Shown here: positions 1-64,000 of the stretch, one piece after another
How positions within the stretch are numbered: position 1 is the stretch's first letter
How the letters are laid out: every line of letters begins with the position of its first letter
NCBI GenBank assembly: GCA_964035575.1
Contig: OZ037836.1
Span: 1,488,001 to 1,552,000 of the forward strand
DNA: 64,000 bases
Direction: 5' to 3'
DNA from: Rhynchopus sp. YZ270_cl-10
Lineage: Eukaryota
Program-made: the position numbers and the translations under genes
The notes under the pieces: model-generated
The model's input: the letters and a program-made list of their open reading frames with translations, nothing else
Told to the model about the DNA's origin: nothing
Databases searched by the model: none

Positions 1-482
1 GCGCAGCAAAGTTCGCAGCTATGCAAACTGCCCCCACGTTTACTTTGCACTTTACCCTCAGTGGTCAAGTACTGACCATATATTACACACAAAACCTGAA
101 AATGCCCTGTAAAAACTGATACATGCATTTTAGGTCAAAAATACTCAGTTCTGAGCGCAAAGTGACCCCATCACAGCGCAGAGGCTCCGGAGCACTGAAA
201 TATTTTTTTTTTTTTTGGGAGATAGTCAGACTTACCCTACCCTATTTTGAAAAAGTTCAGACTTGCCCTATGAAAAAGTTCAGACTTGCCCGAAAATAAG
301 TTCAGACTTGCCCTAAAAGTGTTTTTAGGGCAAGTCTGAACTTATTTTTAGGGCAAACACTTTTTTAGGGCAAGTCTGAACTTTTTTGGGGCAAGTCTGA
401 ACTTATTTTAGGGCAAGTCTGAACTTATTTTTAGGGTAAGTTTGAACTTATTTTAGGGCAACAAGTCAGGCCACTTTGGCTG

Positions 483-770
483 GGTACCCAGGTACCCAGG
501 TACCCAGGTACCCAGGTACCCAGGTACCCAGGTACCCAGGTACCCAGGTACCCAGGTACCCAGGTACCCAGGTACCCAGGTACCCAGGTACCCAGGTACC
601 CAGGTACCCAGGTACCCAGGTACCCAGGTACCCAGGTACCCAGGTACCCAGGTACCCAGGTACCCAGGTACCCAGGTACCCAGGTACCCAGGTACCCAGG
701 TACCCAGGTACCCAGGTACCCAGGTACCCAGGTACCCAGGTACCCAGGTACCCAGGTACCCAGGTACCCA
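483..770. repeat. (GGTACCCA)n microsatellite, ~36 copies
   Basis: Perfect 8-bp tandem array. Confidence 0.97.
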
Positions 771-2454
771 GGTCCAGGTCCAGGAACAGGTACCCAGGAA
801 CAGGAAAAAAGTCGTGAAAGAGCAACCACAGCTCCACATGACAAACACAAAAGTGTCCAGTCACGTGGGGCATTCATGCACTGAGGAGATAATGATCCAA
901 CAATTTACAAGAAAGATTACTTAACCTACTGCTGGAAATTGCCAGGTCGTAGTAACACACAAAGTGTGCCTCCGTTCGGGAAGACCGGATATTCTAGAGA
1001 CCAAAAAGGCCTCAAGAATATCTTCCGGTAGTCAAGGTAGAACCGAGTGAACGGCCCAAGACCCCCGTGGAGAAGTTAAATGTTGTAATGCTATCAGGTA
1101 GAAACTGCGAACACTGTCTTACCCTCCTCAATGCATGGTGGTTGATGTCTTCCACAACAAATTTCCTGTACCCAGGTACCCAAATTCCCAGACCCACGCA
1201 GTGGCACATGACCGCCAAGTGTGAGTGACCCACACATGAGGGAATGCGACACTACGCAAAATTTACCACCAGACCCTGTCTTCGTGCACCTGAAGTACAA
1301 CGCCGCAGACAGGCCAAACATGCGTTGGACTCAGAGGAATGCCCGCTGTGCAGGTATCAAACATGAGAACCAACTCCCAGCAACAAGGGGCGCCTTTTGG
1401 CGGGCGTTGTTGAGGGTGTTTGGGGTGCAAAGTTTTCCACAATTTTGATGCGCGGGTACAGAAGTGTTATCTTGTTCTTTCATCTCTAGGAATGTAAATG
1501 TCAATCGCGTTTAACTACCACTAGGGCTTGTTCAGTGAACCCACAAGGGGTCGAAGGGGGTTGGTTATCCCGTATCTATCAAAGGTTGTGTCGACCAGGC
1601 TAAACCACTATGTTACGCTGTACGTTGTTAAATCCGAAGAAATAACACTTTAGCAGCCGCAGGAAGTTTGCTAAAAAGAGTGCCTCACGCTACACAAACC
1701 ACCACCCGCGATTGACTTAGATGTTATAACAAAGAGAATTCAGAACAAAACAACACCCTGCCCCATACACACTAAATTGTCATGCTTCAAGAGCATGCCT
1801 GGGCCAAAATTACTGTGACAAAAAGGCAACAAGACCACCCACAAGGAGTGTGAATTGTGCACTGGTTTTCTGGGGGAACGCAATATTTTCTTGTGCCTCG
1901 TCCTCCGTAAGCAGAGGACAGACTTTCCGGAAGGTTTCCAAAGTCGAATTTCTTGCACTAGCTATGCTCCCTGGGTTAAATGGCTATAGCAGTGACTGAC
2001 AGAGTGTTCCCACCACCCTTTCCACCGCATATGCGCTCGTTCTGCACAGTTGGTTCTCGATGCTGCACTCGCGATACCTGTTTAAAAGTGAAGTTGTGAG
2101 TGGTGGGGAAATTAAAGAAGGTGACTTCTTAAAAAAATAAGTTGGCTTGAGGGTTTAAAATATTGTTCTGGAGACTTTTTGGAGGAAATACGAGTCGACA
2201 GCTTTCAGGGCCGAGCAGCATAATATTATGCAATACATAATATACTTTGAAACGTCGTTGTGAAATGTTCTACTACAAAAAACGGGGGGGGCATGTCCCC
2301 TTTTGTCGTCAGCCCAGAGTCAGTAGGCTCTGCCACACCTTGGGGCGAAGAAAGCGCAATTATTTTGTTGAATATTCACCAGAAAGTTACGTATTTACCC
2401 CCACGGTACATACCTTGTCTTGCCTTCGCTGCTGTCAAGGTGCCTTCGTTCTGG

Positions 2455-2692
2455 GTACCCAGTACCCAGTACCCAGTACCCAGTACCCAGTACCCAGTAC
2501 CCAGTACCCAGTACCCAGTACCCAGTACCCAGTACCCAGTACCCAGTACCCAGTACCCAGTACCCAGTACCCAGTACCCAGTACCCAGTACCCAGTACCC
2601 AGTACCCAGTACCCAGTACCCAGTACCCAGTACCCAGTACCCAGTACCCAGTACCCAGTACCCAGTACCCAGTACCCAGTACCCAGTACCCA
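2455..2692. repeat. (GTACCCA)n microsatellite, ~34 copies
   Basis: Perfect 7-bp tandem array, related to the 8-mer at 483. Confidence 0.97.
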
Positions 2693-3375
2693 AAAATAAT
2701 TTAGGTGCCCTAAACAGACGCAAAAACGACGACCGCCGGGCTCTGTGACCCAAGAGCCCCCAACTTGCCCTAAAAATAAGTTCAGACTTGCCCCAAAAAA
2801 GTTCAGACTTGCCCTAAAAAAAGTGTTTGCCCTAAAAATAAGTTCAGACTTGCCCGAAATAAGTTCAGACTTGCCCTAAAAACACTTTTAGGGCAAGTCT
2901 GAACTTATTTTCGGGCAAGTCTGAACTTTTTCAAAATAGGGTAGGGTAAATCTGACTATTCCCCTTTTTTTTTTGATTTTTTGGGGTAAAAATTTCTGGG
3001 GGAAATTTTCTGGCCACAAAAAACCACCAAAAAAAAATACACAAAATAATTTTTGCACCCCCCTTAAAATTAGGGGTAAATTGGGTACTTCTTGGGTCCT
3101 TCTAGGGTATACACCCTAGCCCTATACAGCCACACCATGATACTTCACTTATTTTTTTCCCAGGCTCGTGGATTCAATTTGCCTCGCTTCGCTCGGCAAA
3201 TTAACTACCACTCGCCTGGAAAAAAAATGCGTGAAGTTATCGCAAAAAAAAACCACGCTAAAAGGCGTTGAATAAATAGTTATTTTTTTCGCCAAACCGC
3301 AAAACCGGGTTTTTGCGGTTTTGAAACCGCAAAAAAGTACCTAGCTAGTGCCCTGCACCCATCCCCCCCTCACAG

Positions 3376-3543
3376 CCAGCCAGAGGGTCACACCCGTGCC
3401 TACGCGAACGGGAAGCAGTGCAGCGTTGCATAAAACAGCGTCTTGCAAGCAAATGCCAGCCCATCCTCGACGCCTTCAACACCTGCGAGGAGAAGTACTT
3501 CACAAAGACCAAGGTGGACGCGATACACGACAACGTGAAATGA
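3376..3543 (+). CDS. Last exon of a twin CX9C (CHCH-type) protein, copy 1; this frame is not in the ORF track
   Basis: Follows the CCCCCCCTCACAG acceptor and reads PARGSHP-C-LREREAVQR-C-IKQRLASK-C-QPILDAFNT-C-EEKYFTKTKVDAIHDNVK*; exact twin CX9C spacing; no start codon or upstream exon identified. Confidence 0.7.
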   Translation, partial: PARGSHPCLREREAVQRCIKQRLASKCQPILDAFNTCEEKYFTKTKVDAIHDNVK

Positions 3544-3666
3544 GGCAAAAAAATAAGTTCTGCTCCCTCACAACTTTTTGAATAGCACAACCCGACACAG
3601 CACAACCCACCCCCACCACCACAGTTCCACCACATTATATACCCGTCACACCCTTCACACTTCAAA

Positions 3667-4617
3667 ATGATGTCTCTTCGTTCCATTGTGCGCCAGGCGA
3701 AGTTCGTGCTCTCTGCTGTGCAGGTGGGTGCCGTGCAGATGCGCAGTAAGGTGACCAAGGCAGCAAAGAAGCCTGTGGCGAAGAAGTCTGCGTCGAAGAA
3801 GGTGTCTGCCAAGAAGGTGAAGGCTGCTCTTAAGGCTGCCCTGAAGGCTCGCGCTGCCAAGAAGGCTGCACTGAAGGCTCGTGCTGCGAAGAAGGCACAG
3901 GTCAAGAAGGACAAGAAGGCTGCTTACAAGGTCATGAAAGCCGCCCTCAAGAAGATCCAGAAAAAGGCAAAGAAGGCTCGTGTTGACGAGGCAAAGCAGA
4001 TAAAAAAAACAGAGAAGGCTGCCCTGAAGGCTCGTGTTGCCGAGGCAAAGCAGGTCAAGAAAACAGAGAAGGCTGCCCTGAAGGCTCGTGTTGACGAGGT
4101 AAAGCAGGTTCAGAAGGCAAAGAAGGCTGCTCTCAGGGCTCGTGTTGCGAAGAGAAAGCAGGCTGTCAAGGCCAAGAAGGCTGCCCTCAAGGCTCGTCTG
4201 GCGAAGAAGAGACAGGCTGCCAAGGACAAGAAGGCTGCCCTCAAGGCTCGTGTCAACGAGGAGAAGGCCAAGAAGGCCAAGATCGCATCGAGCGGACCTA
4301 TCACCGCACGCACCCTGTTCTTCCAGAAGACGATGAAGGGAACGAAGCTGACCCTGAAGGATATGAACACGAAGTGGGCAGCACTCTCCGCCCAGCAGCG
4401 TGGAGTGCTCGAGGCTGAGGCAGCAAAGAACAAGGCCAAGAGGACCGACATCCGCCAGAGCCTGAAGAAGCCTGCTACCAAGTACGCGCTCTTCACGAAG
4501 AAGCACTTCCCCGCTGAGTACACGGCTGCCATGAAGTCTGGCCTTCCCCGCAAGGAGGCCTTCGCGACTGCGATACATGCTGTGTTGAAGAAGTACCGTT
4601 CCCAGCGAAGTGTCTGA
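3667..4617 (+). CDS. Lys/Ala-rich histone H1-like protein with C-terminal HMG-box-like domains and a presequence-like N-terminus (KAP-like), 316 aa
   Basis: MMSLRSIVRQAKFVLSAVQVGAVQMRS N-terminus without acidic residues; KKAALKAR repeats; GPITARTLFFQK...KWAALSAQQR and KKPATKYALFTK HMG-like motifs; strong AAG/GCT codon bias. Confidence 0.8.
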   Translation: MMSLRSIVRQAKFVLSAVQVGAVQMRSKVTKAAKKPVAKKSASKKVSAKKVKAALKAALKARAAKKAALKARAAKKAQVKKDKKAAYKVMKAALKKIQKKAKKARVDEAKQIKKTEKAALKARVAEAKQVKKTEKAALKARVDEVKQVQKAKKAALRARVAKRKQAVKAKKAALKARLAKKRQAAKDKKAALKARVNEEKAKKAKIASSGPITARTLFFQKTMKGTKLTLKDMNTKWAALSAQQRGVLEAEAAKNKAKRTDIRQSLKKPATKYALFTKKHFPAEYTAAMKSGLPRKEAFATAIHAVLKKYRSQRSV

Positions 4618-5643
4618 CGTATTGATGCAACCCTGCTGCAAGTCAAGGAGGCCTGCTGCAAGCAGTGGTTGTGTTGTTTGGTTTGATTGATATGATTCTC
4701 AGTCAAAGTTGATTTTTTTGTGTCCTCGACGCCTTCAACACCTGCGAGGAGAAGTACTTCACAAAGACCAAGGTGGACGCGATACACGACAACGTGAAAT
4801 GAGGCAAAAAATAAGTTCTGCTCCTTCTGGGGCGAGGTTTGAGCACCGGAGAACGAATACACCCTTGTATTATACAAGGCAGAAAAAAGGGGACATTTGG
4901 GCACGCATGCAGCTAAATAGTACCTATTTTCCAGAATTTCCTAACCTAAATAGACAAATTTACCTGTTTTTATTACCTTGTGGTGTGGTTTTCGCATTTT
5001 TCGCATTTTTCACATTTTCGAGGCAGGGCGCTTCATTGGTTCGTTAGTCTCAAAGGCCGCACAGTGCGGGGTATCTTCGATACTTCAAATACAAGAAAAC
5101 AACCCCCCCTGCATTTCACAACTTTTTGAATAGCACAACCCACCCCCACCACCACAGTTCCACCACATTATATACCCGTCACACCCTTCACACTTCAAAA
5201 TGATGTCTCTTCTTTCCATTGGATCAGCACACAGTCGAGGTGGGTGCAGATGACACAGTGGAGGGCTTGCGGCGGAAGGTGGCGTCTGCAATGGGGTTGC
5301 CTGAAGACAGCTTTTGCATGAGTTTCGGAGACGAAGCGATGGGAGAAGGAGCGGACATGACGCAGCTGAGTGCTGGTGACACAATCATCCTCACGAAGAC
5401 GAAGAAGTACGAAGCCATTGCAGAGCTTCATGCGTTGGGTGTGACCGACATCACAGCCGAGAAGTTGGAGAGTGTGCAGGACCCTGAGGTGGCGTGTTTG
5501 CTTCTGCAGGCGGAGGTTGCGACTGTCATTCCGAATTGGTTCTTGGCAGACACTTCGTTGACGAGACTTGATCTCAGTGCTGAGTCCATTGTGACTCACA
5601 TTGGAGACTTCTTCCTGGCCCACTGCACCTCGTTGACAAGTAT

Positions 5644-7134
5644 CGAGGGACAAAAACGTGAGGTGGCAGCCCCCCGGCATATTTGCCCTGGCGTCCCCGG
5701 ATATAATCTCTTTCTTAAGTGAACGAAGGCCACGCGTGGGATGGTTGCATTGCACTTTTGCAAACCCGGGCACATGATACTGGAGGGTCCAAAGCAACTG
5801 GAGGAGGTGTATGCTGGGCTTTTTGTGCCCTCAGGGATTTAAGCGACCCTGCACCTACTTTACGACCATGCAGAGCTTTTGCTTTTCTTGCTTTTTGTAG
5901 GTGCTAACCTGCGGCAGTGGTTTGCATCAGTTGGGTGTTCCACTCACCGCAGTTTAGATAATTAGGAGATGCCAGTCATTCGTTCCTCCCATTGGAATGA
6001 CTGGTGGTTTTATAGTTGTTCATTTCTTTTCACGCTGCCAGAGTGCGGACCTCGAACTGGCTTATATACTGACCTAGGCCACGAGCGGTGGTGTACCGCC
6101 CCCGTTCACACTACGGTACGGGTGTCGTCTTTGTTGGGTATAAGTCAGCAAATGGGATCAAGCCACTCTCTGGCACACCGTGGTGCCATCCTTCCCTTTT
6201 CAGTGGTCGCGCTAATTATGGGGAAAAATGGGGAAAAAATGGATTTCGGGTACGGAAAAACGTTCCTTGAAAAGGTTAGCTGGGGAGGCCCGGAAACCCC
6301 GTTTTGTGGCATTTCCGGGCCAATCCCGGCTTGTGGTGGGGTATATACGGAAAAATGGACAAAATTTTAGTGACTTAAATTTTCGCAAAATATGAACCCA
6401 TACTCGTAAACAAGGGTCATTTTCAGGAAAATTCGGAAAATTCCGAGATTTGGAAGCAATTTTTCTCCTGAAAATCAGTGGGTTTTCAGCCCCAAAACAT
6501 ACCGCGATTGGAATTTCCGGAATCCGTCCGCGCTGTGGTGGGGTCACTTTGCCGAAATGGCCATTTTTTTGGTTTTGGTCAAAATCCATGTGGGTAAAGA
6601 GGGCCAATGTAAATCCCACAACCAGATTTTCTCTCCCTGATCCTGACGTCTTGCAACATGAAAATGCGCGAAAACACCGGCATTTGCATTTCCGGAATTC
6701 GTCCGTTCTGTGGTGGGGTCAATTTGCCGAAATGGACAAGTTCTTGGTTTTGGTCAAAACCCGTCAGTGTAAGGTAAAGGGGGCAAGTGTTTGCCTGTAG
6801 AAACTGGAAGGGAACAGGCAGCGCCGCAGGCGCACGGTAACCAACTTTTTTTTTTTTTTTTTCCTTTTCTTTTTTCTCCTCTTTCTTTTGACTTTCCGAG
6901 CCAATTGCGTTCCACGGCGGGGTCACATGTATATGCAAGCCCACTATGTGGTGGTCTTACTCAACAATATTAGAACTTCTGGTTTCTTAATGAAATCCCC
7001 GTACTGCAAAAAAAAAAACGTTCCTACCAAAACCCCCAAAAATCCCGGGATGAGGGATGGACTTTAGCGCGAGCTCTGTCCCTTTTGCTGGGGTTTTTTT
7101 TTTTGCGGGGGTGGATCACGTTTTTCAAGTATAA
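5644..7134 (+). mobile_element. Non-coding SINE-like retro-insertion containing a nested repeat
   Basis: 15-bp TSD CTCGTTGACAAGTAT (5629-5643 / 7135-7149); 3' tail resembles that of the LINE at 15528-17392. Confidence 0.75.
6224..7105. mobile_element. Nested copy of an abundant dispersed repeat (boundaries approximate)
   Basis: ~6300-6930 matches ~39130-39770 in inverted orientation; related segments at ~8960-9400, 11650-11990, 12200-12430 and 60860-60990. Confidence 0.7.
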
Positions 7135-8841
7135 CTCGTTGACAAGTATTGATCTCTCTGGGTTGAGCAATGTGATGCAGGTTGGTCAGGGCTTCCTTGA
7201 GAACTGCGAGAGGTTAACGACCCTGGATTTGTCACCATTTAGCAACGTGACGCAGGTGGGTGCGGGCTTCCTGAAGGCCTGCAGCAGTTTAACCACCCTC
7301 GATTTGTCGCCACTCAGCAATGTGACGCAAATTCGTTTGTTCTTTGGAAGTGCGCATTTTGCTATGAACTGCACTTCGTTGACGAGCATTTACCTTTCGG
7401 GCTGCAGCAGTGTTGTGTCCGACGAAGTGAGGAACGGCAGGCTGAGTAAGCTTGTGGTTGAAACACGTCCGAAACGAAGCAGAGACGAATCCCCCGAGCA
7501 AAGCCAGAAGTGACGGAGACACGCACAATGACGACGTGGTGTGTTGGTGGCAGGGCAGCACCTCCCCGAGGTGGAGGGTCTCTGGCAGTATGTCTGCTTG
7601 CGTCCTCTGGTTCGGAGAAGAAGAGGGGCACAGTCTTGCTCACCGTGGCACAGACTACTACTTGGTGCGAGAGGAGAGCTGTGTTGAGCAAGACGTTCCA
7701 CACATTGTGTTTTTTTTTACTCTGTGCTGCAAAAGAATCCCCACAAAAACCCATGTCTTATTTATGACAATGCACCTCCCCGCCCAACCCCCTTTTTTTT
7801 CTATAATCCATCACTCTGAACTCGTTGACACCACGTGGTCTTTCACTGTCTTCTTGGTAGCTTGCACGAAGAGGTGTGAGGTGTGATGACGGTTTTCCAA
7901 CAAAAGGCTGTCCCCCACCTCCGCCTTTTCTCACCCCCTCCCGTCACGCTTCTTTTCTCATAGAACGGTGTTCTGCTGAGAGGGAGAATTGATACACCAT
8001 TTTTTGCGAAGGCGTGTTTCCCGTTGGTGCTTGGAGCAGATTCAGAATCAGAAAAGGAAGAAAAGAGGGTGAAGAGGGTGGTGTAAGATGGACACATGGA
8101 AGCAACAGATGCAGGAAAGCAGTTCCACGTCGACGTTTATAGTGGAGGGAGGACGTGTCATGGGTGAGGATGAGCTGCCGGACCAGTTCCGCCGTGATGC
8201 ATCGCATCTGGTATGACACAGCGGGATACAAGCTTTGCCACAAACATACATTTTATTAACGCGCAATTAAGGTCTCGTACAAAAATCCTGACCAAAAAAG
8301 TATTTTTAACAAGATCCTTAATCCCACTAGTGGGATTACTGGGGGGGGGCGAATAAGAGATGTGGCATCTCTTATTAGGCGAACGGACGAGCCAAAAATA
8401 AAAATTTTTTTTTGGGGAAAAAAAAGCAAAAAAACATTTTCGCCGGAGGCAAAAAAATTTTTTTGACCACTTTTTTGCCAGACCGGGTAGACAGGGTAAA
8501 ATTTCAAAATGTTTTTTCAAGATAAAACCCTGTTGCATGCAAAAAAAAAAAAAAAAAATACCCCCAAAATCTCAACCTGATCTCTTATTCGGCCCTGATC
8601 TCTTATTCACCCCTGATCTCTTATTCGCCCCCCCCCCAGTAAGGATTGTGTATAAAATAGCTGTAAAATTTTTGACAGTAAAATTAAGGAAATAATGGTG
8701 TGGCTAACTCCAAAAATAAAGTGTAATTTTTGTACTTCTTTTGTATTTTTTTTGTATACCCAAAAGGGAAGGTATATAAAACATTTTGGCGGACATTGTC
8801 CGACCCCCCCCCACCCCCCCACGGACCAGATTTTTGGCGGA

Positions 8842-8881
<40 letters not shown>

Positions 8882-9449
8882 GTCTGAAAATTGCGGACAT
8901 TTTTGGGTTTTTTCACCGGGGTTGTACACGATTTTGACCAAAGATTTATAAAAACTCGTCCATTTCGGCAAATTGACCCCACCACACAATGGACGGATTC
9001 CGAAAATGCAAATGCCAGTGTTTTCGCGTATTTTCATGGTTTCAGCATCAGGGAGAGAAAATCTGGGTAATGTGGGATTTACCTTGGCCCCTTTACCTTA
9101 CACTCATTTTGACCAAAACCAAGAACTTGGCCACTTCGGCAAATTGACCCCACCACAGCGCGGAGAGATTCCGGAAATGCCAATCGCGGTATGTTTTGGG
9201 GCTGAAAACCCACTGTTTTTCCAGGGGAAATTTTTCGATTTCAGCAGTATTTGTTGGCCGAAAATGGGCCCACCAATTAGTGACCGGGCTCATATTTTCA
9301 AAAATTTAAGTGGTCAAAAAATTGTCCAATTTTCAACATCGACCCCACCACTTTCTGGACGGATTCCGGAAATGCCAAAAAACTGTGTTTTGGGTCACGA
9401 ATCCACGCCATGTCACCCAAAAACCAGCGGGAAAAAAAAAAAAAAAAAA

Positions 9450-10256
9450 AAACAAGTAATTGCTATCGGAAAAAAAACGGGGTGTGATGTGGAACTCCAT
9501 CCTGTAGAAATAATCTACAACACGCCCAGCATTCTGCTCTTCTGCAAGTATGCTAACGCTCTTCTGCCAGACCCACTGGGACGCCAGCATCTGAACGTTC
9601 AAACAGTGGGGCTCTCCTCTTCGTCCAGCACCATGTGCTCGATCGCGTTGTTGGACGTCGGCTCGGCAGGCTCGGCGTGTTCCAGCTCGTTTTTGTCCAC
9701 AGGCTCCCCACATTGTCGTCGTCGTTGGAGCAGTGCGGAAGGAACACAGAATGCACAGACTACAACACATCGATCACACCAGGCGCATCAGCACCTCCAG
9801 CAAATCACCAGGATGCTACGGTGGTTTCGAAAATCGCGCGGAGTTTTCCACAGCACACCCCGTTTTTTCTTAGCAATTACTTGTCCTTGTTGTTATTGTT
9901 GTTTTCAACCACCTTCCTTCAACCCTTGTAGGATCAGTTGTTATTTTTTTCGCGAAAACATGAAATTACACATTTCAAGAGAACAAATTAAAAAGGGTCC
10001 TTATTTGCATTTTTGGGCTCCGCCCGTGCAGTGGTGGGGTCAATCTCGAAAATTGGACAATTTATTGACCACTTAAATTTTGAGAAATATGAGCCCGGTT
10101 CCTTATACGTGGGGCCCATTTTTGGCTAAAATTTTCCTCAAAATCTGGTTTTGTAAAATTGACCCTTTACTCCCCCCCCACATCGATTTCAATACTATAC
10201 CTTACTTCACCTACGGTTGCCCTTACAGGGGGGTGAAGGAAGGTAAGTTGAAAATG
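9450..10256. repeat. Dispersed repeat; second copy at ~44150-46627, where it is interrupted by the Tc1 element
   Basis: Near-identical sequence starting AACAAGTAATTGCTATCGG; contains the empty Tc1 site CCTTATACGTGGGGCCC. Confidence 0.85.
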
Positions 10257-10398
10257 TCCGACCCCCCCCCACCCCCCGCCTCCAAAAAATTATGCGGAAA
10301 TTGTCCGCCAAAATGTTTTATATACCTTCCCAAAAAGGGGGGTTTTTTTATTTTTGGTACCAATTCGTACTTTCCCAATCGCCCCAAGTCATGGCTCA

Positions 10399-10910
10399 AA
10401 AGTTCCTGGCGAAGCCACGGTACGCAACATTTCTGAAAAATGTCGACATAAATTGGCACTGTCGTTGGTAATTATCGTCAGTTCCGTTAAATTTTACCTA
10501 CGTATTTTGCTAGAACGAAAGTTTCTGGCGAAGCCACGGTACGCAACATTTCTGAAAAATGTCGACATAAATTGGCACTGTCGTTGGTAATTATCGTCAG
10601 TTCCGTTAAATTTTACCTACGTATTTTGCTAGAACGAAAGTTTCTGGCGAAGCCACGGTACGCAACATTTCTGAAAAATGTCGACATAAATTGGCACTGT
10701 CGTTGGTAATTATCGTCAGTTCCGTTAAATTTTACCTACGTATTTTGCTAGAACGAAAGTTTCTGGCGAAGCCACGGTACGCAACATTTCTGAAAAATGT
10801 CGACATAAATTGGCACTGTCGTTGGTAATTATCGTCAGTTCCGTTAAATTTTACCTACGTATTTTGCTAGAACGAAAGTTTCTGGCGAAGCCACGGTGCG
10901 CAACATTTCA
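10399..10910. repeat. 119-bp tandem repeat, ~4.3 copies
   Basis: Unit AAAGTTTCTGGCGAAGCCACGGTACGC...GCTAGAACG repeats at a 119-bp period. Confidence 0.95.
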
Positions 10911-13039
10911 AAAAATTGCGCTTATATTTGCACATTTGTGCTGAACTATGTCATGGGAAAGGGTGGGTTGCAATCTTGCGCCGCAGGCGCACGGTACGCT
11001 ACTTTTTTCGTTGGCCATGCTGCATGCTTCCTTCTTCTTTCTCACTCCTCATTGGGTTCTACGAGCTCCGTCCGTAAAATGGTGGGGTCACAACATGCAG
11101 CAAAGTTCGCAGCTATGCAAACTGCCCCCACGTTTACTTTGCACTTTGCCCTCAGTGGCCAAGTGCTGACCATATTTTACACTAAACCTGAAAATGCCCT
11201 GTAAAAACTGACACATGCATTTTAGGTCAAAAATACTCATTTCTCAGCGCAAAGTGACCCCATCACAGCACGCACGGACTCCCGAGAATCGAGAAAAAAA
11301 TTTTCCCCCAATTTGTTGGGGGCCAAAAAAGAAAAATTTCCCCCCGACCCCCCGACTCCGACCCCCCAAAAAGTTTATACAGGGAAATAATTTTTCGCAA
11401 AAAACACCCCAAAAATAAAGTGTAATTTTTGTACTTCTTTTGTAGTTGTTTTGTGCTGTTTTTGTACTGGATTTAGCCACACCAAATAATACAAAAAATC
11501 ACAAAGATCCATACAAATCCACACAATGGATTTAATTGCATATGTGGCCTGGTCAGGGGTGTCGCTAATTTTGGGGAAATTTTTGAAAAATCTGAAATCG
11601 GGGTGCAATTTTTTTTTTTTTTACGTGGGGATTTTTTTTCCATTACCAGGGGGCGAAAAAACAGTGTTTTGTGGCATTTCCGAGCCAATCCCAGGCTGTG
11701 GTGGGGGATATACGGAAAAATGGACAAACTTTTAGTGACTTAAATTTTCACAAAATATGAACCCATACTCTTAAACATGGGTCATTTTCAGGTCTGAAAA
11801 CCCAAATTCAGATGAAATTGTGGTGTTTTTGACATTACTGAGAACAGTAGGTAGCGCCGCAGGCGCACGGTACCCAACTTTTGTCTTTTCTTTTTCCCTT
11901 TTCTCTGCGTTCTTTTGAATGTGCGAGCCGATTGCTCTCCACGGTGGGGTCACATGTGTGCGCTAAAATACGCTAAAGTACCCTTACACTGAAGTATGAG
12001 ATTCTCTGGTTTTAGCAAGGAAACCCTTGCAAGCATGTTCCCAGATCACGAAAAGAGGGGAGGCGTTTTTGGGCGTTTTTGTTGATTGCATCGTCCGATG
12101 CGGTGCAATTGCAGAAAGTGATGGGGTCATTTTGGAAAAATGGACGAGTTTTCGGTATTTAAGTTTTCACCATTTTTTTTATTCCTGTGCACTTTTCGAG
12201 ACTGCCGATTCTCGTAAACAAGGGTCATGTTCAAGTCCGAAAACACAGCTTCAGATGAAATTGTGGTGTTCTTGACTGAGAACGGTAGCGCCGCAGGCGC
12301 ACGGTACCCAACTTTTGTCTTTTTGTCTTTTCCTTTTTCTCTGCGTTCTTTTGATTGCGCGAGCCGATTGCTCTCCACGGTGGGGTCACATGTGTGCGCA
12401 AAAACACGCTATGGTACCTTTACTAAGGAAACCCTGGTTTGCAAAAAAAAGGGGTAAGGCAGGGTAAGGAAATCCCACCCAAAAAATAAATCTTCGCGGG
12501 GTGAGGGCGGCACCTGGTGATTTTCCCTGACCCCCAAAAACCTCGTTTTTGGAACGTTCTGACACAACCGAGTTCACGGTGGCCTCTCACTTAAAAAAAG
12601 AACAAGTTGTTAACACATTAAACCCACCCTGTATTAGGTGCAATTTTTTTTTTCCTACACAGATTTTACTAGGGGTGCAAATTTTTTTTTTGGTTTTGAA
12701 AAAGTCGGGACCCTGGACCCGAATTAGCGACACCCCTGGTTTTATATGATACGAGAAATTTTTTGATAAGTGTTGCATTTTGCCCCAAAGTGTGACGCGA
12801 GCGTGACGGTATTTTGAGGGGGGTTTTCACAAAAAATCGATTTTTTTTAGTCAGGAAAGTCTCTGTAGAGGTTTTCTGGCGGTTTATTGGGATATTTGGG
12901 TGATCCCCAGGGCGATTTGCGGCCAGGTACGCCCATTTTAGTGGATTTCTTCACCTAAATTTCAAAAAAATGGTTTTGGACACCAAATCCTTAAGGAATT
13001 CCTTCTACGTGGACCCCCCTAATCCCCCCCTCCCCACAG

Positions 13040-13207
13040 CCAGCCAGAGGGTCACACCCGTGCCTACGCGAACGGGAAGCAGTGCAGCGTTGCATAGAAC
13101 AGCGTCTTGCAAGCAAATGCCAGCCCATCCTCGACGCCTTCAACACCTGCGAGGAGAAGTACTTCACAAAGACCAAGGTGGACGCGATACACGACAACGT
13201 GAAATGA
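13040..13207 (+). CDS. Twin CX9C last exon, copy 2
   Basis: Same acceptor context and frame as 3376-3543, with one K>E change. Confidence 0.7.
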   Translation, partial: PARGSHPCLREREAVQRCIEQRLASKCQPILDAFNTCEEKYFTKTKVDAIHDNVK

Positions 13208-13330
13208 GGCAAAAAAATAAGTTCTGCTCCCTCACAACTTTTTGAATAGCACAACCCGACACAGCACAACCCACCCCCACCACCACAGTTCCACCACATT
13301 ATATACCCGTCACACCCTTCACACTTCAAA

Positions 13331-14491
13331 ATGATGTCTCTTCGTTCCATTGTGCTCCAGGCGAAGTTCGTGCTCTCTGCTGTGCAGCTGGGTGCCGTGC
13401 AGATGCGCAGCAAGGTGACCAAGGCAGCAAAGAAGCCTGTGGCGAAGAAGTCTGCGTCGAAGAAGGTGTCTGCCAAGAAGGTGAAGGCTGCTCTTAAGGC
13501 TGCCCTGAAGGCTCTCTCTGCCAAGAAGGCTGCGAAGAAGGCACAGGCTGTCAAGGTGAAGAAGGCTGCTCTTAAGGCTGCCCTGAAGGCTCGCGCTGCC
13601 AAGAAGGCTGCGAAGAAGGCACAGGTTGTCAAGGCCAAGAAGGCTGCCCTGAAGGCTCGTGCTGCGAAGAAGGCACAGGTCAAGAAGGACAAGAAGGCTG
13701 CTTACAAGGTCATGAAAGCCGCCCTCAAGAAGATCCAGAAAAAGGCAAAGAAGGCTCGTGTTGACGAGGCAAAGCAGATAAAAAAAACAGAGAAGGCTGC
13801 CCTGAAGGCTCGTGTTGCCGAGGCAAAGCAGATAAAAAAAACAGAGAAGGCTGCCCTGAAGGCTCGTGTTGCCGAGGCAAAGCAGATCAAAAAAACAGAG
13901 AAGGCTCGTGTTGCCGAGGCAAAGCAGGTCAAGAAAACAGAGAAGGCTGCCCTGAAGGCTCGTGTTGACGAGGTAAAGCAGGTTCAGAAGGCAAAGAAGG
14001 CTGCTCTCAGGGCTCGTGTTGCGAAGAGAAAGCAGGCTGTCAAGGCCAAGAAGGCTGCCCTCAAGGCTCGTCTGGCGAAGAAGAGACAGGCTGCCAAGGA
14101 CAAGAAGGCTGCCCTCAAGGCTCGTGTCAACGAGGAGAAGGCCAAGAAGGCCAAGATCGCATCGAGCGGACCTATCACCGCACGCACCCTGTTCTTCCAG
14201 AAGACGATGAAGGGAACGAAGCTGACCCTGAAGGATATGAACACGAAGTGGGCAGCACTCTCCGCCCAGCAGCGTGGAGTGCTCGAGGCTGAGGCAGCAA
14301 AGAACAAGGCCAAGAGGACCGACATCCGCCAGAGCCTGAAGAAGCCTGCTACCAAGTACGCGCTCTTCACGAAGAAGCACTTCCCCGCTGAGTACACGGC
14401 TGCCATGAAGTCTGGCCTTCCCCGCAAGGAGGCCTTCGCGACTGCGATACATGCTGTGTTGAAGAAGTACCGTTCCCAGCGAAGTGTCTGA
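13331..14491 (+). CDS. KAP-like H1/HMG protein, copy 2, 386 aa
   Basis: Near-identical to 3667-4617 with extra in-frame Lys/Ala repeat units (+70 aa). Confidence 0.8.
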   Translation: MMSLRSIVLQAKFVLSAVQLGAVQMRSKVTKAAKKPVAKKSASKKVSAKKVKAALKAALKALSAKKAAKKAQAVKVKKAALKAALKARAAKKAAKKAQVVKAKKAALKARAAKKAQVKKDKKAAYKVMKAALKKIQKKAKKARVDEAKQIKKTEKAALKARVAEAKQIKKTEKAALKARVAEAKQIKKTEKARVAEAKQVKKTEKAALKARVDEVKQVQKAKKAALRARVAKRKQAVKAKKAALKARLAKKRQAAKDKKAALKARVNEEKAKKAKIASSGPITARTLFFQKTMKGTKLTLKDMNTKWAALSAQQRGVLEAEAAKNKAKRTDIRQSLKKPATKYALFTKKHFPAEYTAAMKSGLPRKEAFATAIHAVLKKYRSQRSV

Positions 14492-15527
14492 CGTATTGAT
14501 GCAACCCTGCTGCAAGTCAAGGAGGCCTGCTGCAAGCAGTGGTTGTGTTGTTTGGTTTGATTGATATGATTCTCAGTCAAAGTTGATTTTTTTGTGTCCT
14601 CGACGCCTTCAACACCTGCGAGGAGAAGTACTTCACAAAGACCAAGGTGGACGCGATACACGACAACGTGAAATGAGGCAAAAAATAAGTTCTGCTCCTT
14701 CTGGGGCGAGGTTTGAGCACCGGAGAACGAATACACCCTTGTATTATACAAGGCAGAAAAAAGGGGACATTTGGGCACGCATGCGGCTAAATAGTACCTA
14801 TTTTCCAGAATTTCCTAACCTAAGTAGACAAATTTACCTGTTTTTATTACCTTGTGGTGTGGTTTCCGCATTTTTCACATTTTTTACATTTTCGAGGCAG
14901 GGCGCTTCATTGGTTCGTTAGTCTCAAAGGCCGCACAGTGCGGAGTATCTTCGATACTTCAAATACAAGAAAACAACCCCCCTGCATTTCACAACTTTTT
15001 GAATAGCACAACCCGACACAGCACAACCCACCCCCACCACCACAGTTCCACCTCATTATATACCCGTCACACCCTTCACACTTCAAAATGATGTCTCTTC
15101 GTTCCATTGGATCAGCACACAGTCGAGGTGGGTGAAGATGACACAGTGGAGGGCTTGCGGCGGAAGGTGGCGTCTGCAATGGGGTTGCCTGAAGACAGCT
15201 TTTGCATGAGTTTCGGAGACGAAGCGCTGGGAGAAGGAGCGGACATGACGCAGCTGAGTGCTGGTGACAATCATCCTCACGAAGACGAAGAAGTAAGAAG
15301 CCATTGCAGAGCTTCATGCGTTGGGTGTGACCGACATCACAGCCGAGAAGTTGGAGAGTGTGGAGGATCCTGAGGTGGCGTGTTTGCTTCTGCAGGCGGA
15401 GGTTGCGACTATCATTCCGGATTGGTTCTTGTCATGCACTTCGTTGACGAGACTTGATCTCAGTGCTGAGTCCATTGTGACTCACATCGGAGACAGCTTC
15501 CTGGCCCACTGCACCTCGTTGACAAGT

Positions 15528-17392
15528 GTCGGGGAAGACCTTTTCTGGGCGATGAAGACGTGGCTCGCTGCACTGCGTTGGCCTGATGGAGCGGTACGGA
15601 TGGAAATGGGACGATTTCCACTGCTGGACGACGCATACCGGGATGAGGGTGAGAATCCAGCAGTATGAGAGCGGCAAGTGGCTGCACGAGCTGCGGGTGG
15701 GCATTCGCGCGAAAGTATTCCGAGCGACGGCGGAACGCAGAACAGGGATGAAGGGGATCGAGAGCGGCGTGGACCGGCAGCTGACGAACGAGCTGTGGAG
15801 AGACGCTTCGACGGACAGGTACGTGGCAGGTACCATTCGGGGCACTTTGTCAGGCTCGACGGTGGTGGGTGTGCACTTGCAGGAATGGGGAAAAGACGTG
15901 TCGTCGCTGGGCAGGTACTGCGACATGGCGATTGAGACGAGGGTGCACACGTGGTGGTGGTGCCCGCGGTGGGACTCGCACCGGGGAGAAGATATCGACG
16001 AGCTCCGGATCACGCTCATGAACGCACCTCCATGCTTCATGAATCACGGCCTGGTGCCCGAGGTCTTCTTGCAGGAGTTAAGCGCGAAAGAGAAGGCGAA
16101 GCTGGTGAAGCGTGTGCAGGGGATGATGGCGGCAATCATCATTGCGCGCCATGCGTACGATCGGGAAATCGGGCGCCGCGACAAGAAGAACGCGCCGAAG
16201 CTGGGTGGGATGTCGATGTTTCCTTGGGGCTGGAAGCCGCCGCAGGAGGCAGAGCTGGAGACGTTCGACCCGCTTGAGCGTGTACTGTGGAAAAGTGGAC
16301 ATATCCACAGCGACAAATGGACGGAAGACCTTTTCTGGGCGATGAAGACGTGGCTCGCTGCACTGCGTTGGCCTGATGGCACAACGCCCCCCATCACGCA
16401 GATAGAGCTCATGTTGGATTTCGAAGTCTTCTCGGGGCTGGATGTGCCGGGGGTATCAGTGGGGAAAAGAGCTGAATTTTTCGGCAGTATGTTGCGACAG
16501 GCAGAGGTGATGGCGGGTGGTAGAACGGTGTGGAAAGGTGTTAGGTTGACTTCGGTGCGACATCTGGGGGAGCTGGGGGCCGGAACCCACGTGGGGTATT
16601 CTGTGAGACCTGTGCTGACGTATTCGGCAGAGGTTGAGCAGTACCTGCGTGACATGCGGCTGAAGGCGACCGAGAAGCAAGCAGCAACAGTGGCGCAGCA
16701 GAAGAAGAAGAAGAAGGGAACGGGATGGGGTGACTGCACGGTGACTCACTCTGCTGCCGACGAACGCTCCGTAAGGGGCGAACAATGGAAGCAGATGGCA
16801 GAGGCACAGGTGCAGGCAGAGACGAGACGGAAGGAGTCAGCGCTTGCCGCGGTCGCGGCAGCGCAGAGAATACGTGCGGGAGCGAGGAGGAGACAGACGC
16901 CGGCTGTCCGGGTAACGGCGAAAAGGAAGCAGGGGAACATGCAGGTGTGCGTCACACACAGTAGGTTGCGATGCGAGGACTGCACCCTCAACCGCAACAA
17001 CATCAACAACTGTTGTGCGATGCACCACTGCGATGCGAACATTTTGGAGGCATGCGATGAGGCAGTAGACTCGTGTGAACAGCACAGTATATCTGCGTGC
17101 GGGCAGTGTGCGGGGGCAGCGACACCGATGACGGCGAAGCAGTGCTGTGGCAAGCACCACAACTGCACAGGACACGACAGAGGAGCTTGCGATATTTGTG
17201 TGGCCAGTGAGAGGAAGAAGAAGAACCGTGACGGACGCCCGATGATTGCTTCGCCGCAATGCAAGAAGGGTCACCACGACGTGAATCAGACGCGTCTGGT
17301 GTTTCGATAACGATGGTGTACACGTGGTGCCATCCTCATAATTAGGCTGCTGGTCGGCTAATTGTGGGGGTGGGTCACGTTAACAAGTTTAA
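15528..17392 (+). mobile_element. 5'-truncated non-LTR retrotransposon (family A)
   Basis: 13-bp TSD CTCGTTGACAAGT (15515-15527 / 17393-17405); ORF with a degenerate post-RT zinc knuckle (ETRVHTWWWCPRW); short 3' UTR without poly-A. Confidence 0.85.
15586..17310 (+). CDS. C-terminal part of a LINE ORF (zinc knuckle, W-L-x-x-L-R-W/ELxxDFE block, three Cys/His repeats)
   Basis: Colinear motif similarity with 48764-50743; RT core absent (truncated). Confidence 0.75.
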   Translation: MERYGWKWDDFHCWTTHTGMRVRIQQYESGKWLHELRVGIRAKVFRATAERRTGMKGIESGVDRQLTNELWRDASTDRYVAGTIRGTLSGSTVVGVHLQEWGKDVSSLGRYCDMAIETRVHTWWWCPRWDSHRGEDIDELRITLMNAPPCFMNHGLVPEVFLQELSAKEKAKLVKRVQGMMAAIIIARHAYDREIGRRDKKNAPKLGGMSMFPWGWKPPQEAELETFDPLERVLWKSGHIHSDKWTEDLFWAMKTWLAALRWPDGTTPPITQIELMLDFEVFSGLDVPGVSVGKRAEFFGSMLRQAEVMAGGRTVWKGVRLTSVRHLGELGAGTHVGYSVRPVLTYSAEVEQYLRDMRLKATEKQAATVAQQKKKKKGTGWGDCTVTHSAADERSVRGEQWKQMAEAQVQAETRRKESALAAVAAAQRIRAGARRRQTPAVRVTAKRKQGNMQVCVTHSRLRCEDCTLNRNNINNCCAMHHCDANILEACDEAVDSCEQHSISACGQCAGAATPMTAKQCCGKHHNCTGHDRGACDICVASERKKKNRDGRPMIASPQCKKGHHDVNQTRLVFR

Positions 17393-17906
17393 CTCGTTGA
17401 CAAGTCTGGACCTCTCTGGGTTGAGCAATGTGACGGAGGTTGGCGCAGGCTTCCTTTACAACTGCAGCAGTTTAAGGACCCTGGATTTGTCGCCACTCAG
17501 CAATGTGACGCATATTCGTTTGTTCTTTGGAAGTGCGCATTTTGCTGGGAACTGCACTTCGTTGGCGAGCATTTACCTTTCCGGCTGCAGCAGTGTTGTG
17601 TCCGACGAAGTGAGGGCGAGAAGTTGAGTAAGCTTGTGGTTGAAACACGTCCGAAACGAATCAGAGACGAATCCCCCGAGCAAAGCCAGAAGTGACAGAG
17701 ACACGCACAATGACGACGTGGTATGTTGGTGGCAGGGCAGCACCTCCCCGAGGTGGAGGGTCTCTGGCAGTGTGTCTGCTTGCGTCCTCTGGTTCGGAGA
17801 AGAAGAGGGGCACAGTCTTGCTCACCGTGGCACAGACTACTACTTGGTGCGAGAGGAGAGCTGTGCTGAGCAAGACGTTCCACACATTGTGTTATGTTAC
17901 GCTGTG

Positions 17907-18371
17907 TCCCCATTGTGAAGCTTTCTTTTCACTCCTCTGCCTTTTAGGCTTTACCCCTTTTTATTGATGACACTTGTGATATATCGTTGGAAATCTTTTT
18001 GTATACGCGGACATATTTGTGCAAAGGTACAACTGCAAATAATTCCCCCAAAACAAAAGAAAAGAAAACAAAATACTGTAGCAGTGTGGCTACACTAATG
18101 CAACCAAGTTTTCAAAATAGAAACAAAGCATTCTGACACCTCCTGCAAAGCGTACTCCTTCTATTTGCGCTCTTTTAAGGATCCTGTGAAGACAGCATTG
18201 TGCCTGCTATCTAGTGATACTACTGATAGTACCACCTGATTTTTACCCCTCGCATAGGCGCGTATTGGCACGTAAAGGCGTGTAACGGCTGGGACAAATG
18301 GGTGGTGTTTGGCTTTTCGCGACTTTTCGAGAGGTAAACATCAGGTGGTAGTAGGCTATAATGAAACACAA
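17907..18371. mobile_element. Insertion in the UBL-LRR 3' region
   Basis: Absent from copy 1 (~7700-7730); flanked by near-duplicate TTATGTTAC(G/T)CTGTG. Confidence 0.55.
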
Positions 18372-19845
18372 TTATGTTACTCTGTGCTGCAAAAGAATCC
18401 CCACAAAAACCCATGTCTTATTCATTACAACGTACCTCCCCCCCCCCTTTTTTTCTGTAATCCATCACTCTGAACTCGTTGACACCACGTGGTCTTTCAC
18501 TGTCTTCTTGGTAGCTTTGCACGAAGAGGTGTGAGGTGTGATGACGGAGGCGAGTGGCTTCGTGTGATATGATGCAGGTTTCTTCTCCTCAGATGAGGAG
18601 TTCTGAGGACCACGGGGAGGGGAGGGTCGACAAGCGAAAACGTTTCATCTCCCGCCTTGTTGTCTGCTTAGCAGATGGCTTCACTGATGGATTCAATTTC
18701 TTCGGGGGCAGCCCTTTCCAGTGGATGACGGCGAGGGCCGTTTCCGTTTCCGTGAAGGGCGCATTGTTGCGACAGGCCTGTGTCTCTCAGGTGTCCAGAG
18801 TGTCGAGAGCACGACGACACACAGGTGTCGCTGGAACTGCAGCATTCGTTTGTGACGGAGGTGAATGGGAAAGAGTGAGAAGAGAAGCCGGAATCTGTGA
18901 ATAGGACAAAGAGTGTGCAAGAGTATGCCACGATGTGGAAGCGGTGCTTGGCCGAGCTGCCGCAGGTGAAGACTGAGCGTATGGTACCTTGCGCACCCTT
19001 CCACGACATAGTCGTGAAGTCGAGCATGCTTGTCGGAGGCATCCTGTGAGATGCCTCCACCCCTTCAAGGAGTGACTACTCCATGCAGATGAGGCAGATG
19101 ACGGTGAAGCTGGCAGGAAGGCATGGGCGACACTCCGTCCGAACGTTGATTGACTTAATGTGTCATCATGTCGGGGAGGAGGGAGGAGGAGATCAAGCGC
19201 AGTGTCCCCTCCATCAGCACGATTGGCCGAGGGGATATGCGTGTAGGAGAGGCACCTCTATTTGCGGTGACCGTTATTATGTCTGCTATTAGGGCGATGG
19301 GCCAGACCACGACGGGAGCCTTTTCTTTCCTCTTCACATAACACCCCCCCTCCCCTCCCCTCACCTCTCACCTCACACCCTCCCCACCTCAGGGAGACAC
19401 AAACACACATACTCTTTCCACCCCCCCCTCTCACACACTCTATCCCCTCCCCTCCCCTCTCACCTCACACCCTCCCCACCTCAGGGAGACACAAACACAC
19501 ATACTCTTTCCACCCCCCCCTCTCACACACTCTATCCCCTCCCCTCCCCTCTCACCTCACACCCTCCCCACCTCAGGGAGACACAAACACACATACTCTT
19601 TCCACCCCCCCCTCTCACACACTCTATCCCCTCCCCTCACCTCTCACCTCACACCCTCCCCACCTCAGGGAGACACAAACACACATACTCTTTCCACCCC
19701 CCCCTCTCACACACTCTATCCCCTCCCCTCACCTCTCACCTCACACCCTCCCCACCTCAGGGAGACACAAACACACATACTCTTTCCACCCCCCCCCCTC
19801 TCACACACTCTATCCCCTCCCCTCACCTCTCACCTCACACCCTCC

Positions 19846-19952
19846 CATACTGTAAACTTGTTTAAGTAGCTTTGCTACGCCAGGGGGGTCTCTAGGATAA
19901 AATATGTCGCGAATAAGAAAGTCTTTTCCCCCTCCCCCTTTTTCGCTATGGA

Positions 19953-19988
<36 letters not shown>

Positions 19989-20217
19989 GCGTACCATTTC
20001 TCTATTGCTACGTGCCCTTTTGTTGTTATTGCTTACCACTTGCTTCGGCAAGGTTGGTTGAGGACGTTACGGGGAAATCTCACCACCACCTTCATCAGTA
20101 TTTTGTGTTGTGTTTCCCCAGTCTCGCCCTCATGACCACATACCTCGCTGCCGTTTTTTCGGCGCTATTAACCAAAAAAGACCTTTCCCCCCATATTTTA
20201 TCCTAAAGAGACCCCCC
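19846..20217 (+). mobile_element. Solo A-B terminal repeat of the YR retrotransposon
   Basis: Matches 25340-25690 apart from homopolymer lengths; same insertion point in a satellite unit. Confidence 0.9.
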
Positions 20218-20756
20218 ACCTCAGGGAGACACAAACACACATACTCTTTCCACCCCCCCCTCTCACACACTCTATCCCCTCCCCTCCCCTCTCACCTCAC
20301 ACCCTCCCCACCTCAGGGAGACACAAACACACATACTCTTTCCACCCCCCCCTCTCACACACTCTATCCCCTCCCCTCACCTCTCACCTCACACCCTCCC
20401 CACCTCAGGGAGACACAAACACACATACTCTTTCCACCCCCCCCTCTCACACACTCTATCCCCTCCCCTCACCTCTCACCTCACACCCTCCATACTGTAA
20501 ACTTGTTTAAGTAGCTTTGCTACGCCAGGGGGGTCTCTAGGATAAAATATGTCGCGAATAAGAAAGTCTTTTCCCCCTCCCCCTTTTTCGCTATGGATAT
20601 ATTTTTTTTTTGCGCGTACCATTTCTCTATTGCTACGTGCCCTTTTGTTGTTATTGCTTACCACTTGCTTCGGCAAGGTTGGTTGAGGACGTTACGGGGA
20701 AATCTCACCACCACCTTCATCAGTATTTTGTGTTGTGTTTCCCCAGTCTCGCCCTC

Positions 20757-21875
20757 ATGACCACTATGGATGAAGCGCTGGAGTCGCTCAGGGCCAAGAG
20801 TGGGTCACGGTCGTTCCGGATGTCGCGAGATGTTGCGAACATCGTTGCGGATTCGTCGGACGCCGTGAAGTCTGCACTGGGAAACGCCTGGGAGTCCGTC
20901 ACGGGCGCGCTGTGCGTCCGGACGTTTGAGGATTTCCGGGGGGAGAAGGAAGATTTCGGGGAGGAACACGTGCGCGCTGCGTTGGCACGCGTCACGGGAA
21001 CTGTGCCCTCGGACTGGACAGATGTTCCCTGTCTGCGTCTTCTTTTGCTCCTTGGAGTCCTCCGGAAGAGGCTGGGAGACGAGCTTTTTGGAGCTGTCGT
21101 GAGGGAGGGCGACGCCGAGCTGCCTCACTCCCCCGAAGTGCCTACCCCTCCCGCCTCCGTGAACACCGTTGCTGAAGCGTTTGCGGCGGAGAGCGTGAGA
21201 GACGCAGAGAGGGACGAGGAGCGCGAACGCCTCACCGTGCACTTCACCCCTCGTTCCAACACACAACACCCTGCCCCCCCCGCCCCCCCCCTCCCTACAC
21301 ATGAGGACAAGTCAGAGGATGAGAAGAAGGATGCGAGCATCGGGGATAGCGAGAGCGAAGGCGAGGCTTCCGCCCCTACCAAGAAGCTCACAGTGGACAA
21401 TGTACTGCTCGTCCCGGACAAATGGCACGAGCTCTCGGAGGTACAGCTGCTTACCCTCCGCAACCGCCTCACCGAGATGTACCTGCCAAGGGAGCAAGGG
21501 GACGCCAGGGATGCCATCAAGGCGAGCATGGATATCATGTTCAGCATCTTGGAAGGTTCCCCACCGAACGACATCCTGTCCGGTCTCCTCAACTCTGTGA
21601 TGCACCTAGGCATCCGGGCGAAGGAAGGATGGGAGGCGGCCCAGGCCTTCTCCAAATCCATGACCGCCTCAAACGGGGTCTCCTCGGACAGGAAAGCCGC
21701 CCTGAAGGCAGCAGCAGGGGTTGGACAGAAGAGAAAGGCTCCGACATCTCATGCACAGGGAGGAAGGGCACCTAAGCGTCCGAGAACAGAAAACAAGCCG
21801 CGGCACTCCAGAGGAGGTGCCAACCAACGCCCGAACTGGTTTTTTCGGAACCATTCCTACGCCCCTCGCAGGTAG
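20757..21875 (+). CDS. Gag-like ORF1 of the YR retrotransposon
   Basis: First ORF after A1 (MTTMDEALES...), helical body with a basic C-terminus; assigned by position. Confidence 0.7.
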   Translation: MTTMDEALESLRAKSGSRSFRMSRDVANIVADSSDAVKSALGNAWESVTGALCVRTFEDFRGEKEDFGEEHVRAALARVTGTVPSDWTDVPCLRLLLLLGVLRKRLGDELFGAVVREGDAELPHSPEVPTPPASVNTVAEAFAAESVRDAERDEERERLTVHFTPRSNTQHPAPPAPPLPTHEDKSEDEKKDASIGDSESEGEASAPTKKLTVDNVLLVPDKWHELSEVQLLTLRNRLTEMYLPREQGDARDAIKASMDIMFSILEGSPPNDILSGLLNSVMHLGIRAKEGWEAAQAFSKSMTASNGVSSDRKAALKAAAGVGQKRKAPTSHAQGGRAPKRPRTENKPRHSRGGANQRPNWFFRNHSYAPRR

Positions 21876-21903
21876 TAACTACGGCACCACTGACCAGAGA
21901 GAG

Positions 21904-24900
21904 ATGGAAGTGGGAGAGCGAACCAGCGGCTTCAGTGCACCTGGGACAAAAAACATCGGCTGCTTCGTTGCGCCTGAGAAAAAACAAAATCAAAATCAAA
22001 AACAAGAACAAAAACAACAACAACAACAACAACAACAACAAAGACAAAAACAATTTGGCAGCTTCGCGCCTGATAAAAGACAAAGACAAAAAGGTCAACA
22101 ATTCGGCAGCTTTGCGCCCAAACAACAAGGCAGCTTTGCGCCCAAAAGAGAACAACAAGAAGGCAGCTTTGCGCCAAAACAAGAACAACAAGGCAGCTTT
22201 GCGCCCAGACAGCCTACACGTTGGCCTGCACCAAGCGGAAGAAGAGCCGGCACCACTACGATGGGGCGTATGCCCTCCTCCAAATCTGTCTCCACCACCT
22301 TCCCCAACGACAAGATTCGCATCGCGGCTACCACGAGCGAAAGGAGGTCCCCGCAATTTGGTCGACCACAACTTTTTCTCCATCAGGGATGGAAAGGCCC
22401 TGGGGAGGGCGATGCACGAGAGGATTCCGTGGGACGAACTGCACCTGCACGCGACTGCCCCAACGACCCAAGGAGAGGTGCAACGAGTGTGGAGCGATTT
22501 CCTGAGGGGCTGCGCAACTGCTCCTCATCTGAGCAAGGAAGTGCATCTTCTGCAGTTCGCGCACCGCAGGCTACGTACGGCGGCCCCCCGCTCCGTAGTA
22601 GGCTACATGTGCAAGATCCTGCGAGAGTGCAAGCGGCGAGGGATCAGAGGGGTCGCAACGGTCCGTGTATTGGGGGCAAAGAAGGCGCTCAGAAGACTAT
22701 CTGCGGCGGTACGTCCGAGACAGGCGCCACCTCTTCCTCCCTCCGATGTCATCACCGGCGTGAACAAGCTTGTCAAGGCCGGAGACCAACATGCCGCCGC
22801 TTTAGCTGCGATGTCCTACATGACGAGGTCCCGCGTCCCAGACCTACGTTTTCTGAACAAATCGGATTGGCGCGAGATTCATTGTGCAGGGGAGTCGCCG
22901 ATCAAGGTAGGAGCAGAACTATTTGCGAAGGAGAAGGGCGTCCTGGTGGCTCGCCCCCCCATCTATCTTCCTCCGGGTCCTCTAACAGCAATCGCGGTGT
23001 CTTTTTGGAGAACTGTGCAACACCACAACACCGTGATGGGGGGCAACACACGAGAGTTCGAGTCGCTGATGGAGCGCATTCGCAAGGTCATGCCAAAGGG
23101 GACGTGGATGCACTCATTCAAGAGAGGAGCGGCGCAAGCGATTCAACTGCAGGGGGCATCAAACGAAAGAATGCGTCTACTCCTGCGACACAGCAACGTG
23201 GGGCAGACAGCGGCATACCTGAACGCGACGAACGTATCTGCACGGATGAGGGAGACGGAGGAGCTGAAGACCCTGCAGTTGCTGCACTGATCAACGGGGC
23301 GAAATATCCCCTACCAGTCTGCGACGAGGGGATAGAGGTGCCTGACCCCGACTACTTCCCCGTGGGGCTCTGCAAGCCCCCCCCCATCATAAAGAAAAGC
23401 CTTGATTCTTTCCCCACGGGCCTAATCGTGTTGGAGGCCGTGCGCAGGATGGCTGAGGAGGTAGGGAAGGACTCTGATTTCCTGCAGTGGTGTACTTCCG
23501 GACGTAAGATTGCAGATGCTTTATCTGGACCGATCCCGCTCCCTGGCCCGAAGTCAAAAATCCCAAATTCTTTTGTGTCGGAGTGCGTGAAGTCGAAGGT
23601 ATTGATTCCTCTTGCTCGGACTGACCGCAAGAAGGGCGCAGTTTGCGTTTTTGACGTCCCGAAGAGTGACCCGCAACTGCGGAGGCTAGTGGTGGATGGA
23701 CGTCCTGTTAACAAAAGGATCGCCAAGCCACAGCCTTTCTCCCTGGTCAACCCCCACAAGCTTGCAACAATGCTTAAGGTGTCAAACGCACGCTTTGCTC
23801 AACAGACCGACCTAAAGGGGTATTTCCACCAGTTCCCCCTCTCACCCGAGGTGTCCAAATATTTTTGTGTGCAGGCTGGGGGACGTTGGTTTAGATGGGC
23901 GCGTCTACCCATGGGTTTTGCGTACGCGCCGTACATCGCGCAGAACACTTCTGAGATTTTTCTTGGCCCCATTCTGAACAAATGGGGTGTTGTGTACCTT
24001 GACGACATTTTTGTGTGGGGTGCATATCCTGCTGAGGCGGCGGCTAAGACGGCTTTTGTGCGTGACCGTCTGCAGCGTGCGGGTGCGGAGGTAAACGTGA
24101 AGAAGTCCATGGCTAAACCGGCTGAAGTCGTTGACTTCATCGGCATAGTGTGGAACCTTCCGTTGCAATCTTTTTCGTTACCAGAGGAGTGGAGGTTAAA
24201 GTCATCACGCATCATTCATGACACCCTGAAGCTGGAGACCTGTTCCCTACGAAAATGGTGGAAGGTATGCGGACTTGTGTTCAGAGCCGCGTACGTCCTG
24301 GATTTCAAGCTATGTTTTCTTTGCCACACTTTGCAGTTCGTGCGCAGTAAAGCACAACTCGTCTCCCGCAAGAAGCTGTCATGGGATGACGACGTGGCCA
24401 TGCACGTTGCGACGAAGGAGGAGTTGGCAGCTTTCGCTGTGGCGAACATTCAGACTTGTGTGACGGTTCCCTTCCCCTCTCCGCCCCCGATACATTTCTC
24501 CATCGCAGTATGGACCGACGCGTCCACGACAGGCTGGGGCTGGGTGTCGAAGCTGCAGAACTCTTTTTCTGGCGTCGAAAGGCACGGACGGTGGGAATCG
24601 ACGCACACCTCTGGAGAGATGTTTGTGTTGGAGCTGCGTGCGGCTGAGAAGGGCATGGCAGCAGCTTTGGAGGGCGGCCACACAGCTATCGTTCTTTTCG
24701 TGGACAACGAGGCGGTGAAGTATGTCCTCAGGAGAGGCCACTCCCGCACCCGCCTGGGCAACTCCATTCTGAGGAGGATGAGCACGCGACTCTCCGCAGC
24801 GAAGGCACACCTTCACATCAGGTGGATTAAGACCGACGAGATGCCCGCCGACTGGGGGTCCCGACAGAAGCTGGCAGGTCAGGGCGTGAGTTTGAGTCCC

Positions 24901-24966
24901 AACAGGTTTGGTCACGTCGTGGAGGAGGCGTCGGGGATGAGAGTGTCTGACGATGTCCTGCAGTAG
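21904..24966 (+). CDS. Reverse transcriptase-RNase H (frame open from 21721; true start uncertain)
   Basis: TDLKGYFHQF, RLPMGFAYAP, VYLDDIF, DFIGIVW; DIRS-type RNase H WTDAS...LELRA...FVDNEAV...MPADWGSR. Confidence 0.93.
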   Translation: MEVGERTSGFSAPGTKNIGCFVAPEKKQNQNQKQEQKQQQQQQQQQRQKQFGSFAPDKRQRQKGQQFGSFAPKQQGSFAPKREQQEGSFAPKQEQQGSFAPRQPTRWPAPSGRRAGTTTMGRMPSSKSVSTTFPNDKIRIAATTSERRSPQFGRPQLFLHQGWKGPGEGDAREDSVGRTAPARDCPNDPRRGATSVERFPEGLRNCSSSEQGSASSAVRAPQATYGGPPLRSRLHVQDPARVQAARDQRGRNGPCIGGKEGAQKTICGGTSETGATSSSLRCHHRREQACQGRRPTCRRFSCDVLHDEVPRPRPTFSEQIGLARDSLCRGVADQGRSRTICEGEGRPGGSPPHLSSSGSSNSNRGVFLENCATPQHRDGGQHTRVRVADGAHSQGHAKGDVDALIQERSGASDSTAGGIKRKNASTPATQQRGADSGIPERDERICTDEGDGGAEDPAVAALINGAKYPLPVCDEGIEVPDPDYFPVGLCKPPPIIKKSLDSFPTGLIVLEAVRRMAEEVGKDSDFLQWCTSGRKIADALSGPIPLPGPKSKIPNSFVSECVKSKVLIPLARTDRKKGAVCVFDVPKSDPQLRRLVVDGRPVNKRIAKPQPFSLVNPHKLATMLKVSNARFAQQTDLKGYFHQFPLSPEVSKYFCVQAGGRWFRWARLPMGFAYAPYIAQNTSEIFLGPILNKWGVVYLDDIFVWGAYPAEAAAKTAFVRDRLQRAGAEVNVKKSMAKPAEVVDFIGIVWNLPLQSFSLPEEWRLKSSRIIHDTLKLETCSLRKWWKVCGLVFRAAYVLDFKLCFLCHTLQFVRSKAQLVSRKKLSWDDDVAMHVATKEELAAFAVANIQTCVTVPFPSPPPIHFSIAVWTDASTTGWGWVSKLQNSFSGVERHGRWESTHTSGEMFVLELRAAEKGMAAALEGGHTAIVLFVDNEAVKYVLRRGHSRTRLGNSILRRMSTRLSAAKAHLHIRWIKTDEMPADWGSRQKLAGQGVSLSPNRFGHVVEEASGMRVSDDVLQ
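21935..23290 (+). CDS. Tyrosine recombinase (first in-frame ATG at 22412)
   Basis: Catalytic motifs SRVPDL (R), HSFKRG (HxxR), LLRH, TAAYL (Y). Confidence 0.9.
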   Translation: MHLGQKTSAASLRLRKNKIKIKNKNKNNNNNNNNNKDKNNLAASRLIKDKDKKVNNSAALRPNNKAALRPKENNKKAALRQNKNNKAALRPDSLHVGLHQAEEEPAPLRWGVCPPPNLSPPPSPTTRFASRLPRAKGGPRNLVDHNFFSIRDGKALGRAMHERIPWDELHLHATAPTTQGEVQRVWSDFLRGCATAPHLSKEVHLLQFAHRRLRTAAPRSVVGYMCKILRECKRRGIRGVATVRVLGAKKALRRLSAAVRPRQAPPLPPSDVITGVNKLVKAGDQHAAALAAMSYMTRSRVPDLRFLNKSDWREIHCAGESPIKVGAELFAKEKGVLVARPPIYLPPGPLTAIAVSFWRTVQHHNTVMGGNTREFESLMERIRKVMPKGTWMHSFKRGAAQAIQLQGASNERMRLLLRHSNVGQTAAYLNATNVSARMRETEELKTLQLLH

Positions 24967-26564
24967 ATGTTTTTTCTATTTTCTAGGGTGTGGCTTTGTT
25001 TTTTCTGGTCGTCGGAGTGCGAATGGTCGAGTCAAGGTTGTTGTTTTTGATGTTTCGTGCGTGTGTTTCGCGTGGGGCTGTTTTTTACCTACGTTACGTT
25101 TTTTCGTGCCATATTTTTTGTGTTCGGAGTTGTTTTCTGTCATGAGACAGTATTGGAGATTATGCTTCTCACGTGGAGAACGCTACCTCAGTGTGGCGTC
25201 AAAGTTGGGCACAGGTCAGGGCACGAGCGACGGGTGTTTCCCCAGTCTCGCCCTCATGACCACATACCTCGCTGCCGTTTTTTCGGCGCTATTAACCAAA
25301 AAAGACCTTTCCCCCCATATTTTATCCTAAAGAGACCCCCATACTGTAAACTTGTTTAAGTAGCTTTGCTACGCCAGGGGGGTCTCTAGGATAAAATATG
25401 TCGCGAATAAGAAAGTCTTTTCCCCCTCCCCCTTTTTCGCTATGGATATATTTTTTTTGCGCGTACCATTTCTCTATTGCTACGTGCCCTTTTGTTGTTA
25501 TTGCTTACCACTTGCTTCGGCAAGGTTGGTTGAGGACGTTACGGGGAAATCTCACCACCACCTTCATCAGTATTTTGTGTTGTGTTTCCCCAGTCTCGCC
25601 CTCATGACCACATACCTCGCTGCCGTTTTTTCGGCGCTATTAACCAAAAAAGACCTTTCCCCCCATATTTTATCCTAAAGAGACCCCCCCACCTCAGGGA
25701 GACACAAACACACATACTCTTTCCACCCCCCCCTCTCACACACTCTATCCCCTCCCCTCACCTCTCACCTCACACCCTCCCCACCTCAGGGAGACACAAA
25801 CACACATACTCTTTCCACCCCCCCCTCTCACACACTCTATCCCCTCCCCTCCCCTCTCACCTCACACCCTCCCCACCTCAGGGAGACACAAACACACATA
25901 CTCTTTCCACCCCCCCCTCTCACACACTCTATCCCCTCCCCTCACCTCTCACCTCACACCCTCCCCACCTCAGGGAGACACAAACACACATACTCTTTCC
26001 ACCCCCCCCTCTCACACACTCTATTCCCTCCCCTCCCCTCTCACCTCACACCCTCCCCACCTCAGGGAGACACAAACACACATACTCTTTCCACCCCCCC
26101 CTCTCACACACTCTATCCCCTCCCCTCCCCTCTCACCTCACACCCTCCCCACCTCAGGGAGACACAAACACACATACTCTTTCCACCCCCCCCTCTCACA
26201 CACTCTATCCCCTCCCCTCCCCTCTCACCTCACACCCTCCCCACCTCAGGGAGACACAAACACACATACTCTTTCCACCCCCCCCCTCTCACACACTCTA
26301 TCCCCTCCCCTCACCTCTCACCTCACACCCTCCCCACCTCAGGGAGACACAAACACACATACTCTTTCCACCCCCCCCTCTCACACACTCTATTCCCTCC
26401 CCTCCCCTCTCACCTCACACCCTCCCCACCTCAGGGAGACACAAACACACATACTCTTTCCACCCCCCCCTCTCACACACTCTATCCCCTCCCCTCCCCT
26501 CTCACCTCACACCCTCCCCACCTCAGGGAGACACAAACACACATACTCTTTCCACCCCCCCCCC

Positions 26565-27653
26565 CAGTGATGCAGGAATCCAGGGTCCCAAACAAAAAAA
26601 CCCATAAAAACCCAAAAAAACCCAAAAAAACCTTAAAAAATCCCACCGCACTATATTTTGCTTTTGGGGCGTGGAGTGTGATTTTTTTTGCTCAAAACAT
26701 CGCAAATATGAATTTTCGGAGCGATCTGAAAAAAATGCGGGGTCGGACATTTTTTTTGGTGGAGTTTAAGCCACCTAAAATTGACTTCTAAGTCAGACGT
26801 TCTATACGGTTTCTGAACAATTTTAGTGCCGTGAGTTTACGTGTATAAACCTTCTGTTACGTGTGCACCTACAGCTACAACAGGCGTTTTCACCTGGAGT
26901 TTCACCTCTTTTGGTGGGTTTTTTGAGTCCATACCCAGGTATGTGGGGTGGGAAACGCGATTCCGGTGTAAGAACCATGGGTGGTTCCACTGCAGTACCA
27001 CGTAACCCACGTTTAAATCCCAAAAAACCCCGGTGACACCATCTTCTCGGTGAGCAATGAGTGTTACCCGCGCGTGCTCCTTTCGTCACGCAAACCAAAA
27101 AGCGGTGCAATGTTGTGAATTTTTGAAGATTTTGTGTGTTTTCCTGATTTTCGTACATTTTGTTGCGTTTTGGGTTATGATATTGTAGATTTTTGTGTAG
27201 ATTTCGTGGGTTTTTTCGTTTTTTTTTGTTGTAAATTTGGGCGACCGCCTGGCTGGTGCCTGTATGAAGTGGTTTTTCAGGTCAAAAATGGCCTGAAAAA
27301 GTGGTGTTTTCGGGGTCTGGTACCTGTGTGTGACCATACTACAGGTGGTATGATGAGTGATCTGACCATATTCTCCAGGTATAACAAACACCTAAAAAAC
27401 CAATTGGCGAAGGAATTTTACACTTTTGACCACCACACATTACATGTTTACCAAGGCATTTTTTCCATGCACTTGTGTGTGCTGGGAAGCATACCGCCAG
27501 TGTTAAAAATTCACGAATACCCTACCAAAAACCAGAAAGTCAAAAAACCCATAAAAACCCGAGAAAACTGGTTTTGAAAAAACCCGAAAAAACCCAAAAA
27601 AACCCATAAAAACCCGCATAAAAACCCATCGAAAAACCCACCTTGCATCACTG
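26565..27653. mobile_element. Non-autonomous hAT-like element within the satellite
   Basis: TIR CAGTGATGCA.../...TGCATCACTG, flanked by C8 on both sides; AAAAACCC subterminal repeats. Confidence 0.8.
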
Positions 27654-28168
27654 CCCCCCCCTCTCACACACTCTATCCCCTCCCCTCACCTCTCACCTCA
27701 CACCCTCCCCACCTCAGGGAGACACAAACACACATACTCTTTCCACCCCCCCCCCCCCTCTCACACACTCTATCCCCTCCCCTCCCCTCTCACCTCACAC
27801 CCTCCCCACCTCAGGGAGACACAAACACACATACTCTTTCCACCCCCCCCCTCTCACACACTCTATCCCCTCCCCTCCCCTCTCACCTCACACCCTCCCC
27901 ACCTCAGGGAGACACAAACACACATACTCTTTCCACCCCCCCCTCTCACACACTCTATCCCCTCCCCTCCCCTCTCACCTCACACCCTCCCCACCTCAGG
28001 GAGACACAAACACACATACTCTTTCCACCCCCCCCCTCTCACACACTCTATCCCCTCCCCTCACCTCTCACCTCACACCCTCCCCACCTCAGGGAGACAC
28101 AAACACACATACTCTTTCCACCCCCCCCCTCTCACACACTCTATCCCCTACCCCCCACCCATTACACA

Positions 28169-30544
28169 ATGCCGACTGTTGAGATACCTCATAACGCATA
28201 TGCAGGTGAGCCCTCGTCGCCACATAGCCAGAGCCCGGGGCTGTCTGAAGCCTCACCCCGTACAGAGAACAATGCCTCGCCGACGTCAAGCGCAAACTAC
28301 CTCTCGCCGAAGTCGTGTGCGATCATTGAAGGGTCAGCGGAGTGTGTCATCTGTTTAGAAGCCTTGTCGGACCCTGAGAGCGCGCCGTTATGCGTATTGA
28401 CGAAGTCGTCCGACCGTGTGTGCAAGCACTTTTTTCATATGCACTGCGCGCAACGCATCAAGTCTGTGGATGGAAAAGGATATGGCGAAAAGGTCCAGAC
28501 ATTCTACACAGACAGCGTCGTCAAAAGCTGCCCAAACTGCAGAGCCTGCTTCGACGGCGTCCGCGAAGTGCCCGACCCAAAACTGAAGCCTGCCGAATGG
28601 CTTTCCCTCATGGACTGCACAGGCACCGGACACCTCGGCAAAGAGGACCTGATCGACTGCCTGCTTGCAACCCTCCCCTTTGAGGTCAACACGCTTCTCG
28701 AGATGGTCGACCAAAACTGGCCAATCTGGGATGCCGACGGACTCGGGTACATCACAAAAGACGTTGCCCAGGCGATGATGGACGTCGTGAAGAAGAACTT
28801 CCCTCCCTTCCTCCCGGAGGACCCCACCGGCTGGTTCGACCACTGGGACGTCGACGGGACCGGCGCGCTTTCGAAACAACAGGTTGCATGCGCCATCGCG
28901 TCTACTCTAGCCTCAGAGGTAAACGAAGCGATGGACCTCCTCGACGGGCTATGGTGTCTCTTTGACAAGGCTGACCCCGATGTCATCACCAAGGCAAAGT
29001 TTTTGGAGCCCCGAGGCCTCTCCGACACACTCTGCGCATCGCTCGCTGAGGACCCTAGGTTCAAAACCCGCGTCAAGTCAGCGCTATCGCCTAAGTCGCG
29101 TAACGCACACTCGTTTGACCCTTGCGCTGCACCTCATGCGGATTTGGAGGAAGGCATGCGTGTTCGTGTCATGACCGTCATTGGCACGCCACGATACAAA
29201 TGGGGCCGGACGCGCCCGGGAGATATCGGGACCATCAAGCGCATCGACCGTGAGAAGAACACCTGCAGGATCGACTTCCCTAAGCAGCGCTCCTGGCGGG
29301 GCTACCTCCCGGAGCTGGAGAAGGTGCCGGACTATCTGGTATCGTACCGTCCTTGGCAGGCCGGCGACGAAGTTCAGGTCCTTTCCGACTTACAACGCGC
29401 CAAGAAACAACAGGATGACCGTTCCAACTGGGTGTCCTCAATGGACGCAACCTGCGGCAAGGTAGGAAAAATCTGTCTCGTCCTTCCGGCAGAGCGCAAA
29501 GTAAAAGTACGTCTTGAAAGGGGCACCTTTGTGTACGTCATGGAAAACGTTGTCCGTCCTGGGATGGTTGACCCACCAAAGCTCCGCGTCAGCATGAAGG
29601 TGCGTGTCAAGGCAGAGGTCGCTACTCCAAGGTTTCAATGGGGTAACGTCTCGCCGGGTGATGTCGGAACTGTTACTGCTTTGCACGACCCGAGTTTGAC
29701 CTGTCAAGTGTCGTTCCCTAGGCACCATAACTGGAAGGGGCATCAGTCTGAACTCGAAGTCGTCGCAGATGACACAACGGAGGCGCCAAACAGCACGACC
29801 CCAGGGAGCCCGGAGAGCAGCCCGCCTGCGTCTCCTTCTGCATCACCGAGGATTCGGGTTGGTGCGTACATTCGAGTGAAACCGAGCATCAAAACACCAA
29901 AATTCGCATGGGGCCGAGTGAGCACAGGAAACATCGGTGTGCTAACCGCAGTTGAGCGTACCAAAGAGCTGGTGACAGTCGACTTTCCTTCGCAAAGGAA
30001 TTGGATTGGTTATCTTCACGAGATGGAGACAGTTCGTGTGCGTCATCCAACGCAACAGTGGGGTTGCCCTGCATGCACCTTCTTAAACGAGCCCGATGCT
30101 GTAGCGTGCGATATGTGCGATGGCCCTCCGCCACTGAACGAAACCGAAGCTGCCGCGCAGGGAGTACAGCACAACCTTTCGAGTTCGCAGATCCTGCATG
30201 ACGCAGCGGCAAGCAATGCGGTAGTGTCAGATGCTTCGGGATCCGGCCCGTCGACGCTGTCGCCAAGCAGCATCTTCCACCTGGCAGAGAGGGGCGGGAA
30301 TGCGAATGTGAACGGCACGCCAGGGGGTGTGGTGCAGGCGTCGTCATCGTCGTCATCATCGTCGTCGTCATCGGCTTCGCTGCCTGCTCCCATAGCGGTG
30401 TCCTCACCGTCAAACGGAACGGTGTCCTCACGGCGTGTGAGGTTGCCCCCGCCCACAAGGGAGGGAGGAGGAGGAGGTGGGGGTGCAAGTGCTGACCCCC
30501 AAGGTACTGTATCAAATGCATCACCAACAGCAGAGGGTGCATGA
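28169..30544 (+). CDS. Putative E3 ubiquitin ligase: RING + EF-hand-like motifs + HERC2/KEG-like and Mind-bomb-like SH3 repeats + RanBP2/NZF zinc finger
   Basis: CVIC...CKHFFHMHC...CPNC; WDADGLGYI and WDVDGTGALS loops; three (V/I)RV...TP(R/K)(Y/F)xWG...G(D/N)(I/V)G...FP...WxG...E(L/M)E repeats; WGCPACTFLN...CDMC. Confidence 0.85.
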   Translation: MPTVEIPHNAYAGEPSSPHSQSPGLSEASPRTENNASPTSSANYLSPKSCAIIEGSAECVICLEALSDPESAPLCVLTKSSDRVCKHFFHMHCAQRIKSVDGKGYGEKVQTFYTDSVVKSCPNCRACFDGVREVPDPKLKPAEWLSLMDCTGTGHLGKEDLIDCLLATLPFEVNTLLEMVDQNWPIWDADGLGYITKDVAQAMMDVVKKNFPPFLPEDPTGWFDHWDVDGTGALSKQQVACAIASTLASEVNEAMDLLDGLWCLFDKADPDVITKAKFLEPRGLSDTLCASLAEDPRFKTRVKSALSPKSRNAHSFDPCAAPHADLEEGMRVRVMTVIGTPRYKWGRTRPGDIGTIKRIDREKNTCRIDFPKQRSWRGYLPELEKVPDYLVSYRPWQAGDEVQVLSDLQRAKKQQDDRSNWVSSMDATCGKVGKICLVLPAERKVKVRLERGTFVYVMENVVRPGMVDPPKLRVSMKVRVKAEVATPRFQWGNVSPGDVGTVTALHDPSLTCQVSFPRHHNWKGHQSELEVVADDTTEAPNSTTPGSPESSPPASPSASPRIRVGAYIRVKPSIKTPKFAWGRVSTGNIGVLTAVERTKELVTVDFPSQRNWIGYLHEMETVRVRHPTQQWGCPACTFLNEPDAVACDMCDGPPPLNETEAAAQGVQHNLSSSQILHDAAASNAVVSDASGSGPSTLSPSSIFHLAERGGNANVNGTPGGVVQASSSSSSSSSSSASLPAPIAVSSPSNGTVSSRRVRLPPPTREGGGGGGGASADPQGTVSNASPTAEGA

Positions 30545-31085
30545 TTTTAAGCATGATTTTTTAAAAAAGGATGTTTTTATTTTTAGAAAAAAATAAAGTG
30601 AAAGTGGAGATTGCACAACTGTGGGAAAGCACAACCCGAAGGCAAACTGCACTACTCCAACAAATTTAGCAGATTTTTTTTAAAAAGAAGACAGATGCTT
30701 AGGAGAATGGAGAATGGAATAATTATTTTCTTCTGTCAATGGTCAATGAGGGGCTGTGGGCATTGGGGTGGGGGTAGGGTAGGGGTATAGGAGGTTTAGT
30801 ACAACAGAAAAAAAAGTAAAACAAAAACACAAACAAAACAACCCGGTTTGAAAACTGGAGAGCAAAAAAAAAAGGGGGGATTTTTTTCTCCCCCTTGAGG
30901 GTTGGGGTGGTGGGCCCGTTCTTTCCTCTTCTTTCCCCTTCTTGATTTGTTTTATATACTATTATCTTTTTTTTTTTTTTTGTCTGTCGTCTCATAAAAT
31001 ATATTTAGAACGCCCAGGTAAATTTCTGGGGCGTTTCAAATATGATAACGGCAACAAAAAGGTGGGGGGAGGGGAGGGGAGGGGA

Positions 31086-31268
31086 CACGACGGGACCCAG
31101 TGACAAGTGAAAATGGCAAGTGAATGACAAGTGAAAAAGGTGACAAGTAAATCACAAGTGAAATAACAAGTAAATCACTTGTCATGACAAGTGACTTTTT
31201 TGAGTGACAAGTGACAAGTGAAATGACATGTGATTTCACTTGTCACTTTGTCACTGGGTCCCGTCGTG
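31086..31268. mobile_element. CACTA/CMC-like MITE
   Basis: 21-bp TIR CACGACGGGACCCAGTGACAA, 2-bp GA duplication, internal TGACAAGTGA repeats. Confidence 0.7.
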
Positions 31269-32337
31269 GAAGGGTTCTTGGGGGTTATGTGAGGAGGGGG
31301 TACAAGATTGATTCCTCAGATTTTTTTTTTTTGAGACAATTGCCTTGCAAAGGTTGTAGGGGAGGAAATGAAAACATATCTGAGTGTGCCCGAATTTTTA
31401 GAGTGTGAGCGAGGTAAACACGACACAACTTATCCACATAAAAGTTTTTGATTCGATAGATACGGTCGCCAATCACCCCTCCAACAGGGTAATTGTGCAA
31501 TCAGAGATTTATATACCATAGTAGAACTGAGGCTGAACCTCAGTTTTGAAAGAAAAAAAAAACTTTTGCAGATTTGGGAAAAAAGTTTTTTGCATTTTTT
31601 GGGGAACTGGGTTGCTGACCGCACCATGAAATCCCGTACCATACAGGCTGTACCCAATTTTTTTTTGCCTGCGGCGCCATTTTTCCTTTTTTGCTCCGCA
31701 AAAAAGGGTTCGTTGAGTGACTCTGTGGTGTAAAAGGCTAGATTTTTACACCGTACCCCAATTTTTTTTCGCCTGCGGCGCCATATTAGATTATTTTTTT
31801 TTGCTTCGCAAAAAAAATTGAGTCATGAGTCCTGATATGGGTGAAAAATTGCATCCGGGTGCCCTTTTGTGCACTCCTCCTGAAGGGGTGAAAGGTGTTG
31901 TGAATGCTACCTTGCGTGCTGGAGTCAGGCATAGTGCATGTGGGACCTGCTGGAGCCCTAGACAGTGAAGCCCCCTGGGCTAGTACAATGATGATACTTC
32001 AATCTGAAGTCCATTTCTTCAAAAAAGCCCCTCCGTGCCTGCAGCCCCCTCAGGAATAGCAACCTCACTTTTTTTGCACTTTTGGTAAGGAAAAAAATCG
32101 TATATAAATCCCTGACTGTGCAATCAACGGAAAAAAAACCTTGCCAGTGCTCTCAAGATTCATCCCTCTTTGGTTTTTTTGCGCAATGGAGGATGACTTT
32201 TACCCCCGTTTTTTGTTTTTTGTTTTTTGTTCTTTTTTCTTTTTTGAGGTACAGACCTATTCACATAAATTGTAATTTGTAATTTATAGGCCTTTTTGAA
32301 AAAGGGCATTTTTATTTTAAATAACAGTTTTTATATT

Positions 32338-33297
32338 AAACCCCCCCCCCGTATAATATTTACATACGCGTATTATTTACACACGCATATTATTTACAAA
32401 AAGGCCACTTTCACGTGTATTATTAACACACGCGTATTATTTACATTATTTTTTTTTTTTTGGATTTTTTTTTTTGGGGGGGGGGGTTAGGGGGCACAGC
32501 CCTTAAGGAAATCCTTAAGGACCCTCTGTAACGCTCGTGTTTTTTCAAGAATTTTTTGAAAAAAAGTCATAAAACCCGCCAAGGTGGGTCTACATGGTCC
32601 CAAAGTGGCCTAAAATTCGTCGATTCTGCCTAATGAAACACCAAACAACCAAAACTGAGCGTTTATTTTCGAAAAAAAATCACTTTTTTTCGAAAAAACG
32701 GCTTCGAAAATAGTAAGATTTTAGTAAGATTTCCTCTAGGAATGTAACGCTTTCAAAAAAATGGATCCGGGAGCACAGTTTTTCTTCTAAGGTGCCGAAA
32801 ACCACCCCACGTCCCCTCCGGTGAGGTCCGGCAGTGGAAATAAGTGGGTTTCGAAGCTTTTGGGCGTCCCCCTCCTCCCCGTCACTAACAAGTGACTCTG
32901 CCTCCGAATCGTACTCCACGTAGTACTCCATGGTCGAAAGGGCAGGGTCCGGGATTGCGATTGATGACATTTTTTAAAATATAAAAAGCTTTCTGGTGGT
33001 GTGCGTTATGGAAAGTATGGGGATTGAATGTCAAGCATGTAGGTGAACGATGAAAAATTGTAAATTATTTTGTGTACCCTTTGTTTGTAAAAATGTGTGT
33101 GAACGAGGCACATATAGGCTTTACATATACTTCCTTTGTTTTCTTATTGTCTGTAGTGGAGCGGAGTAACCCTCAGGAAACTACGATATACGCCTCTTAT
33201 TAACACACGCCTATTATTTACAAAGACGCCTATTATTTACAACACGCGTATTATTTACATAAATTTATGTAAATATTATACGGGGGGGGGGGGTTTA
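32338..33297. mobile_element. TIR element, superfamily unassigned
   Basis: AAA(C)nGTATAATATTTACATA is inverted at 33265-33297; CGCGTATTATTTACA subterminal repeats. Confidence 0.65.
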
Positions 33298-33333
33298 CAA
33301 TTTTCAAAAATAGTAATTTTATCGCCTCCCGCC

Positions 33334-34633
33334 CAGCGGTGAAAATCTTGGGCAGTAAGCCCGGGAAAACCCGGGCTTAATTAATTTTGCGCAGAGCAAG
33401 CCCGGGTTCGAAGGCCGGGTTTACCCGGGCTTAAGCCTGGGTTTTCCCCGGGTTTTAAGTTTTCTGGGGTGGGCTGCCCCACCCCACTCCGGGGGTGTAG
33501 CCTCAGGGTGCAGCCCGGGGTAGTCAGTCGCCGAAACGAAGCTCTGTTGACAGAAAACAACAAAGTCAGTAAAGAAAACACACACGTCTATACTCAAGGG
33601 TTACCCACACCCAGAGCGCGACTTAATTGGTCAAACGCCGAAGGAAAAGGAAGCATGCATCATGGCGAAATAATAAAAGTAGCGTACCGTGCGCCTGCGG
33701 CGCAAGTTTGCAACCCACCCTTCCCATCACATAATTTGGCTGTAAAAATGTGCAATTATAAGCTCAATTTTTTGAAATGGTGCGTACCGTGGCTTCGCTT
33801 TGGGTGCCATGACCGCACTTTCTTTGTTATAAATGTACTGTGGCTACTGATAATTCGCGCCTGGTGCACGAATTGCTATCAATGAAGTGCTGAATTAGAT
33901 AACCGAGGAATTTTCATATTCCGCCGGAGGCAACTTGAGCTGGGTTGGGGACCCGGCTCGACCGAGTTTCAGCGAAAACCCCCAAAACCTATAATATCCC
34001 ATGGATGTCCAAAGTACTTGAAGTACTTTTTTCGGATTTTTTATGGTACTTGAAGTACTTGACCCCCCTTTTTTTTCCTCTCAAAATGACAGTCAAGTAC
34101 TTGAAGTTTGATCAAGTACTTGACATAAATCAAGTACTTGATACCCTATTTTTTTTTCTCGTACTTTTTTACTTTTTTACCCTCTGGCAGAGTCTGTCAA
34201 GTACTTGTTTTCGCAAAAAAAACGTCAAGTACTTGATCAAGTACCCACTTTTTTTTTGTACTTGATCAAGTACTTGACGTTTTTTTTGTGAAAAAAGTAC
34301 TTGGCAGAGGGAGAACAAGTAAAAAAGTACTAGAAAAAAAAATAGGGTGTCAAGTACTTGAAGTATCAAGTATTGGATTTTTTGGGGGATCAAGTACTTG
34401 ATATACTTCAAGTACTTTGGACATCCATGATATCCCCTGCGGAGGGGGAAATTATTTTTTTGGGCTGACCGAGCCAGCCCCTCGTGGTCGGAATTCTCTT
34501 TTGAACCCTGGGTTTGCAGAAAAATTTTTTACACCAGTATTTTAATTATTTTCACAAAAAAACCAAGCCCGGGTACAAACCCGGGCTTCGAATTAATTTT
34601 GCTAGCTGGGGAAGCCCGGGATTTTCAACCCTG
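33334..34633. mobile_element. CAG-ended TIR element with CCCGGG subterminal repeats
   Basis: CAGCGGTGAAAAT.../...ATTTTCAACCCTG; 9-bp flanks (C/A)CTCCCGCC. Confidence 0.65.
34000..34429. mobile_element. MITE with CAT...ATG ends and 6-bp TSD ATATCC
   Basis: TIR CATGGATGTCCAAAGTACTTGAAGTA; many CAAGTACTTG repeats. Confidence 0.8.
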
Positions 34634-34985
34634 ACTCCCGCCCCCCCTTTTTTTTTATTTTTAAATTACAATTTTCACGATTTGTAATTTTCGCAAACCC
34701 GCAAAGCTAGTAGGCGTGTTGAACGTATTGGCACGTGAGCCTACAACGCCTTCCCTGTTGCTGCCGCGTACTGCGGTTTCTTGTTGGTCCACTCAGCGGG
34801 GTTACATCCCTGTATCTTAGACGCGAGGGGATATGCAGACAGCACATATCGGAATCAATGCAGAGATTGTGTGAAGAGGCTTCTTCTTTCGCTTCTGTTG
34901 CAACGTCAGGTTGCACAATATCAGGACGGCAATGATCGTGAAACTTCATAATATTATGAAGCAATACTTCCCCCCCCCCCCCCCC

Positions 34986-37019
34986 TAGGCATACTGTGCG
35001 GGCGAGTAAAAAAAACTCGCCTACTCGCCAAAAACTCGCCTAAAACTCGCCCATTTTTGGGGGGCGAGTTTTGGCGAGTTTTTTTTTTGGTAGGGATTTT
35101 ACCTTGGGAAAAGTGTACACACGAAAATATGAGGGAAATTTGAGTTTTGAAGAGAAAAATTTTTTCGTTCCACTTGAACAAGACCTCTACAGTTTGCTTT
35201 GTAGGCTTCCACAACCAGTACCACCAGTCCAGCTGTAGCTTCTGCGGATCCATGAAGTTTGCACAGATGGGTGCGATGTAGTCGTGGTGGAATACCGCCA
35301 AGGGGTGGCCTGCAGGGTTGCCATTTACCGGCATGGCGAGGACATTGTTGTATAGCGAGTGTAGCCCCGGCTCATGTCTTCGTCATCCTCCGGATTGTAG
35401 CACGTCTTGTCCCCCGGGATCTATGGCACGCTTGGATCTTCCCCTGGAGCAAATGTTTACATACATGCCTGTCAGCCACTGCCGTGACATGGTTGCCTTT
35501 AGACGTACAAGTGACACAATTTCAATTTTTTTGTGTGTTTTCGAGTGGCATGTTGTCATCAGTCACCCCCGCCCTCCATTTTCACATCCTGGTGCACATT
35601 TTCACCCCCAAGGTGCGTATGTGCACCAGGATTTGCACCCAAATGTGGGCGAGTTTAGGCGAGTTTAGGCGAGTTTTTGGCGAGTTTAGGCGAGTTTTGG
35701 CGAGTTTTTGGCGAGTTTTGGCGAGTAATAGGCGAGTAATGGGCGAGTAGGGCGAGTTTTTGGCGAGTTTTTCCTGAAAATCAGGAAAACGAAAAACTCG
35801 CCTAAAAACGGCTCGCCTGCACAGTATGCCTAGGGGGGGGCAAAACCTTCAGGACGGGTGAGGCATTTTTGGAAAAAGTGGTTTTGTGAGCAAAAAACCT
35901 GTCAACACCCCTCATACCCCCCAGAAATGGGTCAGAAACACCCTGAGACCCGAAAATCCATGATTAGGGCACCTCAGAATATGAAAAAATGCAAAAAAAA
36001 TAGTGAAAAAGTGGCTTTTGACGGTTTTGGCCATGTTGGGTAAAATGGCCATTTTTTGAGAAAAAAATCAAAAAAACAGCAAAATTTCGACATCATGACA
36101 GCTGCTTGGGCACGAAACTACCCCAAAAATGTCCTGTGAGTCCATTCCGACCTGTTTTGGACACTTTAGGCACTTGTTTTGGTGTTTTTTTTGGTGTTTT
36201 GAGGTCAAAAAAGATCCCCTGACTATCCCCTGGCAGCCCTGGGCCGCGACTTGCGCCCTGCTTTTAGACCCACTCTGGGCCAAAAAATGGGCGAAAACCT
36301 CCGAAAAAGCACTCTGGGAGCCCAGATAGTTCCAAATTTCCACCGCACACCCTCAAAAACACCTCAAAAACATGTCAGAAAAACATTTTCAAAAACACAC
36401 TTTTTCAAATAAGTCATTATGGAACCTGCCCAGATGAACTTTTTGAAAAAAGTGTGTTTTTGAAAATATTTTTCTGGCATGTTTTTGAGGTGTTTGGGTG
36501 GGTTTCTGGTGGATATATGGAACTATCTGGGTCCCCGGAGTGCTTTTTCGAGGGTTTTCACCCATTTTTTGGCCCAGAGGGGGTCCAAAAGCAGGGCGCA
36601 AGTCGCGGCCCAGGGCTGCCAGGGGATAGTCAGGGGATCTTTTTTGACCTCAAAACACCAAAAAAAACACCAAAAAAGGCGATAAATGTGTTCAAAACAG
36701 GTCGGAATGGACTCGCGGGACATTTTTGGGGCATATTTGTGCCCAGACAGGCCTAATGATGACAAATTTTTGCTTTTTTTTTTGAAATATTGGTCAAAAA
36801 TGGCCATTTGACCAAAATGGCCCAAACGGCCAAAATGGTCTATTTTTGCTATTTTTTTCCATTTTTTTGTATCTCTGGGGTGTCTCACCTATAGAACACC
36901 CCCAAACCACACCCCAAAACCATCTCTGACCCGAAATTTTCGGTGGTTTGCGGGTACTTTGCACGTAAATCCAAAAAAATCGAAATGCCTCAAAAAAATA
37001 GGGGTTTTGCCCCCACCTA
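34986..37019. mobile_element. TAGG-ended element in poly-C, with a long internal palindrome
   Basis: TAGG(G/T)GGGGGCAAAACC TIR (left TIR split by the 34990 element); inverted arms ~36040-36410 / 36440-36810. Confidence 0.65.
34990..35828. mobile_element. MITE with CAT...ATG ends and 6-bp TSD CCTAGG
   Basis: TIR CATACTGTGC(G/A)GGCGAG; GGCGAGTTTT subterminal arrays. Confidence 0.75.
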
Positions 37020-39796
37020 CCCCCCCCCCCCCCCCCAATCAACTATGTCGATTATTGAGTCACATTTGAACGGCGTGCAACTTGCTTATGATGCAGTCGT
37101 GCTTTGAAGCTTTTGTGCGAGACGAGATCTGGGCTTTGGAGGTTTTGGTGGGCCTGAACGAAGGTGATCTCCGGGATGCAGTGATGGAATTTTGGGAGTT
37201 GGTGCAATCAACGATAAAACCTTTTTTTCCCTTTTACTTACCTATCAGGGTTACTATTTTTATATTACAATTTTGCCACTTTGTTATTTTATGGGTGTTT
37301 TTGGGTTTATTTTAAATTACAAATTTACTTAATTGTAATTCAAAATAGTAATTTTTGCATTTTTTTTCGGGGTGAAAATTTATTTTTTATTTTTATTTTT
37401 ACTATTTTTGTCAGCCCCGCCGCCAGGATTTTGGGTTTTGAAAAAGTTCTGTTGATGGTCCAAAAAAAAATTTCGCGCTTCGCGCGAAAACCCCTGCAAA
37501 GCTCCTTCTCGTGGCCTCCGGCGGAGAGACGCATGTTCCCCAAGCCCGGTCAGAGTTCCCCCGAATCAGCGACATTTGCTCTTTCCTCTCACCAGGCTGT
37601 ACATTGTACTCTTCGGTGGCTGTCCACAAGCCGTAGTGGGTGTCAGCCTTTTTATCAGTAAGCAGCGGTTATGGTACCCAAAGGTTCCTGGCGAAGCCAC
37701 GGTACGCAACATTTTTAAAAAATGTTCCCATAAAATGGAACTGCTTGCGCCGCAGGCGCACGGTACGCAACTTTTTTTATTCTTCACCACCCGATTTTGA
37801 CTTTTTTGGGACGTTTGAGCACTCACCTCTCCATATCTTCTTCTCCTGAGATTTTTTGACAAGTAGAACGGGTCTGAACCACTCAACAGAACTTTTTTTT
37901 TTTTTTTTTTTTTTTTTCTTTTTTCATTTTCAAAAAGTTCTGTTGACCATCAACAGAACTTTGCTAGGTGGCGGCCCCCCTGATTTTTGTGAATAGGTCT
38001 GTACAATAATTTTTGTTCCTTCCGGGGGGGAAGGAAAAGTTCCTGTTAAGGCTTGAGTACCAGCAATGCCTATTGCCTTGCGTACAAAGGTTCGAAGAGT
38101 GAGTACAGCTCTTTATACCAGTAGGTGTAAATACGGTTGTCAATACAAACAAACAAACAAAAAGGATGCTTGCCTAGCTTTGTGTACAAGCAAACTGAAG
38201 GCTGGATCTTTTTTCTCTCTCTCTCTTTTTTTCCCCCCTGTTTTTTTCTTTTTTTTTTTTTTTCCTTCAGTGCCTGCGTCCACTGATGTACGGTGAGGCG
38301 TTTGCACTCTCAAGTTTGGCTACTGGGATCAAGGCGACCAAGCAACGAGAGGCTTAGGGTCATCTTATAAACTTTTCTATTTTCATACCTACAAAAAAAA
38401 AAAAACGTAGCTTAAAGGAGAAATAGTTCCTCTCGATACAGTCGCCAATCATCCCCCCCCTCTAACAGGATAATTGAGCAATCAACGAAAAAAAAACCCC
38501 CTTTTTTTTCTTCCTTTTACTTATCAGAGTTACTATTTTTCTCTCTCTTTCCTCTCTTGTTGTTGTTGTTGTTGTTTTTTTTTTTTTTCAGATGTAAATC
38601 ACGAAATGGATGTGGGGCTGCATGCACGACGTTGAAGTAAATTACTTTCCTTGTGGTGTTACATGTCATCTTTTTTACTTGTGTTTAAGCTGTACGCTTA
38701 CGTTTTTACGCGTGCCACAAGTAAACTATTTTCATAAGGGTAGCACAATTAAAAATATTGTTTAGTGTCCTGCGCGCGAACAGATTTTTGGAAATCCAAA
38801 AAAAAAAAATAATTGGGACACAACTACAAAAAAAATAATTTTTATGGTTGGTAGGTTGAAGTCAGGACGGACGAAGTCTCGGAGGCCCTAAGGGGGAAGG
38901 TAGGTAGGGCACTTCTGTCTGGGAAAAAGTGACCAGAAAAAAAAAATGTTGGGGTCCCGTGCTCCCAAATGTGCGAAATAAGCAAGAAATAAGCATTTTT
39001 GCGCACACGTGTATAAAAAAAAATCCGCCTCCGGCGGGGTTCGTTTTCGAGGATTTTCAGAGATCTCACGTTATGAAGATTTCCTTAAGAAACCATTGAA
39101 TCTCATATTTCAGAATAATAGTACCTTAGAGTGTTTTTGGACACACATGTGACCCCACCGTGGAGAGCAATCGGCTCGTGCAATCAAAAGAAAGTGGAGA
39201 AAAGGTACAAGAATAAAAAAAGTTGGGTACCGTGCACCTGCGGCGCTGCCTGTTCCCTACCAGTTTCTACAGGCAAACACTTGACCCCTTTACCTTACAC
39301 TGACGGGTTTTGACCAAAACCAAGAACTTGTCCATTTCGGCAAATTGACCCCACCACAGAACGGACGGATTCCGAAAATGCAAATGCCGGTGTTTTTGCA
39401 CATTTTCATGTTTCAAGACGTCAGGATCAGGGAGAGAAAATCTGGTTGTGGGATTTACCTTGGCCCTCTTTACCCTACATGGATTTTGACCAAAACCAAG
39501 AATTTGGCCATTTCGGCAAAGTGACCCCACCACAGTGCGGACGGATTCCGGAAATCCCAATCGCGGTATGTTTTCGGGCTGAAAACCCACTGTTTTTTCA
39601 GGGGAAAAAATTGCTTCCAAATGTCGGAATTTTCCGAATTTTCCTGAAAATGACCCTTGTTTACGAGTATGGGTTCATATTTTGCGAAAATTTAAGTCAC
39701 TAAAATTTTGTCCATTTTTCCGTATTCACCCCACCACAAGCCGGGATTGGCTCAGAAATGCAACAAAACGCCCCAGAGTTAGGAAATAGCCTGAAA

Positions 39797-39927
39797 AGAG
39801 GGAAAAATAGGTGAGGGAAAAATAGGTGAGGGAAAAATAGGTGAGGGAAAAATAGGTGAGGGAAAAATAGGTGAGGGAAAAATAGGTGAGGGAAAAATAG
39901 GTGAGGGAAAAATAGGTGAGGGAAAAA
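39797..39927. repeat. (GAGGGAAAAATAGGT)n tandem repeat
   Basis: Perfect short tandem array. Confidence 0.9.
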
Positions 39928-40714
39928 TTATTTTTTTTTGACTAGTTATTTTTTTTTTTGCGTGCGTGCGAACAGATTTTTGGGGAGCGGTGGGACACTA
40001 AACAAGGTTTTTAATTGTGCTACCCTAAGTAAAATTACATGTAACACCACAAGTAAAGTCATTTACTTCAACGTCGTGTGGGTTTGGGGAGGGGTCCACC
40101 CCCACGGTGCACCGGTGACCAAAAGGTACACTGTTACGAGAGGGCTTTGTATTTCAAGGCAAAAAATTTTTTTCTTCTTTTTTCTCAGAATATTTCACGT
40201 CAATATTATGAGAGGTTGTGTTAGTCAAAAGGCCGTAAAGGGTTGTAGAGGTTACGTGATACGATGCCATAAGAAAAAAAGCAAGAAAGAAAAAAAAAAA
40301 GCAAAACAGGTAGGGCTATAGTCTGTGCAGAGAATAAGGTAATGTACATTAGAAGACCTGTCAGTGCCCGCCTCAGTTTTGATTTTTGATTTTTGATTTT
40401 TTTTTTGATTTTTGATTTTACCGTGCTTTCCTTCCCCCCCCACTCAAAAACTCAAATAACACCGAAACCTGACAACAACAAAAAAAAAAAAAAAGGTGCA
40501 AGAAAACCAAGAAAACTAAGAAATACAAAATGGTTTACACTTTTTTTTGTTTTTTTTTTTTTTTGAACAGGCTTTTTGCTAACTTTCTGATTTCCCCCCC
40601 CCCCCCTGAATGGGAAAATGATCTAACTGTTTTTTTTACCTCGCGTACGAGCGTATTGTACCGTATACCCGAATTCATTTATAATATTATTTCCCCCCCC
40701 CCCCCCCCCCCCCG

Positions 40715-42249
40715 TAGGGGGGTCCACGTAGAAGGAATTCCTTAAGGATTTGCTGTCCAAAACCATTTTTTTGAAATTTAGGTGAAGAAATCCACTAAAA
40801 AGGTCGTACCTGGGCGCAAATCGCCCTGGGGATCACCCAAATATCCCAATAAACCACCTGACAACCTCTACAGAGACTTTCCCGACTAAAAAAAATTGAT
40901 TTTTTTGTGAAAAACCCCTCAAAATACCGTCACGCTCGCGTCACACTTTGTGGCAAAATGCAACACTTTGGTGCTTCCCGGGGGGTATGCATTTCACAAA
41001 TTTTCACAAAATGTGACAAGTTTTCACAAGTTTTCACAACACGAAAACCGCTATAAAATTGTGAAGGCTGGTGAAAAATGGTGAAAAATGGTGAAAAATT
41101 GTGAAAAGTTGTGAAAAGTGCGAAAAGTTGTGAAAAGTTGTGAATTGATTTTATTTTTTTGGGGGGGTTTTTTTTGGGTTGGGTGGTGGCCCACCCATTG
41201 AGGGGTATTTTGGGATTCACAAGATAGAACGTGATGTGGTGTACCTGTGTACCTGTGTACTGTGTACTGTGCGGAAATGACGAGAACTTGTCCATTTCGG
41301 CAAATTGACCCCACCACTGGCCGGACGGATTCCGGAAATGCAAATGCCGGCATTTAAAAGCTTCACCAACAAAGAAAAAAAGGGTGGTGAAAAGTTGTGA
41401 AAAGTTGTGAAAAGTTGTGAATTGAATTGAAAATTTGTGAAATGCATACCCCCCGGGAAGCACCACACTTGACAAAAAAATTCTCCGATCATATAAAACT
41501 CCATCTAAAGACCCGAAAAACACCTCGGTCCACCTCCTCTGGGTTCCCGAGGTGGTAATATATAGTTTTACAGCTTTTTGGGGGTCCTGTGTGGGTCCCA
41601 GATGCATTTTTCAGTGTGCGTGTGTGCCTCGAAAGCTTAAACATAGCCCCTCCTTCAAACATAGCCCGTCCTGAAAACCCCAAAAAAAGTAATATGACAG
41701 TCGTCATAGTGTCAAAATACCCCAGGAAATGACTCCCAGACCTCATGTGGGGTGAAAAATAGCATTTGGGACACTCGGTAGGCTTTTTTGGGCCATGAAA
41801 TGGCATGCAACGGGTATGAGCCGGCTATGCAACACTTTGCAACACTTACTCCCGGCTAAAAACGGTTAGAAAACACGATTTTTTCATCAAAAAAAACTGA
41901 TGTAAATTCAAAACACCCAAAAACCACCTCAGCCCACCTCCGCTGGGGTCCCGAGGTGGAAATGTGTGGTTTTTGCAGCTTTTTGGGGTCCTTGGGTGTA
42001 TTTTTGGGGATGTGTATGTGTCTGCAACGCTTAAACTACCCGTATACCCCCCTTTTTGACATTTTCGCACTCTAAAGCCCAAAAAGTCAGAAAAAAATAA
42101 AAATTGGTGCTCAGAAGTGCATTTTTCGTAATTTTGGGTGGTTTTCGGGTGGTTTCGGGGGGGTTTTGGGTGGTTTTGAGTGTTTTTTCGGGGGTTTTCT
42201 TCAAAAAAAGCGGTTTTGGACAGCAAAAACGGCCGGACGGACCCCCCTA
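40715..42249. mobile_element. TAGG-ended element in poly-C; its left ~260 bp also occurs inverted at ~12760-13021
   Basis: TAGGGGGGTCC / GGACCCCCCTA termini, C-runs on both flanks. Confidence 0.7.
40969..41465. mobile_element. Nested MITE with TG...CA ends and 5-bp TSD CACTT
   Basis: TIR TGGTGCTTCCCGGGGGGTATGCATTTCACAAA; empty site visible in the copy near 12770. Confidence 0.8.
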
Positions 42250-43640
42250 CCCCCCCCCCCCCCCCCCCCCCCATAAATTTATTTTTATTCATGCAGGCGA
42301 CTCAATTGGTGAGCAGTTGCCTGTCGTGCAGATCACTTGCAAGGTGGCGGTCCGTTTTCGGATTCTTATTCAAAAAAAAAAAAGCAACAAAAAAAAAAAC
42401 AAAAAAAGAGGCGAATTTGGGGTAATCCCAATTTTGGGGAACCCGTTTCTCGGGTGTCACCAAAATTCGTAAGAATTGATTCTTTTCTTTTTCCCCCTCC
42501 CCCTCTTTTTCCCCTTGAAACGCGTTCCTGGATTACCCCAGAATCGGAAAAACAAAAACCACCTGATTTTGCCTGAAAAAGGGAAATATTTGATGGAGCT
42601 TTGGTGGTAATAAAGCCACTTTTAACAACCACTCAACATCAACAAATTTCAGGAAAAATCAGGCGGAAAAAAAAAAACTAAAATAGTGGAGTTCATCCTC
42701 GGGTGTCTACACTAATACAACCATGTTTTCAAATAAACTTATTCTTTCACCTGCTCTTAAATCCCTATTTGGTTTGGACACATCTGTTTAAAAGAAAAAA
42801 AAAAAATAAAAGAAAGAAAGAACCGCAACAAAGAAAGGCAAGAACGAAAAAGGGCGACATTTTTTTTTTTCTTTTTCTTTTTTTTTTAAACCATGTGCAC
42901 ACCCTCTTCTACCCCCCCCTCTGACTATCGGGGGGGTTACTTTCCTCTCCCCTCCAGACCCTCCCCCCTTTATTTTGAAAAAAAAAAAAAAAAACAGGGT
43001 ATTTTTCCCCCGCCTCTTTTTTTCAACATGTCTATAAAAAAAAAGCTTAAAGGTCAAAATTACCCCTCTCGTTCCCAGAAGCACGTTGCGTTGGTTAGGG
43101 ATATGGACGGAGTCCGTCCAAAATGGGCGGACCCTTTTGGGCGGACTCCGCCGTGTAAAAAGCAAGAAAAAAGGGGGGAAAAAACAAACAAACAAAGAGT
43201 ACAAAGCATAAACAAGCAAACCTTCAAACTCCCCTCTCCTTCCATATTTTTGTACAATGTATCTCATCATGTACTGTCAATGTATTGATTGCATCTGATG
43301 AAAGTACAATGTATCTGAAAAATGCTCTTCTCTTTTGCTTGTTGCTCAAAAGACTATAAACTGGAGGGGGAAAAGAGAAAGGCTGTTTGTTGTTTGCTTC
43401 CACCTTCCCAGATTTTTGCGCAATGTATCTGAAGAAAAAACAGTGAAAATATATAGGTTGAGTTAGCAAAAAAGCCCCGGTATCACGATACTGTTTTCCA
43501 TGGATACACATGTAAATTAAGTATTGGCACGGGAGGTGTCTGGGTCAGCTTTTGGTTAAATCTGTCCGCTGTGTGCGCACTGCATTTTTTTTCCAAAAAG
43601 TGTGAGTTCGTGGGTGTACGCATTTCATTGGAAAAATGTT

Positions 43641-43679
<39 letters not shown>

Positions 43680-44815
43680 TTTTTTTTTTTTGCAAATAGA
43701 ACAGACTCTCCGCTAGGATTTCCGATTTTGAAAATATTCTGTTGATGGTCCACGTTGGTGGGGTACATGCTTGCGCCGCAGGCGCACGGTACGCAACTTT
43801 TTTTTTTACCAACGCCCGATTTTGACTTTTTTGGGACGTTTGCGCACTCACCTCTCCATATCTTCTTCTCCTGAGCTTTTTTGACAGGTAGAACGGGTCT
43901 GAACCACTTAGCAGAACTTTTTTTTTTTCCTCTTTTTTTCCCCATTTTCAAAAAGTTCTGTTGACAATCAACAGAACTTTAGTACCTAGCGGAGTGCCTG
44001 AAATAGAAGGGGGAAAGGGTGTGATGTACCCCCCTAAGTGGCCAAGGGGCTATCTCAACAAAGGAATGCACCTCTTAACTTACAAAGTTACTACAGTGAA
44101 ATACAATACAAAACAAACAGAGTAGCAAAAAAAAAAAAAAAAGCAAAAAAAAAACAAGTAATTGCTATCGGAAAAAAACGGGGTGTGATGTGGAACTCCA
44201 TCCTGTAGAAATAATCTACAACACGCCCAGCATTCTGCTCTTCTGTAGGTATGCTAACGCTCTTCGTACGCTGCCAGACCCACTGGGACGCCAGCATCTG
44301 AAACGTTCAAGAAGGGGGGCTGTCCTCTTCATCCAGCACCATCTGCTCGAGAGCGTTGTTGGACGTCGGCTCGGCAGGCTCGGCGTGTTCCAGCTCGTAG
44401 TTGTCCACAGGCTCCCCACATTGTCGTCGTCGTTGGAGCAGTGCGGAAGGAACACAGAATGCACAGACTACAACACATCGATCACACCAGGCGCATCAGC
44501 ACCTCCACCAAATCGCCAGGATGCTACGGTGGTTTCGAAAATCGCGCGGAGTTTTCCACATCACACCCGTTTTTTCTTAGCAATTAGTTGTTCTTGTTGT
44601 TATTGTTATTTTCAACCACCTTCCTTCAACCCTTGTAGGGATCAGTTGTTATTTTTTTCGCGAAAACATGAAATTATACATTTCAAGAGAACAAATTAAA
44701 AAGGGTCCTTATTTGCATTTTTGGGATCCGCCCGTGCAGTGGTGGGGTCAATCTCGAAAATTGGATAATTTTTTGACCACTTAAATTTTGAGAAATATGA
44801 GCCCGGTTCCTTATA

Positions 44816-46219
44816 CAGTGTGACACAGAATTAATGGCCGATGAAGACATTTTATAAAAAAACGGCAAATTTTGACAAGGACATATTCAAAACACCCCCA
44901 AAACATAAAATATTTACGCCCAGGAACACAATAAAAGCAAAAATATAATGGTTAAGGGTAAAGTGAACACTGAGGCCACGAGGGAAGGGTTGCGCCTACA
45001 GGCAGCGTCGCTAGTCGTTGTTGGCGGTAAGAGCCATGATGAGGTGGCGGAGTTGCTGAACGTTGCGAAGAGGAGTTTGGGTAGGTGGGTGAAGGAGTAC
45101 CGCGCTGGAGAGCGGAATTTTTCGGACAAGCCAGGGAGGGGACGCAAGAGATCGGCCACCACCGACACCGTTAAGAATAGGGTGGTTAGACACATGCGGG
45201 GCAAGCGGTTTCAGTCTTGCAGGAAAGTAGCGTCGCGACTACAGATTTCGAGGGAGAGTGTCCGCAGGTGCCTGAAGGAGAAGGGGCTGAAGCCCGTTCA
45301 AACGAAGAGCAAACCAAAGCTCTCGGAAAAGAACATCACTGCCCGGATAGAGTTTGCTGAAACGCATCGAAACACCGACTGGTCAAAGGTGATGTTCACC
45401 GATGAAAAAGACTTTTGGCTTTTTTCTCGGGTGAGCAAGAAGAACGATGTTGTCTGGGTTGCAGATGGTGATGAGCCGCCCCCAACCGTTGATAAGGTCA
45501 GGGCTACGCAGAAGGTTCACGTCTGGGGAGGAATCACCACCAGAGGTAAGACGAAGCTCTATTTCTATGACGGTGCTCTCAATGCAGAGAAGTACCGTAC
45601 GCTCGTCTTACAGAAAGCGCTCAAAGAAATAAAAGAACTCCTGCCTGACAGTAGCTACACGTTTCAGCAGGATGGGGCACCCTGCCACACTGCGAACGTT
45701 ACTCAAGCATTCCTCTCCTCCCAACCTTTCTCGTTCCTCCCTAAAGCTGACTGGCCAGGCAACTCCCCTGATCTCAATCCTATTGAGAACCTGTGGGCCA
45801 AGCTGCAGACTGCAGTCAACGAACGGGAGCCCAAAGACGTGTCAGCACTTAAACGTGCCATCAACAAGGAATGGTCCAAGATGGACAATAGCTTCGTTGC
45901 ACGTTACATCATGTCAATGCCACGACGCCTAGACGCAGTTCGCAATTCCAACGGAATGCACACAAAATACTAATGCATGCTCTATTTATTTTTGTGCACC
46001 CACTCGTTTGTACTGCTACACTGTATTTTTTTTTTTTACACATACACCCTTTTTTACCAAAAAGGGATATTTCCATGTTAATATTTTCCCCACACACACA
46101 CTTTTCATACACGGCCAGTTGAAAATGCAATGAAATGAGTCAAATTTTGCCTATTTTTTAGAATAATATAACAATTTTTACAAAATGTCGTCATCGGCCA
46201 TTAATTCTGTGTCACACTG
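44816..46219 (+). mobile_element. Full-length Tc1/mariner-superfamily transposon
   Basis: TIR CAGTGTGACACAGAATTAATGGCCGATGA..., TA TSD, empty sites at ~10105 and ~46480. Confidence 0.95.
44948..45973 (+). CDS. DD37E transposase, intact ORF, 341 aa
   Basis: N-terminal HTH + GRKR; FTDEK, QQDGAPCH, SPDLNPIENLW; 37 residues counted between the second D and the E. Confidence 0.93.
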   Translation: MVKGKVNTEATREGLRLQAASLVVVGGKSHDEVAELLNVAKRSLGRWVKEYRAGERNFSDKPGRGRKRSATTDTVKNRVVRHMRGKRFQSCRKVASRLQISRESVRRCLKEKGLKPVQTKSKPKLSEKNITARIEFAETHRNTDWSKVMFTDEKDFWLFSRVSKKNDVVWVADGDEPPPTVDKVRATQKVHVWGGITTRGKTKLYFYDGALNAEKYRTLVLQKALKEIKELLPDSSYTFQQDGAPCHTANVTQAFLSSQPFSFLPKADWPGNSPDLNPIENLWAKLQTAVNEREPKDVSALKRAINKEWSKMDNSFVARYIMSMPRRLDAVRNSNGMHTKY

Positions 46220-48762
46220 TACGTGGGGCCCATTTTCGGCTAAAATTTTCCTCAAAATCTGGTTTTGTAAAATTGACCCTTTACTCCCCCCCCACATCGA
46301 TTTCAATACTATACCTTACTTCACCTACGGTTGCCCTTACAGGGGGGTGAAGGAAGGTAAGTTGAAAAGGGTCCTTATTTGCATTTTTGGGATCCGCCCG
46401 TGCAGTGGTGGGGTCAATCTCGAAAATTGGATAATTTTTTGACCACTTAAATTTTGAGAAATATGAGCCCGGTTCCTTATACGTGGGGCCCATTTTCGGC
46501 TAAAATTTTCCTCAAAATCTGGTTTTGTAAAATTGACCCTTTACTCCCCCCCCACATCGATTTCAATACTATACCTTACTTCACCTACGGTTGCCCTTAC
46601 AGGGGGGTGAAGGAAGGTAAGTTGAAAAAGCAAAAAACAAAGCAAACATACTTTCAAACCCCCCTAAGCTCGAGACATATACAATGGTGACGACTCTTTG
46701 GCCAGTTGTGTGTGCACGTTTAGGAAAAGGCAACTTACCTCTTTAGCCCTACCGACTCCATTTTCTTGGAGCTTCCAGGACCGTACATTGCGCCGTTCCC
46801 TAAAAAGGAATGGTGAAAAAAGTTTTTTTTTTTAAAGTACAGATCGTTATACCAGTAGGTATAACGTGATTGTTGATGCAACGAAAAAAAGAAAAAGAAA
46901 AAAAGCAATTTCAATGGGTGGAAAGGGGGCACCTGTACAACGGGGGGTACCTAATGTCTTAGTCAAAGGAGCGTGGGCACTGTGTTGGGTGATCTTTGTT
47001 TCTCTTTATTTTTACCTGGTTGTGGTTCACGTGGTGTAACCACAACAGCATCAAAGTGATGCACCGTGTTTTGAAAAAATATGGATCAGAAAAATTGGTC
47101 CATAAAAATAATAAAACCTACATTCTCGAACTTTTCTACTGGTTTAATTAACCAGTTGGATTCCTCTTGTTCGTAACAGTTCCAAGTTGGTACTTCATTG
47201 TAGACGCGTCCAGGGCAGTGTTAGCCGAGAATCAGAGGCCGCAGTTGCACCCGACGTGATTTTCATTGGACGCATCCCCGTACGCGTACCGCTTCGCATG
47301 TTTGTATACAAAAAAAAAAAAAAAATTCCAAAAGGTCCACAATTATTCTGATGCATATTTTTTCAAAACACGGTATCTGAATTCAGACGTCTTTTTGGAC
47401 TTTCTCTTTCTTTGATGTTTGAAATAATATGAAATAAAAAGTGTTTTGTTCCGCCTCCCCTAGGCATCTAAAGTTTGCACCTTCGCTTTGGTTAAGGATC
47501 TAAAAAGCTAAAAAAAAACACAAACACAAAAAAAAAAAAAGCCAACACAAAGAGTACAAACCATGAGCTAAGCCTCCCCTGGGCATACCCCGAAGGCGAA
47601 TTTCGTATTGGCCCTATATTCGGATCCGAATATAGTACGCGCGGCCCTCCCCTAGTCATACCCCGAAGGCGAATTCGTATCTACCCTATATTCAGATCCG
47701 AACATTCCGAATAGGATCTGAATATCCAGGAATTTTGGGATCTGAATGTAAGGTGAAAATACGGATTCACCTTCGGGGTATGTGCCCCACCCCCCCCCCC
47801 CCCATCCCCCTTTCATTACTCTGCAAAGAAATAGAAAATGCGAAGAGAAAAAAAAAAAAGAAAATACAGAACAAGAAAAAATAAAGCAAAACAAAACAAA
47901 ATGAAAGAAAGAAAAAGCAGAAGAAGAAAAAAAAAAAGCGCAAAAAAAAAAGGCAAAAAAACAACCACCTTCCTTTTGCTCTTCATTACCGCGGTTTAAT
48001 TTAACAGCCCCTTCGGAAAATATAAAAATGCCCCGCTAGTTAAAGCTCAAAATGAGAATAGTTGAAGGAGTATTGGCGTTATTGACCGCCAGGCAGGCAG
48101 TCAATTCTGTTCTCGCGAATCCGGTTGGGAGGGGGGAAGACCGCAACCCCATCGAAGCCATCCCTATCTCATACAAAGTAACGCGCCCTTCCTCTCCAAC
48201 CCCCACGTCTACAAAACTATCAAGCAAAATTAAACGAGAGCACAAAGCACTTTCGAAACATACAAAAAAACATTTTCAAACCCCATCTGAGCCATATAGA
48301 AGCTATCATCACCGTGCACCGTTTAAGGGTGGGGTATTGGTGGTGGAGGGGGAGGAGGAGGTGAGAAATGGGAGTTGGAGCTCATGGCCTTTTCTCGAAG
48401 TGTCACAGGCCTACATCTGTGTTCTCGTTGGACCATTTGGTCACGTATCTTTCCAAAGTGGTGTTCTTACACATGCTTTCACATTGATCACTCCCCAGCA
48501 CCCCGCCACACACAGAGAAATCAGAACACAAAACCACAACAAACAAATGGACGTGCACTTCGAGGATTTCAGAGCGAATCAGCACACAGTCGAGGTGGGT
48601 GCAGATGACACAGTGGAGGGCTTGCGGCGGAAGGTGGCGACTGCAATGGGGTTGCCTGAAGACAGCTTTTGCATGAGTTTCGGAGACGAAGCGATGGGAG
48701 AAGGAGCGGACATGACGCAGCTGAGTGCTGGTGACACAATCATCCTCACGAAGACGAAGAAG

Positions 48763-50811
48763 GGTCATGTTGAATCTCTTCGAGAAAGGCCACCTACTCG
48801 ACCCCGGGGTGGCCTTCGACTACAGACGGATCATGACGTGGGCTAAGATGACGCGCAAGTCGGAGGAGATCTGTGCACTGCTTGAGAACTGCAGGGTACG
48901 AGCGAAACGGAAGCAAGCGAAGTCTGGGGGGCCCATCGGGTTGGTTGCACGCGCTCTACTCCGCCTCAACTGGAAATGGGAGAGCGCCACGACAGTGACG
49001 ACGCACGACGGGAACCTCATCGATGTGAAGACCATTGAGCTAGGGGAACTCGGCCATCTTGTGCGGGAGCGCATGTTCTTCGTACGGCTCTCCAGTACGA
49101 AGACAGATGTGAATGCAAAAGGCGGAGGCAGAGCTAACCTGCGGGGGATCCGAGCAGGGGTGGACAAGGAGAAGACACTGGCGCTTACCAAGAGCAAAGT
49201 TTTGTCGGACTACGAGGCGGGGACGTTACGACACATCGTGGCTGACGGTACTCTCACGGGGGTGCGACTTGCGAGGGCAAAGTTACGAGAAACGGCCACC
49301 TGCCCGTATTGTGCTGCAGGGGTGGATGAGGATCCCAAGCATATGTGGTGGGAGTGTGTCGCATGGGAAAGCATCCGCACGGACTACCCCTTACTCCTGA
49401 ACATTGACAGAACGAACTGGCCGAACTGTCTGTCTATCTGCGGAATGTGCACACCGGAAACACCTTTGGCCACCGCCCGTGTTGCAGACCTGCAGATGAT
49501 GATGGTGAGGATCCTCATCGAGCGATACCGGCAAAACAGGACACAAGAGATGAAGCCGCAACTGGAGCAAGAGCGTTATCCGTGGACATGGGAACCGGAT
49601 GCGGACACGACGACGCAGTATCCGAATGTGTTAGGAAGCTGCACCCTCCCAGTGAAGAAATGGCCGTATGGACGTGCGTTGCTGCTGGCGATTGCCTACT
49701 GGCTGGGAGGCCTACGGTGGAGCAACGAGGCTGGACGCGAAGTCTCGCACATGGAACTCCTCATTGACTTCGAGGTCTCCACGGGGATGGACATCCGCCC
49801 CGGAGATAAGACTGGAAAAAAGCCGCCAAAAGTGAAGCAACCGGGGAACGGGGCTGGGGGCGTGGTCAATGGTGGTGGGGGTGGCGACGGGGAAATGGAT
49901 GACGGGGGTGGGGAGGGTGGCAGCGACGACGGCGACGGCGACGACGTGATGCCAGAAGCTCTTCCCCACAACGAAATGGCGAAAGCGACCACTTTTGGTC
50001 ACATGCTGTCTACTCTCCGAACCCATGCTGCAACGCCACTGCATCCGGGTAAGCCGAAGATAGCTATGACACTGACGTCGTTCGGGGCACACGGTCTCGC
50101 CGGTATCGACTGCCGTCCTGTTTTTGCCGGCGGTGAAGAGACCATACGTGTTCTACGTGCACTTTTCGACGCTGGCACGGCGTACCGACAGCAGCGCAAG
50201 ACGGAAGGCATGACGGAGGGGGAGATTAGGGGCAACGGTAGAGCGAGGGGTACGTGGATGGGGGAGTACGCTGCTGAGACGGCATACCCCCCCGCAGACG
50301 AGAGGGGAAGGAGGGCGCTGCGCTTTTTCGAGCAGGCAGAAGAGGAGAACGTGCCCATACGTTACAGGCACGATGAGCACGTGAAACCAGGAGACGCGCC
50401 TGTGAAGGCACCTGCAGGAGCGATCTCGATTGGGCCATTTGCGATCTGTGTGCAGCACCGGAAGGCCCGATGTGACGCCTGTGCGAAGGACCAGATGGCA
50501 GACCTGAGGCACTGCTGCTATGCGCACCACTCCGACGGCGATGGGCTGGCCATTCGACACGAGGCGTGCACACGACACAGACTCTCGAGATGCGGAAATT
50601 GCGTGCGGGACAAGACAACCCTGGACCACTGCTGCCGCCGCCACCACGACACTGCGGGGGGGCGACAGACGACGTTGGGAGGCCTCTTCAGCAAGAAGAA
50701 GCAGAAGGATGGACACAGCAGGGGCGGTGATGGACTTATGTAACATCACCTCCACGATGTATTGTATCACCTATCTCGGATAGGGGTGCATGCATCGAAA
50801 ACGGACCCCTA
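48763..50811 (+). mobile_element. 5'-truncated non-LTR retrotransposon (family B)
   Basis: 19-bp TSD CCTCACGAAGACGAAGAAG (48744-48762 / 50812-50830); 3' end TAGGGGT...ACCCCTA hairpin, no poly-A. Confidence 0.88.
48764..50743 (+). CDS. C-terminal part of a LINE ORF (CPYC...H...C knuckle, ELLIDFE block, two Cys/His repeats)
   Basis: CPYCAAGVDEDPKHMWWECVAW; homologous to 15586-17310. Confidence 0.8.
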   Translation, partial: VMLNLFEKGHLLDPGVAFDYRRIMTWAKMTRKSEEICALLENCRVRAKRKQAKSGGPIGLVARALLRLNWKWESATTVTTHDGNLIDVKTIELGELGHLVRERMFFVRLSSTKTDVNAKGGGRANLRGIRAGVDKEKTLALTKSKVLSDYEAGTLRHIVADGTLTGVRLARAKLRETATCPYCAAGVDEDPKHMWWECVAWESIRTDYPLLLNIDRTNWPNCLSICGMCTPETPLATARVADLQMMMVRILIERYRQNRTQEMKPQLEQERYPWTWEPDADTTTQYPNVLGSCTLPVKKWPYGRALLLAIAYWLGGLRWSNEAGREVSHMELLIDFEVSTGMDIRPGDKTGKKPPKVKQPGNGAGGVVNGGGGGDGEMDDGGGEGGSDDGDGDDVMPEALPHNEMAKATTFGHMLSTLRTHAATPLHPGKPKIAMTLTSFGAHGLAGIDCRPVFAGGEETIRVLRALFDAGTAYRQQRKTEGMTEGEIRGNGRARGTWMGEYAAETAYPPADERGRRALRFFEQAEEENVPIRYRHDEHVKPGDAPVKAPAGAISIGPFAICVQHRKARCDACAKDQMADLRHCCYAHHSDGDGLAIRHEACTRHRLSRCGNCVRDKTTLDHCCRRHHDTAGGRQTTLGGLFSKKKQKDGHSRGGDGLM

Positions 50812-52384
50812 CCTCACGAAGACGAAGAAGTACGAAGCCATTGCAGAGCTTCATGCGTTGGGTGTGACCGACATCACAGCCGAGAAGTTGGAGAGTGTGG
50901 AGGATCCTGAGGTGGCGTGTTTGCTTCTGCAGGCGGAGGTTACGACTGTCATTCCGGATTGGTTCTTGTCAGACACTTCGTTGACGAGACTTGATCTCAG
51001 TGCTGAGTCCATTGTGACTCACATTGGAGACAGGTTCCTGGCCCACTGCACCTCGTTGACAAGTCTGGACCTCTCTGGGTTGAGCAATGTGACGCAGGTT
51101 GGTGAGAGCTTCCTTGTCAACTGCAACAGCTTAACGACCCTGGATTTGTCACCATTCAGCAACCTGTCGCAGGTGGGTGCGTGGTTCCTTGAGGGCTGCA
51201 CCAGCTTAACGAGCCTGGATTTGTTATCACTCAGCAACGTGACGCAGGTGGGTGCGGGCTTCCTTACGGCCTGCAGCAGTTTAACGACACTGGATTTGTC
51301 ACCACTCAGGAATGTGACGCATATTCGTTTGTACTTTGGAAGTACGCGTTTTGCTGGGAACTGCACTTCGTTGACGAGCATTTACCTTTCCGGCTGCAGC
51401 AGTGTTGTGTCCGAAGAAGTGAGGAACGACGAGCAGCTGAGTAAGCTTGTGGTTGAAGCACGTCCGAAACGAAGCAGAGACGAATCCCCCGAGCAAAGCC
51501 AGAAGCGACAGAGACACGCACAATGACGACGGAGACACGCCTACCTTTCAGAGTGCGCTATCCGCTAACAGAGGTGCCCTCTCCCTTGAGTGCCATGGTC
51601 GTCTCGCACTGCTGTCACTGAATCAGGATATCGAACGCAGATATGCTGTTGAATGCAAGCTGAGACACGGATTTCCGGCAGTCGAAGAACCCGACGCTGA
51701 TGATGAGGAACAAGAAGAACAAGCCCCGAACGATAAGGAAGAGCTTGTCACTCTTGATGAGGCCGTGCAAGTCATGAGGCCTGCAGTTGAGGCCTTGGGA
51801 GATCAAACTTGATGTGTTTTGACAGTCTCGCCTGTTTCATTCAATTTTTACTTTTCGTCTTCACCCTACATTTCTTCGGTTTCTCCTTGAAAGGAAACTA
51901 CGTGATTTTTATATTACTATTTTTGTTGCATGTATCTTCCAGTCCTGTGGCTGGCTGGAATAACTGGATGCATGCAACCCTGCAGTGCCATCAGCCATCT
52001 TGAGTTCACGAGATTACTGTGAACTCCGCTGCAGTTGCTGTGTTACATTTTACTGTTTCCTCAGTCCGCTAACTTTTTTGAAAGATATTTTTACGTCCAG
52101 TGGATGTTTCCCACTGCTCGATGTTATGCATCACTTTTTTTTTACTTTTCTTCCCGACTGTTGGTGAACAAGACCATCCCCTCACCACCCCAATACTGGT
52201 GATAGCACTCTGTGCTGTTACGCTGTGCTGCAAAAGAATCCCCACAAAAACCCATGTCTTATTCATTACAACGTACCTCCCCGCCCAACCCCCCTTTTTT
52301 TCTGTAATCCATCACTCTGAACTCGTTGACACCACGTGGTCTTTCACTGTCTTCTTGGTAGCTTGCACGAAGAGGTGTGAGGTG

Positions 52385-52430
52385 TGCTTGGGGTGCTTGG
52401 GGTGCTTGGGGTGCTTGGGGTGCTTGGGGT
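52385..52430. repeat. (GGGGTGCTT)n, ~5 copies
   Basis: Short tandem array. Confidence 0.85.
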
Positions 52431-55372
52431 GTGGAGTCAACTCTTGTGCTGTGCTGGAGGAAGGGGTGTGGGAGGTGGAGGTGCACAGTGTTGTGAGTGT
52501 GGGGGGTTTGGGTGTGGCGCTTCCCGCCGTCGTTTTGTGGTGATGATGGGAGGGGAAGCTGTGTCTGGCGGTGGGGGTGCTTTCGTGCATTTGTCTGGCA
52601 CCTCAGCTTGTCTGTGGTTGCAGCACGAGAGCACCTTTGGCGTTCTTCCTTGCGTGGGGTGGGTGGAGACAGCGTGGAGGCTGTGCGGGTTTCTTGCAGA
52701 ACGGGGCAGGTAACGGTGCGTGAGAGGGGCAGGGGAAGGTGGGTTTGCTTTCGTGAGGAGGGAACGTCTGTGGGGTATGTAAGATAGAAACAGCCTGCAG
52801 TCTGGTTCCTCTTCGTAATGCATGTCACACATGCATGACCCTGTGTCTGCAATGCTCCCCGCTCATGTGGCTGATGAGTGGAAGCGGGGGTAGGCCTTGT
52901 CAGATGTAAACCACGAAGTGGATGTAGGACTGCATGGTTGGGGTCCACCCCAGAGTGCCTCTATGAGGCCAATGAGGGTTGTTGGGCATTTATTGGGAGG
53001 AAGTAATTTTTCAATAATTTGGCGTCAGCCCGAAATTCCCAATGCAATCAAACGATTCATATGCAGTGTATGCCTAGGGCTACACGCTGCGCACCACACT
53101 GAGTAACATGCGTTTGCATGCCGCTCTGCTTGGCACAATATGCTAGCATGTTGCTAACTGCATTTGCCTGCATTATTGGGCACCGCCACCCTCCACCTGG
53201 GCCAGCTACGCCACCGCCAAGAATCTGCTTCACCTTTTGCGGGGGGCTTCTTCGAACCTACTCACCACAAGGCTGTATGCGTGCATAGGACCAGCACATC
53301 TTCTTCTCCAGGGTGCATGCTTCTGACGTCACCTTCACTGTGTGCGCAGTGCGTTCAAACGCATGCACGATGTCCACAGCTTGCGTAGTGTCCTCTGCAG
53401 AGCTGCGCACCAGGGCAGTCCCCTGACGCTGAACAGGTGTCTTGCAGCATTCACCTTTGCCAGCACCGTGCCAGATGCGAAGGTTGTTGGGCTCTGTGAT
53501 CCGTTCAGAGGTGTCTAGGTAGGGTGGGCTACCTCTGTGAACAGCCGTAACGTCATGGACGGGGCAAGCACGGTATTGGGCACGAATGTGTGCATGTGAG
53601 ACACGAGCATGTTTCGTGAGGCAAGATGCTCATTACCTTAGTAACAAAGACCTTTTGGTTTTACATTGTACTTCCTCCCCAAGACAAGATGGAAAAAGAA
53701 CAGTGCTCTCAAGATCCTCCACGTAGGGGAGGATATTTCCTCCAGGGGCTTTTTTTTTTTTTTTCAGGCTTTTTTGGTGGAGGATTTCCTCCATTATTTT
53801 TTTTTTTTTGGCGGGCTCGGGTGGAGGATTATCCTCCTAGGGGTTTTATAGTGGGGGGTCACTTTGTCTCCCCCGAGGGAGCCAATATTTTCCCGAGCCT
53901 GTATGCACCGTCCAGGGCTGCACCTTTTGCCTGCGGCGCCATTTTCATTTTTCGCTACTCAAAAAAAGGGTTCGTTGAGTGATTCTGTGGTGTAAAAGGA
54001 AGCATTTTTACACCGTACCCTAATTTTTTTTCGCCTGCGGCGCCATGTATATTAATTTTTTTGCTCCGCAAAAAAATAGAGTTGACAATGTCTTTGGATA
54101 CCCTTGCATTTTGCAGCCAAAAAATACAACTTGGCCAAAGCTGCAAAAAATTTACCATTTCAAAAAAATTACCCGCCGTTGCATCAGCCCCTGCTTCTGG
54201 AAGACGTCTTGGTTTTGTACGGTTCGTGGAGCGTACGGTGCAAGAGAAAGGATTAGATTTCCGTTTTTTATTATCTCGTAAAATTGACCCGCCTCTCCGC
54301 TCTGTGGCTGTCAGGGAGGCGCGCGCGAAGCGCGCGACGACCGCTCGTTGCGGGGGAAATTTTTTTTTTTTGGGGGGGTTTTTTTCATACATTGAAATCC
54401 CCGGGAGTCGCGGAGACTCTCCACTGGTGTTTTCGAGAGTTTTAGCGATTAAAAAAAAAGAAAAAAAATTCGCGATTAATCGCGAATTTGTGAAAAACTC
54501 TCGAAAACTCTCCAATTTAAAAAAAAAACTCTCCAAAACTCTCCAAAACTCTCCAATACTCCCCGATTTAAAAAAAATACTCTCGAAAACTCTCCAATTT
54601 ATAAAATAAAAATTTGCGATTAATCGCGAATTTATGAAAAAATCTCGAAAACTGGGCCATCTATAAACGGGGAGAGATTTTTTCACAAGCTCTCACTACG
54701 TTCCGAGGGGGTTTTTGTACTTTAGTGGTGTGGCTGGCAACATGTATTCTGTGGTGGTCAAAAGTGCAATGTTCCTTCTCCAATGGATTTATTGGGTGTA
54801 CTGCTATACTGGGACAATATGGTCAGATCACTCTTCAAACCACCTGGAAAAGTGCACGACATCTAAAAATTTCCGCCTGCGGCGGGAAGCCTCGACCCGT
54901 TTTCACCCTTTTCTTGTTCCTTATCCCCATATTTAAAATAGCCCTGCTTACATGTGGTGGTATGCTTCAGTGCTGGTATGGTGTACCATTTTTCGCCCAG
55001 AGTAATTTAAGCGTAATTATATCTTAAACAGGTGTGGATAATTTCCAAGCGCGGAATTAACCCGTCGCATTTGTGATCGACCTGTGGGCTCGTTTGCTCA
55101 TGTCCGCCACCACTGTGCCGCCTAAAGCCGCGAGGCTTATCACCCCTCTGTCGTGGTGGGTGCATTTTGCGAATCAATCGGTAGGTGTAATGTGAGTACG
55201 TAGACTGAACGTGTGCCCAGGTAGGCGCAGGTCAGATGCGGATAGCACCAGGTGTGCACGGTTGTGTTTGGGGTAAAATGCTACAAAAAATCGCGATTTT
55301 ACTCCCGGGGATTAATCGCGAATTTTGTCGCGATTAATCGCGAAAACTCTCCGTAAAAAAAAAAAAAAACAC

Positions 55373-56653
55373 ATGACGCACGGACTGGACGTGCTGTGGG
55401 AGGCCCACCTGCAAACCGTTGCGTACCACCTCCGACGTGTAGCTGCCAACGACTACGAGAAGTTCATGCGACTGCCCGACTCACCTGGACATGCTGCCGC
55501 ACTCTCCACCACCAAACCACCTGGCCGCACCTGGCTCTCAGAGGCTACCGACACCATCGACGACTCCAAGGCGTACAGGCACAGTGAACGTGCATTGCTG
55601 TGTGAACACGACCCCGTATGTCCCTGGGAATGGGAGGAGCTCTCGCAGTCTCTGCGGATCACCCCCACCATACCGGGCATCAACAAGAGCAGCGGAATGC
55701 CGGCTGACATCATGCTACTGCGGGCGGAAGAGACCCTCGCCGCTCTACCCAACTACGACGTGCACGTCTACACCGACGGGTCGTGCCAAGACGTGTCCCA
55801 GCGCGTGACCGCCGCTGACCCTAACCCACCTGTGCATCAACGTGGTGGCGCTGGCGCCGTGTTCTACGCGGGGGATCGACTACACTCCCACACCAAGGAG
55901 CTGCAAACCGGAGCGGGCACAGTGAGCTCCAGTTACCAGGCTGAGCTGGTGGCAATCTGCCTTGGCTTGGAAGGCATCACGACCTGGGACGCACCCGCAG
56001 AAGTGCTCCTGCTCACGGACTCGCAATCCGCACTGATGGCGCTGGCGAGTGGCCCATGCGGGGTGCACGAGGACACGCTGCACCGACTCTGGCGTCTCCT
56101 ACACTCACGTGCCCGTGAAGGGTACAAACTCCACCTGCACTACATCCCCTCCCACGTGGGGGTGCTAGGCAATGAGGCAGCCGACAAGCTCGCTAGCCGT
56201 GCGAACAACAGCCCCGCGAACCACGAGCGGATCAGCCTTGCGAGCATCCGCGCGTGCGTAAAGCGACGTGCCCTCAGCCGCGAGCCCACACCGTCTGAGC
56301 GCAGCATCTACTCCTACAAGAGTGGATCCACCACCGCCCTGCACCGACCTGCGCTGCGTACACCGCACCTCACGCGGCTGGGTGCGACGACCATCCGCAA
56401 CCTCCGAGTGGAACGCCACCCACTCGTCTACAACAAGCTGCACCCGGACAGGACGGCGTACTGTCCACGTTGCTCCGAAGAGGCTTCGCTCCGCCACATC
56501 TTCTCCCGGTGCAGCAACCCCGCAACCCCACGCTCCAGCCTCCCTTCAACGAACCTGGGGCAGCTGATGCAACGCCACGAGGCAGACGTGCTCCGCTTCC
56601 TTTGCGAGGCTGGATACCTGGACGATGAAATTGAATCACTCATGCGCCATTGA
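55373..56653 (+). CDS. LINE ORF C-terminus: RNase H and zinc knuckle
   Basis: VYTDGS, SSYQAELVAI, LTDSQSAL, IPSHVGVLGNEAADKLA; CPRC...HIFSRC. Confidence 0.88.
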   Translation: MTHGLDVLWEAHLQTVAYHLRRVAANDYEKFMRLPDSPGHAAALSTTKPPGRTWLSEATDTIDDSKAYRHSERALLCEHDPVCPWEWEELSQSLRITPTIPGINKSSGMPADIMLLRAEETLAALPNYDVHVYTDGSCQDVSQRVTAADPNPPVHQRGGAGAVFYAGDRLHSHTKELQTGAGTVSSSYQAELVAICLGLEGITTWDAPAEVLLLTDSQSALMALASGPCGVHEDTLHRLWRLLHSRAREGYKLHLHYIPSHVGVLGNEAADKLASRANNSPANHERISLASIRACVKRRALSREPTPSERSIYSYKSGSTTALHRPALRTPHLTRLGATTIRNLRVERHPLVYNKLHPDRTAYCPRCSEEASLRHIFSRCSNPATPRSSLPSTNLGQLMQRHEADVLRFLCEAGYLDDEIESLMRH

Positions 56654-57055
56654 GTCACTGATGTGGCACCGGCGTGATGACTTTTTAAACCTACCTTATC
56701 AAAATAAGCATCAAAATTAAAAAAAAAAAAAAAAAAAAAGAAACAGAAACAAAAACAAAAAAAAAAACAAAAAAAAAACCCAATTTTTTTAGCTTTTATA
56801 TGGGGGCATGTCCCCTTTTGTCGTCAGCCCAGAGTCAGTAGGCTCTGCCACACCTTGGGGAGAGGTGTGCGGACTGTGTCTCCAAGAGGAAAAGGGAAGC
56901 TGTCCCCCCTGCCCCGTCGCAGTGTGGAACCCCGCTAAGTAGCACAACAACAAAACTAAGCAAGAGGCAGTACCAGTGGCGCGGCTACCAATAACTACCG
57001 TGTAGTCAGCGTCACGCCTACCATGGTAGGTTACAGTGAAAAAAAAAAAAAAAAA
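55373..57055 (+). mobile_element. 5'-truncated Ingi/I-group LINE
   Basis: Flanked by (A)nCAC on both sides; RNase H + CCHC ORF; 3' region ends GGTTACAGTG(A)n. Confidence 0.8.
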
Positions 57056-57260
57056 AAAAAAAAAAAACACTCTCGAAAACTCTCGAAACCAAAAAAACAC
57101 TCACGGGGAGTTCGTTTTTTTTGATTTTTTGCCAAACTCCCCGTGACTCCCCGGGATTTCAATGTATGTTTTTTGCAAAAATGAAATCCTCCTCATTTCG
57201 AAAATTCTGCTTTTTTCGTGGAGGATCTTGAGAGCCCTGAAAAAGAAACTGTTATTTTTA

Positions 57261-58173
57261 CGTGCACTTCGAGGATTTCAGAGCGAATCAGCACACAGTC
57301 GAGGTGGGTGCAGATGACACAGTGGAGGGCTTGCGGCGGAAGGTGGCGTCTGCAATGGGGTTGCCTGAAGACGGCTTTTGCATGAGTTTCGGAGACGAAG
57401 CGATGGGAGAAGGAGCGGACATGACGCAGCTGAGTGCTGGTGACACAATCATCCTCACGAAGTCGAAGAAGCAAAAAGCCATTGCAGAGCTTCATGCGTT
57501 GGGTGTGACCGACATCACAGCCGAGAAGTTGGAGAGTGTGGAGGATCCTGAGGTGGCGTGTTTGCTTCTGCAGGCGGAGGTTGCGACTGTCATTCCGGGT
57601 TTCTTCTTGTCACACACTTCGTTGACGAGACTTGATCTCAGTGCTGAGTCCATTGTGACTCACATTGGAGACGGCTTCCTGTACCACTGCACCTCGTTGA
57701 CAAGTATCAATCTTTCTGGGTTGAGCAATGTGACGCAGGTTGATAACGGCTTTCTTGTCGGATGCAGCAGCTTAAACAACATCGATTTATCTCCACTCAG
57801 CAATGTGACGCAGGTTGATGCAGCGTTCCTTCAGGACTGCAGCAGCTTAACGACCCTGGATTTGTCGCCACTCAGCAATGTAACGAAGGTTGATAACGGC
57901 TTTCTCCACGGATGCAAGAGCTTAACGACCCTGGATTTATCTCCACTCAGCAACGTGACGCATATTCGTAGCGGTTTAGGAGGTACTACTGCTGCACAAT
58001 TTGCTGCGTACTGCCCTTCGTTGACGAGCATTTACCTTTCCGGCTGCAGCAGTGTTGTGTCCAACGAAGTGAGGAACGGCGAGCTGAGTAAGCTTGTGGT
58101 TGAAGCACGTCCGAAACGAAGCAGAGACGAATCCCCCGAGCAAAGCCAGAAGCGACGTCGACACGCACAATGA
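57261..58173 (+). pseudogene. UBL-LRR gene, copy 4 (open frame, but native ATG missing)
   Basis: Begins at ACGTGCACTTC, where copy 3 has ATGGACGTGCACTTC; both retro target sites are empty. Confidence 0.75.
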
Positions 58174-58619
58174 CGACGTGGTGTGTTGGTGGCAGGGCAG
58201 CACCTCCCCGAGGTGGAGGGTCTCTGGCAGTGTGTTTGCTTGCGTCCTCTGGTTCGGAGAAGAAGAGACAGTGCTGACAGGTGGTCTGTTGGTAGGTTTT
58301 TTTGCGGAGGGGTTTTTTTTTTGTTAGGACAAATACCATGGATGTAGAAAGTACTTCACGTACTTTTTTTGAAAAAAAAAAGTAAAAAAGTACGTGACGA
58401 AAAATAAAAAAAAACGTACTTTTTTTTTTTTGAAAAAAAAGTCCAGCCTCCCTACAACGAACCTGGGGCAGCTGATGCAGCGCCATGAGGCAGACGTGCT
58501 CCGCTTCCTTTGCGAGGCTGGATATCTGGACGATGAAATTGAATCACTCATGCGCCATTGAGTCACTGATGTGACACCGGCGTGATGACTTTTTAACCTA
58601 CCTTATCAAAATAAGAAAC

Positions 58620-59950
58620 CAGGCCTTTTGCTAACTTTGGGATTTTCCCCCTGAATGGCATGATGGTCAAAAAAAAATAATTTCCTGGAAAAAAAAGTAC
58701 ATTCCGAGCTTTCCCGCCTGGTGAAAGCGGTCGTCGCGCGCTTCGCGCGCGCCTCCCTGCCAGCCACAGGGTGGAGAGGCGAAGGGTCAGCTTTGCGAGA
58801 TATAAACAAAAAACGGAATATAATCCTTTATTAACGGTCCTTGGTCTTGCGCCTTACGTACACTAACCGTACAAAATCAATACGTCTTCCAGAAGCAGGG
58901 GCTGTTGCAACGGTTGGGTTGCTTTGAAATAAGAATGGTCAATTTTTTGCAGCTTGGGTCAAGTTTCATTTCTGGCTGCAAAATGCAAGGGAATCCCCTT
59001 AGACATTGTAAAATGGCACCGTAGGCAGGAAGAAAATAGCGTACAGCGAGCGAAGCGAGCAGAAAAAAATTTTTAGGTACACCTCCGCGAGCGCAGCGAG
59101 CAGAAAAATTGTAAGGTGCCATCGTGCCATCATGCCATCATGCCATCATGCCATCATGCCATCGTGCCATCATGCCATCATGCCATCATGCCATCATGCC
59201 ATCATGCCATCATGCCATCATGCCATCATGCCATCATGCCATCATGCCATCATGCCATCATGCCATCATGCCATCATGCCATCATGCCATCATGCCATCA
59301 TGCCATCATGCCATCATGCCATCATGCCATCATGCCATCATGCCATCATGCCATCATGCCATCATGCCATCATGCCATCATGCCATCATGCCATCATGCC
59401 ATCATGCCATCATGCCATCATGCCATCATGCCATCATGCCATCATGCCATCATGCCATCATGCCATCATGCCATCATGCCATCATGCCATCATGCCATCA
59501 TGCCATCATGCCATCATGCCATCATGCCATCATGCCATCATGCCATCATGCCATCATGCCATCATGCCATCATGCCATCATGCCATCATGCCATCATGCC
59601 ATCATGCCATCATGCCATCATGCCATCATGCCATCATGCCATCATGCCATCATGCCATCATGCCATCATGCCATCATGCCATCATGCCATCATGCCATCA
59701 TGCCATCATGCCATCATGCCATCATGCCATCATGCCATCATGCCATCATGCCATCATGCCATCATGCCATCATGCCATCATGCCATCATGCCATCATGCC
59801 ATCATGCCATCTGGGGGGGAAATCCCCAGGTGATGGATAGCGAAAGCCCTGCCCCACCACCCCCCGTGGCATGATGGTGGCATGATGGAAAAAAAAATAA
59901 AAAACGCCCAAAAACGTGGCACGATGGCATGATGGTTAGCAAAAGGCCTG
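58620..59950. mobile_element. CAGG-ended TIR element with 9-bp TSD ATAAGAAAC
   Basis: 16-bp TIR CAGGCCTTTTGCTAAC; TGGCATGATGG subterminal motifs. Confidence 0.85.
59117..59811. repeat. (TGCCATCA)n microsatellite, ~87 copies
   Basis: Near-perfect 8-bp tandem array. Confidence 0.97.
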
Positions 59951-61359
59951 ATAAGAAACAAAATTTAAAAAAAAAAAAAAAAACAGAAACAGAAACAAAA
60001 ACAAAAAACAAAAAACAAAAAAAAAAAAAAAAACAAAAAAAAAACCCAATTTTTTTAGCTTTTTTCTTTGAGGGCATGTCCCCTTTTGTCGTCAGCCCAG
60101 AGTCAGTAGGCTCTGCCACACCTTGGGGAGAGGTGTGCGGACTGTGTCTCCAAGAGGAAAAGGGAAGCTGTCCCCCCTGCCCCGTCGCAGTGTGGAACCC
60201 CGCTAAGTAGCACAACAACAAAACTAAGCAAGAGGCAGTACCAGTGGCGCGGCTACCAATAATTACCGCGTAGTCAGCGTCACGCCTACCATGGTAGGTT
60301 ACAGTGAAAAAAAACACGGGTCAGGAAAGATCTTTTGTCTTTTTTTGTCTTTTTTCGAGAATCTCGGGAGAAAAAAAAAAAAAATCAAGATTTTCAGGAT
60401 TTTTGTCTTTTTTTTTCAGGATCTCTCGAGATCTTTGAGATCTTTGAAAAATCCTGAAAAAAAAAGGAAAAAAAAGGAAAAAAAGAGAAAAAAAGATGAA
60501 AAAGATCTTGAAAATCTTTTTTTTCTCAAAAAAAAGATAAAAAAGATTTTTGGGATTTTGAAAAATCTTTTTGGGGAAAAAAAAAAAAAAGATTTTGAAA
60601 ATCTTTTTTTTTTTTTTCAAAGATTTCTCAAGATCTCGAGATTTTTCATGAAATTTCATGGATTTTTCCAGGATTTTTCAGGATTTTTTCAGGATTTTTC
60701 CAGGATTTTCAAATCTTTTCTCTTTTTTTTTTTCTCCCAAAAATCTTTTTTTTTTTTTTTTTTTTCGGGAGAAGAGGATTTTTTTTCTCGAAAAAAAAAA
60801 AAAAAAAAAAGATCTTTCCCGACCCGTGAAAAAAAAAAAAAAAAAAAAAAAGTACTTTTTTACCCATTTGGGTATGGGTTCATATTTCGTGAAAATTTTA
60901 GTCACTAAAATTTTGTCCATTTTTCTGTATATCGCCCACCACAGAATGGGCGGATTCCGGAAATGCAAATGCGGGTGTTTTCGGGCATTTTTATGGCCGA
61001 AAACGCTCCATTATTTTCACGTACGTTGATTTTCACGTGAAAAAAAAAGTACTTTTTTTTTTTTCGATCAAAATTTTTTCGTTTTTTTTTCGAAATCACG
61101 TAAATCACGTAAATTTTTTTTTCAAAAAACGTCACGTACGTGAAGTATCACGTAACCCGATTTTTGGAAAAAAAGTACTTTTTTTTTCGTCACGTACTTT
61201 CTACATCCATGAAATACTCAGGGATTTTTCTAATTGTGGATTGGGATTAAGATTTCGGGGGGTGGAAAAAATTCCTTGAAAAAGATTCCCTGTTTTTCCC
61301 TACAGCAATTTCAGGTACATTCTACCCCACCCCCCACTGTGATGGGAGTCCATTGGAAT

Positions 61360-62595
61360 ACGCAAAATACATCAAAATCTATCACAATACACGTGTCATA
61401 CAATGCAACGAGGCCGAGTCGGCCTCGCCAAGGCCTGAAAATAAATACTCAGGCGTGCCTGAGGCGTACTCGGGATTAGTTACGTTTAAGTACGCCTCAG
61501 GCACGCCTGGGTATATTTATATTTCTTACCAGCATTTTGGTCAGGAACAAAAAAGTATTTACCCCCAAATTTTGTGGTTTTCGATTCAGAGGTAGCAAAA
61601 TCTTTCAAATGCGGGGTCGCACGATGAAAAATGCGCCTCTGGGCCGAGCGAGTCGAAAAAATGAAAAGGGTTCGCTCAGCTTTGGTGCTGATGATATATA
61701 TTTAAATAAATTTTTGGTGGTACCTTCGGGTATTTCATTGATTCAAGAATTATTGTTAACAAATCTCGGGGGTGCTTTTCGACTGGGTCCCTTCGGGGCC
61801 CAACTTGATGCAAGACGGAAGAGGCTCATACAAGGCTGGATCCTCTAACACTAGAGGGATCTCATCGAGATCCCAGAATTTTACACAGGCCTCCTTGATC
61901 CACAGACCACAGCTCTATTTTTAGTACAACTATGGGGTGACCAAAGGACTTTTTTATACTTTTTTATACCCGAGGTATGACTCATCTTCTGCGAAGCCTC
62001 TTTTTAGGAGTCAGTTTACTGTAAGCAGTAACCATGATATTTTTCCACTAAAAATATCTTGCGACCCCGCAATTTTCTCAGCAGGACACCGAAAGTTGAT
62101 TTCAGCACATTTCAGGGGGCGGAGGAAATACATGGCATGCCTTAGAAACGTGGTGACCTGTGCATAATAATTTTACATATCAGCAGAAATATGAAACCGA
62201 GTATACTTTCCCCTGGTTTTTGGTACAAACTTAAAGTCACGCATTTTTTGCTAAAAAAATTGTCCGACCCCGGAATTTTTTCAGATCGCTCCGGAAATGC
62301 ATCAGAGGCCCTTTTTGCGGGGGGGAAATACACACCAGGCGCCTGAAACGCAAGTATACGTTGATATATACTCAGGCGTGCCTGAGGCGTACTTAAACGT
62401 AACTAATCCCGAGTACGCCTCAGGCACGCCTCAGTGACGCCTCAGGCACGCCTCAGATATATTTTCCAGATACGAGTATTTTCAGGCGTACCCGGCCTCG
62501 TTGCATTGTATGACGTGTATTGTGATATATTTTGCTGTATTTTGCATTTTGCATTTTGCATTTTGATATATTTTGATGCATTTTGATGTATTTTG
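61360..62595. mobile_element. Foldback-like element (boundaries approximate)
   Basis: ATCACAATACACGT..CATACAATGCAACGAGGCCG and CTCAGGCGTGCCTGAGGCGTAC blocks are inverted at ~62370-62530. Confidence 0.6.
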
Positions 62596-63348
62596 ATGCC
62601 ACACATACATCACAATACTTTACATGTAGATGAGGAGACAATTGTAAATGACTTCTCGAGTCCGCATTGCACTTCGCGGTTACCCCCAAGGGAAGACACC
62701 CTTCTTCAGAAGCCAGGTAGAGAATGCTGCCCCCCACCCCCGCCCCCTCTACACTGTCCACGTAGATCCCCCCACTACGTAAGGAGATCTGATGACGCAA
62801 GGCAAGTCGTTCTCCCAAAGCAATGGCATTGGATGGGGCACGTGCGCGTTTACGAACTGGGCCATGCTTGCGCTTAGGGTCCCCGCTATTCGCCGAGCGG
62901 TTGTGAACCGCCTCCGTTCTCTTACGGTACGCCCCACCCTTTGCCTGAGCTCGGCTGAGAAGCGTTTTAGCACGTTTTTCAACTACTCTTTATTTTGCAA
63001 TTTTGGGTGATCTGTCAACGGGGAGATGTTTTTTTAACTAGCTCTCAGTGGCGTCTCACAGACTCTGACATGCTCTCAAGCTTTCACAGCTTGTTGCGTG
63101 TCTCACGGAGACGATGCTGCCGATCACCCAAATTTATTGCGCGGAACTCGGCAATGCCGATCTGCGCACTTTCGACAAAAAACCAAAAATAATACGAAAT
63201 TACCTAGGTTACGGGGCTGAGGTGTTGAAGGCACCTGAAATTGACACCTAACCTGACAACACTAATCTACAATACTTCTGGCAAGACCACGCCCGTAGGG
63301 AGTGCTGATATTCCACTAACACACTTCAACGCAGGTGGGGGGTGTCTC

Positions 63349-64000
63349 ATGTTATGCGCTGTGTTGTTGGCATGTGTCCACACCTCCTTGGTGCCGTGTG
63401 TTGCCAGCGGGTCTGCTTGTATGTATCAGCTTTCGTTCACGGGCACGCAGTATGGGGTGAGCTTTTCGCATGATGGGGTGTGGGTAGCCGGTGGCGGTGT
63501 GACGAAGGAAGTTGCGGTGTTCCGCACTGACGACGGCACGGCCGTCACGACGCTCGCCTTCCCTTCTGAAGTCGATGCAGTTGAGTTCTCCCCCATGGGC
63601 GGGCAGCTTGCTGTTGTCTCGGGTGCTGACGTCGTCGTCGTCTCGACCGACACATGGACCACACTGCACACCCTCAGCGCAACCACCCCCAACGCCCAGG
63701 CGTACTCCCCAGACGGGACGCAACTCGCAGTTGCATCTGTAGAGGATGCGAGCCTATTCGACGCTGTGTCTGGTATCCGGGTGATGAAGTTTTCTGGGCA
63801 CAGTGCTGCGGTGATTGCGGTTGCGTTCTCACCAGACGGTGCGGAGGTAGTGACCTGCGATGCAACGACGGTGCGCATATGGTCTGTAGCAGGGGTGGAG
63901 AGGCTGGCGTTTGGTGTGGCAGATGTGCGTTCTGTGGTGTGGACAGCAGATGGGGCGCTGATAGCGACAGGATGTGGTGACGGATCCTTGGTGATGTGGT
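63349..64000 (+). CDS. WD40-repeat protein, runs off the window end
   Basis: Open frame MLCAVLLACV...VSFSHDG...VEFSPMG...AYSPDG...GHSAAVIAVAFSPDG...TVRIWS; upstream CTAAC...CGCAG splice-acceptor context. Confidence 0.8.
   Translation, partial: MLCAVLLACVHTSLVPCVASGSACMYQLSFTGTQYGVSFSHDGVWVAGGGVTKEVAVFRTDDGTAVTTLAFPSEVDAVEFSPMGGQLAVVSGADVVVVSTDTWTTLHTLSATTPNAQAYSPDGTQLAVASVEDASLFDAVSGIRVMKFSGHSAAVIAVAFSPDGAEVVTCDATTVRIWSVAGVERLAFGVADVRSVVWTADGALIATGCGDGSLVMW

Follow-up and report, generated by a model that had tools for sequence, protein, structure and literature searches.

The closest precedent for the locus described here is the ingi/RIME pair of Trypanosoma brucei, which, according to the available text of PMC7563717, uses a hot spot within the protein-coding RHS family. 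For L1Tc, about half of the copies are RHS-associated and the specificity is relative, as far as the accessible portions of PMC5814959 and PMC6967402 describe it. The targets of R1/Tx1-type elements given in the available sections of PMC4640811 and PMC3706591 are RNA genes, spliced leader exons, transposons, microsatellites and telomeres. Another euglenozoan retroelement, TcTREZO in MASP pseudogenes, resembles the present system in being site-specific and tied to a large coding family (excerpts of PMC5814959 and PMC6967402); compared by its description only, it is a composite of genomic pieces, unlike the elements reported here. The first-pass annotation of this DNA had implied a lack of precedent, which the ingi/RIME case contradicts.

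We analysed a stretch of 64,000 nucleotides (the window) from Rhynchopus sp. YZ270_cl-10, likely a diplonemid, in which four copies of a UBL-LRR gene lie on the forward strand, as do the inserts. As in ingi/RIME and in L1Tc/NARTc of T. cruzi, an APE LINE and a short non-autonomous partner use one site in a multicopy coding family and leave pseudogenes behind (PMC7563717, available text). With R1/Tx1 and with R1/R2 in 28S rDNA the system shares the APE, the fixed 3' junction, the variable 5' end and the multicopy target, and, like R1 and R2 sharing the 28S rDNA, distinct families occupy distinct sites of one gene (PMC4640811 and PMC3706591, available sections). Unlike R1/Tx1, the target here is a variable protein-coding repeat and the specificity is relaxed.

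Copy 1 consists of a 5' part (5223..5646), the native start of which is absent and the first codons of which are the sequence of the neighbouring gene's start, and of a 3' part (7135..7513) including the right TSD of insert 1 (7135-7152). Copy 2 has a frameshifted 5' part (15111..15527) with the left TSD of insert 2 (15515-15527) and a 3' part (17393..17695) with the right one (17393-17405). Inserts 1 and 2 both end right before CTCGTTGACAAGT (7134|7135 and 17392|17393), which bears out the claim that they share the same 3' junction base in the same orientation. The site was also correctly described as empty in copy 3 (3' part, 50812..51526; empty site at 51052) and in the intact copy 4 (57262..58173; empty site at 57693), nevertheless copy 3 is not LINE-free, since it carries a related LINE at 48763-50811, at a different site.

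Insert 1 (5647..7134) is a 602-nt non-coding retroposon with a nested MITE. It had been taken for one non-coding insert from 5644 with a TSD of 15 bp; the non-coding character stands, and the left TSD (5629..5646) is perfect over 15 bp, but if one mismatch is allowed, the duplication likely reaches 18 bp (5629-5646 / 7135-7152), thus the element starts at 5647. The MITE (6201..7078, no strand assigned) measures 878 bp and has imperfect 15-nt TIRs, the arms of which are 87% complementary, and an 8-bp TSD at 6193-6200 and 7079-7086; judged by the length of this TSD, we take it to be hAT-like. Its body is 78-93% like other repeats within the window. On its two sides lie the 5' half (6172..6200) and the 3' half (7087..7134) of a LINE-type 3' stem-loop tail. 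No match of insert 1 to LINE proteins was found. In Rfam it gave matches at chance level only and ARAGORN detected no tRNA, so that nothing points to a tRNA head. A relaxed HDV-like descriptor fits its 5' end (candidate ribozyme at 5647..5733, with an oversized 18-nt L3), and none of 500 shuffles fits; a stricter HDV-like descriptor missed this end, and the candidate had no match in Rfam. Being non-coding and multicopy, with a fixed 5' end, a LINE-derived 3' tail and a TSD, insert 1 has the features of a RIME/NARTc-like non-autonomous partner.

Insert 2 (15528..17392) is a 5'-truncated LINE, as the earlier report of a LINE ORF suggested. The ORF runs to 17310, and at its 5' end the insert repeats 57 nt of its interior (15533-15589 = 16323-16379). 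Its TSD of 13 bp is perfect, as had been stated. The ORF product is 97% identical in amino acids to P0137 and 57% to the full-length relative P0002, which encodes APE, RT and CCHC; both P0002 and P0382 carry PF03372 (APE) and PF00078 (RT) above the cut-off. The question of whether a full-length element has an APE or an RLE is thus answered for P0002 by an APE, and an RLE-type element (R2, CRE/SLACS, NeSL) was rejected on this ground. The longest member of the insert-2 family, P0376, begins only downstream of the APE region, and the APE of this family is inferred. TSDs, a fixed 3' end and variable 5' truncation, as expected of APE-type elements, were all observed. RNase_H and RVT_3, expected after the RT in the ingi/L1Tc clade, were found in none of P0002, P0376, P0382 and P0383, and the first three of these differ from ingi/L1Tc in this respect; RNase H was found in some distant relatives of these LINEs. 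Among PDB matches of the LINE protein, L1 and R2 score alike. A model of its C-terminal part (pLDDT 82, pTM 0.49) gave no fold match at E<=0.001 and no nuclease fold, the best, weak match being human L1 ORF2p, and the ESM Atlas offered no usable match for this part.

The diverged 3' tail that the two inserts had been said to share was recognized in part. With the MITE taken out, 57 of 85 columns are identical (counted from the printed alignment), the alignment scores 54, where 2000 shuffles reached 20 at most, and each of the tails folds as a long stem-loop (17317..17392 in insert 2). The 'TGGTCG(C)GCTAATT' of insert 1, however, is the left end of the MITE, therefore that tail match is coincidental. 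The last bases of the insert-2 tail are target-like (10/11). Shuffled tails were as target-like in 19/5000 cases for insert 2, 228/5000 for insert 1 and 663/5000 for insert 3; only insert 2 passes, and tail-target likeness as a general rule was rejected. The autonomous partner of insert 1 could be the LINE of insert 2 or, with tails only about two-thirds alike, a sister family.

The tails also bear on the question of whether one old insertion, made before the duplication of the genes, was later replaced or spread by gene conversion or unequal crossing-over. Copies 1 and 2 differ upstream at 8 positions in 922 bp and their LRR parts are more diverged; as recent duplicates with such LRR parts they indicate that exchange among paralogs occurs, which favours a single old event, as does the recombinant-like difference between the two sides of the insert-2 TSD after 13 bp. 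Against it, the inserts do not align over their full length: their similarity is confined to about 76 nt (about 67%), and no LINE coding match was found in insert 1. The paralogs described below add identical foreign peptides after diverged hosts and different repeats, rejected one-clade tests and a 5' truncation point in P0317 that already seems distinct. We regard a single old insertion as the least probable of the explanations considered, and the earlier claim of independent insertions of a LINE and a non-coding relative is supported, the same position being used in many paralogs.

The UBL-LRR family is very large, with several hundred members (507 clusters at E<=1e-20 in a protein set apparently from the same assembly). 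Recurrence was studied in truncated UBL-LRR proteins, apparently of that assembly, that is, in translated ORF ends rather than DNA; breaks were read at their 5' side, the 3' junctions lying outside this sample. Three fixed sites were distinguished: A, the site of insert 3; B; and C, the register of inserts 1 and 2. With sites A and B defined post hoc, after the data had been seen, 36 of 50 non-self truncations of UBL-LRR ORFs fall at the three sites (window fraction 0.165); with the count widened, likewise post hoc, to all repeats, 12 of the 19 breaks within repeats fall at the insert 1/2 register (window fraction 0.153; p about 3e-6). Before counting, P0353 was moved by hand from C to 'other' (a false motif in the linker) and the self rows P0287 and P0316 were dropped; P0288, P0294 and P0308 were counted as misses, though judged by their peptides they belong to C, B and A, respectively.

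The 5' end of insert 1, read as EGTKT-stop, occurs in five other paralogs (P0295, P0306, P0337, P0346 and P0357), where it is known from this five-residue read-through only; their host parts are 68-95% identical, and a single clade was rejected (p-AU 1e-4). A second recurrent 5' end (EGYTQ...) follows different repeats in nine proteins, and a single clade was rejected for the eight tested (p-AU 1.4e-3). These tests used quick trees of 142 columns, which gene conversion can blur. The EGYTQ end is only compatible with the HDV-like descriptor (6/200 shuffles). Set against the ORF of the insert-2 family at residue 553, the foreign tail of P0317 is frame-compatible over 52 of 52 positions (20-23 in eight shuffles), which points to a second insertion of this LINE family at site C with another 5' truncation. 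Introns behind the site-C breaks were rejected, since insert 1 is flanked by a TSD and does not open with GT; nor do the EGYTQ and site-B junctions that were decoded, and the GAINV and GVLPSTSTR ends fall outside this exclusion.

A fixed junction that recurs in many paralogs would suit a strictly sequence-specific LINE/SINE pair, like R1 or R2 in rDNA, as the first-pass annotation had proposed. In addition, among the P0002 family (33 members, 15 of them listed), 11 of the listed proteins lie on contigs that apparently bear UBL-LRR genes (counted by eye). In contigs from sequencing runs, however, many copies of the tail lead into unrelated, non-target DNA, as is not expected of a strictly target-specific, R1/Tx1-like LINE. 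Between the final bin of the tail and the bins of the target, the summed contig depth falls from 122 to 0 in run X1, from 1877 to 165 in X2 and from 1817 to 281 in X5, in a sample biased against repeated flanks. Among the matches listed, at least 7 (X1), 9 (X2) and 4 (X5) contigs have loose ends behind the tail, none readable as LRR. In X1 record 4 a tail identical to that of insert 2 is followed by 276 nt that were not placed on the target. The target, moreover, varies between repeats. Short contigs that enter LRR DNA of high copy number may be represented too rarely, and X1 lacks even the window's own junction; nevertheless strict specificity is largely refuted for the insert-2 tail, and we consider such a pair very improbable. 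A loose-end consensus behind 17380, once read as an LRR target, was withdrawn: it aligns with the end of the insert-2 tail, therefore it is more likely a diverged subfamily's own 3' end, followed by mixed flanks. In one contig of run X6 (depth 2) the tail is followed, in register, by a diverged LRR repeat. Specificity is relaxed, the LRR register being likely preferred and not obligatory.

Off-target flanks are common and several begin with CTC or CTCG, and sites A and C in the window both read C^CTC. Together with the size of the gene family, this would agree with a passive hot spot, in which a preference for three or four bases (about C^CTC, or microhomology to the tail end) is combined with the survival of insertions in hundreds of dispensable, clustered copies. 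However, the repeats after the first read ^CAG and not ^CTC and are still used in register, and the two LINE families have no common sites although CTC stands at both; a passive hot spot therefore appears unlikely. The explanation that we favour, and consider probable, is that an APE LINE family and its 602-nt relative have repeatedly entered one register of the LRR repeat in independent events, the likely cause being an endonuclease that favours this motif without being restricted to it. The bottom strand would be nicked by the endonuclease roughly as TGCNN^CNNNTTRAC, the RT would bind the 3' stem-loop and prime at the nick (TPRT), possibly with pairing of the target-like tail end, and a second nick would follow 17-18 nt downstream. 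The candidate 5' HDV-like ribozyme may release the RNA from a host co-transcript, giving the fixed 5' end, and the short element may use the protein of the insert-2 LINE or of a sister LINE.

Insert 3 (48763..50811, in copy 3) is a 5'-truncated LINE of a second family, related to that of insert 2 (29% in amino acids, E 1e-28). It has a 19-bp TSD (48744-48762 / 50812-50830) and occupies site A, about 240 bp upstream of the empty site in copy 3. Foreign tails at site A match the insert-3 family only. A second LINE family is thus likely to use these UBL-LRR genes in a similar manner, at a position of its own. A 2A-like motif, which in the ingi/L1Tc clade precedes the APE, is present in this family (P0382, P0383) and absent from the P0002 ORF. 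With the candidate ribozyme of insert 1, it recalls the 5' HDV-like ribozyme and the 2A peptide of ingi/L1Tc, as far as the available descriptions of those elements go. In contrast to ingi/L1Tc, the tail is a stem-loop without poly(A), the TSD measures about 18 bp, the register that serves as target is present in every 75-bp repeat, and at least two LINE families use separate sites of one gene family; the LINEs here are probably another lineage than ingi/RIME. A broader reading, in which several retroelement families hold private fixed sites in one hypervariable protein-coding family, much as R1 and R2 do in rDNA, one of them reading the LRR register with a target-like RNA 3' end as partial guide, and in which the elements drive LRR turnover and recombination, is offered tentatively as a possibility that we rather doubt; every new repeat would then be a new target.

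Beside the trypanosome RHS genes, this is a second, apparently independent case of LINEs with a large protein-coding family as safe haven, and it bears on how such protists turn over their large LRR families. Because sister families of APE LINEs prefer different sites in one set of genes, the protein or RNA part that sets target choice becomes directly testable. The tail pattern had no matches in metagenome and viral contigs. Annotation is affected as well, since many of the short 'UBL' genes are pseudogenes made by insertions; in the intact copy 4, Pfam recognizes LRR_5/LRR_8, together with a weak ubiquitin match below the cut-off.

The insertion feature noticed in two UBL-LRR (ubiquitin-like and leucine-rich-repeat protein) genes is real and larger than these two copies: the family is a retroelement hot spot with at least three fixed sites. 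Four gene copies are present in the window. Copies 1 and 2 are both interrupted directly 5' of CTCGTTGACAAGT, and this site is empty in copies 3 and 4, so the shared 3' junction base and the empty sites described in the first-pass annotation were confirmed. Insert 2 (15528-17392), a 5'-truncated LINE with a 584-residue reading frame, has the claimed 13-bp TSD in perfect form, and begins with 57 nt duplicated from its own internal sequence; for insert 1 (5647-7134) the duplication had to be corrected from 15 bp to 18 bp with one mismatch. Furthermore, insert 1 is not the single non-coding insert it was taken for but a composite, which measures 602 nt without a nested MITE (6201-7078); this MITE is bounded by imperfect TIRs and an 8-bp TSD, and its body recurs at other places in the window. 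The common diverged 3' tail was upheld except for its middle match, which in insert 1 is the left end of the nested element: with that element removed, 57 of 85 columns are identical to the tail of insert 2 (alignment score 54 vs. at most 20 in 2000 shuffles), and both tails fold into a long stem-loop. Copy 3 harbours a different LINE, insert 3 (48763-50811; 29% aa), with a 19-bp TSD. A non-coding stretch at 62894-62985 resembles insert 1 in a 39-nt motif (85%) and in the outermost 3' bases, is without the stem-loop and has a non-LRR flank; a second MITE (11554-12738; perfect 17-bp TIR, no clear TSD) is related to the nested one.

The family comprises 507 clusters at E<=1e-20, of which 120 were listed, all from ENA except the self row. 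ORFs of 84-270 aa were surveyed, and since the UBL part alone was scored, the breakpoints were not selected. Among 84 candidates 69 matched, 17 whole and 52 truncated; two self rows were dropped and one false motif match was reassigned (n=50 truncations). Three sites account for 36 of these 50 truncations vs. a window fraction of 0.165, with 12 breaks each at site A (after LTKTKK), site B (after xERLxx) and site C (within an LRR repeat, after xLTx[LIV]), the last being the register hit by inserts 1 and 2. Within repeats, 12 of 19 breaks fall at site C vs. an expected fraction of 0.153 (p 3e-6); the p values of this survey are optimistic, since sites A and B were chosen, and site C was extended to every repeat, once the data were known.

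Five further proteins broken at site C terminate in EGTKT-stop, a peptide encoded by the 5' end of insert 1 with one G more, and this makes insert 1 both 5'-complete and recurrent. Nine proteins carry another foreign ending, EGYTQ..., behind different repeats, one of them in another frame. The host parts are 68-95% (EGTKT set) and 73-94% (EGYTQ set) identical, and a single-clade tree was rejected for both in quick trees of 142 columns (p-AU 1e-4, 6 rows including self, and 1.4e-3, 8 rows, respectively). The database protein P0317 breaks at C; behind the break, 52/52 residues are compatible in frame with residue 553 onward of the insert-2 family ORF, a second insertion of that family with a different 5' end.

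At site A, P0300, P0333, P0344 and P0375 correspond to different positions within insert 3, P0355 runs into the insert-3 ORF (as judged by eye), and the insert-3 tail peptide is present in P0117 and P0308. No match was found between site-A tails and the insert-2 family, or site-C tails and the insert-3 family (14 tails tested). Site B, empty in the window copies, is followed in more than 20 paralog ORFs (P0307, P0351, P0361-P0373 and others) by one near-identical element with variable starts, mostly one fixed start, sometimes truncated. At site A, P0308 represents a tail-only insertion of the insert-3 family, adding about 20 residues with the frame kept open; P0362, P0366 and P0368 are apparently hit at both A and B.

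P0002 (1588 aa), matching 98% of the insert-2 ORF at 57%, contains APE and RT domains plus a CCHC motif, and thus the endonuclease of a full-length relative, left for checking in the first-pass annotation, is of the APE type. Its cluster has 33 members; of the 15 listed, 10 are full-length, with 1-38 residue differences between any two. P0002 and the LRR protein of the window itself are each placed on a contig of 2,160,207 bases, which points to one assembly. The insert-2 family proper has 3 members, the longest of 1347 aa with RT; related LINEs come from Rhynchopus euleeides and Lacrimia lanifica, which makes a diplonemid host likely. The LINE ORF ends (16900-17300 and homologs) contain roughly three repeats rich in Cys and His that match no Pfam family, possibly a nucleic-acid-binding module; the modelled C-terminal part gave no match at E<=0.001. 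The full-length insert-3 family ORFs P0382 and P0383 (1666 aa) carry DVEENPGP, a 2A-like motif, immediately N-terminal to the APE domain.

Beside the observed junctions, TSDs, tail structure, recurrence, family-site pairing and APE-RT architecture, we propose that the bottom strand would be nicked around TGCNN^CNNNTTRAC (of 12 matches to the search pattern in the window, 10 lie within LRR repeats), that TPRT would start from the stem-loop, and that a second nick would follow 17-18 nt downstream. At its very end the insert-2 tail agrees with the target at 10/11 bases (19 of 5000 shuffles), which may reflect a priming aid or captured target; the tails of inserts 1 and 3 fail this test. An HDV-like descriptor fits the first 87 nt of insert 1 only once one unpaired base is allowed (0/500 shuffles), with an oversized L3; the strict descriptor did not fit this 5' end. 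Such a candidate ribozyme would cut the element RNA loose from co-transcripts of the host, a role reported for L1Tc and R2 (PMC4035085), and group co-transcription of diplonemid genes is likely (PMC10161547).

Strict one-nucleotide targeting, as originally claimed, could not be maintained: the specificity is relaxed. Contigs of four sequencing runs were aligned to the insert-2 tail plus 16 target bases, and between the final bin of the tail and the bins of the target the summed depth fell from 122 to 0 (X1), 1877 to 165 (X2) and 1817 to 281 (X5). Depth measures neither copy number nor the on-target share here, X1 may be the run from which the window comes, short contigs that enter repeated DNA are under-sampled, and later repeats would be clipped. 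Loose ends behind the tail occur in at least 7, 9 and 4 contigs, respectively, several flanks starting with CTC or CTCG; no LRR sequence is readable there among those listed. In one X1 contig a tail identical to insert 2 is followed by 276 nt of other DNA. Off-target copies of this tail exist, many of the contig flanks being unrelated to the target. In the single X6 contig (depth 2) the tail leads, in register, into a diverged LRR repeat. By eye, contigs apparently also bearing UBL-LRR genes account for 11 of the 15 P0002-family members listed, compared with 1/3 for cluster P0139 and 0/5 for cluster P0140, which may come from another assembly.

A retroelement hot spot in a protein-coding family is already known, and the UBL-LRR case is a variant thereof. 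The Trypanosoma RHS genes, an ingi and RIME hot spot with predicted disruption of more than half the family (PMC7563717), work alike; L1Tc and NARTc have relative site specificity and possess a 2A peptide as well as a ribozyme (PMC5814959); roughly half of the L1Tc copies occur in association with RHS, and TcTREZO is linked to MASP (PMC6967402). RNase H is a feature of ingi and L1Tc, whereas it gave no match in P0002. Strictly specific LINEs target RNA genes, transposons and simple repeats (PMC4640811, PMC3706591). Among the papers of the open literature searched, none was seen to describe LINEs with diplonemid LRR genes as their target, and nothing on them was found in PMC12278014.

Additional elements were recognized in the window. 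A retroelement at 20562-24966, with overlapping ORFs, an RVT_1 match and one ORF tyrosine-recombinase-like by eye, is presumably DIRS/TATE-like, and 92-bp tandem arrays flank it (19351-20491, 25684-26562, 27654-28159). An intact-looking Tc1/mariner transposase ORF (44909-45973; DDE_3, HTH_Tnp_Tc3_2) lies between sequences also present at 9432-10254, and 55316-56653 is a 3' fragment of another LINE type with RNase H. A Lys/Ala-rich basic protein (3586-4617, 13331-14491), with only weak HMG-box leads in the Atlas (score 0.77), was duplicated along with UBL-LRR copies 1 and 2. Further tandem arrays, at 10399-10933 and 59117-59811, have units of about 119 bp and 14/56 bp.

Follow-up and report, generated by a model that had tools for sequence, protein, structure and literature searches.

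Among the retrotransposons that use a tyrosine recombinase (YR), excerpts of PMC6681497 describe split repeats in the VIPER/TATE elements, the short element SIRE as equivalent to A2+B2 of VIPER, and TATE as occupying a fixed position of a hexamer repeat. VIPER-like elements are defined by the order Gag-like, YR and reverse transcriptase/RNase H (RT/RH) with overlapping YR and RT frames, and VIPER insertions lack a target duplication (PMC12278014, in part). For TATE, a TT duplication was reported in a 2007 review (sections of PMC2696322). Solo AB repeats of the Ngaro elements of Cafeteria have been ascribed to recombination (PMC8547959, in part). As of 2020, the choice of target and the entry into it by YR retrotransposons had received no experimental test (excerpt of PMC7192593). 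The D. papillatum genome paper noted TATE-like ORFs, and none of the terms VIPER, Ngaro and YR was found in the passages and seven supplements consulted (PMC10161547). An open-access literature search, with subscription papers (e.g. Poulter and Butler 2015) and Repbase outside its scope, returned no description of the element presented here, of its satellite target, or of a junction hairpin in split-repeat elements.

The window, that is, the whole 64-kb stretch of DNA analysed, contains a full element of 5,197 bp (20492-25688) composed of A1, ORF1, a tyrosine recombinase, RT/RNase H and B1-A2-B2, together with a solo A-B copy (Table 1). We are reasonably confident that this is an intact, young YR retrotransposon of VIPER/TATE layout accompanied by a solo copy, that the two likely reflect separate recombination events in the same C4 run, and that the target is likely a C-rich motif. 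The original prediction of a 5.2-kb element and a solo A-B copy of about 370 bp agrees with the measured lengths, both pieces lying in the C4 run, and its layout of A1...B1A2B2 repeats with the order gag-YR-RT/RH stands as well, though gag is assigned by position only. As anticipated, the three ORFs are all open and the repeats are near-identical: the A copies (solo, A1 and A2) differ only in a T run of 30, 10 and 8 nucleotides, respectively, and the three 107-bp B copies show no differences. The expected overlap of about 30 bp between A and B corresponds to a 30-bp block present four times (20110, 20735, 25234 and 25582), with the ORF1 ATG at 20757 inside it. The CAG of this block has a pyrimidine score of 15 of 20 and falls among the top 14 of 347 AG sites, others being comparable; judged by its sequence context, the CAG at 20746 is a possible candidate trans-splice acceptor.

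Table 1. Positions of the element, the solo copy and the surrounding array in the window.
Feature	Position	Strand	Remarks
Local tandem array, 92-bp C-rich unit	19351..28154	+	23 copies of unit marker
Solo A-B copy, 370 bp, T30 run	19847..20216	+	3 target Cs on left, 6 Cs on right
A1 repeat, 273 bp	20492..20764	+	2 target Cs on left
30-bp block common to A end and B start	20735..20764	+	Pyrimidine-rich stretch to CAG (20746), ORF1 ATG
ORF1, 372 aa	20757..21875	+	Gag-like by position only
ORF3, 1086 aa stop to stop, overlaps ORF2	21706..24966	+	RT (YLDD) and RNase H-like C-terminal part
ORF2, tyrosine recombinase, 504 aa stop to stop	21776..23290	+	First ATG 22412; R, K, H-x-x-K, H, Y motifs
B1 repeat, 107 bp, ends in donor C5 run	25234..25340	+	
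Inverted repeat bracketing B1/A2 junction	25316..25400	.	Stem of ~25 bp, 2-nt bulge, two small hairpins on top
A2 repeat, 271 bp	25341..25611	+	
B2 repeat, 107 bp	25582..25688	+	Followed by 2 target Cs (7 Cs in all to 25690)

The ORF1 product has no Pfam match, and its Atlas matches all score below 0.9, with no recognisable family; the Gag of VIPER/TATE ORF1 is also defined mostly by position (PMC6681497, in part). For ORF2, Pfam did not detect a recombinase domain. Its structural model (pLDDT 70.5) has Cre as the best fold match (E 9.8e-4, TM about 0.5), followed by Tn1549 Int, XerA/H and lambda Int, and in the Atlas it matches Phage_integrase clusters at 0.98. In the alignment, relatives share the catalytic R, K, H, H and Y, while the H-x-x-R position is occupied by K. 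A lysine at this second Arg position is also found in several relatives and in the C. fasciculata VIPER (translated by eye from the part of the PMC6681497 supplement consulted). On the predicted structure, ORF2 is a tyrosine recombinase with a Cre-like fold in which the catalytic residues are present. Its conserved N-terminal YR motif starts at residue 200, ahead of the first Met at residue 213 (window 21776-22412), suggesting that translation of ORF2 may depend on frameshifting, on a start codon other than ATG or on splicing. The overlap region of ORF2 is a low-complexity, N/Q-rich repeat, and the N-termini of the sister families are repetitive too. As a candidate for a clean -1 slippery site joining ORF1 to ORF2, the T6 run near 21840 was rejected, as by eye the frames do not fit. 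ORF3 matches RVT_1 in Pfam (E 3.5e-14), and the D/E/D motifs of its RNase H-like part are conserved in an alignment of relatives.

Close protein relatives of the element are few, with 4 YR matches, 12 RT matches, 34 RT matches by profile and 91 YR matches among cluster representatives. Ten of the YR representatives were checked, and the two with organism names come from Lacrimia lanifica (E 1e-53) and Eupelagonema oceanica, both diplonemids. The sole RT match with a protist name belongs to Papus ankaliazontas, and no named VIPER/TATE protein is among the protein matches. From these names, the host is probably a diplonemid. The RT belongs to a cluster of 16 near-identical members, of which the 15 listed share 97-100% identity with the window protein. 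These members lie on contigs of 14 distinct lengths, a number that may include haplotypes or separate assemblies. The recent origin foreseen for the element is upheld by this family together with the intact ORFs and near-identical repeats.

In a quick tree (34/34 rows), the family has a support of 97 and is joined, also with a support of 97, by the RT of the kinetoplastid Papus and two unnamed long branches. It lies apart from gypsy and from loci bearing inverted terminal repeats (ITRs), in a tree that carries a long-branch warning and includes no VIPER, TATE or Ngaro reference; VIPER-like membership thus rests on layout and motifs. No loci of close relatives were found in viral_contigs or genome_contigs, and the 22 loci from metagenome_contigs (21-26% identity) include none with a recognisable YR of the element's family. 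Terminal inverted repeats occur in metagenome loci L001, L009, L013, L016, L017 and L018, several of which also have a complementary stretch inside, as DIRS1-type elements typically do. At least four sister families (the P0007, P0009, P0010 and P0047 clusters), with 36-47% RT identity and 7-10 members each, occur on long ENA contigs, some of which equal contigs of the element's family in length. These families suggest that active YR elements have radiated within the genome of the element.

Both A-B pieces interrupt the 92-bp unit at the same site, the run CT-CCCC-ACCTCAGGG. To the left and right of the insertion, the solo copy has 3 and 6 Cs (3/6) and the full copy 2 and 7 (2/7); C5 is found where B1 joins A2 inside the element. 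At both sites the sums agree (3+6 = 2+7 = 9) and equal the target C4 plus the donor C5, indicating that no base was gained or lost at insertion, and a target-site duplication is absent from both. The predicted match between the C run of the B1/A2 junction and that of the target is seen in this C5 and in the C4 of empty units. As the partitions differ, the two pieces point to separate insertions with crossovers one base apart. The solo and the full copy had been placed at the same position, which holds for the C4 run, while the exact position is offset by one base. It is likely, then, that these are two separate insertions without target duplication.

The two pieces are only three units apart, as could result if a single insertion had been duplicated by unequal crossover and one of the copies had then collapsed, with the C differences arising from homopolymer slippage or assembly error. 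C runs of the unit do vary, the C8 run being C8 in 16 of 22 units and different in the other 6. However, this origin needs a gain of one in a run of 2 and a loss of one in a run of 7 that cancel exactly, and the C4 run is invariant in all 21 empty units. We regard it as very improbable; the original prediction had named it as evidence that would speak against its reading, and the differing partitions make it unlikely. The partitions could also be two compensating homopolymer errors. For two separate insertions (n=2), two hits in one run are expected at about 3/92 by chance if insertion is uniform, and at about 1/6 to 1/3 under a motif model. Since each unit has six C runs of at least 3 and three CCCTCC sites, the coincidence is modest evidence of specificity.

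The 92-bp array is broken by three insertions and terminates just upstream of the ATG at 28169, and its unit has no match elsewhere in the 64-kb window, i.e. outside 19351-28154. The array looks like a local amplification of DNA upstream of a gene. Within the unit, the cut site is flanked by a 5-bp inverted repeat with a 7-nt spacer. Flanks were surveyed in public contigs from 4 of the 10 runs containing the element (X1, X2, X6 and X7), the survey covering part of the loose ends, with 48 others outside it. No RNA run is listed as containing the element. Among those listed, the A start has at least three kinds of left flank other than the 92-bp unit. A CA-rich repeat adjoins it in X1 and X2, a unique flank in X2 still ends in CCCTCC, and in X1 and X7 a 22-nt CA-rich spacer separates a B end from an A start. 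The X1 contig with the CA-rich repeat matches the window A apart from one inserted T and the T-run length. Most alternative flanks adjoin this +T variant of A, possibly a sister subfamily that has a target of its own, and the exact (no +T) subfamily might be narrower in its target choice. Satellite depth at 20436 is 756 in X7 (body about 1,700, A above 20,000) and 0 in X1, X2 and X6, these depth sums not being copy numbers and the filter possibly dropping satellite contigs. No B-to-satellite joint is among the ends listed in the public contigs of the four runs, and only two insertion sites are readable with both flanks.

From these data, the likely target is a short C-rich motif within C/A-rich intergenic DNA, rather than the 92-bp unit as such; in the element's subfamily, CCCTCC precedes the cut. 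Under strict site specificity, the 92-bp unit would serve the recombinase as att site, in the manner of the telomeric hexamers of TATE. Both window copies lie in the same C run, the target cut has the inverted repeat and spacer described above, TATE provides a precedent, and the flanks of the exact subfamily elsewhere are only partly visible. Strict specificity is nonetheless improbable, given the three other flanks of the A end, the restriction of the array to one place in the window, the satellite depths of 0 in three runs and well below the body in X7, and the family's spread over contigs of 14 distinct lengths. For the same reasons (flanks, contigs and single array), the dedicated satellite att site of the original prediction is not borne out, and copies in unrelated targets, which it had held to be incompatible with its reading, are indicated by the A ends adjoining at least three other flanks. 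What remains of the proposed site-specific integrase-retroelement is a YR element that integrates conservatively via a C run, without the satellite-specific site.

Several further observations concern the array and the rest of the window. An ORF of 791 aa begins at the ATG at 28169, and the nearest upstream AGs (28092 and 28096) lie inside the final repeat unit, behind a pyrimidine tract (window 28086-28169), so the array may represent amplified copies of a trans-splice acceptor and the 5' UTR. Both YR insertions lie 7-8 nt upstream of the corresponding AG in their units. The C8 run of one unit holds a 1,089-bp non-coding element (26565-27653) that is unrelated to the YR element and has terminal inverted repeats of at least 10 bp (CAGTG...CACTG). 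It is flanked by 10 Cs on the left and 8 on the right, compatible with an 8-bp target duplication that would presumably be hAT-like, and has short internal matches at 54739-54846 and 62253-62302. By eye, an open 341-aa ORF (44948-45973) looks like a Tc1/mariner transposase, and ORFs at 15586-17310, 48767-50743 and 55373-56653, the last with an RNase H-like region, resemble the C-terminal portions of proteins from non-LTR retrotransposons. Two ORFs at 3667-4617 and 13331-14491 are paralogous and histone-like, rich in lysine and alanine and internally repetitive, and near-perfect tandem arrays lie at 483-798 (8 bp), 2455-2692 (7 bp), 10399-10916 (119 bp) and 59117-59811 (8 bp).

Outside the window, solo-like copies are likely abundant. 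The depth of the A end at 20505 is 1,372 against 74-77 for the body in X2 (about 18-fold) and 20,650 against about 1,700 in X7 (about 12-fold). In the shallow runs, A against body is 11 to 4 (X1) and 7 to 3 (X6), or 2.3-2.8-fold, near the 2-fold expected from full elements alone. A variant A-B join from 20711 to 25234 reaches a depth of 1,730 in X7. The A-end excess in the deep runs and the variant A-B joins suggest that solos form a large family.

As to the origin of the window solo, A1xA2 collapse and the integration of a 348-bp B1xB2 circle yield the same product. We lean towards collapse of a full copy by A1xA2 recombination, the plausible origin named in the original prediction, while its arrival as a 348-bp A-B minicircle is possible. 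More generally, solos might be mobile, a reading entertained here only tentatively: the redundancy of B1 and B2 (B1xB2), or a short RNA that begins at the 30-bp block, would give an A-B circle of 348 bp whose B/A junction is intact and which the recombinase would integrate in trans, producing a SIRE-like family. Such mobility is consistent with A ends far above bodies in two deep runs (the +T variant alone reaches 965 against a body of 75 in X2), with the B-spacer-A tandems and diverged A-B variants, and with the separate C partition (3/6) of the window solo; SIRE mobility is left open in the portion of PMC6681497 consulted. However, a solo-LTR-like collapse likewise gives a large excess of solos, the window solo is the same as A1, A2 and B apart from its T run, and no circle was observed.

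The inverted repeat that brackets the B1/A2 junction was absent from the original prediction, and the crossover C run ends its left arm. Folded in silico as single-stranded DNA, this stretch, which was picked because of its repeat, reaches -24.4 and -26.7 kcal/mol with a z of -7.5 on both strands, and 0 of 200 shuffles are as good; folded as RNA, its z is -6. Among 191 windows spanning the element, the junction scores best (z -9.3, the next -4.8), and no fold of this type is found at the two integrated ends. The inverted-repeat arms of the element are 31-nt long (81%), with a spacer of 36 nt between the junction arms. Duplex sites of the Cre type have spacers of 6-8 bp, for which 36 nt is long, suggesting that the fold is itself the substrate or pairs the ends during circle formation. 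In X1, a diverged B, known from a single contig of low depth with a partial echo in X7, carries 12 listed substitutions within its middle 45 nt; its two terminal 30-nt parts hold no more than 3, on the assumption that the 3 unlisted ones belong to them (p 0.0035). One B-like end in X7 retains only roughly the final 10 nt of the arm, and in X2 and X7 an A variant diverges from the arm at 20546, both of which speak against a general stem. One C. fasciculata VIPER, inspected by eye, shows no long stem where its B1 meets A2. The junction inverted repeat may be a recombinase site or an aid to circularisation.

Following the standard model, the RNA of the element would be reverse-transcribed, and the B1-A2 join would serve as the template that rebuilds both ends as a circle with a new B/A junction. 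The recombinase would then cross the C5 run of this junction into the C run of the target, at a point behind its second or third C and without any change in the number of bases. The inverted repeat that surrounds the junction may hold the two ends together or mark the recombinase site. A bolder and rather doubtful extension is that the substrate of the recombinase is the B/A junction folded as a single strand. In this reading, a 25-bp stem with a Y-shaped cap would form solely from joined ends, and the enzyme would cut at the C run atop the stem and fuse it to C runs of the genome with a latitude of one base. A-B minicircles of 348 bp that carry this 85-nt site would enable solos to spread on their own, and sister subfamilies would turn to other C/A-rich repeats as targets. 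Such a mechanism would be akin to integron attC or CTX-phage integration, and, if true, the folded junction would give a eukaryotic YR retroelement an att site that is both minimal and testable. With an intact copy, exact donor and target junctions, insertions one base apart and a compactly folded junction, the locus lends itself to a first recombination assay.

Ngaro elements have RT/RH ahead of the YR ORF, an order not found in the window element. In the sections of PMC8547959 consulted, the Ngaro of Cafeteria burkhardae shares with the window element split direct repeats, scattered solo AB copies and type-specific target preferences; its ORF2 is RT/RH, whereas the YR frame here (21776-23290) precedes the RT domain. 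For DIRS-1 of Dictyostelium, excerpts of PMC7192593 describe a short circle-junction sequence thought to define the integration site, self-complementary termini and a single-stranded cDNA, and the junction fold of the window element is, by analogy, like a miniature of these inverted termini. Unlike DIRS-1, with its long inverted repeats and internal complementary region, the window element has 25-bp offset arms and direct split repeats, and its RT lies apart from the loci of ITR pattern.

TATE of Leishmania braziliensis has the same layout and inserts at a fixed position of a tandem repeat unit (PMC2696322, PMC6681497, both in part). TATE targets telomeric GGGTTA, whereas the window element enters the C run of a local 92-bp unit, not telomeric hexamer repeats, and has other flanks as well. 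VIPER, with SIRE, of Trypanosoma cruzi and Crithidia, in the VIPER-like group, has A1...B1A2B2 repeats close in size to those of the window element (Ribeiro et al., 2019, PMC6681497, in part), and its short A+B form parallels the window solo. The window element also shows the VIPER order of Gag-like (here by position), YR and RT/RH with overlapping YR and RT frames, and the lack of a target duplication (excerpt of PMC12278014). By eye, the C. fasciculata VIPER copies share the YR motif H-S-x-K-R-G and have similar RT/RH motifs, though VIPER has WIDN in place of YLDD, and the parts of PMC6681497 consulted do not mention the 30-bp A/B overlap or the junction inverted repeat. The window element would extend full-length VIPER-like elements beyond kinetoplastids, probably to a diplonemid. 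Split repeats, solo A-B copies and insertion at an exact position of tandem repeats are already published, and none of the headline features lacks a precedent. What stays of interest is the exact arithmetic of the junctions together with the fold at the B/A join, through which the step of integration becomes testable.

Follow-up and report, generated by a model that had tools for sequence, protein, structure and literature searches.

A gene that encodes a ubiquitin-like (UBL) segment followed by LRRs is interrupted by a truncated retrotransposon of a family that we refer to as B, in a window of 64 kb, by which we mean the whole stretch of DNA that was analysed. Removal of the insert and of one copy of its flanking repeat restores a single open frame of 303 codons, in which a ubiquitin-like start is followed by LRRs of 25 residues. 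The UBL-LRR paralog at 57241 matched LRR_8 and LRR_5 in Pfam, together with a ubiquitin match below the cut-off (E 5e-4). The features are as follows.

48547 to 48762, + strand: host UBL-LRR gene, 5' part with the ubiquitin-like segment, from the ATG to the TIILTKTKK codons (reconstructed frame; Pfam on the paralog)
48744 to 48762, + strand: left copy of the TSD, 19 bp (exact repeat)
48763 to 50811, + strand: truncated family-B (subfamily B2) APE-type non-LTR retrotransposon, 5' part missing (tblastn to P0153; match to P0154)
48764 to 50743, + strand: remnant of the element ORF, not in frame with the host ATG (first ~260 residues modelled)
49301 to 49357, + strand: CxxC...HxxxxC zinc knuckle (read in the sequence; Pfam zf-RVT weak in the relatives P0033 and P0053)
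49610 to 50203, + strand: extra C-terminal domain that has an acidic loop and may resemble a winged helix (weak; predicted model)
50447 to 50650, + strand: Cys/His-rich tail, common to family A (sequence comparison)
50755 to 50797, + strand: predicted 19-bp hairpin of the 3' UTR, followed by a 14-nt tail; likely RT recognition signal (folding; start points of dispersed copies)
50781 to 50811, + strand: 7-bp terminal stem described in an earlier note (present as sequence; pair probability 0.0)
50812 to 50830, + strand: right copy of the TSD, 19 bp (exact repeat)
50831 to 51526, + strand: 3' part of the host gene, LRRs with a 75-bp period; the family-A site at 51052 is empty (repeat and frame analysis)
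57260 to 58173, + strand: fourth UBL-LRR copy, A and B sites both empty, start codon missing (window comparison)

The insert spans 2,049 bp and holds 659 codons and a 68-nt 3' UTR; no poly-A was found at its 3' end. The direct repeats on its two sides are exact and their identity ends at the repeat borders, which confirms the perfect 19-bp TSD of the earlier note. This 19-mer occurs five times in the window against an expected 0.01, and its three other occurrences are the same site, empty, once in each of the remaining UBL-LRR copies. An in-frame fusion of host and element was considered for this locus and rejected, as the element ORF is offset by one relative to the host ATG.

In the window the UBL-LRR family has been duplicated as tandem blocks, with copies 1 and 2 starting with the leader of the adjoining gene, and tens of read contigs per position indicate that the family as a whole is very large. 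The 5' junction of the insert is apparently missing from the contigs of runs X1 and X4, which continue into other sequence; an insertion polymorphism at this locus is only hinted at by these contigs, which drop rare variants. A search of Rfam gave no match in the element and two weak hits at 47657-47778, far below the cut-off. Elsewhere in the window are what we take to be a TATE/VIPER-like element and KAP-like genes, and together with the affinities of the insert described below they make a diplonemid or a related euglenozoan the likely host.

Family B, an APE-type non-LTR retrotransposon

The window insert corresponds to residues 1008-1666 of P0153 (99.7% identity, tblastn) and has no differences from P0154 over 659 aa. 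Both proteins represent the full-length ORF of 1,666 aa, and the existence of such near-identical intact ORFs, together with an otherwise intact host gene, suggests recent activity. P0151 (0 differences, 636 aa) possibly corresponds to the window locus itself and was left out of the counts. A search for longer proteins gave P0001 as the single relative (68% identity), the cluster of which (34 members, 15 of them listed) contains P0013 with an ORF of 1,664 aa. A second cluster, with all seven members listed, is the window's own subfamily and includes P0153 and P0154. The last 500 residues of subfamilies B1 and B2 are only 60-67% identical, yet their final 13 residues are the same, and the exact contigs of four runs end at the stop codon, so that the 3' end is conserved across subfamilies.

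The order of elements in the full-length protein is a 2A-like motif, APE, RT, a CxxC-HxxxxC knuckle, the extra domain and the Cys/His tail. In Pfam the full-length protein matched APE (E 4.5e-11) and RVT_1 (E 1e-19), and the positions of Exo_endo_phos (108-312) and RVT_1 (680-891) in P0153 place the APE N-terminal to the RT in one ORF. The 2A-like motif directly precedes the APE, reads GDVEENPGP in B2 with an H variant in B1, and matches the consensus GD(V/I)ExNPGP (PMC3708506); no such motif was seen in the family-A ORF. Pfam RNase_H was absent from P0013 (E up to 1) and P0153 (E up to 0.5), and is carried by some relatives. The window fragments of B and A2 gave nothing in Pfam. The TSD, the variable 5' truncation, the fixed 3' end and the lack of an LTR are all present in family B, which is an APE-type non-LTR retrotransposon.

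Structure prediction was applied to two parts of the fragment. The first ~260 residues (pLDDT 82.8) are predicted to fold like the post-RT-core (C-terminal) region of R2 and L1 proteins, with VIA scores of Z 10.3 to R2Tg (rmsd 5.3, 220 aligned) and Z 7.2 to L1 ORF2p. For the extra C-terminal domain (pLDDT 77), which occurs in 68 of 120 RT relatives, the best VIA match was weak, with a Z of only 3.9 (rmsd 3.5, 80 aligned), and the top rows were RFX5, PerR, Fur, ORC2 and Cdt1. Most of these are presumably winged-helix proteins, a lead only. Foldseek gave no match at E 0.001 for either model, and the structure Atlas gave no usable match to the C-terminal extension. A CC..HH-type motif, as in the Cys/His-rich tail, was found in 30 of the 120 relatives.

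All named RT neighbors of family B are diplonemid or dinoflagellate records with automatic labels, and the closest of them are proteins of Diplonema papillatum, with 49% identity in the RT. A 29-nt pattern taken from the conserved 3' end of the coding sequence gave 0 matches in a metagenome scan, and a protein scan of metagenomes gave five distant loci (24-46%), none of them with a UBL-LRR match.

Site use and 3' ends of family B

Our test of targeting rests on fusion proteins and read contigs, the former of which over-sample insertions in coding DNA and number only four. Among the 25 family-B proteins examined, four had a foreign N-terminus, and in three of these the element is fused to a UBL segment at the same codon. 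The UBL is joined in frame at element residue 843 in P0007 (B1), at 611 in P0031 (B2) and at 1216 in P0290 (B1), as compared with residue 1008 at the window junction, and all three junctions lie 0-2 codons from that of the window. The UBL parts are 77% (P0007), 61% (P0031) and 73% (P0290) identical to the copy at 57 kb, and since they differ from one another and from the window they belong to different paralogs. As both subfamilies are involved as well, the insertion in the window and the three fusions are four independent insertions at one site.

The fourth fusion, P0273 (B2), is joined to a 190-residue sequence that is not a UBL. As a control, about 15 foreign N-termini, some of which may be frameshifted element sequence, were found among the 127 members listed of nine other clusters, and none of them contained a UBL (3/4 in family B versus 0/~15 in the controls, Fisher p 0.004). 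Likewise, a blastp search of the UBL against all 408 proteins matched only P0007, P0031 and P0290. The targeting proposed in the earlier note is thus borne out to the extent that family B is distributed non-randomly with respect to UBL-LRR genes, and what defines a hot spot of the RHS type, namely one relative site in a protein-coding multigene family that is used repeatedly, is found here as well. Five of the ~15 control N-termini end in THTHTH-like runs, which points to (CA)n targets for other families.

Contigs across the 3' end of B contained junctions into the target in three runs, and in one contig of X1 the end was joined to a variant target, that is, to a variant paralog; in X7, where depth was low, the contigs end before the junction. 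In addition, about 18 contigs per run fitted only partly (18/55 in X1, 17/90 in X3 and 18/43 in X5), and in those listed ~55-90 nt of the 3' end are bordered on both sides by dissimilar, often A-rich sequence. These dispersed pieces mostly begin at 50754-50759 and end at 50802-50814, and may be extreme truncations, a minimal SINE, short partner elements or the ends of other families. The depth of contigs that run into the target summed to 1,131-1,376 in X1 against 4,023 for the exact 3' contig, and 2,900-3,083 against 6,100 in X5, that is, about one-third (X1) to one-half (X5), a crude measure that does not give copy number. Given the dispersed 3' ends and P0273, the site preference of family B is strong but not exclusive.

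The earlier note had placed a stem on the very end of the element as its 3' signal. TAGGGGT (50781-50787) and ACCCCTA (50805-50811) are indeed present as sequence, and only 0.3% of 20,000 mononucleotide shuffles produced a perfect 7-bp stem that closes on the last base. The predicted fold of the whole UTR does not contain it, however: all seven pairs have a probability of 0.0, and forcing them gives -16.1 instead of -23.1 kcal/mol, a cost of ~7 kcal/mol. The UTR is instead predicted to form the 19-bp hairpin (z -3.1, 1/200 shuffles equally good), within which the GGGGT of the terminal stem is paired, so that the two folds are mutually exclusive. The dispersed pieces begin at the base of the long hairpin, and some copies stop matching at 50806-50809, short of the terminal TA. 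A variant in X5 has an altered loop and a G-to-A change that would turn a U-G into a U-A pair of the long hairpin if the 5' arm is unchanged. In these models the terminal stem is probably not the functional structure, with an alternative conformer as a possible role.

A second site and the relationship of families A and B

Two further UBL-LRR copies in the window carry inserts at a second site.

5644 to 7134, + strand: A1, non-coding insert at the same second site as A2, 15-bp TSD (only its ends are common with A2)
15528 to 17392, + strand: A2, truncated family-A element, 13-bp TSD (97% to P0274; 57% to the full-length P0016)

A1 and A2 share their nick position, 240 bp downstream of the B nick, and the claims that two families occupy two fixed sites of the UBL-LRR gene and that all inserts with a readable orientation lie in sense could both be verified. 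The ORF of family B is, as stated in the earlier note, homologous to that of family A (15586-17307 in A2) and strongly diverged from it (25% identity, E 9e-38). That three of the four UBL-LRR copies carry related retro-insertions holds only loosely, as the insert in copy 1 lacks a LINE ORF and shares nothing but its ends with A2. A1 had no tblastn match to any of six full-length or long proteins of the clade and is likely a non-autonomous partner; an A1-like 5' end was seen at the A site in one contig of run X4. No fusions were found among 17 family-A proteins, so that the evidence for the A site is thinner and consists of the two inserts in the window and this contig, and nothing links the abundant P0016 subfamily to UBL-LRR genes.

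The lack of poly-A in B was also upheld, but it is no distinction from A: poly-A is missing from the two A-site inserts as well, and the 3' UTR of A2 likewise folds into a long hairpin, which has GGGGTG in its 3' arm and is followed by a short tail (-34.5 kcal/mol, computed with no shuffle control). The 3' tail agrees with its own target in 8/10 for B (p 0.07, not significant), 7/10 for A1 (p 0.10) and 9/10 for A2 (p 0.0014, picked after seeing the match).

For the phylogeny, an IQ-TREE analysis of the RT was based on 40 rows, hand-picked from the 92 with at least 88% coverage among 120 candidates. B1 and B2 grouped with P0032, P0034 and P0033 of D. papillatum (support 100/98) and family A grouped with P0053 (support 100/99), while the backbone between the two clades had no resolution. 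A FastTree analysis of all 92 rows agreed. A single clade of A and B was rejected (lnL -148, p-AU 9e-75), and RT identity is 39% between A and B as compared with 49% between B and D. papillatum. The sister relationship assumed in the earlier note must thus be abandoned, and its proposal of one clade dividing the sites among its members finds no support, unless a very old superfamily is meant. Independent acquisition of targeting by A and B is the simpler alternative, and convergence on one gene family is what we infer.

Mechanism, alternatives and known systems

We consider it probable that family B, the APE LINE whose 5'-truncated end is found here, has a preference for one codon of UBL-LRR genes that is strong but leaky, with insertion likely by target-primed reverse transcription, and that the distantly related family A acquired a second site 240 bp downstream independently. 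The most likely mechanism is target-primed reverse transcription of the ordinary kind, in which the APE prefers certain sequences, as has been shown for R1 and Tx1 elements (PMC1919474). The APE would nick the bottom strand where the duplicated motif begins, and the protein would bind its own RNA via the conserved 3' hairpin rather than a poly-A tail; 3' stem-loops have been described as typical of stringent LINEs (PMC3747384). A second nick that shifts by a few bases would yield fusion points 0-2 codons apart, and cDNA synthesis would often stop early, with the end joined here via a likely microhomology of 2 nt. Target choice would likely come from the endonuclease, possibly with help from the extra C-terminal domain; in R1/Tx1 elements it is the APE domain in which target specificity resides (PMC1919474). 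Read-through RNA with downstream target sequence could possibly help too, as sense copies would carry such sequence and R1Bm requires it (as stated in PMC7265360). A gene family with many copies would tolerate losses, like the trypanosome RHS genes.

One possibility, which we doubt without dismissing it, is that B recognizes only a short motif found genome-wide, in the manner of L1Tc and ingi, and that UBL-LRR genes are hit only because they offer hundreds of good copies of it. This would account for the dispersed 3' ends and for the junction of P0273 (VTEK versus LTKTK), it suits the very large size of the gene family, and relative specificity of this kind is described for L1Tc/NARTc (PMC5814959). 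One loose 5' flank ends, like the TSD, in CGAAGAAG (two contigs, agreement 0.68). However, even in a paralog diverged to 61% the hit falls on the same codon, and the gene family also serves a second lineage; the idea also overlaps with the strong but leaky preference set out above, from which it differs in degree.

It is unlikely that targeting of the UBL-LRR family goes back to the common ancestor of A and B, with the sites drifting thereafter and the intervening lineages keeping or losing the trait. A and B do have in common the extra C-terminal domain, a Cys/His tail and a hairpin with a short tail and GGGGTG, and the unresolved backbone leaves room for such descent. Yet the shared domains occur clade-wide (68/120 and 30/120 relatives), B is closer in the RT to D. 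papillatum than to A, and a clade-mate of A (the P0124 cluster) has a (CA)n-like junction, not a UBL. Less credible still, and in our view very improbable, is a strict partition of sites by sister families with the terminal stem as 3' signal, as for R-elements in the rDNA. In its favor are the two fixed sites within one gene family, the sense orientation of the inserts, and a stem that shuffles rarely produce and that could be an alternative conformer, but sister status is rejected, off-target copies exist, the stem is not predicted to pair and some copies diverge before its end. The specificity is leaky and resembles that of ingi and L1Tc more than that of R2. The spread of a single chance insertion by gene duplication or conversion, suggested by the tandem blocks, is next to impossible, as four truncation points, two subfamilies and four UBL sequences refute it.

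We thus favor a leaky one-codon preference in B and an independently acquired site in A, for which the closest precedents are ingi/RIME and L1Tc/NARTc in the RHS genes of trypanosomes. As in the ingi/RIME system, an APE LINE and a non-autonomous partner use one site in a protein-coding multigene family and turn its genes into pseudogenes (PMC7563717), as with L1Tc/NARTc the specificity is relative rather than absolute (PMC5814959), and as in L1Tc a 2A-like motif with the same N/H variation directly precedes the APE (PMC3708506). Family B differs from ingi and L1Tc in that it lacks RNase H and poly-A and has a conserved 3'-end signal; membership in the Ingi clade was rejected on the first two grounds, the 2A-like motif notwithstanding. 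Unlike in the RHS system, the host is a UBL-LRR gene, with ubiquitin-like and LRR matches only and no homology to RHS, and there are two sites for two lineages that are only 25-39% identical.

The R1/Tx1 elements (R1Bm, SART1, TRAS1, Tx1L) also combine an APE with a fixed site and several families per repeated target, and the TSD of R1Bm is of similar size (14 bp; PMC1919474), whereas the targets listed for them are rDNA, tRNA and snRNA genes, telomeric and simple repeats and other transposons (PMC5035012). TcTREZO in MASP pseudogenes of T. cruzi and CRE/SLACS/CZAR in spliced-leader genes are likewise site-specific in repeated genes of euglenozoans (PMC5814959, PMC12278014), but TcTREZO has been described as a composite made up of genomic pieces, and CRE has a restriction-like endonuclease and a terminal poly-A. 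Membership of family B in R2/CRE was rejected because an APE is present and the match to R2 is confined to the RT and the region that follows it. A survey of trypanosomatids reports four clades only (PMC12278014), and the genome paper of D. papillatum defers a rigorous transposon analysis (PMC10161547). Our search of the openly accessible literature found no description of this system.

The new feature is a single protein family in which two deep LINE lineages each have a fixed site. LINEs that prefer a site mostly use RNA genes or simple repeats, and the protein-coding targets in the literature that we found are the RHS and MASP families of trypanosomes. The system bears on whether gene families that serve as hot spots have been selected as decoys or are abundant targets by accident, and intact, near-identical full-length copies exist for both A and B. 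More speculatively, diplonemids may be home to a radiation of APE LINEs, so far undescribed, that are target-specific and have gained a DNA-binding module at the C-terminus; two of its lineages, both predating the divergence from D. papillatum, would have converged on two UBL-LRR sites while others took (CA)n, and the ~55-nt hairpin would be a minimal SINE. If this tentative picture were true, the UBL-LRR family would be a sink for retrotransposons, and the clade would amount to a natural collection of integrases that look programmable. The LINE proteins of D. papillatum (e.g., P0033) resemble family B not only in the RT, but also in having the same 2A-like motif and the same extra domain. The automatic labels given to these LINEs at NCBI read R2, R2DM and jockey, of which the R2 label is misleading, since an APE is present.

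Subfamilies and dispersed 3' ends of family B

The full-length proteins of the two subfamilies of the APE-type LINE family B, P0013 (B1) and P0153 (B2), are 94% identical over the first 100 residues and share their last 13 residues, and the C-terminal third is just 60-67% identical. The difference between their 2A motifs is the N/H change known from the 2A-like motif of L1Tc (PMC3708506). Pieces of approximately 55 nt, consisting of the 3' hairpin and tail (50754-50811 in the window copy), are scattered in the read contigs with unlike flanks, and possibly represent a minimal SINE of family B.

Possible targets and ubiquitin links in the LINE clade

THTHTH-like runs were found fused to truncated copies from three other families of the clade (P0209, P0253, P0254, P0257 and P0272), and these junctions suggest that (CA)n microsatellites serve as insertion targets. 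The LINE clade is repeatedly linked to the ubiquitin system: PF02338 (OTU-like protease) is present in several members (P0045, P0059, P0073, P0091 and P0124), and another clade protein, P0136, starts with a ubiquitin domain ahead of APE.

Internal structure of the family-A inserts

In A2, the truncated family-A LINE, an internal stretch of 57 nt (16323-16379) is copied exactly at the 5' end (15533-15589), as from a template jump. The TSD of A2 is itself copied at 11 of 13 positions in the tail (17376-17388), four bases short of the end; the copy may have been left behind by earlier insertions into the A site. The non-coding insert A1 contains a nested repeat (6294-6997), further copies of which are located at 39078-39770 and 8950-9390 in the window.

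Other elements and host genes in the window

Features in the window
3361-5648 and 13022-15534: lysine/alanine-rich KAP-like genes, duplicated in tandem
20562-24966: tyrosine-recombinase retroelement resembling TATE/VIPER, with a gag-like ORF and two ORFs that overlap each other, one recombinase-like and one for RT
25684-26565 and 27654-28159: tandem arrays, 92-bp unit
44693-46482: Tc1/mariner transposon with repeated flanks; transposase at 44909-45973 (DDE_3, HTH_Tnp_Tc3_2)
55316-56653: 3' fragment of a LINE of the RNase H-bearing type

The RT ORF of the TATE/VIPER-like element matches RVT_1 (Pfam), and the ORF that overlaps it is termed recombinase-like from sequence motifs. The Tc1/mariner transposase is apparently intact. 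The 3' region of the LINE fragment at 55316-56653 recurs at 58442-58615, 59951-60314 and 2287-2348.

Copies 1 and 2 of the host UBL-LRR family, which contain stops or frameshifts, are chimeras that open with a KAP-like leader. The second 92-bp array leads into an ORF of 988 codons that matches the EF-hand, Mind-bomb SH3 and RanBP zinc-finger domains.
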